From Nitrosopumilaceae archaeon (GTDB taxonomy: Archaea; Thermoproteota; Nitrososphaeria; Nitrososphaerales; Nitrosopumilaceae): a stretch of DNA of 64,000 bases. Of this stretch, positions 1 through 64,000 are shown piece after piece (within the stretch, counting starts at the first letter, position 1; each line of letters begins with the position of its first letter). The notes under the pieces were generated by a model. It was not told the origin of the DNA. It saw nothing but the letters and a program-made list of their open reading frames with translations, and ran no database searches. Position numbers and translations under genes: made by a program. Location: the NCBI GenBank assembly GCA_965203465.1, contig CBDBCR010000003.1:736001-800000 (forward strand), in the 5' to 3' direction.

Positions 1-3000
1 GGTCGCCGGAGGCGTCGGTCGGGTCGGTGTACTCTACCGTCAGGATGTCGCCCTGCAGGATGCAGTAGTATTCGTCTGCGTCTGCCAAGGACAGACCGCC
101 GTCGGCAGTCTCCATGTTGGCGTTGGTGTTTGCCGGGCACGTCCTCGATGCCGGGCCGTCGTTGAAGTTGATCGCGAGATCAAGCTCAAAGATGCCCGCG
201 TCGCCGGCAATCTCGGTTATTGGGCCGAGCTGCCTGACTGCTTGGAGGCTCTCGTTTACCGCGTTGTTGGGTACGTCCATCACAGTTCCGATTCCGTTGT
301 CGCCTACGTCGAGTTTGCCGTCAATGGCGTTGGGGCCGCCGGCATATCCCAAGGTGACCCTTTCGGCTCCCCTGGAGACTGTTACCTTTAGCGGACCCAC
401 GCCTGCCGTGGTGTTTTGTGCTATGCGGTCCTCACCAGACGCTGAAATGTCAAAGTCCGGATCGTTCACGCGCGCGTGTATGACGACGGCACCGCCACCT
501 AGCGTTTCGGATGGGCTGTCTAGGCCATCGACTATGGCGGTAGCGTGCACCGGAAAGACCGAGGCCGTTCCGGGCGTGTTGCCGCTGTAGCCTGCGCCAG
601 TCTCGTATGCAGCCCACGGAACCGGGTACACTGTCCTGTCAAGGCTGACAGAACCCGTATTGGCCCGGACTCCCGCAGAGTCGCCCACCTCGATGATCTC
701 GCCGGACACGTCGCGGAAGTCAACATAGTTGACCTCAATGTCCGTGCCGGTCACAGATGCCGGGGCGTCTGAGCCTGCCGGGCAGTACGTCGGCGGAATC
801 TGGAAGTTGCCGACGAATATGCCGGTTGCAACTCCCGTCTCCCTCAGCGTAAAGCCGGTGGCGCCAAGACCCGTGTCGCGTATGTTTTGCGCATTAGCGC
901 ACGTGTCGTTAGCTCCAGCGTCATTTACGTTGGTAGTCCAGATCTCGTCGTTGAAAGTCACGTCAGCCAAGCGTCCCAGAGGGCCAAAGCTGAAATCAGT
1001 GCCTGGAAGGGCAGGGCTCGGTTTCTTGGTCGTTTCCGGAAGGCCTGACGAACCCACTGCGTCCCTTGCGGGATCGTTAGCAGGCGAGGTGACTACCGTA
1101 AAGACATCCACGAGCTCGCTGTCCGTGTTGAGGTCAACGTCGTTCAGCGTGATCATGACGGTGTCTGCCACCTTGTAGGTCTCTGCGTCGAACTCGATCG
1201 AGCCCGAGTGCGTAGGCGCAGCCTCTTGGTCGGAGATCTGCGTTTCGACGCCGTCGGCACCAAGGTCAAGGTAGTTGACCCTGGGCGCGTCCTCGTCGGT
1301 GAGATCTTCGATGGCCACGAACGTAAGGTCTGAGTCGGCTAGCGAGGTAACTCCGTCGTAGGTGGACTGGTCATAGATCGACAGCTGGTTTACCATGTAG
1401 TATTCCAGAGTCCCTTCGAAAGTGCTCGTGTTGTCGCCGCTCTCCTCCAGCTCTAGCCTGATGATCTGGTTTGCAACCCTCTCGGAAGAAGAGTTGCCGT
1501 CATCGGTAAAGCCGTACGAGAAGAAGTCTGCCACGAACGGCAGTTTGTTGCCCACCGTGACATCGTCGTCGGAGCCAATCTCGTTCAGTGCGAATTGGAG
1601 TCCTATGTTGCGGGAGTCGTCTACACCGAAGATGTCGGAGATGGTGTCTGTTGGGAGCAGGAGTTTGCCCTGTCCCTTGTCAACCGTGCCCAGCGCTACG
1701 CTGGACAAGCTGCTCACGCGGACGTTGTTGGTTGAATCGGCGGAAACGTCCTCCAGAACGCCGTCGCTGTCTGCGGTGTGCAACAGGCTTACCGTGGCAT
1801 CACGGGAGCCAAAGCTCGTCACATCGACGTTCAGGTAGTTGAATCCGTAGAAGCCGGCCGCATCGTCAGCAGAGTTGTTGATGCTCTCCTTGAGTGCCGC
1901 TGCATTGGTACCTAGGTCTACGACCAAGGTGCCGTTGATGGTTCCAGTCACGTCGATGGCCGCCTGAGGATCAATTACAGCGCGTTCGCTGAAAGTCTCC
2001 ACCGTCAGGTCACCCGATATAGTATTCGATCCAATCTCAAGCAGATACTCGAGAGTGTTGTCGTTGCTAACGCCGTTCCTTAGTGTGAACGGTTCGCCAG
2101 TCACGAGCGTCGGTATGATTGAATCGGGGTCGGAAACGAGCAAGTCCTCGTCGTCAAGGCCGTTCCTGTTCATGTCGCGGTCTACCAGAGTTACCGGTAT
2201 GCCGATACCCGAATTCCATTCGCCGTCGCCCGCATCAATGTCGATCGTGGCGGTGGCAGCCTGGAACGTGACAGTCAGCACATCATCGTATGTGATGGTC
2301 GAGGTCACGGATCTTGCCGCATCGCTGGTAGTGTCCACCGAAGAGTCGTCCTGCTCGTCGTACGAGACAAAGATGCCCGTCTGCGGACCGGTCTCTACCA
2401 CGGTGAAAGGCTGTGTGCCCGCGCCCAGCATGTTTGCCGTGCCGCCAGGTACCATTGCCCTTTCGATGAGCGTGCGCTCATCCGTGTCAGAGGTGAGTGG
2501 CTGGTAATCAATTACGTTGTCCGTGTTGTCGTCCAGCGTAAGCACCGGCTTTCCGGTGTTTTGCGGATCGGCATCTATTGTGACTATGCACACTTCGCAC
2601 AGCAAATCGCCAAGAATCCCCGAGAGATCAGGGTTGTCTGTGTTTAGAGTCAAGCGAGTCTCTTCTGCACGATCGATGAAGTTGCCGCTGTCGTCAAAGA
2701 CGCGATAATACACCTTTTCCGAACCCGGAGTAGTGCTCCAAGTCCAAGTGTCGACATCGGTAGGATCGATGTCCAGAGAGGTGTCCGTGATTGTCACGTG
2801 CACTTCTGCTGAACGCGGGTAGATTGCCTGCGTGGGAGCGTTGCCCGTGGCACGATCAGAGGTGATCGTGTCATAGTCGTCGGCATCCTCGTATGTGAGG
2901 CGAACCGTCTGCGCTCCGCCGCCCTTTTCGTACCTGACCTCGACCCTGTTGTCCTCTTCTATGTCATAGAGCTGGACAAAGGGCCAGTAGGCCGGGTGGA

Positions 3001-3634
3001 CACCAATCTGTCCCGGAGTGTTCACGACAGCTTGGTTGGTGTTCAGTTGCTTTTCTTCCCTGACTACATTGAAGCCAGAGTCGCCCGTACCTTGAGGTTG
3101 AGCAGTAGTTCGGTTTTGTGGACTGGTAGGACAGGTAGCATTGTCATTGAGGGGCAGTGCTACTGCATCTGCCTCGCTGAGATCTACGACGGTAGTGTTA
3201 CTGCTGGCACGAACGCCTATGTTAACGCTGGTGCCAGAAGCTATCGGGCAGATCACGCCAAAGTCTATGCCGAGTCCGTTTGATGCAGCTGCGTCCACCG
3301 CCGTGGCCATGCTCCTGGAGGCAAAGTAGCCGTACCAGTTGCCGTCGTTGGCCTGAACCATGCGCAGATCGTTGCCGTTGATGAAGACATCGGGTTCTCC
3401 GAGGGCCTCGTCAAGGCTGTCGATCTGGTTGTCGCGTATGACGACTTCCACGACCTGTCCGGTCATGGCGTTGCTGAAGGTCGCGTCTTCTGCGGAGACG
3501 AACAGGTTTGCGTTCCTGCCCGTCTGAGCGTCGGCTGCCGGGATCACTCCCGGGATGCCGAAGGTCACTCCGCCTGCGACCATTATAGTCATAAGCGTAA
3601 GACTAGTTAGTTTTTTTCCTATTTCATTAGTCAT
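1..3634 (-). CDS. Thaumarchaeal S-layer protein (SlaA-like), runs off the window at its 3' end
   Basis: Absent from the ORF track because no stop falls in the window. Manual translation from ATG 3634 gives MTNEIGKKLTSLTLMTIMVAGGVTFGIPGVIPAADAQTGRNANLFVSAE...GEPDVFINGNDLRMVQANDGNWYGYFA, the signal peptide and N-terminus typical of Nitrosopumilus-type S-layer proteins. Body is acidic and Thr/Asp-rich. Confidence 0.88.
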   Translation of the reverse strand, partial: MTNEIGKKLTSLTLMTIMVAGGVTFGIPGVIPAADAQTGRNANLFVSAEDATFSNAMTGQVVEVVIRDNQIDSLDEALGEPDVFINGNDLRMVQANDGNWYGYFASRSMATAVDAAASNGLGIDFGVICPIASGTSVNIGVRASSNTTVVDLSEADAVALPLNDNATCPTSPQNRTTAQPQGTGDSGFNVVREEKQLNTNQAVVNTPGQIGVHPAYWPFVQLYDIEEDNRVEVRYEKGGGAQTVRLTYEDADDYDTITSDRATGNAPTQAIYPRSAEVHVTITDTSLDIDPTDVDTWTWSTTPGSEKVYYRVFDDSGNFIDRAEETRLTLNTDNPDLSGILGDLLCEVCIVTIDADPQNTGKPVLTLDDNTDNVIDYQPLTSDTDERTLIERAMVPGGTANMLGAGTQPFTVVETGPQTGIFVSYDEQDDSSVDTTSDAARSVTSTITYDDVLTVTFQAATATIDIDAGDGEWNSGIGIPVTLVDRDMNRNGLDDEDLLVSDPDSIIPTLVTGEPFTLRNGVSNDNTLEYLLEIGSNTISGDLTVETFSERAVIDPQAAIDVTGTINGTLVVDLGTNAAALKESINNSADDAAGFYGFNYLNVDVTSFGSRDATVSLLHTADSDGVLEDVSADSTNNVRVSSLSSVALGTVDKGQGKLLLPTDTISDIFGVDDSRNIGLQFALNEIGSDDDVTVGNKLPFVADFFSYGFTDDGNSSSERVANQIIRLELEESGDNTSTFEGTLEYYMVNQLSIYDQSTYDGVTSLADSDLTFVAIEDLTDEDAPRVNYLDLGADGVETQISDQEAAPTHSGSIEFDAETYKVADTVMITLNDVDLNTDSELVDVFTVVTSPANDPARDAVGSSGLPETTKKPSPALPGTDFSFGPLGRLADVTFNDEIWTTNVNDAGANDTCANAQNIRDTGLGATGFTLRETGVATGIFVGNFQIPPTYCPAGSDAPASVTGTDIEVNYVDFRDVSGEIIEVGDSAGVRANTGSVSLDRTVYPVPWAAYETGAGYSGNTPGTASVFPVHATAIVDGLDSPSETLGGGAVVIHARVNDPDFDISASGEDRIAQNTTAGVGPLKVTVSRGAERVTLGYAGGPNAIDGKLDVGDNGIGTVMDVPNNAVNESLQAVRQLGPITEIAGDAGIFELDLAINFNDGPASRTCPANTNANMETADGGLSLADADEYYCILQGDILTVEYTDPTDASGD

Positions 3635-3660
3635 GTTGTTGTTCGGGCTTCCGAAATTGA

Positions 3661-3669
3661 GTATTTAAG
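3661..3669 (-). promoter_or_regulatory. TATA box of the S-layer gene
   Basis: TTAAATAC on the minus strand ~28 bp upstream of ATG 3634. The same GTATTTAA (+ strand) precedes the HARE-HTH genes at ~4899 and ~42846. Confidence 0.6.
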
Positions 3670-3681
3670 CCTAATGAACAA

Positions 3682-3735
3682 CCAATCGGGGCCGGCGCCC
3701 CGAAATGCGGCCCCTAGGCACGGCCTCCGGGGGTT
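3682..3735 (+). repeat. Dispersed ~54-bp direct repeat, copy 1 (copy 2 at 9062-9114)
   Basis: Identical 28-bp core CGGCCCCTAGGCACGGCCTCCGGGGGTT at 3708-3735 and 9087-9114, with similar upstream CCAATCGG..CGGCGCCCCG. Confidence 0.9.
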
Positions 3736-4110
3736 CGGGCGCGGCCCGGGCGGGCTTTCGGGGCCAAGTGCGCCTCCGGGGCTCGCCCGAGCCGGCCCGG
3801 AGGCCAAGCAAAGCCGATCGCCTGGGCCGCCTCGCACGCCCCGATCCGGGCACCGCTGGATCCGGCGGACCGGATCCCGGACGGCGGCGGAGACGGCAGA
3901 GGCCAAGTCCCGAACCCCCCGCGGGTTCGGCGGACCATGTGTCCCGGACGCGGCCGCGGCTCTGCCAAAGCTGCCCGGATCTTTCCGGCAAAGACCGCCG
4001 CCTGCGCGGCTTTGCGGCCCGCCGATCGGGCCCCGCGGCGCCCGGCGGGGCGCGGCATCGGCCCGAAGCGGGGGCGCGGCGGGTCCCCAAGCCGCCCGAT
4101 CGCCCCGCCG

Positions 4111-4878
4111 TCAGGCCTCCGGCCACCTGCGCCGGTAGTACGTCGCGTCGGCGCCGCCCAGCGTTATCCTCTCCCCCCAGACGAACGAGGCGCGGTACTT
4201 GCGGTCCAGCCTCTCTATGCGGCCCGACTCCATCTGCTTTTGGACCTCGCAGTACGGCATCACCAAAAAGTCGTTGCCGGTACCCGAGCGCATGACGAAC
4301 GCATAGTACGCGTCGGGGCGGTTGAACTTTTTGTGCGCGCCGGGCGAGACGAAAAACGAGCACCGGTTGCCCACCGGCACCGACGTCTTCACCTGCAGAA
4401 AGAAGCACCTGCCGCCCTTTACCGCAAAGACGTCCGTTCCCTCGTCGACGTTGGCCACGCAGGCGTCGAACCCGTGAAAGAGCAGCTCGCTTACCACCGA
4501 ATACTCGCCGGCCCTGCCGTTGAAGAGCGCCTGGTTGGTAGCGTCGGGCGTAGGACTGGCGCGGTCCGCAGGCAAGCTCTGGCCGTTCGGGGCCGCCGCC
4601 TGTCTCGGGTCGCCGTCGGAGGCCGGCCCCGCGCCGGCCGCATCCGTCTCCGAGTTCAGCCCGAACAGATCGTCGCGCCGGACGAACTCAGAGTCGGATC
4701 CGCGCTGCCTGATGTTGTTAGAAAGGACCGCGCTCATGGTCCGTGCCGGGGCGTCCGTCATTTTGTCCGCGTCCAAGAGCCCCTTTTGCACGGCCCTCTT
4801 GACGATCTCGTCTGCCGTGAGGAACTTGTCTTTGCCCGACAGTACCGCGATCGCCGAGATCTTGAAGGGCTGTACCAC
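4111..4878 (-). CDS. HARE-HTH + PD-(D/E)XK nuclease-fold protein, paralogue 1
   Basis: N-terminus (AIAVL..LTADEIVKRAVQKGLL..APARTMSAVLSNNIR..SEFVR..LFGL) fits the HARE-HTH pattern. C-terminus GRAGEYSVVSELL..VDEGTDVFAVK..LQVKTS fits a PD-(D/E/Q)xK motif. Confidence 0.8.
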   Translation of the reverse strand: MVQPFKISAIAVLSGKDKFLTADEIVKRAVQKGLLDADKMTDAPARTMSAVLSNNIRQRGSDSEFVRRDDLFGLNSETDAAGAGPASDGDPRQAAAPNGQSLPADRASPTPDATNQALFNGRAGEYSVVSELLFHGFDACVANVDEGTDVFAVKGGRCFFLQVKTSVPVGNRCSFFVSPGAHKKFNRPDAYYAFVMRSGTGNDFLVMPYCEVQKQMESGRIERLDRKYRASFVWGERITLGGADATYYRRRWPEA

Positions 4879-5037
4879 GGCATGGCTGCGAGTGCCCTGT
4901 ATTTAAGTCGCCTTTGGAGGCGATCGCGGGGCACTGTTGCGAATTCGGGGGATAAGCCTAGATTAGGCACGGCCTCCCCGATCGCCCAGGGCACCCGTTC
5001 TTGCCGGTATCTAGAGGCACAAATACGGACTGGTAGC

Positions 5038-5247
5038 ATGCCGAGCGTGGAATACGACGCAAGAGGCGTGTGCTCGATGCACGGCAACCCGTACGCGGCG
5101 GTCGAGTCGATCATGCGCTGGGATCACTTGAGCTTGGACGAAGCTGTCGAAGCGGTGAGGGCCGCAGGCGGCAAGGTCGGACAAAGATACGTGGACAATT
5201 TCAGGCGGCTACAGGCCAAAGCTAAACGCGCTTCCTCGTCTGAGTGA
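5038..5247 (+). CDS. Small hypothetical protein (69 aa) inside element A
   Basis: ATG 5038 MPSVEYDARGVCSMHGNPYAAVESIMRWDHLSLDEAVEAVRAAGG...; natural-looking composition, unlike the GC shadow frame upstream. Confidence 0.5.
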   Translation: MPSVEYDARGVCSMHGNPYAAVESIMRWDHLSLDEAVEAVRAAGGKVGQRYVDNFRRLQAKAKRASSSE

Positions 5248-6138
5248 GGTACCGGCTCTCGTTCTGGATCATTGTCCGCCACTTGTCGGCCCCCTCGATG
5301 AAGATCTGGCTTCCTCGCCCGGAGTCCGCTTGAGGGACTGGTGCTTGCGGGCGTGGTTGTGGTTTACGCGGATGCCGCAGAACTCAGTCGTATGCTTGCC
5401 TTGGAGGTCCCTGAAGGTCTTTTCGCGGTCGCGTATCGTACCGTTGAGCCGCTCCATCCTGTTGTTGTTGTCCTTGCCCTTTTTGGGGCCGGTGATGTGT
5501 ATCTCGCGCACGTGCTCCGTCATGGGCATGACCTCCTCGGTGGCCACCCGGTACGAGTTGAGGCCGTCCGTTATCATCCTGGCCGGTATCTTGCCGGTCT
5601 GCTCCAGCGTATCCTTGAACAGTTTGGTCGCGTCGTGGCCCTCCTTGCGGTCGGCTAGGTCCGACGCGAGTCAGTACCGCGTGTCGTTGTCCGTCGAAGA
5701 GAACAGGTACATCAGGTCGCCGGCCACCTTCACGTAGAGCTCGTCCGCCCTGTAGTCGCTGCCGGTCTCGGGCCTTTGCCTGTCCATGTAGGCGGCGACA
5801 GGGCCGTACCGCTCGATCCACCGGAATATTGCCGACCTGTCGGTCTTGATTCCCTTTACCTCGAGGTTCTCGGCTATCTTGCCGGCCGAGAGGCCGGAAA
5901 AGTGCAGGCGCAGGCATTCGGTTATGACGGCCCTCGAGTACCGCCTGTACCTGAACCCGAACCTCGCGGAAAACTTGCGGCCGCAGTCACAGCACTTCAT
6001 CAGTTGGGTGACGCCGGGCTTGTTCTGGCGTATACCGTTCTTGCAGATGTGCCTTGAATTGCAATACTTGTACTTTGTCGGTGTGTCGTAGTTCTTTACC
6101 GTCTTTACGTATCGCTCCATGCCCCGTATACAGGCCAT
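5222..6138 (-). pseudogene. IS6-like DDE transposase, disrupted
   Basis: Zn-ribbon/HTH, YRADELYVK, ITDGLNSY and NNNRMERLNGTIRDRE motifs. In-frame TGA at 5671-5673 where the intact paralogue has W (DTRY*LA vs DTRFWLA). Further frameshifts near the 3' end. Confidence 0.88.
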
Positions 6139-6152
6139 GGTAATAGAAACAT

Positions 6153-6190
6153 TAGGTAAACCTATTGGTCAACCAAGGAAATAGGTAAAC
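6153..6190. promoter_or_regulatory. Candidate operator in the divergent tnp/abrB promoter
   Basis: Palindrome TAGGT-AA-ACCTA (6153-6164) and a second TAGGTAAAC (6182-6190) in an AT-rich spacer. Confidence 0.4.
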
Positions 6191-6219
6191 TGAAATAAGC
6201 CCGGGTTGCGCCGCCCTGC

Positions 6220-6411
6220 ATGGTAAGGGAAGACTTGGCTGAGACCGTAATGGCCTTGGCCGTATCGAAAAGCCGATCGCTCCGGACGACAGTCCCCATA
6301 CACGTGGCCCGACAGTTGGGCCTCGAGCCGGGCTCCCGCGTAAAGTGGGACATGGACAAGGTGAAAGGGCGCTGGACGGCGACGATCTGCAAGGCGGGTG
6401 AGAGGGCGTGA
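6220..6411 (+). CDS. AbrB/MazE/SpoVT-like DNA-binding protein
   Basis: SLRTTVPIHVARQLGLEPGSRVKW swapped-hairpin signature. Confidence 0.85.
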   Translation: MVREDLAETVMALAVSKSRSLRTTVPIHVARQLGLEPGSRVKWDMDKVKGRWTATICKAGERA

Positions 6412-6506
6412 GTCTGTACTGGATAGGCGTGTTAGCCGTCATCGGGTTTGCGGGTGCGGCCGTACTCTCGCACACAGTACAATCGCTGTCCCGCCTCGGA
6501 CAGTAG
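6408..6506 (+). CDS. Putative 32-aa single-transmembrane peptide
   Basis: GTG overlaps the abrB stop (GTGA): MSLYWIGVLAVIGFAGAAVLSHTVQSLSRLGQ. Below the ORF-track cutoff. Confidence 0.4.
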   Translation: MSLYWIGVLAVIGFAGAAVLSHTVQSLSRLGQ

Positions 6507-6592
6507 GCCCGAAACCCCTCCGCCTTCAGGCAGATTTTTGAGGCTGATTTTTCGCCGATCGGCAGAAGGTTTTTCAAGCGTCGTTTCCGCGC

Positions 6593-7529
6593 ATGGGTCA
6601 TATGGGCAAACGCGGCGGAAAACTTACGGCGGCCAGTCTGTTTTCCGGAGCCGGCGGACTGGATCTGGGCTTCGAGCAGTCTGGAGTCCGCGTCGTCGTG
6701 GCCAACGATTCGTGGGACATGGCGCTGGAGACATACAAGACGAACAGGGACGGAAAGACCGAGGTGCTCGTGGGCGCGCTGGAAAAACACGCGAACGAGA
6801 TCGCCTGCTTGGCGCAGAACGCCGACATCGTGTTCGGCGGCCCCCCGTGCCAGGACTTCAGCCAGGCCGGATGGAGGACCGGGGACGGGCGCAGGGCCGA
6901 CCTCACTTCATCGTTCGTCAAACTGGCGCTGAAAATACGACCCGAGTGGGTCGTCATGGAGAACGTCAACACCATCATGTCGATCGGCAGGCGCCACGCA
7001 GAGTACGCGATCAAGGCGCTGGGCAGGGCCGGATACACGGTCACTACGAGGGTGCTCGACGCGGCCGACTTCGGGGCTCCCCAGTACCGCAAGCGCTTCT
7101 TCCTCATAGCCCGAAAGGGCTCGCACAACATGCTCGGGCTCGCCGAGTCCATAGAGAGAGAGAGAGAGAGCGCCGCTGACCGTCCGCCGGTACTATCCAG
7201 CCATAAGCCGCGGAGCCCGGGGCACTGAGTTCTACTACAGGCATCCGTGGAGTTTCGAGCGCCGCGCCATATTCAGCGTGGACGAGCCCAGCCCCACGAT
7301 ACGCGGCGTGAACCGGCCGATCCCCCCGAGCTACAAGATACACCGCAACGACGCGACGGACGACCTCGGCCTGGTCAGGCCGCTCACCACCGAAGAGCGC
7401 GGCATATTGCAGACGTTCCCGAAAAAATACGAATTCGTCGGGAACAAGACGGAGCGGGAGCAGCAGATAGGCAATTCGGTTCCGCCGGTCCTCGCCAAGG
7501 CGGTGGCCAGCGCGATCGTGAGGATGTGA
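6593..7529 (+). CDS. C5-cytosine DNA methyltransferase (M.HindV-like), frameshifted at an (AG)9 tract
   Basis: SLFSGAGG, GGPPCQDFS, MENV, PQYRKRFF in ORF 6593-7228. The target-recognition region (YYRHPW..IFSVDEPSPTIRGVNRPIP) and motif X (QQIGNSVPP) continue in another frame after the tract. Confidence 0.92.
7153..7170 (+). repeat. (AG)9 simple sequence repeat inside the C5-MTase
   Basis: Counted directly. (AG)7 or (AG)10 restores the reading frame. Confidence 0.95.
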
Positions 7530-7530
7530 C

Positions 7531-8514
7531 ATGGCCGACGAAAGCCCTGAACTGTTCGGCATACACCGATCCAACGTAGAGTCCATGATGAGCAAGAACA
7601 TATTCACCACGTTCTTTCCCGTGGCGACCGCGCTGTACTTGTCGAGCAAGGGGCGGCCGGTCAAATACCTCCGCCTCCGCGACGGCGATTTGGACATCGA
7701 CGAGATTCTGTTCGAGCGGGCGATAGGCGTGGATTCCGGCGACCTGCGGCGCGTCGAATGGAACAGTGAGATACACCCGGACGCATTCGCCAGCAGCCCG
7801 AACGCGCCTCCGATGGACATGGTGCCCACCTTGGACGGGGAGCAAAAGCTGGAATTCGAGGTCAAACTAACCGTGGTGCCTACGTTCAACAAGAACAAGA
7901 CTACCGAGCTGATAGTGCGTCAAAACACCGAATTCTCGCTGGCCGAGAGGATGGCGTACAGGCACCACGACTTGGTTGACGTGCGGCCGATAACGAACGA
8001 CACGCTGCGCGGCGCGATTCGCGACGAGAGCCGACAGCTACCCTTCATACTCCACGGATTGTGGAAGACGGAAGGCACCAGCATGGTTCTGGACGAGATC
8101 AACGCCACCGACGCCTATTTCATAAGCGACTTTGCGTATCTGAAAATACTGCTGGACAAGTACGACCGGCACCCGCGCGAATCATCCCGCGTAGGCAAAG
8201 TGGTGCGGCTGATACGCAGCTGGATAGGGTGTTATCTAGAGAGCGGAAGCATGCGGTACAAGGAGGACAGGGCCAACGTGGAGCACCTGAAGGTCACGAT
8301 TTATCCCACCGAACACCAGAAAGACCTGCAAAGAAGCTACGAAAACCTGCGCCTGTCGGTGAAAGACCTGTGGAACATAGTCCCCGACGATTCCATACGG
8401 CGAATGTCCCCGGAAAGGAGGCTCGACGCGGCCATGTTCGTCAACTGGATGATACAGACGATACTTAAGCGGGAAGAGTCGGCGGAAGCAAGGGACGGCC
8501 GAAGTTTCACGTAA
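7531..8514 (+). CDS. Type II restriction endonuclease, HindVP-like
   Basis: Starts 1 bp after the MTase stop. FEVKLTVVP and C-terminal MSPERRLDAA motifs resemble the HindVP family. Confidence 0.75.
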   Translation: MADESPELFGIHRSNVESMMSKNIFTTFFPVATALYLSSKGRPVKYLRLRDGDLDIDEILFERAIGVDSGDLRRVEWNSEIHPDAFASSPNAPPMDMVPTLDGEQKLEFEVKLTVVPTFNKNKTTELIVRQNTEFSLAERMAYRHHDLVDVRPITNDTLRGAIRDESRQLPFILHGLWKTEGTSMVLDEINATDAYFISDFAYLKILLDKYDRHPRESSRVGKVVRLIRSWIGCYLESGSMRYKEDRANVEHLKVTIYPTEHQKDLQRSYENLRLSVKDLWNIVPDDSIRRMSPERRLDAAMFVNWMIQTILKREESAEARDGRSFT

Positions 8515-8609
8515 AGCCGCCCGTCAACGAGGCCACGCGGCGAATATCACCAGTCCTATGGCGGCCACGACCGCCGCGGCGGCCAACTCTTTCGCGTGTT
8601 CGAGCGGGA

Positions 8610-8975
8610 TCATTCCGCCTTCTCAATGGCGGCGTAGTCTACCTCGTTTATCTTGACGATCCCGCTCGCGAGGTACGCCCCGTAATGGTACGGGTTCTTT
8701 ATGATCGACAGCGCGTCCAGCAGGCCGCCTATGCTCACGGGCTTTTTCATCACGCGGACTTTGCGCAGCGGTATGTGCTCGTCTTTGACTTGGCCGGCCG
8801 CGACCGCCGTCGCTATGAACGCGCGGCCTTCCTTGCCTCCGCGGTATACGGTGAACCTATCCCCGTCCCGGATATGCTTGACGTGCGGTGTCCGTGGGTT
8901 CACCGGCCACGAGGCCCCGCGCAGCCGCTTGTCTATCTCCGCGTCCGTGTCGTTCACGACCAGTATGTAGTCCAC
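8610..8975 (-). CDS. EVE-domain (PUA-like) protein
   Basis: W..KHIRDGDRFTVY..FIATAVAAG..KPVSI..LSII..GIVKINEVDY pattern. Confidence 0.75.
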   Translation of the reverse strand: MDYILVVNDTDAEIDKRLRGASWPVNPRTPHVKHIRDGDRFTVYRGGKEGRAFIATAVAAGQVKDEHIPLRKVRVMKKPVSIGGLLDALSIIKNPYHYGAYLASGIVKINEVDYAAIEKAE

Positions 8976-9283
8976 TGGCGGCGGACGGCAACCGAGTCGG
9001 TTTAAGCTTTGGGCTCAGATCGCGTGCCTAGCCGGGGCTACCCCACGAATTGGAAACAGTGCCAATCGGTTCGGCGCCCCGGAATCCGGCCCCTAGGCAC
9101 GGCCTCCGGGGGTTTTGGACAGCCGGGGAGCCCGGCGCGGGGCCTAGCCCGCCCGAGCGCCCGAGCCGAGCCGATCGCCCACGGGCCCCCGGCTCACTCC
9201 ACCAGCTCTGCCCCGTACAGGCGGGCTAGGTCGCGCCTCCTGGTGCGGAACTTGGTCCGGCGGTTCCCGATCCCGCCGGCCTC

Positions 9284-10400
9284 GTGAAGGGCAAGTCGCT
9301 GGGGCCCGTCCCCTCCGTCGTCGCGTGCCGGTGGAAGCAGGGCAACAGAGGCGGCTCCATTCGGGGCATACTGAAAGATGTCTTCGGCCTGAGCATGTGC
9401 AGGGCCGCCGTGTTGCACGTCATAGGGTCGGTGGCAGACGAGCTCACAGAAGAGCACGACAAGATAGTGGAGCAGGCGAGCGAGCGGTGTGAGGGTGGAC
9501 GACGAGACCGCGATGGGGCACACGTACCGCAACGAGCCCGTATCGGACGCGCCTGACGAGTCCCCCGAAAAGCCGCGGCCGCGGTGACCCGCAGCTCCGA
9601 TCCAGCACGACAGCTGCGGGCTAGGCAAGGAATGTGACAAGCTGCAATCGCCGTAGCGCCCCGCAGATCCGATCCAGCACGACAGGGCGATGCCGTCCCG
9701 AACCGCCCCGCCCGATCCGGTCGGCGGATGTACCAAGCGCAGGCAGGTCTACGCGTGGGGGCTCGTGACCCTCACGTTGGTCGTGGTGCGCCTGGCCTTG
9801 TCGCGCAGCGGCGCGATATTCGTGGAGCACTTCGAGTACAGGATCAGGGCGGCTAACACGACCGACGGGTACGTAGTCTACGACGTGGTCCTGGTGCGTC
9901 AGCGGTACTTTGCGCACATTCTCCGGGACGCCGAGCAGATGTCGTGGTCGAAGGAAAAGTCGGACGTAGAACAGCACGGGCGCCTGCTGGGCATCTACTC
10001 CGAGGCAAAGTCGCTCTGGCGCCCGGGCGGCGCGCTGGCAGGCCCGCGCGCCCGCGAAAACTACGCGAGGCGGGTTTCTGCCGCCAAGGAGCTGGCGGGC
10101 GAGTACAAGAAGGCGGGCCGCGAAAAGTTCGGCGGCAAGATGGAGCGCGCAGTAGATCAGCTCTTCGTGTTCATCCTGTATCCGGGCCTGGATCCGACCA
10201 ACAACGCGTGCGAGCGCGTCATGAAGTCCGTGGCGAAGCAGCGCAACGTGCGCCAAAAGTGCGCGACTGCCGCGGCCGCGCCAGGTTAGGCATCCTGATG
10301 ACGTGTTTTGAGACGGGGAACAAGCGTGGCATCTCGGTCATGGACAAGCTGGACGAGATTCTGGGCGTACAGCCCGCCCCCGAATATGTGCAGATCCTAT
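9284..10400 (+). pseudogene. IS66-family transposase remnant
   Basis: Fragments across frames: ILKDVFGLSMCRAAV, DDET, TTDGYVVYD, QRYFAHILRD, PTNNACERVMKSV. Multiple frameshifts, with an internal ~25-bp direct repeat (9589-9613 and 9661-9685). Confidence 0.8.
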
Positions 10401-10747
10401 TGAAGATTCCACGTATCTGGCGCTGCATCAAACACTATCTCTGTTCCTTTGATGTCTGATTTCTCCATGGTGTGGGAATCAAGCCTACCGTCGCCCACTT
10501 TGCATACAGCAACCAAGCCGTCGTTTTTTGGTATAGTGAAGCGCGTTACTTTGATCTCGGAGATCTTGATGATCTGTTCGTTTTTGTCATGATCCACATA
10601 CTCTATCGTGGTGTTTGGTGTGTCTGGTACCACAAACCACTCATTGTCAATTCCCCCGTCGCTGATCTCATACACAAGACCCTTGCCTTGTCCTGTTGGT
10701 AATCTCAGGCGCTTGACCTCGATCCCCTTCGGTAGCACGATATGCAT
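10397..10747 (-). CDS. Hypothetical protein, AT-richer than its surroundings
   Basis: 116-aa ORF with natural composition. Upstream AT-rich inverted repeat TATAACT-N8-AGTTATA (10771-10792). Confidence 0.6.
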   Translation of the reverse strand: MHIVLPKGIEVKRLRLPTGQGKGLVYEISDGGIDNEWFVVPDTPNTTIEYVDHDKNEQIIKISEIKVTRFTIPKNDGLVAVCKVGDGRLDSHTMEKSDIKGTEIVFDAAPDTWNLQ

Positions 10748-11077
10748 GGCAGGGCTTCCAGAAGCCGGCGTATAACTGTATAGTAAGTTATAGGAGTGTA
10801 GACTCAGGTCGATTTGACTGCCGTGGCTAGGCCGCTTCGGCTAGGCACGCGCGGCGTCGCTACGCGCGGGCTCGGCTCCGTTGCGCGGCGAAACGGCGTC
10901 CCGAGCCGCCGTCCGGCGGCGGATCGTCCTAACTGCGGCCGGGTCGGAGAACAGCCCCTGTTTGCGGCGCGCCTCCGGCAAGCCAGAGCCCCGCTTTTCC
11001 GCGCGCGCGGCAGGCGGCGTCGATCCCGACCGGCTGGCTCGGCATGCGGCTGCCGCGCTCCGGTGCGGCGCCGCCCG

Positions 11078-12907
11078 TCAGAGCGTGGCCTGCGCGTGAC
11101 GCGGCTCCCTCTTCTGCATGGCCACCCGGGTGGTGTCCATGATGGACATTACCTTGGGGCGCACGCCTGCAAAGTACTCCCCGACGGTGTAGATTTGGAC
11201 CTTGGGGTACGTCCCGTACTCGGTATGGTACACCCCGGCCTTGGCCGCCGCCTCGTACATGCCCCGGGACGGCTTTTCGAGGCAGATGAAGATCCCGAAC
11301 GCCGCCTTGCCCTCCATCGTCCCGGCCAGCTCCCTGACCATGGACGGATGCAGGTTTTTGCCCCCTTTTACGGACACCACGACCGTCTCGTACTTTGGGT
11401 TGCCGTCCGGGTCCCGGACGAGGATCTGGCCGCTGCCGTCTACGCCCCCGTCGCCGGTCTGCTTTTGGTTGGGGTGCACGTTCGGTATCAGACTCACGGC
11501 CCACGTCTCGAACTGGAACTTGTTCTGCCGGGCCAGCATCCGCGCCGATTCCGGCGACTTTGGTATCCCGCGTATGTCAGGCCGTATCTTGAACTTGTCC
11601 GACAGCCTTTTCGCGACGAGGTTTACGGCCAGGTGCGTTATGTCGATCCCCACCCACGACCGGTTCAGCCTCTCGGCTTCCATTACCGTCGTACCGCACC
11701 CGCAGAACGGGTCGAGCACCGTGTCGTCCTCGTCCGAGGACGCGCGGATGATGCGCTCTAGCAGCGCCTCGGGCTTTTGCGTGGGGTACCCGACGCGCTC
11801 GTTTCCCTGGGCCGGCAGCACGTCGTCCCAAAAGTCCCCGACGTTCTCCCCCGCGTAGTCGTCCTCGTACACCTTGCGGATCAGTTTCCTGGAGCCGTCC
11901 GGCCTCTCGACGATCTCAAAGTTCCCCTTGCGGTACTCTTCCTCCAGCTTCTCCCGGGACAGCCGCCAGCCCGAGGGGTGCGGGTTGGAAAAGCCCTTCC
12001 ACGTATAGCACAGGTTGGGCCGCGCCCCCATCCCCGGCGTGCTCCAGATGTGCGAAGAGTCGTCCATCCACCGGCGCCCGTCGGGATCCTGCTTGCTGAA
12101 TTTTTTGCGCCTTTTTTCCTCGGTCAGCGGCGCCTTGGGGGGGTTGAACTTGGCGCGCCTCGCGTCCTTTGCGTAGAACAGGATGGTGTCGCGGTTCCGC
12201 CCGAACTTTTTTGCCGCGTGCTGGCTGCCTTTTTGGCCGGAGGTCGCCCGCTTCCACGTTATTTCGTTCCTGTAGTTTTTCGGGCCGAACACGGCGTCCA
12301 TCACGACTTTGAGGTAGTGGCTGGCCGTGGGGTCGCAGTGCACGTACACGCTGCCGCTCTTTTTGAGGACGCGGTGCAGTTCTAGCAACCGTATGGCCAT
12401 CGCGACCACGTACGCGAACAGGTCGTTCTTGCCCACCGCCTGCCTCAGGCCCAGGACCACCCCGCCTATGCGCGTCCCTGCCAGGTAGTCCAGCGTGGCC
12501 TCGGATTCGGCCGTCCACGACCACGTGTCTTGGAACGCGAGTATCTGGGCGCCGGACTTTTTGCCGTCCTTGTTTTTGAAGATCATGTTGTAGTCGGCGT
12601 TGGAGTTGAACGGCGGATCGAGATATATGAGGTCGACCGACTCGTCTCCGACGTGCTGCCTCAGTACGTCAAGGTTGTCGCCGTAGTACAGTAGTCTCGA
12701 CCTGGCGTCTCGACCTGGCGTCTCGACCTGGCGTCTCGACCTGGCGTCTCGACCTGGCGTCTCGACCTGGCGTCTCGACCTGGCGTCTCGACCTGGCGTC
12801 TCGACCTGGCGTCTCGACCGCTGTGATCGGTCAGCCCGTTCTTTGGCAAGTGCCAGAGGCCGTTTTCCGGACTCCGCGCCTACCCGCCGTCCGAGCCTGC
12901 CCTCCAA
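11078..12907 (-). CDS. Beta-class N6/N4 DNA methyltransferase fused to a C-terminal Mrr-like endonuclease domain
   Basis: YYGDNL, LIYLDPPFNS, GYPTQKPEALLERII, VLDPFCGCGTT. C-terminal FQFETWAV..GDGGVDG..VSVKGG. Start is uncertain (TTG 12907 chosen; the ORF is open to 13075). Confidence 0.9.
   Translation of the reverse strand: MEGRLGRRVGAESGKRPLALAKERADRSQRSRRQVETPGRDARSRRQVETPGRDARSRRQVETPGRDARSRLLYYGDNLDVLRQHVGDESVDLIYLDPPFNSNADYNMIFKNKDGKKSGAQILAFQDTWSWTAESEATLDYLAGTRIGGVVLGLRQAVGKNDLFAYVVAMAIRLLELHRVLKKSGSVYVHCDPTASHYLKVVMDAVFGPKNYRNEITWKRATSGQKGSQHAAKKFGRNRDTILFYAKDARRAKFNPPKAPLTEEKRRKKFSKQDPDGRRWMDDSSHIWSTPGMGARPNLCYTWKGFSNPHPSGWRLSREKLEEEYRKGNFEIVERPDGSRKLIRKVYEDDYAGENVGDFWDDVLPAQGNERVGYPTQKPEALLERIIRASSDEDDTVLDPFCGCGTTVMEAERLNRSWVGIDITHLAVNLVAKRLSDKFKIRPDIRGIPKSPESARMLARQNKFQFETWAVSLIPNVHPNQKQTGDGGVDGSGQILVRDPDGNPKYETVVVSVKGGKNLHPSMVRELAGTMEGKAAFGIFICLEKPSRGMYEAAAKAGVYHTEYGTYPKVQIYTVGEYFAGVRPKVMSIMDTTRVAMQKREPRHAQATL
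12694..12819 (+). repeat. 13-bp tandem repeat (GTCTCGACCTGGC), 9 copies plus 9 bp, at the 5' end of the MTase
   Basis: Counted directly. Perfect copies abut the first conserved motif (LLYYGDNL). Confidence 0.97.
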
Positions 12908-13010
12908 CCCCGCGCCCCGGGGCGGCGCACTATTATGCGTATCTGGCCAGATGTTTGAAATGTCCCCACTCACGGGGACGGCTCGGATCCGGCCGCGCGT
13001 TCGCCTGTGC

Positions 13011-13397
13011 CTAAACCTCCGACGAGGCGAGCGTCTCAATCCCGTGGTCGCGCGCCACTTCCGACATGTCTCCATCGTCGGTGACTATGGCAAGCCCGTA
13101 CTCTTTTGCGACTACCACGTACGCAGAATCGTAGAATGTCAGCTTGGTCTTCATTCCCATGGTGGCCGCTTTCAACTCCATTGTAGACACGTTCATTACA
13201 TACATGTCTTTGATCAGATTCGTGTAGGTGTCTAGCAGTTTGAGCATGGCCTCTTCGCCCCTGCCAGAGTTTTTACACGCAGCGTTGCCTAGCTCGTATT
13301 GTGTTAGATCTAGCACCGCCTGGCCCATTAAATGCCCGCGTTGGGTTTCCCGTAGCAGTATGTTGAAAAACGCGCTAGCGTCGTAGAGCCTGTCCAT
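13011..13397 (-). CDS. PIN-domain (VapC-like) toxin
   Basis: LYDASA, LTQYELGNA, LTFYDSAYVVVA, IVTDD acidic PIN motifs. Confidence 0.88.
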   Translation of the reverse strand: MDRLYDASAFFNILLRETQRGHLMGQAVLDLTQYELGNAACKNSGRGEEAMLKLLDTYTNLIKDMYVMNVSTMELKAATMGMKTKLTFYDSAYVVVAKEYGLAIVTDDGDMSEVARDHGIETLASSEV

Positions 13398-13398
13398 G

Positions 13399-13893
13399 CT
13401 ACCTCGAGTCTCGCCCTTCCCGCACCGCCCGTACTACGTCTTCTTTGCTTATTTTTGATCCCAGTGTGTTGCGGATCCATTCCAAGTCAGACTCCATCTC
13501 CCTAGTCTTGCCTTCGTCAAGCGCGCGCTCCCTGGCGCGCTCGCGCGTCCGCAGTTCGTAAAGGAAGTTGACGCGGTTTTTGAGTATTGCAAGTTCCGCT
13601 TTCAACGGCGCAGTTTCGGCGTCAGATACCTCTCTGATCGCCTCCTCCAAATACCCTCTGCCATGCCGTGACATGCTGACGAGCCTTAGGGCGAGCACCA
13701 GATCGCGTAGATCAAACTGAGGCGACGCGTCGTATCGTTCTGATTCCGATTGTGCTCGGCCAAACGTCTCCATGAAGCCAGACCAAATAGGATCAGGTTG
13801 CATAGGTTGGAACTTGTCTAGAACGAGATCAGGTTTGAATGGCTTTGCTCCGCCGTCCAGCTCGTGTTGCGTACGTTTGTCTGCGAGCGTCAT
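13399..13893 (-). CDS. Putative antitoxin (VapB-like C-terminus) with a long unknown N-terminus
   Basis: Ends 1 bp before the PIN gene. C-terminal ISKEDVVRAVREGRDSR resembles archaeal VapB tails. Confidence 0.6.
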   Translation of the reverse strand: MTLADKRTQHELDGGAKPFKPDLVLDKFQPMQPDPIWSGFMETFGRAQSESERYDASPQFDLRDLVLALRLVSMSRHGRGYLEEAIREVSDAETAPLKAELAILKNRVNFLYELRTRERARERALDEGKTREMESDLEWIRNTLGSKISKEDVVRAVREGRDSR

Positions 13894-14297
13894 CTCGTGT
13901 CACTCCCGGCAGATGTAGAACGCCCCCTCATAGGAAGCTTCGAGGCGCGTCTGATCTGGAATGTTGTGGCGGAAAACCGCAAGTCTTCGAGAATGTCGTA
14001 CAGTTTTTCCTTGTCGCCTTTGTAGTTTGACATCAACTTGCCTAGATTTCCTGTTATGTTGCGAACCACGGCTTTTTTGTCATCTTCTGGAACGGCGTGT
14101 CGCTGAAATACATTATTTACTTGGACGAAAACGCTCTCGAGTGTTTCTGCAATGAAGACGCCGCGCTTGAAGTCCAGCAACGTGCACAGGCGGGTAAGAT
14201 CCGCGGCGGTCAGAAAACACTCTTCCAGTTTCGAAAGGCCCGAAAAAACTATCATGTCCTGCAAATGCTCTTCGAATGCCTCGTACACGTCTTTCAT
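13890..14297 (-). CDS. Hypothetical helical protein, first gene of a three-gene operon
   Basis: ATGA overlap with the next gene; AT-richer composition. Confidence 0.7.
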   Translation of the reverse strand: MKDVYEAFEEHLQDMIVFSGLSKLEECFLTAADLTRLCTLLDFKRGVFIAETLESVFVQVNNVFQRHAVPEDDKKAVVRNITGNLGKLMSNYKGDKEKLYDILEDLRFSATTFQIRRASKLPMRGRSTSAGSDTR

Positions 14298-14767
14298 GCA
14301 TGCATAGCCACGTCAGACTGATAAATACGTTGCCAGGTAGCCCTATGTAAACGATCAGGTCGAGGAATAGACTAGTCACGAAAAAGCGCCACGTATGGAT
14401 CGGGCCGTGCCTAAACGCAAGCCCGATCTGGCCGGTTACACCCGTATGCGGGATGCCGGAGGCACTTACCGCCTGAAGGCACCGACGGGCAGATCCTACA
14501 CGAGACCGGTTCTGGGCGCATTCACGCTCGGGGCAGAACCTCCCGGGCAGGGGTGCAGCCGTCCCTCTGGCTGGGCAGCTGCCGCCGACTGCCTGCGGGG
14601 GCCGCCCGTCGGAGCCCCGCCGCGGGCGGCGGCGCGCGCCTCTGGCATGCCAGAGCCCTGCCTTCCCGCGTGCGCAGCAGTAGGCCCCGGCCAGTTGCCA
14701 GAAAGTGCAAAGAACCTCCGGCTAGGCAGGCGCAAGGCCCGCAGAACCTGCGCCTTTGCAGAACGCG

Positions 14768-15670
14768 TCAGGCCGGGGGCCAGTCCAGGGCGTACGCGCC
14801 CACATCTATGTCGTTCTGCTTGCCGCACTTTAGGCGGCTTTTCCGGTCGTCTACGTAAATGTCCACCGTGTTTTTCCCCTTGTTGCGCAGTATCAGCGGG
14901 CCCAGAAACCCGGAGGGGAACAGGAAGGGCCTCGTCCTCTGCAGCAGCACGTACAGGTTCGGATCCCGCTCCTCAAACATCCTCATCAGGTCGTCCCTGA
15001 CGGTTATCTGCCAGCCCGAGGGCTTTTCGCTGGCGGACACCGAATAGACGGTCCGCCCGTCCGGACACTTTACCCACCTGCCTTTCTTGTAGCCGGCAAA
15101 GCCGTTCGAGCCGAGCAGCGCCATGGTTTCCTCGTCGGTTAGCGCCCTGCTCTGCTGCGCCTCCTCGGGGACCTGCTCCAGGTACCCGAACTTGTGCAGG
15201 ATGAAGAACATCTCCTCGCGGAACCGGCTTATGGTTTCTTTTTGCTGCAGGTTGGGGCGCGAGCCGCTGCCCGACGCGTTGACCGGCCTGTACTTTCCGA
15301 ACCCCTGGAACGCCCGGATCAGCTCGGCTTCCAGGCTTTTGCGCACGGTGCTGTCGCTGAACCTGGTGGTCTGGACCGGGCGCCCGTCCCAGATCACCGC
15401 GACCTTGTCGAAGGCGTGAACTCCCCCCTTTACGGGCGGGCCCCCCTTGCGGTGCTGCGATATGCGGGACTTTGCGTTTTCCGTCTCCCCGATATACACC
15501 GTCTCGGCCTCGTCGTTTACCAAAAGATACAGGCAGGCTATCTCGTCGACGTTCTCGTCCTTGAGGTGGATCTCGGCCACGTCCCTGTCCGACACCGTCA
15601 TGACGAGGCAGTCCCCTATCACGCGCCACAGGGAATCGGAGCAGTGCTCGTTGTACGTGTATCTTTTCAA
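14768..15670 (-). CDS. GIY-YIG-family endonuclease, probable REase partner of the adjacent MTase
   Basis: CLYLLV..VYIGETENAKSRISQH..LEAELI..N motifs. TTG start overlaps the MTase stop (TTGA). Confidence 0.8.
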   Translation of the reverse strand: MKRYTYNEHCSDSLWRVIGDCLVMTVSDRDVAEIHLKDENVDEIACLYLLVNDEAETVYIGETENAKSRISQHRKGGPPVKGGVHAFDKVAVIWDGRPVQTTRFSDSTVRKSLEAELIRAFQGFGKYRPVNASGSGSRPNLQQKETISRFREEMFFILHKFGYLEQVPEEAQQSRALTDEETMALLGSNGFAGYKKGRWVKCPDGRTVYSVSASEKPSGWQITVRDDLMRMFEERDPNLYVLLQRTRPFLFPSGFLGPLILRNKGKNTVDIYVDDRKSRLKCGKQNDIDVGAYALDWPPA

Positions 15671-16486
15671 CCCGCCGCCCCCCCGCGCAGCCTGGCCTGC
15701 ACGCCACTCACCCGCCTCCTCGCTATCCGGGCGTACTTTGGGGACACGTCGCAACCTATGAAATTCCTGCCCCTGCTCTTTGCCATCTTGCACGTGGTGC
15801 CCGAGCCGCACATCGGATCCAAGACCAGGTCGCCTTCGTCGGTCCACGACAGTATGTGCTCCTCCGCGAGCCGCTCGGGGAACACGGCCGGGTGCTCGAA
15901 TGCGTACCTGTCGCTGGTGGTACCGCCGAGGCCGACCGCGTACTCCCAGATGTTGGTCCGCGTCTTGTATTCGTTGAGCCGCGCCTTCACCTTTCGGTTG
16001 AGCGCGTCGGGCCCCTTGTTTGCGACCACGCCCTCGACGCCGCTGCGCGCGGTCTTTTCGGTCAGCGGGTTGAACGTGCGCGGCTTTCCCTTCGAGAGGA
16101 CCAGCATGAACTCGTAGCAGTTGGTGTACGCGTTGCTGCGCATGAACGGGGTGTTCCTTTTTCTGTATATCATGACGTCGTGCACGGCGAAGCCGATCTT
16201 TTGGAAAAAGAGGGCCTGGCGGAAGCTCGTGAGGCTCCGGCCCCCGTTAATCCTGTCCCCTATCACCCATACGACGATCCCCCCCCCCCCGGGTCACGTC
16301 GTAGAGGGCCCGCGCCGTGCCTTCAAAGTCGAATTCGTACCCGTCGTAGTTGCGCAGGTCGTCGTACGGCGGGGAGGTCACGGTGAGGTCGACGGAGCCG
16401 GGCCTGACCCGCTCGCGCATGAACCTGACGCAGTCGCCCGTGTAGATCCTGTTCTGCGCGGCGTACCGGGCCGCCGTGTCGGCCAT
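15667..16486 (-). CDS. Beta-class N4/N6 DNA methyltransferase, frameshifted at a G12 tract
   Basis: IYTGDC and LTVTSPPYD before the tract; HPAVFPERLAE and VLDPMCGSGTT after it in another frame. Confidence 0.92.
16279..16290 (-). repeat. G12 homopolymer on the coding strand of the MTase
   Basis: C12 on the + strand. G11 or G14 restores ..DVTRGGGIVVWVIGD.. Confidence 0.95.
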
Positions 16487-16704
16487 CTTTACCGGCCCCC
16501 CGGCGCGCGGCTCGAAACTGAATCGGCCGCATCGCGCTTGCGCATGAGCCGCCCGGCGGGAGGGCGGTTTTAAGTCTTGGTTGTCGGGCCCAGGGCCCGT
16601 TCAACGGTATCCTGCGCCCGTGTTTTCGGCCTGCCCTAGGATACTGCCGATCTAGATCTGGTGGGGCGGGCCCCCATCACGCAGACCGTCTGAATCGCCG
16701 CATT

Positions 16705-17763
16705 CTATGACATGCGGTTACGGGAACCAAGTCGGGGGACGTACCGGGGACCAGGATCTGTTATGTCTTTGTACACAATTCCCACATATTTCATGGCCCG
16801 CTGTACGTCAGATTCTGTTTCTATGTAAGAACAATAGTTACCCTTACCATAATGGCGCACATTAGAGATATCTAATACGAAATCATTTGGTGGCCAGATG
16901 CGTTTTGTGGTTGCATACACGATTAGGAGCCTGTGTTTGCGGAGAATTACAGAGCAGACCTGTGTGCTATCTTTGAGACGGAATGACGCCCATTTCCTTC
17001 TCTGTACATGTTCGAGTCCAAAATTGACATGCAAGAGACGTTTCAGATCATTGTACAGAGAACGGGTTTGCGGTGTGATTTTGGTGCCTCTGTAGTCACC
17101 TGCAATCCAGGCATCTTCAGAAAGGGAGTCGGAGACGACGGGGCGAGGTTTTGTTCGACGACGCGAGCTAACCGGGGCTCGTTCTTTGCCTGCCACGTTG
17201 ACTTTCGATATTGTCAAGTGGTTCGGGTACCTGCGGATCTCGCAGAGTTCCGTGACGCGCTGACCCACCGAGTTGGACGCTTCGATTTGTTTTTTGGAGA
17301 ATTTCGGCCTTACAAAGATCAAGTACGTTTTTTCCCATCGCACAGATCTCTCTTTTACGACCTTGTTCCGCTTTTCGCTCAGTGCATTACGGCACCTTTC
17401 TTTGTTTTGTTGCAACCTATCGTAGTAGATGGAGACTTGATCGGATATGTCCCTGTTGTCGGCATTCTTGTATTCCATTATAACGAACGCCTTGTCCTTG
17501 TCATCAAAAGCGAGCGCGTCCAGCGTTACATTTCCTATTGGAAACTCACTCTTGATTAGATCCAACCAAGGGAAAAACGTGCCAAAATTTTCTACCACCG
17601 TGCGTTTAATCTCATACTCGCGTTTGAAGCCAACGTGTTCGAGCTCTTTCAAGCCGCCCCTGCCGATCTCAAATATCCTCAACGCTCGCGACTGGAGGCA
17701 GGTGGGTATTTGTGTTTTAGTCGTGACGCCACGCCTGTGTCTAGGCACGACGGGCATAGTCAC
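16705..17763 (-). CDS. NucS/PD-(D/E)XK-like nuclease with a C-terminal DUF5655-like domain
   Basis: E..I....N..SEF....LDALAFD....FVIMEYK....DQ...Y; C-terminal DISNVRHYGKGN. True start is probably downstream (~17682). Confidence 0.65.
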   Translation of the reverse strand: MTMPVVPRHRRGVTTKTQIPTCLQSRALRIFEIGRGGLKELEHVGFKREYEIKRTVVENFGTFFPWLDLIKSEFPIGNVTLDALAFDDKDKAFVIMEYKNADNRDISDQVSIYYDRLQQNKERCRNALSEKRNKVVKERSVRWEKTYLIFVRPKFSKKQIEASNSVGQRVTELCEIRRYPNHLTISKVNVAGKERAPVSSRRRTKPRPVVSDSLSEDAWIAGDYRGTKITPQTRSLYNDLKRLLHVNFGLEHVQRRKWASFRLKDSTQVCSVILRKHRLLIVYATTKRIWPPNDFVLDISNVRHYGKGNYCSYIETESDVQRAMKYVGIVYKDITDPGPRYVPRLGSRNRMS

Positions 17764-17827
17764 GAATACGTAACTAGCGGATCTAGGCAGTGCCTAGAAG
17801 GGGTGCCTAGACATAGGCGGCGCCACG
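17722..17827. repeat. Nested inverted repeats built on CTAGGCAC
   Basis: CGCCTGTGTCTAGGCAC (17732-17748) pairs with 17803-17819 at 16/17. Inner palindrome TCTAGGCA-G-TGCCTAGA (17782-17798). Confidence 0.85.
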
Positions 17828-18271
17828 GTCGACACTGGTGCGAATTCTGGTGTTGCTGGGGGGGGCCGTACCTGGCCTCCACGCATGGATTGAACGATGA
17901 TGTAAAATGGCAGTAGTGGAAAGCGGCGGTTCGTTAGATGGCCGGGTTCGCTACAAGAAGATTCGTAGCCGCAACTTGACAGGCGAAAGGCGTACGCAGA
18001 TCTGCCTTGGCGTTACGGAGGCTGGAGTTTGGGAACCGCGATCGCCCGGCTGCATCCCGCCGCCCTATTAGTCAGATCCGTGGTGGTGCTCACGTAAGAC
18101 TGGATTTGCGGCGGGGCGCCGCGCTCCGCAAATCCGGAGTCGGCGCGCCCTGCCAAGTTCCAGCTTTGCAGGATCGCGCCGTTCCGCCGCCGGGCGTACC
18201 CCGTATTCGGGGGCGCGCTGCAATGATCCCCGGCGTCGGAATTTCGCCGCTGTCCGCCTCGCTGTGAGCGC

Positions 18272-18610
18272 TCAGACGCCCATGCCGAGCGCGATCGTCC
18301 TGCGTATCAGGTACGCCGACGTGGGGCTCAGCGCCGCGACTATGTAGACGCCCAGGATCCAGTCGGACAGCTCGAAAATCTCGTCTATTTGCGCCCCGTC
18401 TAGGATCATGAACGCGATGGCCGAAAGGGCGAAAACCCAGATCAGGCACACGGCTGTCCTTGTCAGCAATTTTTTGATGGCGAGCTCTTCCGTCTGCAGC
18501 GAATCGACCAGTTCGGGCGACGTAGGCATGTCCGGGTGCCCGCCGGATTCCGTCGACATTGCCCCTTTCAGGTCGGATACGGGCTGTTTTGACGACGTGT
18601 CGTCCCCCAT
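18272..18610 (-). CDS. Small two-TM membrane protein downstream of the Panacea gene
   Basis: ATG 2 bp after the upstream stop; two hydrophobic segments. Confidence 0.7.
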   Translation of the reverse strand: MGDDTSSKQPVSDLKGAMSTESGGHPDMPTSPELVDSLQTEELAIKKLLTRTAVCLIWVFALSAIAFMILDGAQIDEIFELSDWILGVYIVAALSPTSAYLIRRTIALGMGV

Positions 18611-18612
18611 GT

Positions 18613-19155
18613 TCAGGTTTCCCCTGCGTTCGGATCCGGCGCGACGCCGCCGGCCGCGCAGAGCTCCAACCTTTTTTCGTAGTACCGCTTGGTCTCTTCG
18701 TCCGGAATGATGGTGTGGAAGACGCCCGGCTTGTAGTGCTTTTTCCACGGAGTGCCGCTCGCATGGGTGATCGATATGAGGCGCCTGCCCGACAGGGCCC
18801 CGTACACCTCGATGGCGTCGTCTAGTATCGCGCGCCTCTGCTCGTCGATCCGGCTCTCGAAGAACTCCATCCTGTCGGCCAGCTCCGGGCTGCCCGACGC
18901 CGTGTCGCAGTATTCGAGCGACTGTATGGGTTTCTGGCCGTTGTCCCTCAGCGCGAAATACATAGACGGAAAGACCGGCCCGTACCTCCACGCCTGGGCC
19001 TTTTCCCTGATCAGCGGCTTGCCTAGCACCGCAAGCGAGTATCCGTGGGCGATGTACGCCGTTTTGATTACCTGGATCGCGGTCATGCTCGCCCTGCTTT
19101 TCGCTATTATATAGTCGGCGACGAGGGACGCGGAATAGCCCCTGTGAACGACCAT
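18613..19155 (-). CDS. Panacea (DUF4065/SocA-like) antitoxin
   Basis: YSASLVADYII..IQVIKTAYIAHG..PLI..QAWRYGPVFPSMY..L..ITH..PW. Confidence 0.9.
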   Translation of the reverse strand: MVVHRGYSASLVADYIIAKSRASMTAIQVIKTAYIAHGYSLAVLGKPLIREKAQAWRYGPVFPSMYFALRDNGQKPIQSLEYCDTASGSPELADRMEFFESRIDEQRRAILDDAIEVYGALSGRRLISITHASGTPWKKHYKPGVFHTIIPDEETKRYYEKRLELCAAGGVAPDPNAGET

Positions 19156-19711
19156 GGTGCGCAGGAAAAAAGGCCCTATTAAAAAGTGCGCGCGTGGCGG
19201 CAACAGCTGGCACTGCCCAATTCGCAGGACAGGCTCGGTTTTGCCGCGATCTGGGCCTTAAATAGTGGCGGACGGCCGGCTCGGAATAGCGTTCGCGAGC
19301 ACGGTGCCGAAGCTGTGCGGCGAACCCGAGGCGGCCGCCGAGGCCATCATGCACTGGCGCAACATGTCCCGCAGAGGCGGCGCTCGCGGCCGGCGGCTCC
19401 CCGACCGATCCTGTACGCGGTCGTGTCAAAGGCAGGGAAAAGTGCAACCCGGGCGAGAAGCTCAGGGCCTGAAGCCACGGCACTCCCGCCAGGCCGCTAT
19501 CGGAGTGCGCCTCCTAGCCCGGTACTGGTACTGCGCGTTCAGGCCCGCGCCCCGCGCCGTAGCAGGAATTATAACCGCCGCACGGGGCCTCACGCCTGCA
19601 TGGCTGGGCTGAAAGAGCGCGCAAAGCCGCCCGCCGAACGCGCGGGGCCGCCCGGATCGAGCATGTCCGGGATCGTGTGGGACGGAGGCGCCGATCGCGC
19701 GGCGCCGTGCG

Positions 19712-19765
19712 CTAGAACAGTCGATCTAGAACAGTCGATCTAGAACAGTCGATACCGAACAGTCG
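19712..19765 (+). repeat. 14-bp tandem repeat (CTAGAACAGTCGAT), 3 copies plus a degenerate copy
   Basis: Counted directly. About 65 bp upstream of the type IIG-like gene. Confidence 0.9.
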
Positions 19766-19828
19766 CCCCCTTTTACTGCGCCGCGATCACGGCGGCCGCG
19801 GCGATTCCGCCCAATATTTGTCGTCCGG

Positions 19829-22240
19829 GTGGGCCCCCTGACGGGCCGAGCCGAGCCCGCGGGCGCCGCGGCCCGCAGGCTCCTCAACCCGCCCTCGAAA
19901 AAAGAGGCCGACCGCCGGGCGTACATCAGGGCCTGGCTGGATTCCATCGGCGTGCCCGAATCTTCGATACGGGCAGAGTACCACACGAAGGCGGGCCCCA
20001 TAGATCTCTACCTCACGAACAGGCGGGTCATCATCGAAGTGAAGCAGAGCGGCGCCTCGACGGCGGCCCGGACCGGCCCGGCACCGGATCCAAGACGAAC
20101 GAGACGGCCTTTGAGCAGCTGGACAGGTACGTGCGGGCAGAGCGCCTGAGGGAGCGCCTGTACCTAGAGGACGGCATAACCGACTCGACGTGGCTTGGCG
20201 CCGTGACGGACGGCGCGGTATGGTACGTCTGGGAGTGGGATCCGCAGCCGTCGGAGATCGAGGGCGCGCCGCGGCCCGTGCGGATGTGGCAGGGGCAGGG
20301 GCTCAATTCGGGCAACCTGGGCAGGCTCGCGGGCCTGTTCGACAGGGAGTCGGTGGGCAGGGAATGGGCCACCCCGGACATGTCGCACGCGTTCTCGGAC
20401 ATACTGGAGAGCATGCACGAGCGCTACGGCCAGCTGAGGGGAACCGGGTCCGTCAGGACGCAGCGCGGCCTGTGGCTGGAGCAGCTGAAGGGCGGCGGGA
20501 ACTCGCCGGAGGGCGAGGAGGGCAGGCTATTCGTGCTCCATTCGCTGCTCATACTGATCTCCAAGCTGATTTCGTCGGAGACCGATCCGCGCGAGGGTTT
20601 CGTGCAGTGGGTCCCGGACTCCGAGATAGGCAGGCTGGCCGAGATTATATGCTCGGAAATAATAGACGACGGGTTCATAGAGGAGCAGATACGCAAGTTC
20701 GAGTCGGGCGGGGCTGTCTCGGGGGTGCTCGATCCGGCGTGCGGGTCCGGCACGTTCCTGTACCACGCCGCCAGGCGCGTCATGGAGTCCGGGCCGGTCC
20801 GCGCGTCGTACTTGGGCAGGGAAAAGATCGCCGCCCTGGTCTGCCGGATGATCCGCGGGATGGACATACACCCGGTGGCCGTGGAGATGGCCAAAGCGAA
20901 CATGCGCAGGCTGCTCCCGCGGGCCAGCCACGGAGACGTCATCGTGTACCAGGGGGACGCCCTGCTGACCCCGCGCCCGGAAGCCGCGCTCTTCGGCTAC
21001 TCCGGCAGCGCCCTCCCGCTCAGCTCGCCCAAGGGCCTGCACCTGGTGCTCCCCGGGTGGTTCGTGCTATCGGACAGCGGGGACATATCGAGGTTCGTAG
21101 AATCCGCGTGCGACGACACGGCCATGCCCCCCTCGCTCGGCGTGGACGTGCGGGGCTACGATCGGGGGCAGCTGGCCTGCGCGCACGATCAGTTGCGGAA
21201 AATAGTCCGGGAAGAGTCCGACGGGGTCTGGTTCTGGTACATACTCAACCAGGCCGGCCCCATGAGGCTACGCGGCACGATAGGCAGGACGGTGTCCAAC
21301 CCGCCGTGGGTCTCGTACGACAAGATCCAAGAGGCGCGCAGAAAGGAGGAGATCAGGAGGATGGCCGAAGAGCGCCGCCTGTGGGTGGGCGGCAAGAACA
21401 ACAGGTTCGACCTGGCCGCGCTCTTCGTGGACAGGTGCCCCGAGCTGTACGAAACGGCCGGGGCCAAGTCCGCGTGGGTGCTCCCCCGAAGCGCTATGCG
21501 CGCCGACACGTGGAAGGGCCTGCGCGACAAGGCCGGCAAAAAGATGTCCGGCTCGTGGGATTTGGGGAACCTGCCGTTCAGCACCAATTCGTGCGTCGTG
21601 TTTTTCGGGCACAAGACCAGGGACAGAAAACTCTCGAGGACCGGCGGAAAACTGCGGGCCAGCGATTCTTGGGAAGCGGTTTCCGGAAAGACGGAGTGGT
21701 CAAAGGCCGGCGCGTCCTTTGCCGAAAGGTGCTCCGAATGGACGGACGGGAGGGGCAGGAATCTCGCCAGAAAGGGCGCCTCGATAATACCGCACTGCCT
21801 GGTGTGGGCAGGCTCCGTGACGGCGAGCGGGGGCACGGCGCGCGTGAGGACCAAGCCGGCCCGGTGGCCCCCGTGGAGGGATCTGGGGGTGATGGATGGC
21901 GACGTGCCCGAATCGTGGATACGCGACTGCGCGTCCGCCGGCGACCTCGCGCCGTACTCGGTGCCGGGCGTGACGCGGTGCGTGCTGCCCATCGACGGCG
22001 ACGGCTGGGACGCGGGCAGAGGCCGCTTCAGGTTCTGGAGGGACGCGCGGGATCAGTACGCAGCGCACAGGGGCGCGGGCGCCCACACGCCGAAAACGCT
22101 GGAGGCCCGGCTGGACTTCAACGGGGCGATTTTCAAGCAGCTGGGGCGCACCGGCGAGCACGTCGCCTACAACAAGGCCGGCAGCACGCTGTACGCGGCG
22201 AGAATCCCGAACAAGAGGATAATACACGACACCCTGTACT
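19829..22240 (+). pseudogene. Type IIG-like fused REase-N6 MTase: frameshifted, apparently internally deleted, 3'-truncated by an IS
   Basis: GPIDLY..IIEVK nuclease motif, frameshift at ~20053, VLDPACGSGTFL, VSNPPW. The usual GxYYTP block is missing. The reading frame runs into the IS end at 22241. Confidence 0.82.
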
Positions 22241-22268
22241 GGAAGCATGTAATCTCCGTCAGTTGTGC

Positions 22269-22463
22269 CTAGCGCTGGCCCTTGGCGGCGGTTACCTCTA
22301 TTTTGCCGCGCACGATCCTGTACGTTATGCGGGAGGGGCGGCCCAGCCTCTCCATGATCGGCTTCGGGAGGTACCCCTGGCAGCCGCGCGCCTCGTTGTA
22401 GGTGACGCTGACCGTGAACTCGGTTGCGTCCTTTTGCCACTTGGTCAGGTCAATTCTGGGCAC
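22269..22463 (-). CDS. AbrB-like small DNA-binding protein
   Basis: MPRIDLTKWQKDATEFTVSVTYNEARGCQGYLPKPIMERLGRPSRITYRIVRGKIEV; same position relative to tnp as in elements A and C. Confidence 0.7.
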   Translation of the reverse strand: MPRIDLTKWQKDATEFTVSVTYNEARGCQGYLPKPIMERLGRPSRITYRIVRGKIEVTAAKGQR

Positions 22464-22535
22464 GCATTTTGTTAAAAATATTTTGTTCACGTGGTTATAT
22501 GCTAGTCCGACCGGGATTCGGGCACGGACAGGAAA

Positions 22536-23671
22536 ATGGCCGCGCTGAGGCGGGTAGGCGGCGGCGGAAAGCCGGTAAAGAGGGGCGGGTTGGTGCGGCA
22601 CAGCCCCTACCACTATTCGGTCCCGTCCAGCTCTACTAGGCGGAAGCACGCCGTGGTCAGATCGGGCGACTCGTGGCACTGCACGTGCCTTTCGTACGGC
22701 TACCGCCACGGCACCTGCAAGCACATCGCGGCAGTAAAGGCCGCGTTCGACACGGCAGAGCCGGCCGGCGAGCCGTCCGAGCCGGTGGTGGTGCGCCACA
22801 TAGAGCAGGGCACGTGCCCCAAATGCGGCTCGGCCAACTCGAAAAAGGACGGCGTGCGCTACAACAAAAAGTACAAGAACCAGAAATACAAGTGCCGCGA
22901 CTGCGGCAACTGTTTTTCCGGAAACGCCGGGATGGGCAACACCGTGCTTCCGCCAGAACACGTGATCGATGTCATGCAGCTGTCCGCCTCGGGCCTGTCG
23001 TACGCCAAGATAGCGGCGTTCCTAGCCGTAAAAGGCGTGCGCGTGTGCGTAAAAACCGCATGCAATACGGCCCACCGCTTCTCCGAAATCCTGATCGAAT
23101 ACTGCGATCAGCTGCGCCCCCGCGTCTCCGAGGCGCGTGGAGAAGCGACGAAAAGCACGTCAAGTCGCAGGACGGCCCGTCGTGGGCCCACACCGTGATG
23201 GACAACGAGACCAGGTTCGCGCTTGCGGCTATGCTGGCGCCCAAAAAAGGCGAAGGCGACATCTCGGAGGTGTTCGTGGCCGCGGCCGTGCGGGCCGGCA
23301 AGGTCCCCCACATGCTGATCTCGGACGCGTCCAAGTCTATACACGCGGCGTGGAAAAAGTGCTACCGGGCGCGCACCAAGCTGCAGAAGAGCACCGCGCA
23401 CGCGTCGAGCGTCCACCTTGCCGGCAACATGAACAACAACATGATGGAGAGGTTCAACCGCGAGCTCGGCGAGCGCGTGCACGGCGCGCGGTTCGTCTCG
23501 GAACGGGCGGTCGTCGCCATGGTGGAGCGCGCCCGCCTGTTCTACAACTTTTTCCACAAGCACTCGGGCCTGGGCGACAGGACGCCGGCCGAGGCGGCCG
23601 GCATCGTCGTCGAGGGCGACAAGTGGACCACGCTGCTGCGCAACGCGCACGCCTGGAAGCTGGCCGGGTGA
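22536..23671 (+). pseudogene. SWIM + Zn-ribbon IS6-like DDE transposase, frameshifted at ~23135
   Basis: WHCTC..CKH (SWIM), CPKCGS..YKCRDC, WRSDEK, LISD, NNNMMERFN, RTPAEAAGI; 2-bp insertion in GAGGCGCGTGG. Confidence 0.88.
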
Positions 23672-23860
23672 CCGGCGGGCGCGGCGCGGGCGGCCTGAAT
23701 CCGTGCGGGTTTGCGCGCGCGCAGGCCGCTCCGGCGGCTTCCCGGCCCGCTCGGGGCGCGGTTTTCTGGATCATGACGGCATCCGCAGGACGGTCTTGCG
23801 CCCGATCTGTCCGGGTAGATCCCGCTCAGTCAATCTAGCAGACGAATACTACATGCTTCC

Positions 23861-24051
23861 CCCACCACGTGCTCGAACCTGCTGGTCGTGGCGCCCGGGT
23901 ACGTCATGTACGCCATGGAGTTCTGCCGCACCCTGTGTAGCCTCACAAAGAGCGGCAGTTGGATCAGATCGTATTCTGCGCAGGTCATCGGCACGTATCC
24001 GTGGACCGGATCCTTGATCACCCGCGCAGTCTCGATCTTGGTGATTTGCAC
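23861..24051 (-). pseudogene. N-terminal fragment of an HD-domain (dNTP triphosphohydrolase-like) protein truncated by element B
   Basis: IKDPVHGY..LIQLPLFVRLHRVRQ..YPGATTSRFEHVVG, followed directly by IS sequence. Confidence 0.85.
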
Positions 24052-24217
24052 GGCGCGTTTGCCGCGCGTTCTGTAATAAGTGTAGATCTGGTCCATAGTA
24101 CCGAAAACCGACCGCCGGGCGGACTTGGCCGTTCCGGCGGGCACGGAGAATTTTGCCTAGCCCGCCACACGCCATGCAAGCGCGGTGCAGTCTTCCACGA
24201 TCGGTAGAATAGACGGC

Positions 24218-27200
24218 CTACCGTTTCTTCCGTTTGGCGATGGTATCCGAGAGGCGCTCGACGACCTCGTCCTTTCTGGATCCAAGACCCAGCACGTCAA
24301 ACACCGCCCCGTCCAGCCTGTCTTGATCCAGCGTCTTGCAGTACGACTTCCACGCCTTGGCCATTTGGTTCCTGCCCGCCGCGTCCAAGACCGCCATGTC
24401 GGGCACCTGCATCATCGCATAGTCTTCGACCTGCATCTTCAACGCGCCCCCTCCCATGGGGTGACCCACGACTTCCATGTGAAGCGAAAACATCGACGAC
24501 CGGATGTATGCGAGAAGAGGGTGCAGGTGCGTGCTGTCGCGGGCCTCGAAACAGACCCAGGTATCCAGCGCGCCGAACCTGGTGGTGCCGACTCCGTCTC
24601 CGTTTTCGACCACCTTGTGCCTGTCGTTGCTGATGGCGCTCAAAAACGCATCCGGCGTCCCCCGCGTGTTCATGTAAAACCAGAACCGCTTTTTCCTGAG
24701 AGTCGGCGATTCTGCCGGTATCTTGCCAGACCCGTCGGGGAACTTTCTGGTCTCGCCTTCCCTGATGTACCTGATCAGTCCTTTTGCGTCCTTGTCGCGC
24801 AGGAGATCGGCCATTGGCGAAGTCACTGCCAGAATGTACTTGCCCGCGTCGCTGTTGCGCACTTTTCCGCTTATCGTCGACTTGGGCAGCAGGACGGGAT
24901 GGAGGAACTTTTCGTGTATGCCGTACTCTTCAATTGTGTCGGCGCCAATCACAAAGTAGCTGTTAAATTTGGTAGATACGCCGCTGAACAACTTGCCCGT
25001 CTTGCCGAGCGCGGACATTTTCACCGCGGGTTCGGGTACGGCATCCATGAAGTGTACTGCCCACTTTTCGTCCCCGAACTCGTTCTGGCCCTTTTTCTTG
25101 TATGCAAGGTTTGAAAACAGGCCTCCCTCGTTCACGGCCGCGTATCTGACGACGTTGTTTCTGCTCCTCCCCTTCGTCAGTATCGTGATCACCGTCTTTA
25201 CGTCTATGTTCTTGAACACGTTGTAGTCCGGCTTTAGCATGACGTTGATGTCGCAGTTGTCCGCGAGCATTCTCTTGAGGGACTTGCCGTACGAGAAGCT
25301 CATCCAGCTGTCGCTCACGATGAACCCCAGCCTCCCGCCTGCCTTTAGCCAGTTCAGCGAATGGTAGTAAAAGTACGACGACTTGTCGGCCTTCTTGTCT
25401 ACGAGTCCCGCGCCTTTCAGCGTGTTGTTTCTGGGCAGCTGCATGCAGTCCTTGTCGGAGAGCCGCTCCTGCCTCACGTACGGCGGGTTTCCGATTACGA
25501 CATCAAAGCCGGGCATGACTCCCACCACGTGGTCCTTGTTGGCGCAGACCTGGGGAAAGCCGCGCTCGCCGGCCCAGTCGAACGGACGCTCGCCCCCGGC
25601 GCTGCGCGTCAGGATGGTGTTCCCCCGCCGTATGTTCTTCGACAGATCCGGAAGCTTTCTTCTGCTTCCCGCGATTTTGAAGAACATCGCAATCCTCGAT
25701 ATTTCGACGGACTGCTCGTTTATGTCGATGCCGAATATGCATTCCTCGATTATTTTTCTGGCCACGCTCTGTTCAAACGCCATCCCGAACGTCTCGTTTT
25801 TTGACGCGGCCCCCTTCTTGCCGCCCAATTCGACCTCGTACGCGCCCGCGTCTTTCTTCTGCTCCAGTATCTCGTTGTGCACGTCGAGCAACACGTCGAC
25901 GGCCTTCACCAAAAACGCGCCGGAGCCGCAAGCCGGATCGAGTATCCTTATCGACCTCAGTCTTTCCTCGAGTGCGCCCAATTCTCCGTCGTACTGCTCT
26001 ATGAGATCGCGGGTGCTCGTGGTGTCGGGTTTTCTCGCCAGGTACGGGATTATGGTCTGCCTGCACACATAGTCCGTGACGTACGGAGGCGTGTAGTACA
26101 CACCCATCTTCTTCCTCTCGGACGCGTCCGCATCCATGAGCCTGTCAAGATCGTCGAGCGACTGTTCGAATATGTGGCCGAGTATGTTTACGGTCAAATC
26201 TGACTCGAAATCATACCGCAGCATCGAAAGCACGCCGGTTATGATCGGGCTGAGGTTCTTTTCAAGTACGTCGATCTGATCTTTGGCGTACTTGAGTTCC
26301 TTTTCCGCGGTGTTCGGAAAGTACTCCTTGGGCCGCATGTCCAGGAACTGTGCTTTGACAGGCCACGACTTTGTGAACAGGCCTCCGTTGAACGCGAAAA
26401 CGTCCGGGTTTTTGTGTCCCTCCGCGAACCACCTGAACACCTTGTCCATGGCGTTGAAGACCACGCTGGTCGAGCCGTCGATCTTTTTGTTCCCGATGCT
26501 TTTCTTGATCTGATCGTACAGCAGGCGTCTGCCTACATAATCGTTGGATTCTGCGAACATCACGAAGATCAGGCGGTTCAAGAATGACTGCGCCTGGTCT
26601 ACGGCGGTGCTTCGGTCCACGCAACCCTCGAACTCTTTTACGAGCATGAGGCGCGTTCGGTGGAATATGTCGTAGAATTCCTCCTCGAGATCCTTCTCGA
26701 TCTCGTCCGCCGTCGCCCGGGTCGCTTCCAGCGAATTTTCGCCGATCATGTGCGCCTTTGAGAATATCCAGACGAACTCCTTCAGCCGGTATTCGCTGTC
26801 CCGTATGGACGAGAATTCGAACTCGTAATGCTGGCACCGGCCGACATCGTACTTGAACAGGATGAATTTGTCATAGTCGGTCACGATCCCGTACTTTGGT
26901 ATGATCTCCGACATGTACCACCACAGCTGGCCGACGGCTCCGTTCTTGTTCTGTGGCGTAGGCTTCCACAGGTCCGTGCCTTGTCCCTTGGCTTCTATGC
27001 AGACGGCTGTTTTTCCGTCCGGACCGGCAATCTGGAACTCGATGTCGTTCTGCTGGAACTTTACGTCGTCCGTCAGCGAATAACCCAGCACGCCCTCGAG
27101 TATGATTTTCTGGAAATTCGTGTAGTTCAACTCCTCCTTTTTCAACTTGCCCCTCTCGAGCATGTCCAGCCACTTGTCTTTGGCCTTCTTGGCGGCCCTG

Positions 27201-27277
27201 TCCAACGCGACGTTTTCAGACAGTTTTCTGATCGCCCTGCGATTCAGCAGCGTGTTTTGCGACGCCACCGCGATCAC
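24218..27277 (-). CDS. Type IIG (Eco57I-like) fused restriction-modification enzyme
   Basis: CIEAKG, ILGHIFEQSL, RKKMGVYYTP, ILDPACGSGAFL, DVVIGNPPYVRQE, C-terminal specificity region; intact, 1019 aa. Confidence 0.92.
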   Translation of the reverse strand: MIAVASQNTLLNRRAIRKLSENVALDRAAKKAKDKWLDMLERGKLKKEELNYTNFQKIILEGVLGYSLTDDVKFQQNDIEFQIAGPDGKTAVCIEAKGQGTDLWKPTPQNKNGAVGQLWWYMSEIIPKYGIVTDYDKFILFKYDVGRCQHYEFEFSSIRDSEYRLKEFVWIFSKAHMIGENSLEATRATADEIEKDLEEEFYDIFHRTRLMLVKEFEGCVDRSTAVDQAQSFLNRLIFVMFAESNDYVGRRLLYDQIKKSIGNKKIDGSTSVVFNAMDKVFRWFAEGHKNPDVFAFNGGLFTKSWPVKAQFLDMRPKEYFPNTAEKELKYAKDQIDVLEKNLSPIITGVLSMLRYDFESDLTVNILGHIFEQSLDDLDRLMDADASERKKMGVYYTPPYVTDYVCRQTIIPYLARKPDTTSTRDLIEQYDGELGALEERLRSIRILDPACGSGAFLVKAVDVLLDVHNEILEQKKDAGAYEVELGGKKGAASKNETFGMAFEQSVARKIIEECIFGIDINEQSVEISRIAMFFKIAGSRRKLPDLSKNIRRGNTILTRSAGGERPFDWAGERGFPQVCANKDHVVGVMPGFDVVIGNPPYVRQERLSDKDCMQLPRNNTLKGAGLVDKKADKSSYFYYHSLNWLKAGGRLGFIVSDSWMSFSYGKSLKRMLADNCDINVMLKPDYNVFKNIDVKTVITILTKGRSRNNVVRYAAVNEGGLFSNLAYKKKGQNEFGDEKWAVHFMDAVPEPAVKMSALGKTGKLFSGVSTKFNSYFVIGADTIEEYGIHEKFLHPVLLPKSTISGKVRNSDAGKYILAVTSPMADLLRDKDAKGLIRYIREGETRKFPDGSGKIPAESPTLRKKRFWFYMNTRGTPDAFLSAISNDRHKVVENGDGVGTTRFGALDTWVCFEARDSTHLHPLLAYIRSSMFSLHMEVVGHPMGGGALKMQVEDYAMMQVPDMAVLDAAGRNQMAKAWKSYCKTLDQDRLDGAVFDVLGLGSRKDEVVERLSDTIAKRKKR

Positions 27278-27334
27278 CAGATCCCGCCGTGCGGAACTGC
27301 CCGCACTACAAATATGGAGGAGGAATCTGGTTCG

Positions 27335-28243
27335 TTACGGTGTTCGCGTTGATTTAGCCAACGGTTCCGCGGCGCGGCCTGTTCCGCGGCGCGGCCTGTT
27401 CCGCGGCGCGGCCTGTTCCGCGGCGCGGCCTGTTCCGCGGCGCGGCCTGTTCCGCGGCGCGGCCTGTTCCGCGGCGCGGCCTGTTCCGCGGCGCGGCCTG
27501 TTCCGCGGCGCGGCCTGTTCCGCGGCGCGGCCTGTTCCGCGGCGCGGCCTGTTCCGCGGCGCGGCCTGTTCCGCGGCGCGGCCTGTTCCGCGGCGCGGCC
27601 TGTTCCGCGGCGCGGCCTGTTCCGCGGCGCGGCCTGTTCCGCGGCGCGGCCTGTTCCGCGGCGCGGCCTGTTCCGCGGCGCGGCCTGTTCCGCGGCGCGG
27701 CCTGTTCCGCGGCGCGGCCTGTTCCGCGGCGCGGCCTGTTCCGCGGCGCGGCCTGTTCCGCGGCGCGGCCTGTTCCGCGGCGCGGCCTGTTCCGCGGCGC
27801 GGCCTGTTCCGCGGCGCGGCCTGTTCCGCGGCGCGGCCTGTTCCGCGGCGCGGCCTGTTCCGCGGCGCGGCCTGTTCCGCGGCGCGGCCTGTTCCGCGGC
27901 GCGGCCTGTTCCGCGGCGCGGCCTGTTCCGCGGCGCGGCCTGTTCCGCGGCGCGGCCTTAGGCCTGACGACGCCGCCCCGTCAGCACGCAATAGAAACGT
28001 CGCGGCTTGACGCGGTTGTTGATTCATGCCAACTGACTTCATCTCTGAGCGCAGGGCTTTGGCCCTGCCGCGCAGCGCCCGCGCGCGCTCTTCAAGATCG
28101 CGTATTTCCGCATTGAGCGCTTTCCGGCGAGTCTCCGGACGCCCTTGCCTGCCGCAGCAAATTTCTTTCTGCCTGCCGTCTTTCGTTGTCAGGTAGTATG
28201 CGTATCGCAGTCCCCCCCTGGCGCGTACCACGTGCCTGCCCAT
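27335..28243 (-). CDS. Small basic protein (YxY..GxxKE..G beta-hairpin DNA-binding-like domain plus coiled coil) whose 3' end runs through the 17-mer array
   Basis: MGRHVVRARGGLRYAYYLTTKDGRQKEICCGR..EIRDLEERARAL resembles SSV1 integrase N-terminal/DUF6788-like domains. TATA-like TTTTTAA upstream. Confidence 0.5.
   Translation of the reverse strand: MGRHVVRARGGLRYAYYLTTKDGRQKEICCGRQGRPETRRKALNAEIRDLEERARALRGRAKALRSEMKSVGMNQQPRQAATFLLRADGAASSGLRPRRGTGRAAEQAAPRNRPRRGTGRAAEQAAPRNRPRRGTGRAAEQAAPRNRPRRGTGRAAEQAAPRNRPRRGTGRAAEQAAPRNRPRRGTGRAAEQAAPRNRPRRGTGRAAEQAAPRNRPRRGTGRAAEQAAPRNRPRRGTGRAAEQAAPRNRPRRGTGRAAEQAAPRNRPRRGTGRAAEQAAPRNRPRRGTGRAAEPLAKSTRTP
27364..27958 (+). repeat. 17-bp perfect tandem repeat (GTTCCGCGGCGCGGCCT), 35 copies
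   Basis: 595 bp = 35 x 17, with no spacers or variants seen; 86 bp upstream of the type IIG start. Confidence 0.97.
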
Positions 28244-28292
28244 GGCCGGCCGCCGGATCCCGCCCTTAAAAATCCTATTGTCATAGATTTTA

Positions 28293-28318
28293 TGGCAAAT
28301 GCTTGGATTGATTTGCCA
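28293..28318. promoter_or_regulatory. Inverted repeat TGGCAAAT-N10-ATTTGCCA, candidate operator
   Basis: Perfect 8-bp arms in an AT-rich region 50 bp upstream of ATG 28243. Confidence 0.45.
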
Positions 28319-28899
28319 CGCAAACGGTGGCATGGAGTTGGAAAGTCGCCGACGGGCGGGAGCGAAGGACGGCCGCCCGGGGCGAGCCGATGACCGTAGC
28401 CTGTTATTCTGAGTCCCCGAATCTTTCTTTATTTTCAATATTAAGATCGCGCGGCCCAAGGGGCGATATTGGCCAAAAATTGGTTCCGCCTAACGATCTC
28501 GGGCACGGTTGCGGCCGTAACGGAGGGTACGGAATGCAGGTCACGGCAAAGGTGTACGGCGGCGAGTAATTCGCGTCTGCCGGCCCTGCCGGCCCTTTGC
28601 CGCGGCCGCGCGCGTCCTGCCGGGGAAGATCCGGCCCGTCCCGGGCAGGCGAAAATTGCGCGTTGCCTCGCAGGACATGTTGAGCACGCGCAGAGCCGAC
28701 CGCCGCCTGTCCGTTGCGCCGCTCGAGCGGCAGTGCCGTATGCCGTGCCCGGCCCAGACCCGCATTCGCGCCCCCGAATAAAGGACCGGGGCGATCGGGC
28801 AGGCCGCGCCCAGTCGGCCCCCACCCCGCGAATTGGAGGCAGAGTCGGCTGGACGCCGCCAAACCAGTCTTATAAGAGACGACTCACAGGCCAGGCCCG

Positions 28900-30189
28900 T
28901 TGGAACCTCAAGATCGCGCGTCGCCGGAGCGCAGACCGTCCACTATGTGCAGACGCTCCGAGATCATAAAGGAGTCTTATTCGGGTGCGCAGTACGCGCT
29001 AGAACAAGAATACCCTGATCATTTTGCGCATTTTGCCCAGTCTCTGAGGGAGGTGATAGATCAACTGGCCCTGCACAGTTCGGATCCGGGGCACGAGAAT
29101 CTGCAAGGCATGGAAAACCGAAGCTGCCTACTCAGAAAAACGTTCAGCAGGGACGGGGAAAGGTGGTCCATGGCCCATCTGTGCGACATGCTGGCAAGGA
29201 CGTACGGCCGCCTAAGCAGGGTGTCCCACCACAGCGAGGAAATATCCAAAGCCCAAGCGCGCAACACCCTGTCCAAAGTCGAACAGGCGCTGGATCTGCT
29301 GACCAGCATCCCACCCGCAATGGATCCCGAACTGGATGAAATGCTGGGAGGACCGCTGTCTCTGGATTCTGCGGCAAAGATCGCAGATCTGACCGCACGG
29401 CAGGCATTCCGGCCCTACATGATCGACAAGGTGCACGAGCGCTGGCTTCCGCGCCTGAAAAATGCCGGGTTCTTCGAAAACCCGCCGCCTCCAGAAGGCA
29501 GCCAGTCATGGGACTACGAGCGGTGGGCGCCGGCGATATACCTAGAAAAATGCGCAGAGATGCGCTACAAAGACGTCGCCGGCATCATTATGTCGTGCCC
29601 GTTCCCGGAGCTGCCAAACCCCGCAGTCTATACGGACTTTCTCAGGTGCGCGGCCGTCTGGTGCGCAAGGGCGAAAAGAACGGGCGCCGAGGCGCCCCTG
29701 GCAGGGCTTTCGGCCGACGGTTGGAACTATCTTGACGACGCGGAAAGGGTGGGCGTCAAGGCGCTCGAGGAGGGGTGGGATCGCTTCATGTGGCACGACT
29801 CGTTCCGGGCCAGCTATGTCGAAATTGCCGAAGAGCTCGCCTTGGGCAAAAGATACGACGTCGCCACCCGCATGCTGCGCCTAGCGCTGAAGCCCGGTCC
29901 GCCGGGCCCCCCGCCGGCGGACGGCCGCTTCGATCCCTCGTATACGTTCGTCTCTGACAGGTTCATGCGCAAAATGCCCGAAATGTACAAGGAAAGCCCG
30001 CCGTCTATGAGGAAACTGCTAGATGCCATCTTGCACGAATCGCCCACGGCGGACGGCCGGGGCGAAAAGACGGGTGGAGGCAGTTTTTACGACGGCGAAA
30101 AGATCGGCGCCTCAGAGGCGAACGAGGTGTTGTTCAAATGCATCAGGGACTGCATTGACAAATCCGGATCGGTTGGGGACGGCAAGTAG
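28900..30189 (+). CDS. Hypothetical protein: N-terminal HEPN-like helical domain plus alpha-solenoid (first part of a split large protein)
   Basis: FAQSLREVID..RLSRVSHH (R-x5-H) followed by WLPRLKNAGFFENPPPP..W.P..YL. Confidence 0.55.
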   Translation: MEPQDRASPERRPSTMCRRSEIIKESYSGAQYALEQEYPDHFAHFAQSLREVIDQLALHSSDPGHENLQGMENRSCLLRKTFSRDGERWSMAHLCDMLARTYGRLSRVSHHSEEISKAQARNTLSKVEQALDLLTSIPPAMDPELDEMLGGPLSLDSAAKIADLTARQAFRPYMIDKVHERWLPRLKNAGFFENPPPPEGSQSWDYERWAPAIYLEKCAEMRYKDVAGIIMSCPFPELPNPAVYTDFLRCAAVWCARAKRTGAEAPLAGLSADGWNYLDDAERVGVKALEEGWDRFMWHDSFRASYVEIAEELALGKRYDVATRMLRLALKPGPPGPPPADGRFDPSYTFVSDRFMRKMPEMYKESPPSMRKLLDAILHESPTADGRGEKTGGGSFYDGEKIGASEANEVLFKCIRDCIDKSGSVGDGK

Positions 30190-30473
30190 GCCAGTCGCGC
30201 ACGGCGGGGATCGCTGCGCGTACCGCAGGCCAGAGCTGCACGCGTACGCAGAGTTTTCTGACAGGTTCAGCGGGGGCCGGGTTGCCTGCCATGGCACTTT
30301 GGCCGCATGCGCACATGCCCGAAATACCCCATACTCGGAGACGCCGTCCGGCAGCGGAGCGGCGGATAACGGAGCGCATAGGCCATGAGCGCGATCTGGG
30401 CGTGGAACGCCGGAATCCGGGGCGCGGGCCCGACCCGAAACGCTAAAAAGCGCGAGAGTGTTTCCGCAGAGGG

Positions 30474-31910
30474 ATGGACGGACATCGCGGCGCGGTTCTG
30501 GCGGCCGGGGAGGATCCCGCCCTTTTGGGCGGCAGCAATGCCGACGAAGTCTTTGAAATCGCGCTAAAATACGACCCCACGTCCCAAGACGCGGCAGAGG
30601 CGTTGAGGGAGTGCGCTAGGAACAACCCGCTGGAATGCTCAAAGAGGGCGCCGGGCTTGGGCCGGGCCCACCCCCGCATGATAGACGGGCTGCTAGCGGG
30701 CCTGCGCGATGCCGTAGGCGGCAACGAACGCATGGAGTGGGACGGCGTGCTGTCCCTGGGCAACTCCATACTCGCGCGCTGGTCAAAGGACCGCGCCGGG
30801 CCGCAGCCTGCGGCCCCGGAGGGCAGGCTGCAGCTGCTGCCGCTCGTTTGGCTCTTGGAAGACGGATTCAAAAGAGACTCCGTGAGCTTTGGCCTGAAAG
30901 ACAAAGCGTGGGGCGTCTTGGAGCGCATGGTCGAGGCCGGCACCTTGGAAGGGGAACATGCATACGGGGCAGACGGGCTGCGCACGTCGCTCAACAACCT
31001 AAACGGCGCCTCGTTCCGCGCAGCCTACAGGTACGCCGCGTGGTGCAACATGCACGACGAGGGACTGGCGCTGGTGCCGGAGGCAAAGCTTGTCTTTGAC
31101 GGGTACGTGAACGGCGGCAGGCACACGGCTTCGCGGCACGCGGTCCTGGGGGAATTCCTGCCCGACTTTTACTACCTGGATCGGGGGTGGGCAAGCGGCC
31201 TGCCGTCGAGAATACGTTCGTCCGAAAAGGCAAGAGTGGCGTTCTGGGACGGGTACATTTCCGACAAGCACATGTACTCGTACGTGTTTGGGGATCTTTG
31301 GGAGTGGTACGACGAGTTTCTGAACGTGCGCGGCGCGCAGGATCCGGTTCCGGGCCGCCTGCGCGAGGCCACGGCGTGCCACGTCATGCTGGCGTATTTT
31401 TACGGCCTTGAACGGGCGGACCGGATCGTGGAGAAGTTCCTGAAAGGAGGTCCGGTGGCCGCGCGGCTCTGCGCGGAGCAGACAGCCCGCATCCTGCCGG
31501 ACAAGCGCGACGATCCCAACTTCGACAAGGCGAAGCTGGCCAAACTGTGGAGGCATCCAGCCCTGAAAGGCTGCAATCTGGACAGGTGGTTCGCAAACAC
31601 CCCGCTGGACGACGAGGAATCCATAACGCTGTACCGCGACCACGCAAGGCAGTACCGGGGCAAGATCGGCTCCGCGCGCAGCCCGGTGTACAAACTGGCC
31701 GAATACGCGGCCGATTTCCCACTGCAGGTCGCCGAGTGCCTCGAGGCACTCGCCCCCAGATGCGGCTGCACCGAGCAGAAGCACGCGCTCGAGATCCTAG
31801 AGTCGCTGTCCGAGTCCGATGATCCCCGGGTCCGGGACGCGTGCGGGCTGGCGAAGCAGGCGGTAAACGACGGGGTCGATCCGCCCCCGGGCGCCGGGCG
31901 CGCCACGTAG
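30474..31910 (+). CDS. Hypothetical alpha-helical repeat protein (probably second part of the split protein)
   Basis: Same strand, Trp-rich helical repeats (SLNNLNG, AVLGEFLPDFYYLDRGWA). Confidence 0.55.
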   Translation: MDGHRGAVLAAGEDPALLGGSNADEVFEIALKYDPTSQDAAEALRECARNNPLECSKRAPGLGRAHPRMIDGLLAGLRDAVGGNERMEWDGVLSLGNSILARWSKDRAGPQPAAPEGRLQLLPLVWLLEDGFKRDSVSFGLKDKAWGVLERMVEAGTLEGEHAYGADGLRTSLNNLNGASFRAAYRYAAWCNMHDEGLALVPEAKLVFDGYVNGGRHTASRHAVLGEFLPDFYYLDRGWASGLPSRIRSSEKARVAFWDGYISDKHMYSYVFGDLWEWYDEFLNVRGAQDPVPGRLREATACHVMLAYFYGLERADRIVEKFLKGGPVAARLCAEQTARILPDKRDDPNFDKAKLAKLWRHPALKGCNLDRWFANTPLDDEESITLYRDHARQYRGKIGSARSPVYKLAEYAADFPLQVAECLEALAPRCGCTEQKHALEILESLSESDDPRVRDACGLAKQAVNDGVDPPPGAGRAT

Positions 31911-31982
31911 TCGGGGGCCCGGCTCTCCGGTCTTCGGCCGCCGGCTGCGCGCCAGAGCGCGGACCCGGCGAGGAAACCGCGC

Positions 31983-32169
31983 TACCTCGAGTCGCGGCCT
32001 TCCCGCACCGCCCTTACGACGTCCTCTTTGCTTATTTTCGGTCCCAGCGTGTTGCGGATCCATTCCAGATCGGACTCCAGCTTTCCGGTCTTGCCTTCGT
32101 CAAGCGCGCGCTCCCTGGCGCGCTCGCGCGTCCGCAGTTCGTAAAGGAAGTTGACGCGGTTTTTGAGTA
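31983..32169 (-). pseudogene. 3' fragment of a paralogue of the antitoxin gene at 13399-13893
   Basis: Highly similar DNA to 13399-13586; ends at the TA of the IS630 end. Confidence 0.85.
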
Positions 32170-33318
32170 TAGTATCTTAGATTGACATTCGGTAGTTTTT
32201 TGGCACGAATGATCAGACCGTAAGATAGTCATGCATCTTTACGATTTTGATGCGACCGGATCTTAGAGCTTTCAATACTTCCCTTTTCAGCTGCCCGATG
32301 TCGTCAAAAAACTGGTTGGCGATGTAGCGCTTGACCTCCCTCCACTGGGCTTCGATCGGCACAAGCTCTGGGGTGTACTTGGGCAGGAACCGCACGACGA
32401 TGCCGCCGTCGGTTTTCTCGTACAGCCTCTTGAACACGGCCTCGCTGTGGTACGAGGCGTTGTCCGTGTAGACAAGCAGCTTGCCCATCTTTTTGTACGC
32501 CCTTGTGAGGAACGCCTCGACGTTCTCTGCATTGCCCGTGTCGCAGAACTCGAAGTAGCTCTGGCCTCCGGCCCCTACGACTCCGAGCAGGGTGGCCCGG
32601 CCTTTCCGCCTGCTCGTGATGTCGACCCTGACCTGTTCGGCGCGCTTGCCCTTCCTCCTTTTCTTGCGGTACCATCCTTTCCGGACTATGCTCTGCATGG
32701 ATACGTGCATTTCGTCAAAGGAAACGGCCAGATGCCCGCGCCCAGCGTAGATTGCTACGGTTCTGTGAGCTTTTTTTTGAAATCCTTGATTTCTGCCGGA
32801 GACGCCCCCCGTACGTCGCGGGGCGGGGCTTGATGTACACGAAGCCCAGCCGGTTCACCAGATCCCAGACGGAGTGGACATGGTACTCTACGCTGAACTT
32901 TTTCTTTATGTGCGTCCTGATCAGCGGTATCGTCCAAGCACCAGATCCGAGTCCGATCGCTGCGGGACCAGCTTCCAGATCCCGCTCGAGCGCCTTGATC
33001 TGGCGCTTGGTGAGCTTGCACGCTGCCCCTTTGTTCTTTATGTCGCATCTCTTGTTCAGGCCGTTCTTCTCGATGTTCCTTATCCAGTTGGTCACCGTGC
33101 TGCGCGGAATGTTCAAGCCCTTGGATATTTCCGCGATGGTCTTTCCCTGCTTCCTTTGTATGCATACCACCAGCCTGCTTTGTGCCTTTGGATCTTTTTC
33201 CTTCCGATGCATGTCGCACAGGCGGGCCATGTTCACTTTGGGAAGAAACCTCCTCGCCATGGGGCCCCCCCGGCGTGCCGCTATTTAGATCTTTACCCAA
33301 AGTCAATCTAAGATACTA
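32170..33318 (-). mobile_element. IS630-family insertion sequence
   Basis: Perfect 17-bp TIRs TAGTATCTTAGATTGAC, flanked by TA on both sides (32168-69 and 33319-20). Confidence 0.93.
32213..33260 (-). pseudogene. IS630 transposase (HTH orfA + DDE orfB) with an A8 -1 frameshift site and an extra inactivating 1-bp loss
   Basis: orfA WTIPLIR..KPRP; TTC-AAAAAAAA-G slippery site; orfB SFDE, DNASYH, FLPKYTPEL.PIE..W. Confidence 0.88.
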
Positions 33319-33429
33319 TACGACTCCCCGATCTTCGCGCGTGGCGGAGGCGATCGCCGCGGCGCCAAAGGCGGGGGCCCGCGCGGGTTCGGAATTTAAG
33401 GCCGGCAGCAATCCAGAGTCTGCGGGCGC

Positions 33430-33957
33430 TCACAATTTGCCGGGAAAAACGAACTTGTTCCACACGTACCTGAACGATCCGTTCTGCGACTTTGCGGTCT
33501 TTACGTCGAATTCCTTGAGCGTCTCCATCATAAAGTCGTATCTGGACTTGAATTTTTGAGGCTTCAATGCGTCAAACTCTTCCTTGGTTATGCCGTCCGT
33601 GCTTGACTTGTACCGGAAGCCCAGCTTCCGGGCGGCGGCGTTCCCTATGCCGGCCAGATACCAGCTTTCGATCTCGGTCCGGACGATGGCTATGCGGGAT
33701 TCGTCGGCGTTCGGGATCTTGCGTTTGAGTTTTTCCTTGCTCTTGCCAAAGCACGTATGGGGCAAGTCTGAATCTGCGAGCACGATGTAGGGGGAGCCGT
33801 TGCGGTTCAGGCCCTCTATGTACCGTTTGTTTGAATCCGGGCGTTGGGTCGCGTAAAAGTAGGGCTTTATTCGGTATTTTGAGAGTTTGGTACCGAACAC
33901 CTTCTTAAAAAACCGTGCATCGTCCCGGCCCTCCAACAGCACGTGCAACGTCTTCAT
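33430..33957 (-). CDS. TOPRIM-like partner protein (DUF4276/DUF4435-like), copy 1
   Basis: VLLEGRDD, LADSD, EIESWYLAG; directly follows the ATPase. Confidence 0.72.
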   Translation of the reverse strand: MKTLHVLLEGRDDARFFKKVFGTKLSKYRIKPYFYATQRPDSNKRYIEGLNRNGSPYIVLADSDLPHTCFGKSKEKLKRKIPNADESRIAIVRTEIESWYLAGIGNAAARKLGFRYKSSTDGITKEEFDALKPQKFKSRYDFMMETLKEFDVKTAKSQNGSFRYVWNKFVFPGKL

Positions 33958-35220
33958 CTAATCACCCAGCAGGCACTGCACATGCATCTCCCCTATGTCC
34001 ATCTCGCTTTCCAAGAACGACTGCACCTCGCTCTCCTCGGATGGGCGCGTGATGAGCGAAGAGCCCGAATCGCCCCTGCTTATCAGCAGGAGTCGGTCTA
34101 TTCCCGATTGCCTCACGATTTCGGGGCTGTGCGTTGTGATGATGATCTGTTTGCTGGACGATGCGTCCTTCATCATGTCCACCATACCCGAAAGCAATGC
34201 AGGGTGCACGCTCCTTTCTGGTTCTTCGATCACGGCGAGCTGCGCGTCTTCGAAATACAGCGCCACGACCAGCGCTACCGCGTTGGTAGTGCCGTCCGAT
34301 ACCAAAGCTGCCGGCAGATGCTTGCCTTTGGAATAACTCTCCTCCGTCATAAACACCAAGGACTTGTCCACCGTGCTTTTGACGCCAAGGGACTTTACGA
34401 ACGGGAGTATGTCGGATGTCAAGTTGTTGAATTGTCTTCTTTTTTCAGCGTTTGACAGTATATCCCTCAGCACTAGCGGAAGGTTGGAACCGTCGGTCTC
34501 CAGTCCGAGCCTGCCCCCTATGGCGGAGGGCCGTTTTGCTAGTTTTGGGGCAAAGTCGTAGATTTCAAGCTGGCTGAAGAAATAGCCTACCCACGGGAAC
34601 ATGATATCTACGACTATGTGCGATTCCAAAATGGACTTGTTCTTGGCGGTCTTTGATCCGTATCCGTACACTGTCCTGTATAGATTCAGTTGTTTTTTGG
34701 ACACGATGTCGATGGGAAAGTCGGGCTCGAAGAACAGCTTGCCGTTTTCCGACTTTATGTTCAGTATGCCGTCTATGCGCCCTTTCTTGTTGGTGCCGTC
34801 TATGCGCCCTTTCTTGTTGGTGCCGGTCATGTAAAAACGCCACGCGTCGGACAGGATCTTGAACCCCGACCTCTGGCCCATCTCTATTTCGAAACTCCAT
34901 TTTACGTGCGTGTTGTGGAGCACGTATTGTTGGTTGGACAGATTTCCGGGGAGCGGTATTTCCGGAAAGTCTATTTCCAGCTCGATCGACATGCGGTTGT
35001 CGCCGTTGAAATTCCGCACGTATTCGATCCCTCCCTGGATTGCCAGCGCGTCGGCCAGTCCCCCGCGCATGTCTTTGAGAAACTGAAAGATCTGCCCAAA
35101 GTTGGACTTGCCCGAAGCGTTAGAGCCCACTAGCACATTGAATTCTTTGAACTCAACGTCCAAATCTACAAAGCTCTTGAAATTGTGCACCTTCAGCCGC
35201 TTCATGAACGCCTCGCGCAT
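33958..35220 (-). CDS. ABC/AAA_21-type ATPase, copy 1
   Basis: HNFKSF, GSNASGKSN (Walker A), VSDGT signature, IEEPE (Walker B), ITTHSP. Confidence 0.92.
   Translation of the reverse strand: MREAFMKRLKVHNFKSFVDLDVEFKEFNVLVGSNASGKSNFGQIFQFLKDMRGGLADALAIQGGIEYVRNFNGDNRMSIELEIDFPEIPLPGNLSNQQYVLHNTHVKWSFEIEMGQRSGFKILSDAWRFYMTGTNKKGRIDGTNKKGRIDGILNIKSENGKLFFEPDFPIDIVSKKQLNLYRTVYGYGSKTAKNKSILESHIVVDIMFPWVGYFFSQLEIYDFAPKLAKRPSAIGGRLGLETDGSNLPLVLRDILSNAEKRRQFNNLTSDILPFVKSLGVKSTVDKSLVFMTEESYSKGKHLPAALVSDGTTNAVALVVALYFEDAQLAVIEEPERSVHPALLSGMVDMMKDASSSKQIIITTHSPEIVRQSGIDRLLLISRGDSGSSLITRPSEESEVQSFLESEMDIGEMHVQCLLGD
34767..34825. repeat. 27-bp in-frame tandem duplication in the ATPase
   Basis: Encodes GTNKKGRID twice. 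Confidence 0.92.
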
Positions 35221-35587
35221 GAGGTGCCGGCCCGTCACTACAATTAATATCTATACCGCGATCCCGGATTCCGGCAAATCCTGGTGAGCCGGGGCCCGGT
35301 GCGGAGGTACGGCCCCGTCGATCGGGCGTTTTCACGCCGGCTGCGGCCGGATCCGGCCCCGGGCCCCAAGCGCCCGAATCCGCAGCTCTCCGCGGGGGAG
35401 TTCGCCCCCACGGTTTAAGTGAGGCGCGCAGAAAAGGCCGGCAGTGAAGGTCAAAGTAAACGTCAACGTCCTCCCCTTCGGGCACTACAGGACGGAGGAG
35501 GCGCAGTCCGAATCGACCGTCGAGATTGCCCCGACCCCCATAATAAAAGACTACACGTCGGGTTCTGTGTAATCAGCGAGACCCGGC

Positions 35588-36709
35588 CTAGCCCGCGTGG
35601 AGCCGGTGCAGGGCCGCGTTCTGGATCAGCGTCTTCCAGCGATCGGGCCCGTCTATGTCTATCAAGGCCGCGTCCGAGGGCGTCCGGCCGCCCAAGCCGC
35701 CGTGCTTTTTGACGCAGTTGTAGTGGGCCTGGAACCCCGGTATCAGCGGCGTGTGGAACTTCTTGAGGCCCCGGAAATTCACCTCGCGCTCCCGCACCGT
35801 CCCGTTGAGCCGTTCCATCTTGTTGTTGTTCATCTCTTTCCGCAGGTGGATGTACCGCCAGTGCTGGGTATCGGGGCCGAACACCCTGATGCTCGACTTC
35901 ATGTAGTTGGGCAGCCCATCGGTGACGAAGTGGGCCGGCGCCTTACCCAGCTTCCGCTTGGTGGCCTCCAGCAGGTTGTCCGCGTCGTGCTGGAACTTGG
36001 TCTCGGCCATCTCGGCGGCCAGCCAGAACCGCGTGTCGTCCTCCATGGAGCCGAACAGGTACTTTAGTTCGCCGGCTATCTTGATCCAGACCTCGTCGGC
36101 CCGGGCCATGGCCCGGTCGGAGGTGCGCGGCACCACGTCGTGCAGGTATTCGGATACGGACTTTGAATACTCGGCTACCCAGTTGTATATGGTCTTGTGT
36201 GATATTTTGACGCCCTCGGTCTCGAACTCGTCCGCTATATCCCGGACGCTCATGCCCTTGTAATACGTCCGGACGGCCCGGGTTATCGTCTTGGGGCGAA
36301 AGTGCTTCTTTTCGAACCCCGGGTTGTCTGTAAACCTGCGGCCGCAGTCGCCGCACTTGAGCAACTGCACCGGGCCGGCCTTGGTCTTGCGCGTGCCCTT
36401 CTTGGCTACGTTGCCCGAGTCGCAGAACTTGCACACTTGGCGGCCGGCCCTTTCCATGATCCGGAACGGCGCCCGCTTGAAGAGTTGGTTGCGGCAAAGC
36501 GCCCGCAACACAACCTTGATGTGCTTGCAGTCGGCCCCGCGGGTCCGGTGATCCGGGCACTCGCAGACCAGCCCCGAGCCGGTGCGCTTCACCTCGTACC
36601 TCTTGTCCGGGTCCGTCTGCGAGCGGACGCTGAACGTGTCCGGATCTGACTGGCCGGCCGCGCCGGCCTGCTTGAGCATCTCGACTGCGCGGGCGGTGCG
36701 GGCGTTCAT
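35588..36709 (-). CDS. IS6-like DDE transposase with N-terminal SWIM finger and Zn ribbon, intact
   Basis: CECPD..CKH, CKFC..CGDC, HTH (ISHKTIYNW), ARADEVW, FVTDGLPNY, NNNKMERLNG. Confidence 0.93.
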   Translation of the reverse strand: MNARTARAVEMLKQAGAAGQSDPDTFSVRSQTDPDKRYEVKRTGSGLVCECPDHRTRGADCKHIKVVLRALCRNQLFKRAPFRIMERAGRQVCKFCDSGNVAKKGTRKTKAGPVQLLKCGDCGRRFTDNPGFEKKHFRPKTITRAVRTYYKGMSVRDIADEFETEGVKISHKTIYNWVAEYSKSVSEYLHDVVPRTSDRAMARADEVWIKIAGELKYLFGSMEDDTRFWLAAEMAETKFQHDADNLLEATKRKLGKAPAHFVTDGLPNYMKSSIRVFGPDTQHWRYIHLRKEMNNNKMERLNGTVREREVNFRGLKKFHTPLIPGFQAHYNCVKKHGGLGGRTPSDAALIDIDGPDRWKTLIQNAALHRLHAG

Positions 36710-36721
36710 GCCTGTAGTCTA

Positions 36722-36770
36722 AGGCTAGTCTATTAAAACCTTTAGGGCGACGTATAGACTATTATAGCCT
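36722..36770. promoter_or_regulatory. Divergent promoter with inverted-repeat operator candidate
   Basis: TAGTCTAT (36726-33) and ATAGACTA (36754-61) flank TATTAAAA; outer AGGCTA/TAGCCT. Confidence 0.45.
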
Positions 36771-36788
36771 GCTCTGGAGGAGGGCGGC

Positions 36789-37046
36789 ATGGACAAGACG
36801 TCGCTGGTACAGGTCAACAAGAGCGACTCGCTGCGCACGACGGTGCCCGCGAGCATCGTGAAACTGCTCGATCTGCGCCAGGGCGATCGTGTAGAGTGGG
36901 ACGTGCTGCCGGACGGAAACAGGTTCGCCGTAAAGATCGAATTCGTAAAACCAAAGGACGCGCGAACCAAAGGACGCGCGAACCAAAGGACGCGCGAACC
37001 AAAACCGGTCAGGGCGCCGCGTTCGTCACGGCCGCGGCAATTCTGA
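36789..37046 (+). CDS. AbrB/MazE/SpoVT-like DNA-binding protein
   Basis: SLRTTVPASIVKLLDLRQGDRVEW; GGAGG Shine-Dalgarno upstream. Confidence 0.88.
   Translation: MDKTSLVQVNKSDSLRTTVPASIVKLLDLRQGDRVEWDVLPDGNRFAVKIEFVKPKDARTKGRANQRTREPKPVRAPRSSRPRQF
36949..37003 (+). repeat. 16-bp tandem repeat (AACCAAAGGACGCGCG), 3 copies plus 7 bp, in the abrB 3' end
   Basis: Counted directly. Confidence 0.93.
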
Positions 37047-37079
37047 CCGGCAATTAATTCTTGGCCGGGGGCGGCGCTC

Positions 37080-39896
37080 CTGACCACCAGCGAGCCGACG
37101 GCCAACGCGGCCCTGGCCGAGGTGCTCGACGGCCTGCGCCGGAACTGGTCGGTGAAGGGCGAGCAGATGGGGGGAGTCCTCCGGGGAGGCAAAAGGCCCG
37201 ATCTAATCGCGCTTGAGCAAGGCCGTTCTCCGATCTTAGTCGAAGTTGAATTCTCACCCGCGGCAACGCTGGAAAAAGACGCGCTCGCGCGCCTGCACAC
37301 CGTCACCAAGGACGGCCAAGAGGTGGCGGCCGTCGTGTCGGTCCGGCTTCCGGCACGGCTCAGAAAAGTCGGCGGCGAAAAACTCAGGAAAGAACTGCGC
37401 GCGGCGGCGGATCTGGAATACGCCGTGTACCAGCCCGGACGGTTCCCGAAAACCGGGTACGTCAAGGGCGGCGTCACAGACATCGCGCAAATTATCCAAA
37501 ATGTGTCGCTGCCCGCCGAAATAATCGGCGAATGGGTGAAAGAGATGAGTGGTGCGATAGAGAGCATCGCCAAACTGCTCGCCGGAAGCGGTAGGGACAC
37601 CAAGAAGAAGATAGCCGATCTTCTGTCGCTGAACGAAGGCAGACAGACCTGGCGCATGGCCGGGCTGATACTGTCCAACGCATTCGTGTTCCACAGCCAC
37701 ATAGCGGGCGAGCGCGGCATAAAGACTCTCCAAGAATTGATCGTCTTGGACACGGTGCCCACGGCCAGCTTGGTGGCCGAGTGGGGCAGGATACTCAAGA
37801 TCAACTACTACGCCATATTCGACGTGGCGCGCAGCATCATCACGTACGTGAAAGACGCGGACGCGGAGGACATCATACGGGTGCTGCTGGACACGACCGG
37901 CAAGATCAACGCGCGCGGCCTGTCCACGTCGACGGACATGTACGGCACGCTTATCCAAAAAATGATCGAGGACCGCAAGACGCTCGCCTCGTTCTACACC
38001 CTCCCAGAATCGGCCGCGCTACTGGCCGGCCTGGCCGTCCCGCCAGCAGGCTCCGACGTCTATTCCTCGCCCGAATCCATGAAAGAGTTCAGGTTCGGAG
38101 ACTTTGCGTGCGGGACGGGCGCGCTGCTGACCACGGCCTACAAGGTGCTGATCGCCAACTACGAGGCGGCCGGCAACGATATGCGGAAGATACACGATTC
38201 CATGATGGGTGGGGCCATATTCGGGTTCGACGTGCTGCCCAGCGCCGTCCACCTGACCGTATCGTCGCTGGCCGAGATATTCCCAAAAAAACTGTTCACG
38301 GAGACCAAGGTCGGGAAGCTCTTGTACGGAAGGCGCGACTCCGAGTTGCGTCTGGGTTCGCTGGATCTGATCTCCAAACAGAGCACTCTGGGTGGGGGAG
38401 GCGACTACGTGACCGGTACGGCATCGGACACGTTCTTCAGCCCGACCGTACCGGACGGCTATTTCTCGCTCGTCTTGATGAACCCGCCGTTCACGAGGAA
38501 CGCCAAAGGAGGGGCAGATCGTCACGCAATGTTCGCGTCGTTCGGCACGGACAGGGACGATCAGAGGAAAATGGCGGCAATGGAAAAGAAGCTGTTCAAA
38601 ACCACGTGCGCGCACGGCAACGCCGGAGCCGCGTCCAACTTCGTGGCCATCGCCGACAAGAAACTCAAGCCGGGCGGCGTGTTGGGCTTGGTGCTGCCGT
38701 CCACGATAGCGTGGGGTTCGTCGTGGAAGGCATGCAGGGATCTGCTGAAGGACGGCTACGAGGATCTGACGGTGGTCAGCATCGCCGCGTCCGACATATC
38801 CACCATGGCGTTTTCATACGATACGGACATGGGCGAGGTTCTGGTGGTGGCACGCAAACGCGAGCGTCCGGCCGACGGGCCTCCGCGCGGCCGGTTCGCA
38901 TCGTTGCGCAGGCGCCCGGAATCCGTGCTCAACTCAATCGAATTATGCAAGGACATACTCAACTCGAAACCGAACAGGCTCGACGGCGACAATTACGGAG
39001 GCACGCCGCTCAAGGCGGGCCGAGACGTACACGGAAGCGTGCTGGACTGCCCGCTTGACGATGAATGGTGGTGGCCAGTGGCCGTGCGGGATCAAAACCT
39101 GATCCAGTTCATGTACCGCCTGTACCGCGGACAGTTCGCGCTTCCGAATCCGTTGTGCGGATCCGGTTCGATTCCCATGACTAGGGCGGGAGCCAACTTC
39201 GGCTTGGTGGGAAGGGACATAGCGGACGGCAAAGACGACTGCAAACGCGCCCCCTTCACGAGTCATCCGTACGACACGGGCGCGGTATACCCCGTCTTGA
39301 TGAACAACGATTCAGACAAACAGACACACATGATGGTCAAGCCCGACTGCATGGCAATCCCGAAAACATGCGCCAAAAAAGAAGACGTGGTGAGGGTGGC
39401 CGCGGACGCCACGCGCCTGCATGTCAATAGCACGTGCAGATACACCAGCCAGCGCGTGTTGTTCCCGTATACGGCAAAACCCACGCTTGGTTCGTCCGTA
39501 TTCCCGTCATTCAACACAGCGCCGGAGCACGAGAAGGCCATGGCGGTCTGGGGCAACAGCACGCTTGGAATACTCTGTTTCTGGACGCATGCAGGCAAAC
39601 AGCAACTGGGCCGCGGAAGGGCCAGCAGAACGTCTATGGAAAACATGGCCGTGTTGAACGCGCCAAAACTGAAAAAAACAGCCTTGGCCAAACTCGACAG
39701 GATATTCGACAAATACTGCAAAAAGGAATTTCTGCCAATGAACCTTTGCTACAGGGACGAAAACAGGATGGCCATGGACGCCGAGATGCTCGCGGCCCTG
39801 GGCATCGACGAGCCCATAGACGATCTGCGGGTACGGTTCTGCCGCGAGCCGCTGGTGCGGAGCGGCCGGGAGGATCCGGAGCTGGACGCGCTGTAG
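37080..39896 (+). CDS. Type IIG-like fused REase-N6 MTase, cargo of transposon C
   Basis: RPDL..ILVEVEF nuclease-like N-terminus, LASFYT, DFACGTGALL, LMNPPF. Start is CTG 37080 or GTG 37122. Confidence 0.88.
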   Translation: MTTSEPTANAALAEVLDGLRRNWSVKGEQMGGVLRGGKRPDLIALEQGRSPILVEVEFSPAATLEKDALARLHTVTKDGQEVAAVVSVRLPARLRKVGGEKLRKELRAAADLEYAVYQPGRFPKTGYVKGGVTDIAQIIQNVSLPAEIIGEWVKEMSGAIESIAKLLAGSGRDTKKKIADLLSLNEGRQTWRMAGLILSNAFVFHSHIAGERGIKTLQELIVLDTVPTASLVAEWGRILKINYYAIFDVARSIITYVKDADAEDIIRVLLDTTGKINARGLSTSTDMYGTLIQKMIEDRKTLASFYTLPESAALLAGLAVPPAGSDVYSSPESMKEFRFGDFACGTGALLTTAYKVLIANYEAAGNDMRKIHDSMMGGAIFGFDVLPSAVHLTVSSLAEIFPKKLFTETKVGKLLYGRRDSELRLGSLDLISKQSTLGGGGDYVTGTASDTFFSPTVPDGYFSLVLMNPPFTRNAKGGADRHAMFASFGTDRDDQRKMAAMEKKLFKTTCAHGNAGAASNFVAIADKKLKPGGVLGLVLPSTIAWGSSWKACRDLLKDGYEDLTVVSIAASDISTMAFSYDTDMGEVLVVARKRERPADGPPRGRFASLRRRPESVLNSIELCKDILNSKPNRLDGDNYGGTPLKAGRDVHGSVLDCPLDDEWWWPVAVRDQNLIQFMYRLYRGQFALPNPLCGSGSIPMTRAGANFGLVGRDIADGKDDCKRAPFTSHPYDTGAVYPVLMNNDSDKQTHMMVKPDCMAIPKTCAKKEDVVRVAADATRLHVNSTCRYTSQRVLFPYTAKPTLGSSVFPSFNTAPEHEKAMAVWGNSTLGILCFWTHAGKQQLGRGRASRTSMENMAVLNAPKLKKTALAKLDRIFDKYCKKEFLPMNLCYRDENRMAMDAEMLAALGIDEPIDDLRVRFCREPLVRSGREDPELDAL

Positions 39897-40063
39897 GATG
39901 CCGGTCACGGGTCTCGCTGATTACACAGAACCACACGTCGATATCCGAATCGGTTACCCTGCAGTAGGCCGGCCTTTCCCCGCCTCCGGCCGCGCGCAGA
40001 ATCCGGGCGGCCAACGCCCCAAGCGGCTCGCCGGGCGCGCCGACCCCGGGCGTCCCGCGCGGC

Positions 40064-40770
40064 TCAGGCCTCCGGCCACCTGCGCCGGTAGCGCGTCACG
40101 TCCAGGCCGCCCAGCGTTATCTTGCCCCCCACACGAACGAGGCTCGGTACTTGCGGCTCATCCTCGCTATGCGGCCCGACTCCACGTGCTTTTGGACCTC
40201 CGAGTGCGGCATCACCAGAAAGTCGTTGCAGGCGCCGGAACGCACGACGAACGCATAGTACGCGCCCGGGAGGCCGAACTTTTCGTGCGCGCCGGGCGGG
40301 ATGAAAAACGAGCACTTGTCGCGCACCGGCACGGACGTCTTCACCTGGAAAAGGAAGCGCCTGCCCCCCTTTGCAGCGAAGACGTCAGTTTCCGCGTCGA
40401 CGGCGGCCACGCGGGCGTCGAACCCGTAAAAGAGCAGCTCGCTGGCCACCGAATGCTCGCCGGCCCTGCCGTTGAAGAGGATCCGGCCGGGCGCGTTGGA
40501 CGTCGGCCTTCCCGCGCAGCCGCGCGCGCCCGGAGGTCCCTGCTGGTCGAGCCCGAACCGCTCGCCGCGCCGGACGAATTCAGAGTCCGGGCCGCGCCGC
40601 CGCATGTCGCCCGAAAGGACCGCCTTCATGATCCGTTCCGGCGCCCGCGTCGTTTGGCCCGGATCCAAGAGCCCGCGCTGCACCGCCTTTTTGACGATCT
40701 CGGCAGCCGTAAGCAGCCTGTACCCGTCCGACAGCACCTCGATCGCCGATTTCCTGAAGGGCTGCGCCAC
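40064..40770 (-). pseudogene. HARE-HTH + PD-(D/E)XK paralogue 2, frameshifted near the 3' end at a G6 run
   Basis: High similarity to 4111-4878. G7 at 40125-40130 would restore ..KITLGGLDVTRYRRRWPEA. TATA box degenerate. Confidence 0.8.
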
Positions 40771-41003
40771 GGCGCGGCCGCGGGCACCCGGCATTCAAGT
40801 CGCCCCCGGAGCCTGGCGCAGCCCCAGCAGCGGCGCGCGGCAGGGCGCCTGCGGTCTCGACGATCCGCGGCAGGCAGGCGCGGCGGCCCCGCCTCCGGAA
40901 TGCGCGGGGCAGCGTCGATCAGCCCGCCGCCCTTCCGGGAAGTTTGGCCACGCAAAGCCGCAGATCAAGCATGTTTAAAAAACGGGGCGCGCGGACGCTC
41001 CGC

Positions 41004-41486
41004 ATGGGGGTATCCCGGGTGTATCTCGATACGTATTACCTGCTGGAGATAGTGCTCAAGGGCCACAAGAAGCACGACGCAGAGAAGATCTTGTACAAGG
41101 CCAGCAAGGGCAGTTTCGAGATAGTCGTCCCCCAGATCGTCCTGGGCGAGGCGGTCTCCAAGATACTGAAGCGCGGCAGGGACGCGCGGCCCCTGATGGA
41201 CCGGCTCGTAGGCACGATCGAAAAGTACGGGATCGACGTAGACAGATGCCTGGTTCCGGTGGCCAAGAGCGCGTTCGAGATCATGGAGGAGGTGCGCGGC
41301 AGGGATCAGCGACTCGACGGCACGGACATCGCTATATTGGCCCACGCGCTGGCCGATCCCGACGCAAAGGTCTTCCTCACGATAGACTGCGACATGACGG
41401 ACAATCCGGCTATCGGCGAATACGAAAGGAAACTGAGAAGCGAGGGGCGGCGGAACGTAAAGCTGAATATCACCGATCGCATTTGA
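41004..41486 (+). CDS. PIN-domain protein
   Basis: VYLDT, PQIVLGEA, LDGTDIAILAHA, FLTID. Confidence 0.85.
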   Translation: MGVSRVYLDTYYLLEIVLKGHKKHDAEKILYKASKGSFEIVVPQIVLGEAVSKILKRGRDARPLMDRLVGTIEKYGIDVDRCLVPVAKSAFEIMEEVRGRDQRLDGTDIAILAHALADPDAKVFLTIDCDMTDNPAIGEYERKLRSEGRRNVKLNITDRI

Positions 41487-41958
41487 TCATGTCCGCGCTC
41501 TCCAGACCGCGCAGCGTCTCCTCTATGAACCCGCGCGTGAACCCGACCTTGGTGTCCTCCGTGTTTTGGAGCAGGATGTCCCTTTCCGGTATGCGCTTCC
41601 TCTTGGAGAGCAGCGTGGCGGCTATCTCCAGCCAGTCGTTGTTCCTGTTGCGGACAAAGTCGAGGAACTGCCCGCTCCTGAACTGTTGCGGAAGCTCGGG
41701 CCGGGCTTTGCTGTATTGCTCCGGGTTTTCCGCCAGGCCGTAGTAGTCTTCCGTCAGGGTCCCCGAATACGGCCCGTACAGGTACATGCCGTGCCTGTAG
41801 GGAACGTCCAGCCCAAAGTACTTTGCCAGGAACACGTACTTTTGGATCCTGAACCGGTTCCAGAAATGGCGGTCTTCCCCGCCCAGTATGTCGAATTCGA
41901 CCAGGTTCTCGCTCTCCAAGTACTTTATGAACCCGGGCAGCACCGGCGCGCCTTCCAC
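41470..41958 (-). CDS. YwgA/Panacea-like winged-helix protein
   Basis: RFRIQKYVFLAK..Y.YGPYS..L..LEIAATL; TATA-like TTTAA ~25 bp upstream of GTG 41958. Confidence 0.72.
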   Translation of the reverse strand: MEGAPVLPGFIKYLESENLVEFDILGGEDRHFWNRFRIQKYVFLAKYFGLDVPYRHGMYLYGPYSGTLTEDYYGLAENPEQYSKARPELPQQFRSGQFLDFVRNRNNDWLEIAATLLSKRKRIPERDILLQNTEDTKVGFTRGFIEETLRGLESADMIKCDR

Positions 41959-42143
41959 GGGCCGCCGTCCGCGCCGGCGCGTTAAATTTCTTTCCTGCGC
42001 GGGCAGGCGCGGCCCCGCCGCCGGATTGGCGGCGCGCCGGCCCGGCGGCGCGTCCCGGACGGCCGGCCCGGCCGTGGCCGCGTTGCCCAGCACGCCCCTT
42101 TTCCGCCCCGGGCGCCGCGGCGTCCGAACAGGGCAGGGCTTTG

Positions 42144-42824
42144 TCAGGCCCGCGGCCACCTGCGCCGGTAGCGCGTCACGTCCAGGCCGCCCAGCGTTAT
42201 CCTCTTTCCCCAGACGAGATCGGCGCGGTACTTGCGGCCCAGTTTTTCGATGCGGCCCGACCTGACGTGCCTTTGGATCTCGCGGTACGGCATCACCAGA
42301 AAGTCGCTGCCTGCATCCGAGCGCATCACGAACGCATAGTAGGCGCCGGGGCGGCGCAGCTTTTCGTGCGCGCCGGCCGGTATGAAGAACGAGCACCGGT
42401 TTCGCACCGGCGCCGACGTCTTCACCTGGAAAAGGAAGCGCCTGCCGCCCTTTTCGGCGACGATGTCCGCCCCGCCGTCCCCGGCCGCGCGCGCCTCGAA
42501 CCCGCGAAAGAGCAGCTCGGCGGCCACCGAATGCTCGCCGGCCATGCCGTTGAGCAGCGCCCGCCCCGGGTCGGCGCCGGTCGGGCCGGGCCGCAGCAGC
42601 GGGTTGAGCCCGAAAAGGCCGCCGCGCCGCGCGAACCGCGAGCCGGCGCCGAGCCGCCGTATGTCGCAGGAGAGCACCGCGCTCATGGTCCGTTCCGGCG
42701 CCCGCGCCGTTCTCGGATCCAAGAGCTTTCGCCGCGCGGCCTTTTCGACTATCGCGCCGGCAGAGAGGGGCCTGCGCTCGTCGGACAGCACCTCGAACGC
42801 CGAGCTCTTGAAGGGCTGCGCCAC
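42144..42824 (-). CDS. HARE-HTH + PD-(D/E)XK paralogue 3
   Basis: High similarity to 4111-4878; intact; TTAAATAC upstream. Confidence 0.8.
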   Translation of the reverse strand: MAQPFKSSAFEVLSDERRPLSAGAIVEKAARRKLLDPRTARAPERTMSAVLSCDIRRLGAGSRFARRGGLFGLNPLLRPGPTGADPGRALLNGMAGEHSVAAELLFRGFEARAAGDGGADIVAEKGGRRFLFQVKTSAPVRNRCSFFIPAGAHEKLRRPGAYYAFVMRSDAGSDFLVMPYREIQRHVRSGRIEKLGRKYRADLVWGKRITLGGLDVTRYRRRWPRA

Positions 42825-42957
42825 GGCGCGGCCGCGGGCCCACCCGTATTTAACGCGCACCGGGGGCCGGCCCGCGTGTACGGGCGCGCGCTGCCGGGAC
42901 GCCGCGCGGAACCCGCGCGCAAGCAATGATTATTAACTCAGGCGCGACGGCCCCGGC

Positions 42958-44217
42958 GTGGCGGGTCCGTTCATCAAGCGCATAAGGGTGCAAAACTTCA
43001 AGAGCTTCGCAGACGCGGATCTGGAACTGGGCAGGTTCAACGTCATCGTCGGCGCCAACGCGGCCGGCAAGTCGAACTTGGTGCAGATCTTTAGGTTCCT
43101 GCGCGACATCCGGCGGGACGGGCTGGACAACGCCGTCTCCATGCAGGGCGGCCCGCAATACATACACAACCTGAGACTGGGCGACAACAGCACGTCGATC
43201 GAACTGGAGACCGCGCTGTCAAAGGGATTTCGCATCCCGGTCCCGACCAAGCACAAGGCATACAGCACGGGGGGGAAATGGCGCCTCGAATTCAAGACGG
43301 AGGGGCAAAAGATCGAGATAGTGGAGGATTCGTGCACGTTCCGCGTCTCCGACTGCGCCGAGCGGGATTTGGGCGACTTTGTGGGCGGCGCGGACGGGCA
43401 GCAGGCGGACGATCAAAAGAGCGGGCGCCGCGAAGGAAGCGTCAAAGTAACGCGCAACGGCGGCCTGTGCTTTGACGTGGATTTTGACGCGGATCTCAGA
43501 GAGGCGCTTGACAACTATACGACCAAATCGCACGCCAGAAAAAACGAGCTGCTCGTAGAATCCGGGCTTTTGGGCCACCTCTTTCCGCGGATCTTTTACT
43601 TTGAGGACATCGGCACGTACGACTTCGACTCCAAACGCGCCGGTGGATCCGTCCCGGTGAAGGGAACGCCGGAGCTGGAAGACGACGGCTCCAACCTGGC
43701 CGTGGTGCTAAAGGACATACTTTCAAACGACGCCGGCAGAAAGTCTCTGCACGCCGTAGCCTCCGACCTGCTGCCGTTTGTAAAGTCCATCGGCGTCAAG
43801 GATCTGGTGAAATCGGTCATGTTTACCCTCACCGAAGAACGCATCGAAAAGACGCCCCTGCCGTCCCCCCTGCTCTCCGACGGAACCGTCAACGCGGTGG
43901 CCCTGATCGTCGCGCTGTATTTCGAGGAGATGCCGGTAGTGGTGATAGAAGAGCCCGAAAAGAGCATGCACCCCTCCCTGATGGCCAGGACGGTGGATAT
44001 GATGAAGGACGCCTCCAGAAACAGCCAGATCATAGTGACCACGCACAGCCCGGAGCTGGTCCGTTACGCAGGACTGGACAGCCTGTACTCGATCAAGAGG
44101 GGAGAGGACGGGTCTTCAGAGGTCAGCCGCCCGTCGACGAACAAAGAGATCAAAAAGTTCCTGGAAAACGACATGGGCATAGAGGAGATGCATGTGCAGA
44201 ACATGTTCGACTGGTAA
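42958..44217 (+). CDS. ABC/AAA_21-type ATPase, copy 2
   Basis: QNFKSF, GANAAGKSN, LSDGT, IEEPE, VTTHSP. Confidence 0.92.
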   Translation: MAGPFIKRIRVQNFKSFADADLELGRFNVIVGANAAGKSNLVQIFRFLRDIRRDGLDNAVSMQGGPQYIHNLRLGDNSTSIELETALSKGFRIPVPTKHKAYSTGGKWRLEFKTEGQKIEIVEDSCTFRVSDCAERDLGDFVGGADGQQADDQKSGRREGSVKVTRNGGLCFDVDFDADLREALDNYTTKSHARKNELLVESGLLGHLFPRIFYFEDIGTYDFDSKRAGGSVPVKGTPELEDDGSNLAVVLKDILSNDAGRKSLHAVASDLLPFVKSIGVKDLVKSVMFTLTEERIEKTPLPSPLLSDGTVNAVALIVALYFEEMPVVVIEEPEKSMHPSLMARTVDMMKDASRNSQIIVTTHSPELVRYAGLDSLYSIKRGEDGSSEVSRPSTNKEIKKFLENDMGIEEMHVQNMFDW

Positions 44218-44766
44218 ATGGCCACCGTACACGTGCTTCTGGAAGGCCCCGACGACGAGAAGTTTTTCCTCTCCGTGCTGCGCCCGGAGCTTGCCAAGAC
44301 GTACAGCACGATCAGGACGTACCTGTACGCCCAGAGATCCAAGAAAGATGTGGAAAAGTACGTCAGGGCGCTGCACGGCTCAAAAGAGGACTATGTCGTG
44401 CTTGCTGACTTTGATGTGGGAGGCACCTGCTATGGCGGAATAAAACTCGCGCTGCGTAAAAAAATGCGGCGTGCGGATCCAGGCAGAATCGCGGTAGTAA
44501 GGACGGAGATCGAGAGCTGGTATCTTGCAGGCGTTGGCCGGGCCGAATGCGGGCGCCTCCGGATCCCGTACCGCCCGAACACGGAGCCCGTGTCCAAAGA
44601 GGAGTTCGAGCAGATGCGCGGGAGGGCCGAGCCGATGCCGCGGGCCGAATTCATGTCGAGAATGCTAGCCGTGTTCGACGCAGAAACGGCCAAGAGGCAG
44701 AACGCGTCGTTCGGGTACGTGTGGGGCAGGTTCGTCTCCAAGGCTCCCCGATCTCACCCGCGCTGA
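44218..44766 (+). CDS. TOPRIM-like partner protein, copy 2
   Basis: VLLEGPDD, LADFD, EIESWYLAG; paralogue of 33430-33957. Confidence 0.72.
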   Translation: MATVHVLLEGPDDEKFFLSVLRPELAKTYSTIRTYLYAQRSKKDVEKYVRALHGSKEDYVVLADFDVGGTCYGGIKLALRKKMRRADPGRIAVVRTEIESWYLAGVGRAECGRLRIPYRPNTEPVSKEEFEQMRGRAEPMPRAEFMSRMLAVFDAETAKRQNASFGYVWGRFVSKAPRSHPR

Positions 44767-45235
44767 CAACTGCCGGCGATCCGCGCATGCCCGCCGGCGG
44801 CCGCGGCAGTGCAGCGAAGGCGGGCGCCCCGCGGGGGTTTAGAATTGGAGACGGGCTTGCGGCAATCCGGAGGGCGGCGCGCGATTTGCGCCTGCCAGGA
44901 TCTGCCCGGGCCAACCGGGGACGGATCTTCCCCCCGATCCCAGGCACGAGGTCGTGCGCGGCAGGGCACGGGCGGCCGCGGCAAAAGGCGGGCCGGCAGG
45001 CGCAAACCGCGCGCCGCCTCGGAAAATAACCCGACGTCTTGTCGGATCGGCCGGTATTCGGATCCGGCCGGGCAGGTTGCATGGTATTCCCGCCGATGCG
45101 GCGTCGCCGCGCGCGGCCGAGTCTGGCGGCGTCTCCGGCGTGCAGGCCCGCCTAGGTTTCCAAGGGCCGCTCCGGCGAACCGCCGGGCAGGCTCTCGGGG
45201 CGTGCGGGCTTCGGCCGGGCGCCGCGTTTTCGCCG

Positions 45236-45562
45236 TCAGTCGCGCGGCCGCCGCTTTTCCGCGCCCCCCAGCGGCACGCGCCGCACCTCGCCGCACAGCA
45301 GGCACGTGGTCCGCACCGCCCGTATGCCCGAGCGGCCCACCCTGACGCGGGCCGAGACGCCCGGCACCGAGAGGCTCTTGCACCTGCGGCAGCGCAGGGC
45401 CCGCGCGGAGCGCGGCATGCGCGCGCGCCGCCCCGAAGATATCCTGCGCGCAAGATCCATCTCGTTGCGCGCGAGGCGCGGATCCGACGAGGCGTGGCGC
45501 GCGGCCGACGCGGCCAGCCTCCCTATGCGCTCCAGCGCCTCCCGGCGCTCCCTTGGCCTCAA
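45236..45562 (-). CDS. rnp4: RNase P protein subunit Rpp21 (Rpr2 family)
   Basis: ERI..L..A..LARRIS..CRRCK..PG..RVR..TCLLCG..RR.P zinc ribbon. Confidence 0.88.
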   Translation of the reverse strand: MRPRERREALERIGRLAASAARHASSDPRLARNEMDLARRISSGRRARMPRSARALRCRRCKSLSVPGVSARVRVGRSGIRAVRTTCLLCGEVRRVPLGGAEKRRPRD

Positions 45563-45592
45563 CGGCCCCTCCCGCGGGGGGCCCTACAAATA

Positions 45593-45666
45593 TGCAGCCA
45601 GCGGGATTCGGACCCGCGTCGCAGGGTTGGAAACCCCGTATACTCACCAGGCTATACGATGGCTGC
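45593..45666 (-). tRNA. tRNA-Gly(TCC)
   Basis: Cloverleaf GCAGCCA..TGGCTGC-A; anticodon arm CGGGG-TTTCCAA-CCCTG; T-loop variant TCCGAAT. Confidence 0.9.
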
Positions 45667-45672
45667 GCGCGC

Positions 45673-46752
45673 CTAGGGCCCGGCCCCGGCATTAAAACGG
45701 TTTAGGACGGACCAGGCCGGCTTTGCCGAGCCGTCCTCGCGCAGCAGGCCCGAGGCGCACACGTAGTGGCCCAGGCGCTCGGCCACGCGGTCGCTGCCGC
45801 CTAGCGAGACGCCCCCCTCGCGCAGCTCCGGCGAGAACGAGCACGAGCCGGCCGGCCTGTCGTACTGCCGGTACCAGGTCACGTACTCTAGCGATCCGCG
45901 GTTCTGCTCGTAGAATTCTAGCAGCTGCTCCGCGAACTCGGCCTGGTCGGCCTCGCTGCCCCCCACGAACTCGGACGTGCTCCATCCCGCCTCCAGGAAC
46001 GCGGCCGGCCGGGGGCCTGCCAGCTCGAGGCCCAGCTCTAGGTCGGCGCGCGCCTCGGAGGGCGTCTTTGATATCTCGTTGAGCGAATCGACCGGAAAGT
46101 ACGTGAACGCGGCGTAGTCGCCCGCGTCGATCGCCTCGACGACTCGCCCCAGGTCCTTGTTTATGACCCCGTGCAGCGAGTACGCGTTGCCCACGCGCAC
46201 GTCGGGGTGGCGCGCCTTTATCTCAGAGTACACGCGCCCGAACAGCTCCAGGTACTGCGGGATCTCGCTCTCAGAGTACCGGAAGCGCTCTTCGGCCTGC
46301 CCCGCCACGACGAGCGAGTCCACCGCGCCGTACCTCGAAAGGGCCGCGTCGAGCACCGAGACGAGCGCGTCCGGATCCAGCGATTCCAGGTCGGGCTCTC
46401 CCATCCAGCCGGGAAACGGCCCCAGGTCGGCGCCGTTGACCAGCGAGAAAAAGAGCGTCACCGAGAGGCCCCGCTCGGCTGCCAGGAAGACGGCCGGATC
46501 CGTGCTGCTCCAGTCGAACATGCCCGGCTCGGGCTCGACCAGGTTCCAGAACATGTACGCGTTGGTCCGGCCCACGCCGGTCGAGGCGGCCTGCTCGTAT
46601 ATGCCGCGCGCCCCCTCGGCGTCGGTGGCCCCCGGCGCGTTTACCACCAGGCCCAGCCCCGCGTCGGCTTGGGGCCCGCCGAGCGTCGCTGCTACAACGA
46701 CGGCAGCCGCGGCGGCCGCTGCCGCTGCGCCCGCGACGACTGCCCTCTTCAA
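45673..46752 (-). CDS. Membrane-anchored glycoside-hydrolase-like TIM-barrel protein
   Basis: N-terminal hydrophobic anchor; FWNLVEPEPGMFDW, AFTYFP, FLEAGWST, GL...DG..KPAW. Confidence 0.7.
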   Translation of the reverse strand: MKRAVVAGAAAAAAAAAVVVAATLGGPQADAGLGLVVNAPGATDAEGARGIYEQAASTGVGRTNAYMFWNLVEPEPGMFDWSSTDPAVFLAAERGLSVTLFFSLVNGADLGPFPGWMGEPDLESLDPDALVSVLDAALSRYGAVDSLVVAGQAEERFRYSESEIPQYLELFGRVYSEIKARHPDVRVGNAYSLHGVINKDLGRVVEAIDAGDYAAFTYFPVDSLNEISKTPSEARADLELGLELAGPRPAAFLEAGWSTSEFVGGSEADQAEFAEQLLEFYEQNRGSLEYVTWYRQYDRPAGSCSFSPELREGGVSLGGSDRVAERLGHYVCASGLLREDGSAKPAWSVLNRFNAGAGP

Positions 46753-47117
46753 CGGCGCGCCGTTCCCGGCGGGCGGTAAAAAAGTTGCCGCCGGCCGGGC
46801 CTGCCTGCACGCGGCCCCGAAAAAACACGCAGGGGCCTGGGCTGCCGGCGGCGCGGGCGCCGGGCGGTCATGCGCACGCTCGAGCGTTTCCTGACTCTTG
46901 TCATTAACAGAACTTGCCGGTCATGTACCACACGCACGGTAATACGACAGTCCCCGACCCCGTATTTGTACGGCCAAGAGTTCTTTATCTTTGCTAGATG
47001 TACAATGGGGTTTTCTAGAACATGGTCGGTCTTTGTCAGGATGCGCTCAACATCGCTGCTTGCAATCTTGTCAAGATCCCGGACGGCTTTTTCTGACCAT
47101 TCTGCACTCCAAGTCAT
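46749..47117 (-). CDS. RelE/ParE-family toxin, probably degenerate with an extended C-terminus
   Basis: WSEKAVRDLDKI..YKYGVGDCRI..RVRKRSSV; ATGA overlap with the antitoxin. Confidence 0.75.
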   Translation of the reverse strand: MTWSAEWSEKAVRDLDKIASSDVERILTKTDHVLENPIVHLAKIKNSWPYKYGVGDCRITVRVVHDRQVLLMTRVRKRSSVRMTARRPRRRQPRPLRVFSGPRAGRPGRRQLFYRPPGTARR

Positions 47118-47332
47118 AAGCCGTATCTTTGCTTGACTTTTTCGTGCGGAACGCACCTGCCTTCTTCGAATTCTTTTTTCGCCTCTTCGGCATCCAAGAC
47201 GTCCTGCCCCGAGAGATTCTCGTCCTCGGCCAAGTCAAGCACCCTGTTAATCATCTGATCCATGTCTTCGCCCGGGCGGATGTTGGACTCCAAGCGCCCC
47301 ATGGACTCGTCCGATACACGTATGGTGGCCAT
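47114..47332 (-). CDS. RelB-like antitoxin
   Basis: MATIRVSDE..L..GE..D..INR.LD..EEAKKEFEEGRCVPHEKVKQRYGL. Confidence 0.8.
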   Translation of the reverse strand: MATIRVSDESMGRLESNIRPGEDMDQMINRVLDLAEDENLSGQDVLDAEEAKKEFEEGRCVPHEKVKQRYGL

Positions 47333-47380
47333 CAGCGCACGGCTGCACGGCCAGCTTAATGCTACGAGTCGAAGCCGGGC

Positions 47381-50300
47381 CTATTCTGCCGGTCGTGGAA
47401 GATTTCGCCCCGTGCCTGTCTGGTGCGTGGAGGAGGCGGAATTTTCACGCCCGCGGGAATGGGCGCGCGCAAGGCGCCTGTACGCCACCACCGCCGCGGC
47501 CGGCGAGCCGAGCAGCGCGGCGTTGAACAGTATCACCAGCGATCCCAAAAGGGCCACCTGCTCTTCGGAGCCGGGCTCTGCCAGCGACATTGCGCCAAGG
47601 GACCAGAGGAGAGGCTGCAGCGAGGCCCGGACGAGCTCCTTGAACGCCGGGCTCTGCCTTTCCAGGTCGGCGACTGCCGGCGAGAACGCATAGTAGAGCT
47701 GGTTGAACCCGGACAGAAACGCCGCCCCGGCGCCGGTCGAGTCCACCGTGCCGTCGCGCAGCTCGCGCAGGGCCTGCACCTGCGGGGCCATCTCCGTCCC
47801 GTACACTGCAGTAGCTATCAGGCACCCGCCGCCGTCGTCGGCCCGGACGGGCTCGCACGTGCCGCCCTCGGAGAGGAACGTGCCCGGCCCGCACACGAGC
47901 TCTTGTACTGCCGGCTCCTGGGTGACTGGCTCTTGCGCGGCCGGCTCTTGCGTGATCGGCGCCCGGGGCTCGGGCGCGGGCGGCGCCGGCTCTGCGGGCG
48001 CCTCCCTTGCCGGCTCGGCCGGCTTGGGCTCGGCTGCCGGCTCCTGCTGCGGGGCCGGCTCCGGCGCCGCCGGCGTCAGCGTGGCGGCTGCCGGCGGCGC
48101 GGGCACCTCGAAGGTCCGGGTGCCCGTGCACGAATCGATGTTTATCGATTCGGCGTCCGAGACTATGGTGCGGGCCGAGACGAGCGTGGCAGATATCCGG
48201 GCATAGTATTCCGAAGAGTCGAACGGCGCGGTAAAGACGCCGTACCCGGGCGCGTCGCCCGACGGCGTCATCCTGACCAGCCCGGCGACCGGCATGCGGA
48301 CTGTCACGTCGAGCGAGCCGACCGCCGGGCCGGCCACCACGGTGATCAGGCGGGTGTCGCAGTCCCACGAGGCCGACCGTATGTAGACCGCATCTGCGCC
48401 GGACCTGTCGAGGGTGGTGCCCGAGACGCTGCTGCCTCCCCCGCCACCGCCGCCTCCACCGCCTCCACCGCCGGTGTAGGCGGGCTGCCGCGGCGCGGGC
48501 GCGGGAGCTGGCGTGGGAGCTGGCACGCGCTCCAGCGTGGCCGTCCCGAACTGCGAAAAGTGCTTCGTCCATATCGAGTCTAGCGGATCCGAAAAGCACG
48601 CCAGGTTGTCGTGTACGGACGCGTCCGCGTCGAGCGCCGAGATGAACGCGTCGGCGCTCTGCCACGTGCCCGCCGCGCTGCAGGCCGGTATGAGCCGCAC
48701 CGCGCCGGCCGTGTCTATGGAAAAGACCACCGTCCCGGTCCCTATGGCGCCCTCGCCGAGGGCTATGCGGACGGGCCTGTCGAACGCAAGATCGCGCGCC
48801 GGATCGCCCACCTGCCACACCACGGCGTCCGAGAGGGCGTACTGCGCGCCGTACGACGATATGTCCACGTCCGGCGCCGGGCGCGTCGTCGGCGCGGACA
48901 GCTCTATGCGTATGTTCTCGGCCGCCCCCACCAGGGCCGTGCGCGGGGCAAAGTACACGGCCGGGGCGCGCTCGTCGGCGGAATCGACGGCCACGGGCCT
49001 GTCGGGGAACGTGAGCGACGAGAGCACCAGCGCGGAATCGCCCCTGAGCGTTATGGCAGAGTACAGCTGCCGCGTCAGATCGACGGGCGCTGCCGGCGCG
49101 AACGATACGTCCATCCTGTAAGAGTCCGACGGGCCGACCGCGTCGAACAGGTGCATCGAGAGGCCCTGCACGGCGACGGTCGCCGAGGCCAGTTTCAGCC
49201 CTATCCGGTCCGCAAAGCCGGCGGCAAACTGCCCCGAATCGTACTCCAGCACGAGATCCCGGGCGGACAGGTCCAGCGGGGACGAGGCGACGAGATCGAC
49301 GCTCGGCGAGCCGGTCACCGCGGGGTGGCCCGAGACGGTGCGCGCGCCCGCCGAGGCGCCCGACAGCGTCCATACCAGGGTAGACGAGGAGGCCTCGGCG
49401 GTGACCGGCTCGCTGAACAGCGCCGTTATGGTGTTGCGGTTCTTTATCTCCGCAGAGACGAGCGACGGGGGCGTGGTGTCCTTTCTTACGTACAGCTCGG
49501 CGGACGGCCGCGACTCGTTGGAGGCCGGATCCGTCGCCGTGGCAGTCACCGAGTTGAGCCCCTCTGAAATGTCCAGCGTCACCGACCAGGCGCCGGCCGC
49601 GGCGGTCGCCGTCTTTGTCGAATGTACCGTAGTGGCGCTGCCCGTGCTCACCCTGCCCGTCACGGTGACCAGCGAGCCGTCCTCGGCGGTGCCCGATACG
49701 GCGTGCGTCGAGGAGCTGATCAGCGCCCGCGCCGTCGATATGACCGGGGGGGCCGGCGGCATCGTGTCCAGCACGACCGTCTGGGCGGCCGAATCTGCCG
49801 ACGCGTTGCCGGCCGCGTCGAGCGCCCGCGCGGAGACGGAGTTGGACCCTTCGGCCAGCGTCAGCTGCGCGCTCCAGTCGCCGGACGCGTCTGCGGTGGC
49901 GCTCGGGCCCGCGGTGCCGCCCAGCACGAGCCGGACGGTCGAGCCGGGCGCGGCGGTGCCCGACACGGCCAGCGAGGCGCTGTTTGTCAGGGCCGGCAGC
50001 GAGTTGACCGACGGCGCCGGCGGCGGGATGCGGTCGGATGCCGGACCCGTAAAGTCTGCCAAGGCGTTGCCCGCGTCGTCGCCGATGTTGCCCCCAGAGT
50101 ACGCCACGGTGATCTGGGGATCCAGGCTGGCAAGATTCTGCGTGAGGCGCAGGGTGGCCGTAGACGAGAGGCCCGTCTCGCTTATGCCCCCGTAAGAGCT
50201 GACCGCGGCGGGATCGCCGGTTATCGACCAGCCGAACGGCGCGTTGCCGGCGTGGAGCAGTTTGGCGCCTTCCGAAAACGCCACGGTCAGCTGGTTCCTG

Positions 50301-53300
50301 GCGGATGCCTGGACCGAGACGACGGACGGCGGGATCTTGTCCGTTACGGGGAAGGTTCCGGCCTCCATCGATACGGACCGGTCGTCCTCTATCAGGCCGG
50401 TTGTCGCGTAGGATGCCGTCGTGCCGGTCGGGTCCGTGTCGGGCAGGTTGCCGTCCAGCGTGAGCACCAGCGCGCCCGTGAGGGACGAAAGGGAGGTGGT
50501 GGCTCTGACCTGCAGCGAGCCGGCGTCCGTGCCGCCCAGGGTCCACGCGGCGGCGGCCTGGGCGTCGGTGGCGGTGCTGCGCACCGGCCTGTCGAACGTA
50601 ATCTTTATTGAATTCACGGAGACGGCCTCGGCCGACGATACAGACGGCTTGCTCGTGTCCCTTTGGAGCACGATCAGGCCGGCGGAGTCGGACAGCACGG
50701 GCCTGCCCGAGGTGTCCTCTATTGCGTCCCACTGGTTGGTAAGCCTGACCGGCTCGTTCGATCTTGCGAACGCGAGCGCGGCCGAATCCACCGCGAAAGT
50801 GGCCGTCAGCGAGCTTGTCACCATGCTCGGCTGTAGCGTCGAAGAGACGCCGTTCCGGACATCCACCACCACGTACTGCGTCAGCGGCAGCGAGTTGCCA
50901 GAGCCCTCCAGGGCGAACCTGGACGGCTCGCCGCTCTGCAGCACCACCGTCTCGTTGAACCTCACGGACAGCAGAGACGACTGGTGGTCCAGCGCCGCCG
51001 AGCTTATGCGCGGCGGCGTCCTGTCCGGCTCCACGAAGGTAAGCGACGTGAACGGGACCGCCTCGTTGGGCTCCTGCACGTACTTTACGGCGCCCGCCTG
51101 AATCTCCAGCTGCAGGGCCTTGGACAGCAGGTCTTGGCGTATGCTCTCGTCCAGCCTTATCACGAGCCGCGCGCCGTCCAGCGAGTTCAATACCGACGAG
51201 GTTCCAGTCGAGCTGGACAGCGCGTGGAAGACGGTCGGCGCCGACTGCTCGGTCCCCGCCAGGACGAACTTTTCAAGGTCAACCTCGGAGACGTCGATTG
51301 GCCTGTCGAAGACGGCCACCAGCGCGCTCGGGCCCAAATACAGGCCCGCCTGCCTGAAGACGGGCTTTATCTCGGTCTTTGTTATCGTATTGTCCGCCGA
51401 GGCGGCGATGCCGCGCGAGGCCACGTTGGTGAACGCCGAGGCCGCAATGTCCAGCTCTGCCGAGGCTATGTTCATGACCGTGGTCTGGAGCGTCGGCGAC
51501 AGCCTTATGCGCACCTTTATGTCGTCGCTCTCGGTCAGTACCGTCGAGCCGGTCAGCGCGTGCTGGTTGGCCTGGCCGGTCTCCGAGATGTACACGTCGC
51601 CCAGCTTTGCGCTCGTGATGGCCGAGACGTCCATAATGTCGTCGAATTTGAGCTCGAGCACCGTGCCGCCCACCAATACGGCCGACTCCAGCAGCGGGTC
51701 GGTCGTGTCCGGTATCCCGCCTATCCGGAATATCCCGATGCCCTCGTTGGCAAAGGCCGGCTGCGTGCCGCGAGAGGCCACGGCGGCGTACACGTACCCG
51801 CCCGTCTCGAAGGCGGCCACGCCCTGGGGCCACACCAGCTTTATCTTGTCGATCGTCACGGCGTTGCCGGATGTGTCTTTGTGCGCGTTGGTGTACCAGT
51901 TGCGCAGATCCCCGTTCGTCGGGTTTGTCGGATCCGACAGGTTGGCAAGCTGTATGCCGTCGCATCCGTTGGTGGCCCTAAAGTTGGTGTGTCCCAAGCC
52001 GTTCTCGCAGGTGAACACCGCGTACGTAGAGCTGCCCAGCGTGAAGACGTCCACGCCGAAGGCGCCGCGCAGCTCCGTAAAGCTGCCGCCCGTATTCTGG
52101 TCCTGCTGGGCCGAGGCCCGCGTCGGATTCGTCGCGCTGCTCACGTTCAGCACTGTAAAGCCCGTATCGCCCGCATCGGCGCCCTTGCCGGCCCCGGTCG
52201 CCACCACGTACGGCGTGTCGTTCACCACGAACGACTTTATCCCTATCGCCCGGTCCAGGTACGTGTTGGCGTCGTCTGTAACCGTGCTCTGGTGCACCAA
52301 GTTGTTCGGATCCTCCACGTCTATGATTACCACGGCGTTGGCCCCCGGCGCGGCGACGGCCACGTGCGTCCTAGTGCCTATCTCGAACGCGTCTATCCCG
52401 TACGGGTTTCCGAGCGCGGCGACATCGCTCTTGGTTATGCTGCCCATCACGGCCGGGTTGACGGGATCCGTGATGTCGACCACCGAGACGGCCCCCTCCG
52501 TCCTAGCCGTGACCGCCGCGTACGTCTTGCCGTTGTCCGTATAGACCGTCACGCCCCTAACGAGCCCCAGGTTCAGGGTGGCGTCGTCCCGCACGCTGGA
52601 GGTCTGCACCGGGTTGGACGGGTTCGTGACTTCCAGTATGCGGAACCCCCCCTTGCCGCTCGCCAGTATGAGGTAGGTCTTTTCGTTGGCCCCCGATCCG
52701 AGCTTGAACGACTCCAGCTCGTACAGCTGCTTGAGCTCCGCGTCCTTGAACTCCGTCGTATAGTCTGACGAGACCGACGAGGCCGGCGTCGGCTCGAGCG
52801 GGTTGGTCACGTCGATGATCTGCACGCCCCCCTCCAGGGGGATCTGGGCCGTTCCCGTCCCGTACGCGGTCACGGCGATGTACGTCCTGCCGTCTATCTC
52901 AAAGTCCTCCACGAAGAGCGGCGTCTCGAGCGTGGAGAACCCCAGCGCCCCGTCCTGGATCACGCCCCTCGCTAGGAACGCCAGCGTGGTCGTGTCCGTA
53001 AACTCTATCATCTGCAGCGCGTCGTCGTCCTGCGCCGATATGGCCGCGTACGTCTTGCCGCCTACCGTGATCAGGTCGATGCCGGTGGCCCCCGCCAGCC
53101 CGCTGCACACGTTCCCTATGGAATCCGATTCCTCGTCGCGCGTGTCCGAGACGGCCCGCGGCGAGGCCGGGTTCGACAGGTCCACGAACTGCACGCCGTT
53201 GTCGTTCCACGCGGGCACGAACAGGTACGGCGTGCCGCCCAGCGACTCGATGTGCAGTCCCTGCGCGCCCGCGAGCGTGTTGAAGCCGCCCCGGTCGTCC

Positions 53301-54367
53301 GTCATCGTGGCCACGATGTTCGGGCTGGCCGGGGTGCTCAGGTCTATCACGTGCACCACGGTCTTTTCCCCCGAAGATGCCGAGACCACCGCGTACGGCT
53401 TGCCGCCGATGGTCGTCGTCACCACGTCTTTGGGCTCCGATATGGACTGCGCCCACGTGTTGGACGAGAACACCAGCGACGGAGAGGACGGGTTGGCCAG
53501 GCTCACTATCTGCAAGTTGCCGTCGTGGTCGGCGTCGAGCGTTTTGTTGGTCAGCTCGCCGTTGACGGCCACCACCGCGTGCTTTACGGCGTTGATCTCG
53601 ATGACGTCGATCGCGTTGCGGTACCCCTCCAAGCTGGACAGCCACGTCCCGTCGGACTGCCAGACGAACGACGGCGAGGCCGGCGTCGATACGTCTATCA
53701 CGGTCAGGCCGCCCGGCAGCAAATTCCCAAAGTCGCCCGCCGATATGGCGTACGTGTTGTTGCCCGACGAAAAGACCGCGCTCGAATACGCCCCTCCCAG
53801 GTGGTCGTATTTCGTGTCCGTGTTCGGATCAGAGTCCACGTCGGTGCCCTGCCCCACGAAAGAGACGAACGCGGGCGCCGTCGGATCCGTAATATCTACC
53901 AGCTGCAGGCCGGAGCCGCGCGCGCTGCTTGCCGAGGCGGGCGCTTTTTCGGTGGGAGAGAAGAAGCCCAGCCCCAGGCGCCCGGGCGAGGTGACTAGCA
54001 TGTATTTTTTGCTGTCGCCCGTCACGCTGAACGACTCTATGTGGGTGGGGTCGTAAAGCCCCCACTCGTTGGCGTTGCCCGCGTCGTTGTTGCGCTGCTC
54101 CCAGACGATGTCCATCTCGTCCTGATCCGTGATGTCAAAGACGCCCAGCGCGTTGTCGCCAGAGGCCGTCGCGATCGCGTAGATTTTGCCGTTGTGCTCG
54201 ACCAGCAGCACGTCCTCCGGGGACCCCAGATAGTGTATGGTGCCCTCGTCGTCGTCGATGTCGGCCACGTACCGGAACGCAGGGCCGGTGTCGAACGTCT
54301 GGGCCGTCGCTGCCGGCACAAACGCCACGGAGACGGCGGCCAGCGCCATTATAATGCCAATCTTCAA
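47381..54367 (-). CDS. Giant secreted/surface protein: LVIVD repeats, Ig-like domains, poly-Gly and Pro-rich linkers, CFI-box-CTERM anchor
   Basis: Signal peptide; repeated LQLVDITDPTAP-type motifs; VSGTA..ADASGDWS..EGSN..DAAGN Ig folds; GGGCLIATAVYGTEMAPQVQALRELRD plus a TM segment. Confidence 0.9.
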   Translation of the reverse strand: MKIGIIMALAAVSVAFVPAATAQTFDTGPAFRYVADIDDDEGTIHYLGSPEDVLLVEHNGKIYAIATASGDNALGVFDITDQDEMDIVWEQRNNDAGNANEWGLYDPTHIESFSVTGDSKKYMLVTSPGRLGLGFFSPTEKAPASASSARGSGLQLVDITDPTAPAFVSFVGQGTDVDSDPNTDTKYDHLGGAYSSAVFSSGNNTYAISAGDFGNLLPGGLTVIDVSTPASPSFVWQSDGTWLSSLEGYRNAIDVIEINAVKHAVVAVNGELTNKTLDADHDGNLQIVSLANPSSPSLVFSSNTWAQSISEPKDVVTTTIGGKPYAVVSASSGEKTVVHVIDLSTPASPNIVATMTDDRGGFNTLAGAQGLHIESLGGTPYLFVPAWNDNGVQFVDLSNPASPRAVSDTRDEESDSIGNVCSGLAGATGIDLITVGGKTYAAISAQDDDALQMIEFTDTTTLAFLARGVIQDGALGFSTLETPLFVEDFEIDGRTYIAVTAYGTGTAQIPLEGGVQIIDVTNPLEPTPASSVSSDYTTEFKDAELKQLYELESFKLGSGANEKTYLILASGKGGFRILEVTNPSNPVQTSSVRDDATLNLGLVRGVTVYTDNGKTYAAVTARTEGAVSVVDITDPVNPAVMGSITKSDVAALGNPYGIDAFEIGTRTHVAVAAPGANAVVIIDVEDPNNLVHQSTVTDDANTYLDRAIGIKSFVVNDTPYVVATGAGKGADAGDTGFTVLNVSSATNPTRASAQQDQNTGGSFTELRGAFGVDVFTLGSSTYAVFTCENGLGHTNFRATNGCDGIQLANLSDPTNPTNGDLRNWYTNAHKDTSGNAVTIDKIKLVWPQGVAAFETGGYVYAAVASRGTQPAFANEGIGIFRIGGIPDTTDPLLESAVLVGGTVLELKFDDIMDVSAITSAKLGDVYISETGQANQHALTGSTVLTESDDIKVRIRLSPTLQTTVMNIASAELDIAASAFTNVASRGIAASADNTITKTEIKPVFRQAGLYLGPSALVAVFDRPIDVSEVDLEKFVLAGTEQSAPTVFHALSSSTGTSSVLNSLDGARLVIRLDESIRQDLLSKALQLEIQAGAVKYVQEPNEAVPFTSLTFVEPDRTPPRISSAALDHQSSLLSVRFNETVVLQSGEPSRFALEGSGNSLPLTQYVVVDVRNGVSSTLQPSMVTSSLTATFAVDSAALAFARSNEPVRLTNQWDAIEDTSGRPVLSDSAGLIVLQRDTSKPSVSSAEAVSVNSIKITFDRPVRSTATDAQAAAAWTLGGTDAGSLQVRATTSLSSLTGALVLTLDGNLPDTDPTGTTASYATTGLIEDDRSVSMEAGTFPVTDKIPPSVVSVQASARNQLTVAFSEGAKLLHAGNAPFGWSITGDPAAVSSYGGISETGLSSTATLRLTQNLASLDPQITVAYSGGNIGDDAGNALADFTGPASDRIPPPAPSVNSLPALTNSASLAVSGTAAPGSTVRLVLGGTAGPSATADASGDWSAQLTLAEGSNSVSARALDAAGNASADSAAQTVVLDTMPPAPPVISTARALISSSTHAVSGTAEDGSLVTVTGRVSTGSATTVHSTKTATAAAGAWSVTLDISEGLNSVTATATDPASNESRPSAELYVRKDTTPPSLVSAEIKNRNTITALFSEPVTAEASSSTLVWTLSGASAGARTVSGHPAVTGSPSVDLVASSPLDLSARDLVLEYDSGQFAAGFADRIGLKLASATVAVQGLSMHLFDAVGPSDSYRMDVSFAPAAPVDLTRQLYSAITLRGDSALVLSSLTFPDRPVAVDSADERAPAVYFAPRTALVGAAENIRIELSAPTTRPAPDVDISSYGAQYALSDAVVWQVGDPARDLAFDRPVRIALGEGAIGTGTVVFSIDTAGAVRLIPACSAAGTWQSADAFISALDADASVHDNLACFSDPLDSIWTKHFSQFGTATLERVPAPTPAPAPAPRQPAYTGGGGGGGGGGGGGSSVSGTTLDRSGADAVYIRSASWDCDTRLITVVAGPAVGSLDVTVRMPVAGLVRMTPSGDAPGYGVFTAPFDSSEYYARISATLVSARTIVSDAESINIDSCTGTRTFEVPAPPAAATLTPAAPEPAPQQEPAAEPKPAEPAREAPAEPAPPAPEPRAPITQEPAAQEPVTQEPAVQELVCGPGTFLSEGGTCEPVRADDGGGCLIATAVYGTEMAPQVQALRELRDGTVDSTGAGAAFLSGFNQLYYAFSPAVADLERQSPAFKELVRASLQPLLWSLGAMSLAEPGSEEQVALLGSLVILFNAALLGSPAAAVVAYRRLARAHSRGRENSASSTHQTGTGRNLPRPAE

Positions 54368-54375
54368 AGGTCACA

Positions 54376-54386
54376 CCCCCCCCCCC
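54376..54386 (-). repeat. G11 tract in the leader of the giant surface-protein gene
   Basis: C11 on the + strand, 8 bp upstream of the TTG start; TATA TTTATAT at ~54452-54458. Confidence 0.9.
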
Positions 54387-54600
54387 AGCCTAGGTGCGGG
54401 CATGATACGCGCTCAGCAAGCTCGTCCACGGGCAGTTTCCTCGATTGGGCATATAAATATCAGATCTCGGGCTGTTGCCCGCCGGCGGCGCTACCGCATG
54501 CCAAAGTCCGGCCCCGCCCGATCGCCTCGCGCCGTTGCACGGCGCTGTAAGGGCGGCCCGGCGTCAGCCTCCGCGCCGCTACGAAAAAACCCGCGCCGGT

Positions 54601-55743
54601 TCAATCGCGCGCCGCCGCCTGCGCCGAGCCCTGCAGGCGGCGTTCAGCTGCGCGCAAAATCGGTCGCGCGCACCAAAAGCGCGTGCTCTGACGCTGCCGC
54701 CCGCAGTATCTTCGCGCGGCGCGGTTTCCGGAGGATCCGCCCGGAACGTGCTCTCCGAGGGGCGCCCGGCGTCCCCGTCTATGAGACCCGCGTCCCTCGC
54801 CGCGCCAGACCGACGCCGCCGCGTCGCCTGCGGATGTTTTGCCCGCCATGTGATCCCGCATGTGTCCGGCAAGCAGCAGGGCGAGCAGGACGTTAGTTGT
54901 GTGATCTGTTTTTTTGTACGGTTTTTTCTTGGATACGAATGTGCCGGCAAAGTCGCTGCGGTTTTTTGCGTCCGTGCGCGTGATGGTGACCGCGTTGCCT
55001 AGATCCAGCATGCGGCCGACGGACTCTGCGATGTCGGCTATGATCTAGCCCGGACTGTATCTGCCGTTGTCGAATTTGCCCGCCTTCATCGCGGTAAGTT
55101 TGGGAAACGCGCCGAACGCTTCTGCGATGTCGTTCATGGTAGATCCCCGGATCAGCAGCCCTGTGTCATGGGCCTGCTTGGCAACCTCTATCTGGCGGTT
55201 GCTCCGAAGGCCCACGGTGCCCAGCGCCGAGGCCGTAAGCTTGTCGCCCAACAGCCATCCGCGCGTCAGGATGCGCATGTCCGCCGGCGTCGCAAAGTCG
55301 AGCACCTCGTAGCCGGCCTTGACGGTTCTTGAGCCCATTGCAATCTCGGCATCGCAGAAAAAATCCACCTTGACGTGCGTTCTGTTTCCGAAACAAGAAT
55401 CAAAGAACGCCTTGTAAGATACCAAGTTCTTGAGCGGGTATGGTTTTTTGGGTTCGTGCAGTTCGAATGATATCTCTTCCGGCATCCAGCCGTCCCCCCG
55501 CATGGCAGCGTCTACCGCCGCTACGGGCAACGTGGCGGCAAGATCCACATCCAAGCTCACCCGGCCCGCCCGCATAGAACGACATGCACAGGCCCCCTCT
55601 TGTGACGCAGTCGAGCCGGCCGGCTATGTGGCTCCAACTAAGTCCATCACGAATTTTTCGACCATGTCGCCGTGTGCGAACTTGTACGCGTCGGTCATTG
55701 CCGCGATGGCTCCCTTTTCTAGCGAGCGTGCAAGACGCAACAC
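54601..55743 (-). pseudogene. AbiEii/AbiGii-like nucleotidyltransferase toxin, disrupted
   Basis: Across frames: VEKFVMD..DCVTRGGLCMSFY..RVSLDVDL..LLGDKLTA..EVAKQAHD. Two frameshifts (~55635, ~55565) and an in-frame TAG at 55045-55047. Confidence 0.65.
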
Positions 55744-55744
55744 G

Positions 55745-57640
55745 TCAGGCGCCCCCCATGTACGATTCTATCTTGGAAAACCCCGCCCTCTTTGCAAGGG
55801 ACCTTATCCTGTCCGGATCCGCCAGGCCCCGATCCACGAGATCCTCCAGAACGCCGTCCAGCTCGTCCCGGTACATGGTGACCCCGTTCCTGACCACCTC
55901 TAGGCACAGGTCAAACCACGCCCTGTCCGGAAGCGCCCACGTGGAAGCGATCCTCCCCGCGCCCTCCCTGACCGCCACGAGCCTGCGCGTCTTGGCGAGA
56001 TCGAGCACCGTCCTGATCTGGTGCGGCTTTGGGTTGAGCACGGCGTCGAACTCGTCCTCGATCTCTTCGAGCAGCGCCTGGCCCGCGCCCCGCGCGGTCC
56101 TGACCGTGTACACGGCCTGCCTGTAGCCCTTGCTCAAAAACGACGACAGGGTGCTGATGCCGGTGAACTGGAACTTGCGGTCAAACCCGGCCACCAGCCG
56201 GTCGTGCAGCCCTACGAGCTCGTCCGCTAGAGCATAGTCTGGAATGCGATCCGGCACCGTGTGGACGCCGTCGCCGTGCGCCTTGTTTCGGAGCGACGCG
56301 TGCATGAATCTTGTCCATCTCTTGTTGCGCTCCGCAAGGAACGACTCGGCGTCCGGCGGCCCCGACGCAAGAAGCTCCGCCTCTATGCCTATCCAGCCCA
56401 GCAGGAAGAGGGGGTTTCTAAACGCCTCGAAGGCGCGGCTGTCTCTGCGTATGGTTATCGAGGCCTTGTCTGGGGAGGCGCGCATGCTGTATATCCCGTC
56501 GGGGCCGTCTTCGAACCCGACTTTCATATCGAATCCGTTTCTGGACGCCGAAAACCCGTCGGCGCCTGCCATGAGCTTCCGGGCCGGCTCTGCGGACATC
56601 CTGGCCCCGAACGGGCCCGGATTGGGCCCGAAGGCGCTGCTGACGTCGTGATCCTCCGGCGCGCCGCGCAGGCAGGCGCGCAGCACCGCGAGCACGGATT
56701 CGTCGTTTTTGAAGCTTTCCACGGCCCGGACGTACTCGGGCGACTCTTCTATAAAGCCGGTCTTGTGAAAATTTACCGGCACGTGATCCAGCGACACGCT
56801 CCCGATTATTCCGGACACGGCAGGGTGGCGGCGTACGCCGAACTTGTCGAACGCCCTGATCAACCTCCCCCTCCAGTACAGGTGTATCCCGTAGTCCCCC
56901 TTTACGGACCTTTTTTGCAGCATGCCGACCCAGCCGGTTATTCTGTCGTTTCCGCCGAGGGATATCGATACTTCGCGCCTGGTGCCCTCTTGTATGGCCG
57001 GCGTTGCCGGAACGCACTTGCGCGAGTTTATGTGTATGTGCGTACGGCCATCGGCGAGGTGCGGTCCGTACCGCACGCCGAACCGCTTGGCAAAGATCGA
57101 CACCTGGTTGGGGTACAGGGGGACTCTCGTCTTGGCGATCTCTACGGTCGTGCCGTGCCTGCTCTCGGACGTCATTCCTTCGGTGATCGCAAAGTTGCGC
57201 CATCCCGACGAGCCGTCTTTGAGCCACTCGTCCTCGTCGTATCTTGCCACAAACTCCCTTTCAGATCCCGCGGCCGTGGTGGTAACTGCAAACGCCGCGC
57301 CTAGGCTGGAGCAGGAGCTCTTCATGCCGATCCCGAATTTGCCCAGGCCCTCGCCCGAATGTTTGGCTATCGTCAGCGCGTCGATCAGGTCGTCGTAGCC
57401 CATGCCGCGCCCGTCGTCGCTTACCGTGATCTTTTTTTCCGCAAAATCGAGCCTCACCTGTACCCGCACGCTGCCGGCCCGCGCGTCGATCGAGTTGTCC
57501 ACCAGTTCTGCCACCGCCTGCTCTGTACGGTACCCGGTCATGCCCAGCTTGCTGATCAGGCTCTTGTCGGGCGTAATGTCCACCTCATGGCGCCTGAGCT
57601 GCTGCCTGCCTGCCGGACCTGCAGCATTGTGGTGTTCCAC
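55745..57640 (-). CDS. MORC-like GHKL ATPase with an AbiEi-like C-terminal domain
   Basis: AVAELVDNSIDA, DDGRGM, GKFGIGMK, HGTTVEI, S5-like GIHLYWRGRLI; tail ALPDRAWFDL..DPDRIRSLAKRAG. Confidence 0.78.
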   Translation of the reverse strand: MEHHNAAGPAGRQQLRRHEVDITPDKSLISKLGMTGYRTEQAVAELVDNSIDARAGSVRVQVRLDFAEKKITVSDDGRGMGYDDLIDALTIAKHSGEGLGKFGIGMKSSCSSLGAAFAVTTTAAGSEREFVARYDEDEWLKDGSSGWRNFAITEGMTSESRHGTTVEIAKTRVPLYPNQVSIFAKRFGVRYGPHLADGRTHIHINSRKCVPATPAIQEGTRREVSISLGGNDRITGWVGMLQKRSVKGDYGIHLYWRGRLIRAFDKFGVRRHPAVSGIIGSVSLDHVPVNFHKTGFIEESPEYVRAVESFKNDESVLAVLRACLRGAPEDHDVSSAFGPNPGPFGARMSAEPARKLMAGADGFSASRNGFDMKVGFEDGPDGIYSMRASPDKASITIRRDSRAFEAFRNPLFLLGWIGIEAELLASGPPDAESFLAERNKRWTRFMHASLRNKAHGDGVHTVPDRIPDYALADELVGLHDRLVAGFDRKFQFTGISTLSSFLSKGYRQAVYTVRTARGAGQALLEEIEDEFDAVLNPKPHQIRTVLDLAKTRRLVAVREGAGRIASTWALPDRAWFDLCLEVVRNGVTMYRDELDGVLEDLVDRGLADPDRIRSLAKRAGFSKIESYMGGA

Positions 57641-57900
57641 GACGTGTAAACGGGGTGTTTTTATTTAGGTTTTTCACACCGCGTTTTCCGTGTGTAGTTT
57701 TGGACTGTTTCTATAACATTTTTTGTTCGTTATAACGAATTTCAGCGCCTGCCGCCCACGTCGGGGCAGTCCGGCCCGCCGGAGGCTCCCGCCGGGCAGG
57801 TACGGTGCCCGGCCGCGCGATCGGCGCCGAGGCGCGCCTGCCCGCCTCTTGTATCGAAATTAGGTCCGCCTAAGTTCGAGCGGCCGGCTGCTTGCGCTCC

Positions 57901-58380
57901 TCATCCGGCGGCTTCGGCCCGGCACCCGGTCCACGCCTGGTCTGCAAACTCGGATTCCGAGCAGAACCGCGTGTACTGGCCCGAATGGCCCTCGCGTATT
58001 AGCAGCTCGTTGATGCTCGGCATCTGCGGCCCGTCGCAGTACACCAGGCTCAGGTGGCGCCCGAACCTGTCCGTCGGCTGCGGGTCGTTCTGGTCGTAGG
58101 CCACCTGCCTGTCCAGGCACCTCTCCTTGACAAAGTCGGTCGCCTCGTCAAAGCCCGGCTCGCCGCGCTCGGGCGTGTCCACCAGGACCAGGCGGTGGCT
58201 CTGGCCGTCCAGGTGGACTGTGTCGCCGTCTACCACCCGGGTGACCGTCGCCTGCAGCACGTCGTCCCCGGCGGGCGGGCCGGCCGGCCCGCCGTCCAGG
58301 ACCAAGCTCGCCCCCGCGGCCGCGGCGGCCCCCACGGCCAGGCCGGCCGCGAACGCCGCGGCCAGCCGGAACCTTGCCAC
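57901..58380 (-). CDS. Thermonuclease (SNase) family protein with an N-terminal membrane anchor
   Basis: VTRVVDGDT, RLVLVDTPE, DRFGR, INELLIREG. Confidence 0.9.
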   Translation of the reverse strand: MARFRLAAAFAAGLAVGAAAAAGASLVLDGGPAGPPAGDDVLQATVTRVVDGDTVHLDGQSHRLVLVDTPERGEPGFDEATDFVKERCLDRQVAYDQNDPQPTDRFGRHLSLVYCDGPQMPSINELLIREGHSGQYTRFCSESEFADQAWTGCRAEAAG

Positions 58381-58480
58381 GCGGCGCGCGGCCCTGCGCC
58401 GCGTTAAATACGCGCGGATCGGCCTTTCGGGCGGGAAAATCTGCAAAGGGTTTTAAGCTCAGCTCTGTTCCGGCGGGCAG

Positions 58481-58556
58481 GCTCCCATGGTGTAGTCCGG
58501 CCAAGCATACTGCCCTTTCAAGGCAGTGATCTCGGGTTCGAATCCCGATGGGAGCA
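58481..58556 (+). tRNA. tRNA-Glu(TTC)
   Basis: GCTCCCA..TGGGAGC-A; anticodon arm CTGCC-CTTTCAA-GGCAG; GGTTCGAATCC; TTTTAAG promoter at 58451. Confidence 0.95.
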
Positions 58557-58599
58557 CAGTCAAGGTTTAATTACGCGCGGAGCGCATCAGCGCACGCGC

Positions 58600-59451
58600 T
58601 TGGATCGCAAGAACGCAGAGGCCGTGCCCCTCTTCGACTCGTACTCTGAATACGTCGGGAGGATAAACGGCGCGCTGTCCCGCGAGCTGGAGCTGTACTC
58701 CGAATCCGAGTTCGTCGGGCCGCTGAGGTACGCCCTAGAGGGCGGCAAGCGCGTCAGGCCCGTCATACTCGTGCTGTCGGCCGAGGCCGCCGGCGTGGCG
58801 GACGAGAACGCGTACGCGGCCTCGTGCGCCGTCGAGTTCCTCCACATGGAATCGATAATACACGACGACATCATAGACAAGGAGACGCGGCGCAGGAGGC
58901 GCGATCCGTTCCACGTCAGGTACGGCTACAACACCAGCATACTGACCGGCGACTTCGTCCTGGGCCTGATACTGGCCGTCTCGTCGCGCCTCAACAACGC
59001 CCGCATAACCAAGGATCTGGCCACCACGGCGATGCTGATGAGCGAGGGCGAGATGATAGAGGCCAGGCTCGAGGAGAGCGGCGACGCCACGTTCGACGAC
59101 TATATCAAGACGGCCGAGTACAAGACCGCTACGGCCTTCGAGGTCTCGGCGCGCGTGGGGGCCGTCCTGGGCGGCGGCGCCGAGGAGCAGATAGGCGCGC
59201 TGACCGAGTACGGCCGCAACATAGGCATCGCCTACCAGATACGCGACGACCTGCACGACTGGCAGAACGAGGACAAGCTCTTCAACCAGCTGATCAAAAA
59301 GAGCTCCGATCCGCGCAGGGTCTTCGACCGCATGGAAGAGCTGCTCTCGGACTATTCGGGCATGGCGCGCGCCGCGCTGCGCCGAGTGCGCGACTGCCCG
59401 GCAAAGTCCAACCTCGAGAGCCTCATAGAGTTCACCTCGTTCAAGGCATGA
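58600..59451 (+). CDS. Polyprenyl diphosphate synthase (GGPP synthase family)
   Basis: GGKRVRP, IHDDIID..RR, YKTA, AYQIRDDL. Confidence 0.95.
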   Translation: MDRKNAEAVPLFDSYSEYVGRINGALSRELELYSESEFVGPLRYALEGGKRVRPVILVLSAEAAGVADENAYAASCAVEFLHMESIIHDDIIDKETRRRRRDPFHVRYGYNTSILTGDFVLGLILAVSSRLNNARITKDLATTAMLMSEGEMIEARLEESGDATFDDYIKTAEYKTATAFEVSARVGAVLGGGAEEQIGALTEYGRNIGIAYQIRDDLHDWQNEDKLFNQLIKKSSDPRRVFDRMEELLSDYSGMARAALRRVRDCPAKSNLESLIEFTSFKA

Positions 59452-60895
59452 GCGGCGAGGCCGACTGCGCTAGGCCGATCAGTGGATCGGGGTACACGCC
59501 AAAGGCCACCATGAACGCCATCGAGGCCGCCAGTATGGCGACGGCCGAGCGCGGCTCGCGCGCGCGCTCGCCGGGGCCGTCCTCAAAGTACATCTTGCGT
59601 ATCACCCAGCCGTAGTACGCTAGCGAAAGCGCGCTGTTGAGCACGCCGGCCACGGCCAGCCAGACCGTCCACGGGACGGCCGAGCTTGCGTCCAGCGCCG
59701 AGCCGAACAATACCAGCTTGGACCAGAACCCGCTCAGCGGCGGCACGCCGGCAAGCGAGAGCAGCGATACGGTCAGGCCGGCGGCGGTGAACGGCATGCG
59801 GCGCCCGAGGCCGCGCAGCTTTTCGAGGTGCGTGACGGCCAGGGCCACGGCGATGCCTGCCACCGCGGCAAAGGCCGCCCCCTTCATGACCGCGTGGTTC
59901 ATCACGTGCAGCAGCGAGCCGTGCAGGCCCATGGCCGAGTATGGGGCCACCGACAGCCCGATGAGCAGGTACCCCGCGTGGCCTATGCTAGAATAGGCCA
60001 GCATGCGCGCGAGGCTCTTTTGCATGATGGCCGCCACGTTGCCGACCGTCATGGTCATGACGGCCAATATCCCCAGCGCCAGGGCCCAGTCGGCGCCGGC
60101 GGCCACCATCCCGAGTATCACAACCCGTATGGCCGCCGCGAAGCCGGCCTTTTTGGTGCCGGCCGAGAGCAGCACCGCGACGGGCGCCGGCGAGCCCTCG
60201 TAGGCGTCGGGCAGCCACATGTGGAACGGCACCAGGCCCATCTTGAAGCCGAAGCCGGCCACGAACAGCCCGACCGAGAGCAGCGCCAGCGGCATCATCG
60301 ACGCGTCGGCAGAGGCCAGGCCGGCGGCCACCTCGGCTATGTTCGTAGAGCCCGTTATTCCGTACGCCAGCGATATGGCGTACACTATGAGGGCCGACGA
60401 GAACGCGCCGAACAGAAAGTACTTTATGGCAGCCTCGTTGGAGCGCGGGTCGCGCTTTGCAAAGCCTGCCAGCGCGTACGTGGGGATGCTCATCAGCTCC
60501 CAGGCCACGAACAGCATTATCAGGTCGGTCGAATATGCCACCAGCACCATGCCGACGGCCGAGAGCAGTATCAGCGAATAGTACACCGCGTGGTGGCCGT
60601 GCTTGCGCATGTAGCTGAACGACGAGACGGCCGTCATCAGCGCGACTGCCAGCATGGCGATGGCAAAGAACCCGCCGAACATGTCGTCGGCAAGGACGCC
60701 TCCCGAAAATACGGCCCCCTCGTCGGCCGAGCCTGAGAGCACGGCGTACGCCGCGTACAGCAGCGCGGCGGCCAGCGCCCCCAGCGCCACTAGGGCGTAC
60801 AGCTGCCCGCCCCGCTCGCCGCGCGCGATGCTGATCACTGGCAGGGCCGCGCCGGCCGAGCCGAGCAGCGCCATGAGCAGTATCGGGGTGTCCAT
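59441..60895 (-). CDS. nuoN: NADH-quinone oxidoreductase subunit N
   Basis: SNEAAIKYFLFG, FKMGLVPFHMWLPDAYEGSP, RMLAYSSIGHAGY. Confidence 0.96.
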   Translation of the reverse strand: MDTPILLMALLGSAGAALPVISIARGERGGQLYALVALGALAAALLYAAYAVLSGSADEGAVFSGGVLADDMFGGFFAIAMLAVALMTAVSSFSYMRKHGHHAVYYSLILLSAVGMVLVAYSTDLIMLFVAWELMSIPTYALAGFAKRDPRSNEAAIKYFLFGAFSSALIVYAISLAYGITGSTNIAEVAAGLASADASMMPLALLSVGLFVAGFGFKMGLVPFHMWLPDAYEGSPAPVAVLLSAGTKKAGFAAAIRVVILGMVAAGADWALALGILAVMTMTVGNVAAIMQKSLARMLAYSSIGHAGYLLIGLSVAPYSAMGLHGSLLHVMNHAVMKGAAFAAVAGIAVALAVTHLEKLRGLGRRMPFTAAGLTVSLLSLAGVPPLSGFWSKLVLFGSALDASSAVPWTVWLAVAGVLNSALSLAYYGWVIRKMYFEDGPGERAREPRSAVAILAASMAFMVAFGVYPDPLIGLAQSASPLMP

Positions 60896-60899
60896 GGCC

Positions 60900-62957
60900 T
60901 CACACCATCAGCAGCAGGACCACGAAGAGCAGCCCCGCCCCGAAGACGAAAAGATAGGACTGGGCCACGCCCGTCTGCGTGCCCTGCACCACGCGCGCGC
61001 CCCAGCCGGCGGCCCGCTCGAAGCCGAGGTTCATGCCCGCGTCGACGGCGGTCCTCTCAAAGTAGCGGTGCACGCCGCGCGCCAGCCACAGCGGGGCCAC
61101 CACGAACCCCCAGTATATCATGGCGTTGAGGTACCACCTGTTGAGCATCAGCTTGTGCAGGGCGTAAAAGAAAACGTTGGACGCGACGAGCCTCTCGGCG
61201 CTGGCCTGCCTGCCGATGTAAAACAGGTACCCCAGGCCTATGCCGGCTGCAAAGGCCGCCAGCGACGAGCCGAGCGCCACGGGGTTGAGGCCCAGCAGCC
61301 CCTCCTCGCCGGCGCCGTGCTCGGAGTGTATGCCGAACGCGTCGTCGAGGTACACTTCGAACATGTGGTGGAGGTCCTGCTCGAGGCCCAGGCCGACCAG
61401 CCCCAGCCCTATGGTCATGGCCGCCAGCACCCCGTAGGGCACCCACATCGAGATAGAGACTTCGTGTATGCGGCCCTGCTCGTCGAGCTCTTGGACGCGC
61501 GCGCTGGGCTTGCCGAAGAACACCATGCCTATCATGCGGGTCGTGTAGAACGCGGTGATGACGGCCGTAAGGACGGCTATGGCGTACAGGGGCAGCGCCC
61601 ATTCGCTGCCCGACGTGTACACGGCCGCGAATATGGCGTCCTTTGACCAGAACCCCGTCGTGATGAACGGGGCCCCCATCAGGGCCAGGCCGGCGGCCCA
61701 CATGAACGCGTAGGTCTTGCGCATCTTTTTGCGCAGGCCCCCCATGTCGGTCATGAACCGCGAGCCGACCACGTGCAGCAGGGAGCCGGCGGCCATGAAC
61801 AGCGAGGCCTTGAACATGGCGTGCGATATGAGGTGGAAGAAGCCGGCGGTGTACCCGTCCACGTACTGCCCCGAGAGGCCGGCCACCCCGAGGGCCATCA
61901 TCATGTAGCCTATCTGCGAGCCGGTCGAATACGCCAGGACCTTCTTGATCTCGGGGTTGACCATGCCCTGCGTGGCCAGCAGCAGCGCGGTCATGGCGCC
62001 GACCCACGCTATTATCTCGAAGAACTGGTCCACCATGATGCCCGCCGCCGCCAGGGCGAAGAACAGCGGCCCTATGCGCGCCACCAAAAACACGCCGGCC
62101 TTTACCATGGTGGCCGCGTGTATCAGCGCCGAGACGGCCGTCGGGCCCGTCATCGCCTCGAGGAGCCACTCGTTGAGCGGGAACTGCGCCGACTTGCCTA
62201 TCGCACCGCCGAAGAGCAGCACGGCGGCCGGCACCAGCAGGCCCTCGGCCTGCATGGCAGAGGCCCACGCAGTGTCGGCCCCCAGCTCCCGGAACCCGAA
62301 CGTGCCCGCGTAGGCGAATATCAAAAACATGCCGGCCAGCATCATCACGTCGCCCACCTTTGTCATGATGAACGCCTTCATGCCCGCGTGCGTGGGCGAA
62401 TAGTACGCGGCAAGGCCCAGGGCCGTGTGCCCCTCGGTGCCCACGTAGTCCTTCTTTTTGTCGCGGTACCAGAAGCTGATCAGCATGTACGAGGCCAGCC
62501 CCACGCCCTCCCAGCCGAAGAACACCTGCAGCAAATTGTCCGAGAGCACGATCAGCTGCATCGAGCCGACGAAGAACATCATCCAGAACCAGAACCGCGG
62601 CAGGGCCGGATCGCCGCGCATGTAGCCGGTCCCGTATATCATGATGAGCAGCGATATCCAGCCGACCACGTTGGCCATGATGACGGCCAGCGGGTCCGCA
62701 AGGACGCCGGCCCCCACGCCGACCGACTCTATCCAGGGTATCTGATCGTGGACCTCGGCGCCGCCGAGGGCCCCGGGCAGCAGCAGCGCCGCCGAAAGGG
62801 CGCTTGCCAGCGCGAAGCCGACCGCCACGTAGCCGGTCCCCCGATGCGTGAATTTCCCGACGGCCGGCATTACCAGGGCCGCGACGAACGGCAATACCCA
62901 GACCGCCCAGGCGGCCTCGGCGCCCACGGCGAACGGGAGCTGGAAGGGCTCGGCCAT
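60900..62957 (-). CDS. nuoL: NADH-quinone oxidoreductase subunit L
   Basis: FFGWEGVGLASY, GKSAQFPLNEWL.EAMTGPTAVSALIHAATMV, IKKVLAYST.SQ. Confidence 0.96.
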   Translation of the reverse strand: MAEPFQLPFAVGAEAAWAVWVLPFVAALVMPAVGKFTHRGTGYVAVGFALASALSAALLLPGALGGAEVHDQIPWIESVGVGAGVLADPLAVIMANVVGWISLLIMIYGTGYMRGDPALPRFWFWMMFFVGSMQLIVLSDNLLQVFFGWEGVGLASYMLISFWYRDKKKDYVGTEGHTALGLAAYYSPTHAGMKAFIMTKVGDVMMLAGMFLIFAYAGTFGFRELGADTAWASAMQAEGLLVPAAVLLFGGAIGKSAQFPLNEWLLEAMTGPTAVSALIHAATMVKAGVFLVARIGPLFFALAAAGIMVDQFFEIIAWVGAMTALLLATQGMVNPEIKKVLAYSTGSQIGYMMMALGVAGLSGQYVDGYTAGFFHLISHAMFKASLFMAAGSLLHVVGSRFMTDMGGLRKKMRKTYAFMWAAGLALMGAPFITTGFWSKDAIFAAVYTSGSEWALPLYAIAVLTAVITAFYTTRMIGMVFFGKPSARVQELDEQGRIHEVSISMWVPYGVLAAMTIGLGLVGLGLEQDLHHMFEVYLDDAFGIHSEHGAGEEGLLGLNPVALGSSLAAFAAGIGLGYLFYIGRQASAERLVASNVFFYALHKLMLNRWYLNAMIYWGFVVAPLWLARGVHRYFERTAVDAGMNLGFERAAGWGARVVQGTQTGVAQSYLFVFGAGLLFVVLLLMV

Positions 62958-62958
62958 G

Positions 62959-64000
62959 CTAGGCACCCAGCACCCCGCTCATGTACGGCATTATGCCGCC
63001 CAAAAATATGTCCGGATATATGCCAAGCACGACCGTAAAGCCGGCAAGGACCATCATGGGCGCGGTCATGTGCCAGCCGGCCTCGCGCACCTTTGCAAGC
63101 GGGGCCGGCGTCTTGCCGAAAAAGACGCGCTTCAGCATCCACAGAATATACGACATGGTCAGGGCCGTGGCCACCAGGCCCAGTCCGAAGGTCACCATGC
63201 GCAGCGTCGAGCCCTCCGATATGGCCGTCTCGAGGGCCCCGTAGAACATTATCCACTCGCCCATGAAGCCGCTCGTGGGCGGCACGCCCATTATGGTCAG
63301 GGCCCCCACGACGGCGCACACCGCCGTGATGGGCATGCGGCCGGCGAGGCCGCCCAGCTTTGATATGCTGCGCGTGCCCACGTTTACTATGATGATGCCG
63401 GCGGTCATGAACAGTATCCCCTTGCCGAGCGCGTGCGTGACGTACATCATCTCGGCGCCGGCCAGGCCCATCGCAGAGTAGGTCCCGATGCCGAACAGCA
63501 GGTACCCCATCTGGCTTATGCTCGAGTACGCAAAGAGCCGCTTGATGTCGTCCTGCATCAGCGCCATGGCGCCCCCGTAGAACATGGTCACCAGGCCCCA
63601 GACGTGGAACCATATGGACAGGTCGGCGAACGCGGAGGGCAGCATCTCGACTACCAGCCTGAATATCCCGTAGGCCCCTATGCCTATCATGGCAGGCGAG
63701 AGCAGCGCGCTGATGGGGGTCGGCGCGGCCCCGTGCACGTACGGCAGCCATATGTGGAACATGAATGCGGCCAGTTTCACGCCGAGGCCTATGGATATGG
63801 CCACGGCCGAGGCCAGCAGTATGTCGGCGGGCAGCGACCGGGCGTCTATGGAATCGAGATCGAACGTGCCGGCGGTCAGCCCCACCATCAGGAACCCCAG
63901 CAACAACACCACGGCGCCCACGTGCGTCCAGAACAAAAACATGAGCGCGATGCGCCGGCGCGGCCCGTCGCCCCAGAACGCTATCAAAAAGAACCCCGGT
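62959..64000 (-). CDS. nuoM: NADH-quinone oxidoreductase subunit M (5' part lies outside the window)
   Basis: VKLAAFMFHIWLPYVHGAAPT, QDDIKRLFAYSSISQMGY, P.TSGFMGEW. Confidence 0.95.
   Translation of the reverse strand, partial: PGFFLIAFWGDGPRRRIALMFLFWTHVGAVVLLLGFLMVGLTAGTFDLDSIDARSLPADILLASAVAISIGLGVKLAAFMFHIWLPYVHGAAPTPISALLSPAMIGIGAYGIFRLVVEMLPSAFADLSIWFHVWGLVTMFYGGAMALMQDDIKRLFAYSSISQMGYLLFGIGTYSAMGLAGAEMMYVTHALGKGILFMTAGIIIVNVGTRSISKLGGLAGRMPITAVCAVVGALTIMGVPPTSGFMGEWIMFYGALETAISEGSTLRMVTFGLGLVATALTMSYILWMLKRVFFGKTPAPLAKVREAGWHMTAPMMVLAGFTVVLGIYPDIFLGGIMPYMSGVLGA

Follow-up and report, generated by a model that had tools for sequence, protein, structure and literature searches.

The question raised by this locus is whether positions 35561-39932 of the window (the whole stretch of 64,000 nucleotides that was analysed) form a single mobile unit in which one transposase carries a restriction-modification (R-M) gene as cargo. 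The answer reached here, held with considerable confidence, is that these 4372 bp are a self-contained, recently mobile unit transposon ("transporter IS", tIS) on an IS6-type backbone. Its terminal inverted repeats (GGTTCTGT...) match perfectly over 25 nt and the target duplication, ACACGTCG, measures 8 bp, as the first-pass annotation had read them, with the octamer at both outer edges. The left copy of the octamer (35553..35560) is situated directly outside the repeat GGTTCTGTGTAATCAGCGAGACCCG (35561..35585, + strand) beside the 3' end of the transposase gene, and the right copy (39933..39940) directly outside the repeat at the cargo end (39908..39932, - strand), which is the exact reverse complement of GGTTCTGTGTAATCAGCGAGACCCG. 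The 25-mer has two matches in the window while none of 100 dinucleotide shuffles gave two or more (mean 0.00), and genome-wide (2.26 Mb) the two terminal 25-mers are the sole copies, making the element single-copy; the rest of the genome contains nothing else matching the repeat at 13/16 or better, chance-level matches aside. An inner repeat following the abrB-like gene, which would have reduced the true IS to ~1.5 kb, had been named as grounds against this reading, but a search across the element interior, including that position, found none (best match 15/25), and for the first 12 nt of the repeat the best interior match is 10/12, within the transposase gene. Since GGTTCTGTGTAATCAGCGAGACCCG begins with GG and holds CTGT, in agreement with the family description in the part of PMC7986276 available to us, its tips resemble those of IS6 elements.

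Three genes are found within the element: a transposase, a divergent gene of the AbrB/MazE fold and a 924-aa enzyme with nuclease, methylase and recognition domains. The transposase (35588..36709, - strand, 373 aa) is intact, its stop is 2 bp from the left repeat, and it consists of a SWIM-type CxC..CxH motif, a zinc ribbon, an HTH and an IS6/IS240-type DDE domain (D205, D264, E299, R306), the arrangement proposed from the first, although the Pfam search itself reported no SWIM domain. In an alignment of 17 homologues, the residues of the SWIM-type signature (C49, C51, C61, H63) and those of the zinc ribbon (C93, C96, C119, C122) are conserved in all or nearly all sequences. The protein scores 40.4 bits against Pfam DDE_Tnp_IS240 (cutoff 27) and 122.5 bits against the NCBIfam IS6 equivalog, just under the cutoff of 125, and its best plasmid matches are the transposases of IS6100, IS240 and IS26 at 24–31% identity. 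There are at least 713 homologues, one of them named by NCBI "IS6 family transposase [Nitrosopumilus ureiphilus]". The IS6-like assignment is supported by the Pfam DDE family, the DDE residues, the GG..CTGT tips and the 8-bp duplication.

Evidence for movement of the unit comes from metagenome contigs at ≥90% likeness, with no read-level or experimental data. A contig of metagenome run X13 (study P4) joins position 35560 directly to the right flank, 26 of the 29 joining letters being those of window positions 39941-39969, and contains the octamer ACACGTCG once; the shorter side of this joint is just 28 letters, and such short joints are often unreliable. A contig of run X1 (study P1) covers 35433-35559 and then runs into right-flank-like sequence (25/29). 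X1 also harbours the element itself, in pieces over 35679-39932 with 12, 1 and 2 differing letters, and there the flank after 39932 is unrelated to that of the window, while contigs of run X3 extend for 1162 nt ahead of 35560 and for 278 nt past 39932, off the window's flanks. As near-identical copies of the element stand beside other flanks, recent movement as one unit is indicated, and the conclusion that the element was recently mobile in this way is supported by metagenome contigs of two studies. The empty site with a single ACACGTCG that the first-pass annotation had looked to is present in contigs from both, and the outcome that would have spoken against it, relatives carrying the R-M gene at this locus without the transposase, was not met with, the locus being empty in related strains. 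Together with the copies beside other flanks, the empty site supports the proposal that a self-contained element recently delivered a defence gene.

The element is not a one-off but a member of a large Nitrosopumilaceae family. A second element in the same genome (G000:C3:312218-316652, 4435 bp) has the same layout with a different R-M cargo, its genes being tnp, an abrB-like gene, an N6_N4 methylase and a restriction-like ORF, and is bounded by a 38-nt repeat with 1 mismatch and the duplication GGGCAGGG; its repeat, GG(T/C)ACTGTTGCGAA, is one that we take to be close to that of IS26. When related Nitrosopumilaceae-type loci were analysed, repeat pairs of the GGTTCTGT type were found in 28 of 48, giving sizes of 1855–7034 bp, and the duplication is perfect (8/8) in 19 of these, 7/8 in 2 and without a match (≤4/8) in 7. 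Matches to the transposase profile occur in 79 of 200 other family genomes and in 20 of 27 genera. Cataloguing the cargo of homologous transposases, a check suggested at the outset, revealed DNA methyltransferase or R-M genes in 19 of 30 elements (the 28 related ones and the two of the source genome), the partners of the methyltransferases being CfrBI, BglII, HNH, Endonuclease VII, GmrSD, MmeI or type I. No measured background stands behind this count as a statement of enrichment; the source genome has about 12 loci for PF01555 and 5 for PF02384, and intact elements account for just 2 methylase genes. Two elements of one genome, L027 and L030, are 96% identical from tnp onward to the end and 89% identical in their first 122 nt, with nothing shared between, and in the transposase tree sister transposases have different cargo and different classes of small regulator. 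The family members thus compared have repeat and transposase in common, together with a slot that stretches from the cargo-side end to the start of the transposase; in it lie one small DNA-binding gene and exchangeable cargo, most often R-M genes. This makes up a widespread, apparently undescribed element family mostly ferrying R-M genes, the host of the present element being an ammonia-oxidizing archaeon.

The small gene of the present element (36789..37046, + strand) encodes an 85-aa AbrB/MazE (SpoVT-AbrB fold) DNA-binding protein, which matches Pfam MazE_antitoxin over residues 13–43 (28.9 bits, cutoff 24.7) and lies divergent beside tnp as first described. The protein ends in a basic tail encoded by a 16-bp tandem repeat, AACCAAAGGACGCGCG, of which three and a fraction copies lie inside the 3' tail of the gene (36949..37003, + strand); related AbrB-like proteins stop about where this repeat begins. 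The 79-bp region separating the gene from tnp (36710..36788) contains TAGTCTA twice (36715-36721, 36726-36732) and TAGACTA once (36755-36761); only 13 of 20000 mononucleotide shuffles yielded a 7-mer that occurs, in one orientation or the other, at least three times without overlap. These copies are candidate operator sites, a role that is inferred. Most likely the AbrB-fold protein would bind the three sites and, once bound, could control the divergent promoters, that of the transposase and possibly that of the downstream cargo too, but such a regulator function is an inference that has not been demonstrated. In 5 other elements a homologue is found at the corresponding position, and the tnp / abrB layout stands for this element but is not fixed in the family, where small DNA-binding genes of three interchangeable kinds, the AbrB-like one among them, are found in the slot.

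It remains possible, if doubtful, that the protein is part of the cargo, controlling the R-M gene in the manner of a C protein or serving as an antitoxin-like partner, and is no regulator of transposition. Sister transposases are accompanied by unlike classes of the small gene (L022, class c, and L023, class b; L046, class c, and L054, class a), and the homology of L027 and L030 begins exactly at the tnp start codon, implying that cargo and small gene were exchanged as one. The regulator accordingly follows the cargo and not the transposase in the tree, which weakens its reading as a transposase regulator; the AbrB-like gene also immediately precedes the enzyme gene, with which it shares strand and reading frame, and the Pfam family that it matches is a DNA-binding fold of antitoxins. 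However, elements without R-M cargo (L015, L040, L046, L048, L055 and L073) likewise have a small gene from these three classes next to tnp, the gene invariably adjoins tnp directly and in divergent orientation, and no toxin partner is present. The two roles are not exclusive.

The cargo frame (37047..39896, + strand) is open for 949 codons and encodes, in a single chain, an N-terminal PD-(D/E)xK-type nuclease, a helical domain, a gamma-class N6-adenine DNA methyltransferase (NPPF motif) and a C-terminal target-recognition domain. Bio-informatic modelling (AF2, pLDDT 86.3) gave BpuSI as the best Foldseek match to the whole chain (E 3.5e-20), and in VIA the model matched CamA (Z 24.9, covering methylase and recognition domain) and DrdV (Z 20.5, across model residues 6–913). 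The N-terminal domain alone gave middling matches only: TT1808 (Z 9.1), the BpuSI nuclease domain (Z 9.0), Hjc (Z 7.7) and the DrdV N-terminus (Z 7.3). Judged by predicted fold and motifs the cargo is a single-chain type IIG/IIL-like R-M enzyme, its activity being inferred. Of the ~930-aa type IIG-like enzyme described earlier, the ORF from the first canonical start (GTG 37122; 37122-39896, + strand, 924 aa, stop 11 bp from the right repeat), the fold and the conserved motifs stood, but the conserved N-terminus lacks a canonical start. Conserved residues begin at about 37077, where there is no ATG, GTG or TTG; the relatives P0129 and P0130 start with ATG at this N-terminus, the window has CTG at 37080, and a start at GTG 37122 would leave little of the nuclease domain's first helix.

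This missing start is one of the points in favour of an alternative in which the element is real but its cargo is no active restriction enzyme, being an orphan or regulatory methyltransferase or a start-codon-crippled gene carried neutrally or for epigenetic effects. Only the methylase part is seen by sequence libraries (Pfam Eco57I at 19.9 bits, under the cutoff of 25.3, and weak PADLOC matches), among structures the orphan methylase CamA gives the best match over whole domains, the homologue in G005 lacks the PD..ExE motif, and the methylase of the genome's second element is split in two pieces. This alternative is nevertheless considered unlikely: D52, E66 and E68 are invariant in 29 homologues down to 35% identity, the best matches of the N-terminal domain are nearly all PD-(D/E)xK nucleases, including the BpuSI and DrdV equivalents, and BpuSI leads for the whole chain. 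The frame is moreover open throughout, and cargo copies at 99% and 89% identity are likewise intact at 924 aa, which suggests selection on the gene. The protein family (~960 aa, at least 1100 members) is largely unannotated; homologues of the cargo gene with 26–51% identity (tblastn) occur at other places in 4 relatives, and neither a transposase nor repeats lie within about 6 kb of them. If active, the R-M enzyme may protect the host against foreign DNA and could stabilise the element by post-segregational killing.

How the element moves is inferred from its family. The DDE transposase would bind both 25-nt repeats and the whole 4372-bp unit would be inserted via an 8-bp staggered cut, by way of a replicative cointegrate as in IS6 that host homologous recombination between the two copies would resolve; the replicative pathway is assumed from the IS6 family. 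Since both repeats bracket the cargo, each event would take it along with no need of a second IS copy. Neither a cointegrate nor a further copy of the element was seen in the genome, and this single-copy state could point to conservative cut-and-paste or another non-IS6 pathway, as could the distance of the transposase from studied IS6 enzymes (24–31% identity, with extra SWIM and zinc-ribbon domains) and the clean 8-bp duplications of most family members, though these are given by both pathways. Such a pathway is thought rather improbable, as catalytic domain, repeat tips and duplication length are those of IS6, no matching duplication flanks 7 of the 28 related elements, a state that intramolecular events of the IS6 type, or recombination among copies, would be expected to leave behind, and several near-identical backbones occur in one genome. 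The weakest alternative, a true unit of 1.5–1.9 kb with two genes (tnp and abrB) beside a resident R-M gene that is not cargo, the far repeat being a relic or due to chance, may appeal to the usual size of IS6 members (below 1 kb, or to about 1.7 kb with N-terminal extensions, in the part of PMC7986276 at hand), to minimal family members of 1855–1970 bp (L015, L018, L034) and to a plain relative of 1507 bp in the same genome that is flanked by an 8-bp duplication, but is largely refuted and hardly credible, given that no inner repeat exists, that the outer repeats are identical over 25 nt with the same octamer at both, that the empty-site contigs lack the whole 4372 bp and not merely 1.5 kb, that the element including its cargo stands beside other flanks in X1 and X3, and that a perfect 8-bp duplication surrounds the whole unit in 19 of 28 related elements with repeat pairs.

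In the literature searched no description of this element family or layout was found, nor of a tIS family devoted to R-M genes or of any archaeal tIS, in line with the earlier remark that no archaeal family with a tnp / abrB / R-M layout was known. The cargo shares with the type IIG/IIL enzymes BpuSI, MmeI and DrdV the order nuclease, helical domain, methylase and recognition domain, but sequence identity to such enzymes and to the orphan methylase CamA is just 10–16%, the catalytic motif is D..ExE and not D..ExK, and a Pfam search detected no MmeI-specific domains. With IS26, IS257, IS6100 and IS240 the element has in common the IS240/IS6 Pfam DDE domain, GG tips with an internal CTGT and the 8-bp duplication. 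It differs in size and content (4.4 kb and three genes against 0.7–0.9 kb and one), in holding its cargo inside a single unit and not between two directly repeated copies, in the SWIM-type motif and zinc ribbon at the N-terminus of the transposase, and, compared with bacterial IS6, in its thaumarchaeal host, the 24–31% identity and an NCBIfam score just below cutoff. As in other tIS and unit transposons, passengers unrelated to transposition lie within one repeat pair with one transposase and a target duplication, while the resolvase of Tn3-type unit transposons is absent from the element. The tIS concept is named in the 2021 IS6 review, the available part of which gives only a single family member with a passenger gene, ISDsp3 of Dehalococcoides (clade i, single-copy, one hypothetical passenger, about 1.7 kb) (PMC7986276). 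Insofar as ISDsp3 is described there, the present element resembles it in its long IS6-type transposase, with a zinc finger and an extra N-terminal domain, and in the passenger inside the repeats, but differs in representing a whole family with 1–5 kb of exchangeable cargo, mostly R-M genes, and a divergent small DNA-binding gene.

The element occupies positions 35561-39932 and is bounded on the left by the sequence GGTTCTGTGTAATCAGCGAGACCCG (35561-35585) and on the right by the exact reverse complement of this sequence (39908-39932), the same repeat, starting GGTTCTGTGTAATC..., being found at both ends, with the 8-bp duplication ACACGTCG directly outside of them at 35553-35560 and 39933-39940. 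Both the ends and the duplication are read directly from the DNA, which bears out the first-pass annotation in its proposal of perfect 25-bp terminal inverted repeats and an 8-bp target site duplication around 4372 bp. The enclosed 4372 bp contain three genes. The 25-mer has two matches in the window, a number not reached in shuffled sequence (two matches in 0 of 100 dinucleotide shuffles), and no further copies or solo ends were found in the 2.26-Mb genome (65% G+C), i.e. the element is single-copy. A shorter insertion sequence (IS) with an inner end after the AbrB-like gene, named earlier as an outcome that would refute the larger unit, was excluded since no inner repeat appeared when scanning the interior, the best matches being 15 of 25 with the 25-mer and 10 of 12 with its first 12 nt, the latter within the transposase gene.

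The transposase gene (35588-36709, minus strand, 373 aa) is intact and reads outwards with its stop 2 bp from the repeat. The protein matches Pfam DDE_Tnp_IS240 (40.4 bits, cutoff 27), and the NCBIfam IS6 equivalog gives 122.5 bits, just below its cutoff of 125. An alignment of 17 homologues revealed that the DDE residues D205, D264 and E299, followed by R306, are invariant, as are the zinc-ribbon cysteines C93, C96, C119 and C122, and that a SWIM-type CxC..CxH motif (C49, C51, C61, H63) is nearly invariant. The outward-pointing SWIM, zinc-ribbon and DDE transposase assumed beforehand therefore stands with regard to the intact gene, the position of its stop and the conserved motif residues, but a SWIM domain is not reported by Pfam. 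Homologues number at least 713 at E 1e-10 or better; one is named by NCBI as an IS6 family transposase, in Nitrosopumilus ureiphilus, and another (P0001) is 91% identical. In PLSDB plasmids matches were found at 24–31% identity (E 1e-7 to 1e-12), and among the matches listed all those with a named transposase family belong to the IS6 family (IS6100, IS240, IS26). Kinship with IS6 is thus established at the level of sequence, with the HTH and the DDE triad followed by K/R that characterise IS6 transposases, and the transposase is by this measure a distant member of the family, distant because the score for the NCBIfam equivalog falls just under the cutoff. No close copy of the element was found in a genome of the same genus (G003), where the best transposase copies are only 54–55% identical to that of the window and have other repeats. 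A search of IMG/VR viral contigs gave no relative of the transposase, a result that does not argue against transport by a virus or plasmid. The window itself also holds two decayed transposase relatives, at 5284-6072 (minus strand) and 22581-23659 (plus strand), one with an in-frame TGA and the other split over two frames, and around neither could a repeat pair be detected; the one at 22581-23659 adjoins an MmeI-like gene at 24218-27277.

Divergent from the transposase gene lies a small gene (36789-37046, plus strand, 85 aa) which was proposed to be AbrB-like, an assignment confirmed by a match above cutoff to the AbrB/MazE fold (PF04014, 28.9 bits, cutoff 24.7, residues 13–43). The 79-bp intergenic region contains the heptamer TAGTCTA twice and TAGACTA once, and three copies of any 7-mer occurred in only 13 of 20000 shuffles of this region. 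The tail of the AbrB-like gene contains, at 36949-37003, 3.4 tandem copies of the 16-bp unit AACCAAAGGACGCGCG, with all three frames open and basic. Contigs from all four of the public sequencing runs used below break at 36974-36978, which may reflect only this repeat.

The cargo gene (37122-39896, plus strand) encodes 924 aa and its stop is situated 11 bp from the other repeat. At the level of sequence the Pfam matches to Eco57I and N6_Mtase are under their cutoffs, and a PDB sequence search gave nothing beyond marginal BrxX/PglX matches. The fold was established from an AlphaFold model (pLDDT 86.3, pTM 0.87), for which the top Foldseek match is the type IIG enzyme BpuSI (E 3.5e-20), with CamA aligning over model residues 293–922 (Z 24.9), the type IIL enzyme DrdV over 6–913 (Z 20.5) and M.TaqI over 315–876; HsdM is also among the methyltransferase structural matches. 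The chain contains a gamma-class N6-adenine methyltransferase domain (NPPF/Y) and, according to the alignments with CamA, M.TaqI and DrdV, a C-terminal target-recognition domain. Among 29 homologues N479, P480 and P481 of the NPPF motif are invariant and F482 nearly so (at least 90% of rows), and D352..G356.G358 of the methyltransferase is invariant or nearly so. A separate model of the first 161 residues (pLDDT 83.2) was put through an all-against-representatives search, in which nearly all matches are PD-(D/E)xK nucleases, with middling Z scores: TT1808 9.1, the BpuSI nuclease domain 9.0, Hjc 7.7, an HsdR fragment 7.5 and the DrdV N-terminus 7.3. By Foldseek alone the best E for this domain is only 0.011. 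D52, E66 and E68 (PD..ExE) are invariant in the 29 homologues and there is no lysine at the ExK position. On the strength of the model the cargo is read as a putative type IIG/IIL-like restriction-modification (R-M) enzyme, methylation and cleavage both being inferred. Of the type IIG-like nuclease-methyltransferase of ~930 aa suggested by the first-pass annotation, the length, the position of the stop and the methyltransferase and recognition domains are upheld, but the nuclease part is left with middling matches and without the ExK lysine. The enzyme has at least 1100 family members in archaea and bacteria, ~960 aa long and for the most part unannotated, and the finding points to a large unannotated family of nuclease-methylase proteins, again with both activities inferred. 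A stand-alone open frame of 245 codons elsewhere in the genome (contig C1, 717641-718270) is 47% identical to residues 707–921 of the enzyme, which form part of the C-terminal recognition domain.

At the start of the cargo gene, conserved N-terminal residues (LLTTSEPT...) precede GTG 37122, which is the first canonical start codon. The stop of the AbrB-like gene (TGA 37044) is in the frame of the enzyme and is the one stop between the two open reading frames (ORFs), and no ATG, GTG or TTG is present between TGA 37044 and GTG 37122. The window has CTG at 37080 where the homologue P0130 has ATG, and the ATG of relatives lies at or before that position; two copies at 99% and 89% identity (P0122 and P0123) are likewise called as 924 aa. 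Homologues of the cargo at 26–51% identity (tblastn) are found in four relatives with no transposase and no repeat pair within 4–16 kb around them, and the gene was therefore captured. A string GGAACTGT in one locus (L107) was rejected as a chance match.

The element is inserted between genes of a defence island. To the left is an AAA_21/AAA_15 ATPase gene (33958-35238; HEC-01A/AriA-like in PADLOC), and to the right are a gene for a HARE-HTH protein (40117-40794) and a second AAA_21/AAA_15 ATPase gene of the same PADLOC type (42958-44217). The island also includes the MmeI/Eco57I-like enzyme at 24218-27277 (1019 aa), and further N6_N4 methylase matches are found in the window at about 11618-12637 and 15718-16281. 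The left ATPase gene carries a perfect 27-bp tandem duplication at 34767-34820, by which nine residues are doubled (GTNKKGRID twice).

Among 200 other genomes of the family, the 1653-bp left flank has a DNA match in one only, over 117 bp, and no empty site at species level was found in them. Evidence for mobility instead comes from Logan contigs of four public runs with a likeness of at least 90% to the window, i.e. from contigs and not reads, and stretches without cover as well as the many small low-likeness joints were excluded. The empty site with one ACACGTCG, proposed as a check on the insertion, is seen in a contig of run X13 (study P4), in which position 35560 is joined to 29 letters, 26 of them equal to 39941-39969, and which continues along the right flank to 40365; its left side consists of only 28 letters and is flagged as weak. 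In run X1 (study P1) a contig of 1102 nt covers 35433-35559 followed by right-flank-like sequence (25 of 29). Pieces of X1 contigs also span 35679-39932 with 12, 1 and 2 differing letters, and past 39932 the sequence is unrelated to the flank of the window, and in contigs of a third run, X3, the 1162 nt that precede 35560 and the 278 nt that follow 39932 do not map to the flanks of the window. According to these contigs, relatives have an empty site and other populations carry the element with its cargo elsewhere; the whole unit has moved, and recently. The view of a self-contained element, recently mobile as one unit, is accordingly supported by the empty sites of X1 and X13 and by the other flanks in X1 and X3.

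A second element of 4435 bp is located in the same genome (contig C3, 312218-316652; locus L013, 1019-5453), with 38-nt repeats GG(T/C)ACTGTTGCGAA... containing one mismatch and the duplication GGGCAGGG. Its transposase is 43% identical to that of the window, without the SWIM part, and it holds a divergent AbrB-like gene (PF04014, 29.5 bits), an N6_N4 methylase in two ORFs (profile positions 1–121 and 159–220), an 85-aa ORF and a 435-aa ORF homologous to an ORF beside the methylase in L019, a related locus. PADLOC gave no match for the AbrB-like gene of the window, the 225-aa neighbour or the 435-aa ORF. A tRNA at the end of the second element was considered and dismissed, as a T-arm-like string is present but ARAGORN found none. 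A cargo-free relative of 1507 bp (C3, 897039-898545, within locus L014) has a transposase 36% identical to that of the window, 24-nt repeats GATTCCGACAAATCC... (GATTCCGAC...) and the 8-bp duplication AGGCCGCC; a degenerate copy of it lies at C3, 499301-500781. A perfect 311-nt inverted repeat brackets two partial, oppositely oriented copies of a related transposase gene at C3, 932610-935210, an arrangement that an inversion or intramolecular transposition may have produced.

Of 200 other genomes belonging to the host's family, 79 match the transposase profile (76 of 197 without three unpublished genomes), and these come from 20 of 27 genera. From contigs of one genome per species 80 loci were fetched, and 48 loci of Nitrosopumilaceae type were run through a motif-based repeat finder, which identified GGTTCTGT-type repeat pairs in 28, enclosing 1855–7034 bp. 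The duplications of these 28 are perfect in 19 cases (8 of 8), have 7 of 8 in 2 and at most 4 of 8 in 7. Loci of Bathyarchaeia type or otherwise distant (L057, L059-L071, L074-L076, L078-L085, L087-L089, L091-L094) showed no convincing GGTTCTGT-type repeats with a general finder and were left out of the motif-based count, and two loci with long repeats by the general finder (L047, 5199 bp; L072, 5422 bp) fall outside the motif and are not counted. Locus L115 holds, at 6125-9418, an element of 3294 bp with the duplication TGTTTTAG and a transposase 41% identical; another family member is found on that contig at a distance of 3.4 kb.

To catalogue the cargo of homologous elements, as had been advised, the 28 related elements and the two of this genome were taken together, and a DNA methyltransferase was found in 19 of the 30. 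N6_N4 methylases are accompanied by CfrBI (L024), BglII (L051), HNH (L030) or an Endonuclease VII-like protein (L054), or form part of larger fusion proteins (L023, L025, L049, L053); in L019, L032, L038 and the second element their partners are unassigned, and in L041 the methylase stands alone. The other R-M cargo comprises type I HsdM and HsdS (L021), an Eco57I/MmeI-like enzyme (L022), GmrSD-type nucleases together with an EcoRI-type methylase (L027; likewise L031, from its 73–78% identity to L027) and, as nested elements, an MmeI cargo split by another IS with a DDE_Tnp_4 transposase (L033, 2173-9206, 7034 bp). The 11 without a methyltransferase carry a NurA nuclease (L020), a beta-propeller/HYR protein (L028), a single unassigned gene (L040, L046, L073) or, in six cases, only small ORFs. 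A preference of the family for R-M cargo is an impression from these counts, with no background rate to set it against.

In all elements the transposase reads into one repeat, and in most a small gene on the opposite strand lies just upstream of it. A jackhmmer search with the AbrB-like protein against the ORFs of the 30 elements found only 6, and two further classes of small genes were recognised from the neighbours of the transposase, giving an AbrB-like class in 6 elements, a class with 'PKWKKD..IPKPI' in 6 and one with 'KGKxYLYY..YCG' in 8. The three are mutually unrelated; Pfam gave nothing for the second, and for the third no more than Arm, AP2 and SSV D-335-like hints that are marginal or below threshold. 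Two elements of one genome, L027 and L030, show 96% identity over the stretch that begins with the start codon of the transposase and extends to that end of the element, and 89% over the outermost 122 nt at the opposite end, with nothing shared between those two parts. Well-supported sisters in the transposase tree likewise differ in small-gene class and cargo (L022/L023, support 100/100; L046/L054, 96/92; L027/L030, 98/83). In these comparisons the interior thus behaves as an exchangeable slot, in which the small gene travels with the cargo.

Transposition would proceed by cointegrate formation and subsequent resolution through host homologous recombination, a step inferred from the IS6 family, for which the available part of a 2021 review (PMC7986276) describes replicative cointegrates followed by host recombination. 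Neither a cointegrate nor a duplicated copy was seen in this genome, where the element is single-copy. From the anatomy it may further be inferred that the repeated heptamers serve as binding sites for the small protein, that this protein controls the divergent promoters and that the R-M cargo would stabilise the element.

As far as the accessible part of the same review extends, ISfinder held about 160 IS6 members in 2020, with a passenger gene only in ISDsp3, and other IS6 cargo moves between two direct copies (PMC7986276). A 2019 survey of thaumarchaeal IS (PMC6563490) reports, in the sections available, elements with 1 or 2 genes and passenger-gene transposons as undetected in archaea, and cargo-bearing IS6 elements go unmentioned in the available portions of PMC13343696 and PMC12988326. 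In sponge-associated Thaumarchaeota R-M genes and transposases are both enriched, with no physical link drawn in the accessible text (PMC9289680, PMC7848895). No description of this element family was found in the literature, ISfinder itself and the supplementary IS tables of PMC6563490 not being covered; these tables may list transposase relatives.

As a whole, the interpretation of the first-pass annotation is supported and the finding is real. A wider reading, which we hold to be possible rather than probable, is that these are undescribed Nitrosopumilaceae IS6-derived 'defence shuttle' unit transposons, each with a slot of fixed position bounded by the cargo-side end (repeat and about 100 nt) and the transposase start, in which R-M modules are swapped together with their own small DNA-binding controllers. 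Addiction to the R-M cargo would stabilise the transposon, and the controller would couple expression of the transposase to that of the R-M genes when a naive cell is entered. If true, this would explain the spread and pile-up of R-M genes in ammonia-oxidizing archaea, including sponge symbionts. The family itself supplies a concrete vehicle, open to testing, for the patchy distribution of R-M systems in these archaea, and likewise for the reported enrichment of both transposases and R-M genes in sponge-associated Thaumarchaeota. Ammonia-oxidizing archaea are, to our knowledge, a group without genetic tools, and the compact archaeal transposons with defined ends that the family provides are possible starting points for such tools.

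With regard to known systems, IS6 repeats are described, in the part of the review available, as short, with a GG start and a cTGTt motif inside (PMC7986276), traits also present in the repeat of the element, as is the 8-bp target duplication. IS6 elements are compact (about 0.7–0.9 kb, up to about 1.7 kb) with one transposase gene, whereas this one has 4372 bp and three genes. Since the element and its relatives exceed the compact single-gene format, it should be placed among the IS6-related transporter IS or unit transposons and not among the classical IS, and the family is best described as one of IS6-related transporter IS whose cargo slot is occupied mainly by R-M genes. The element fits the definition of a transporter IS (tIS), in which passengers lie inside one repeat pair with one transposase and are moved as one unit. 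IS6 elements are best known for the transport of resistance genes as two-copy pseudo-compound transposons; in contrast, an IS6-type backbone here carries its cargo, mostly R-M, inside a single unit.
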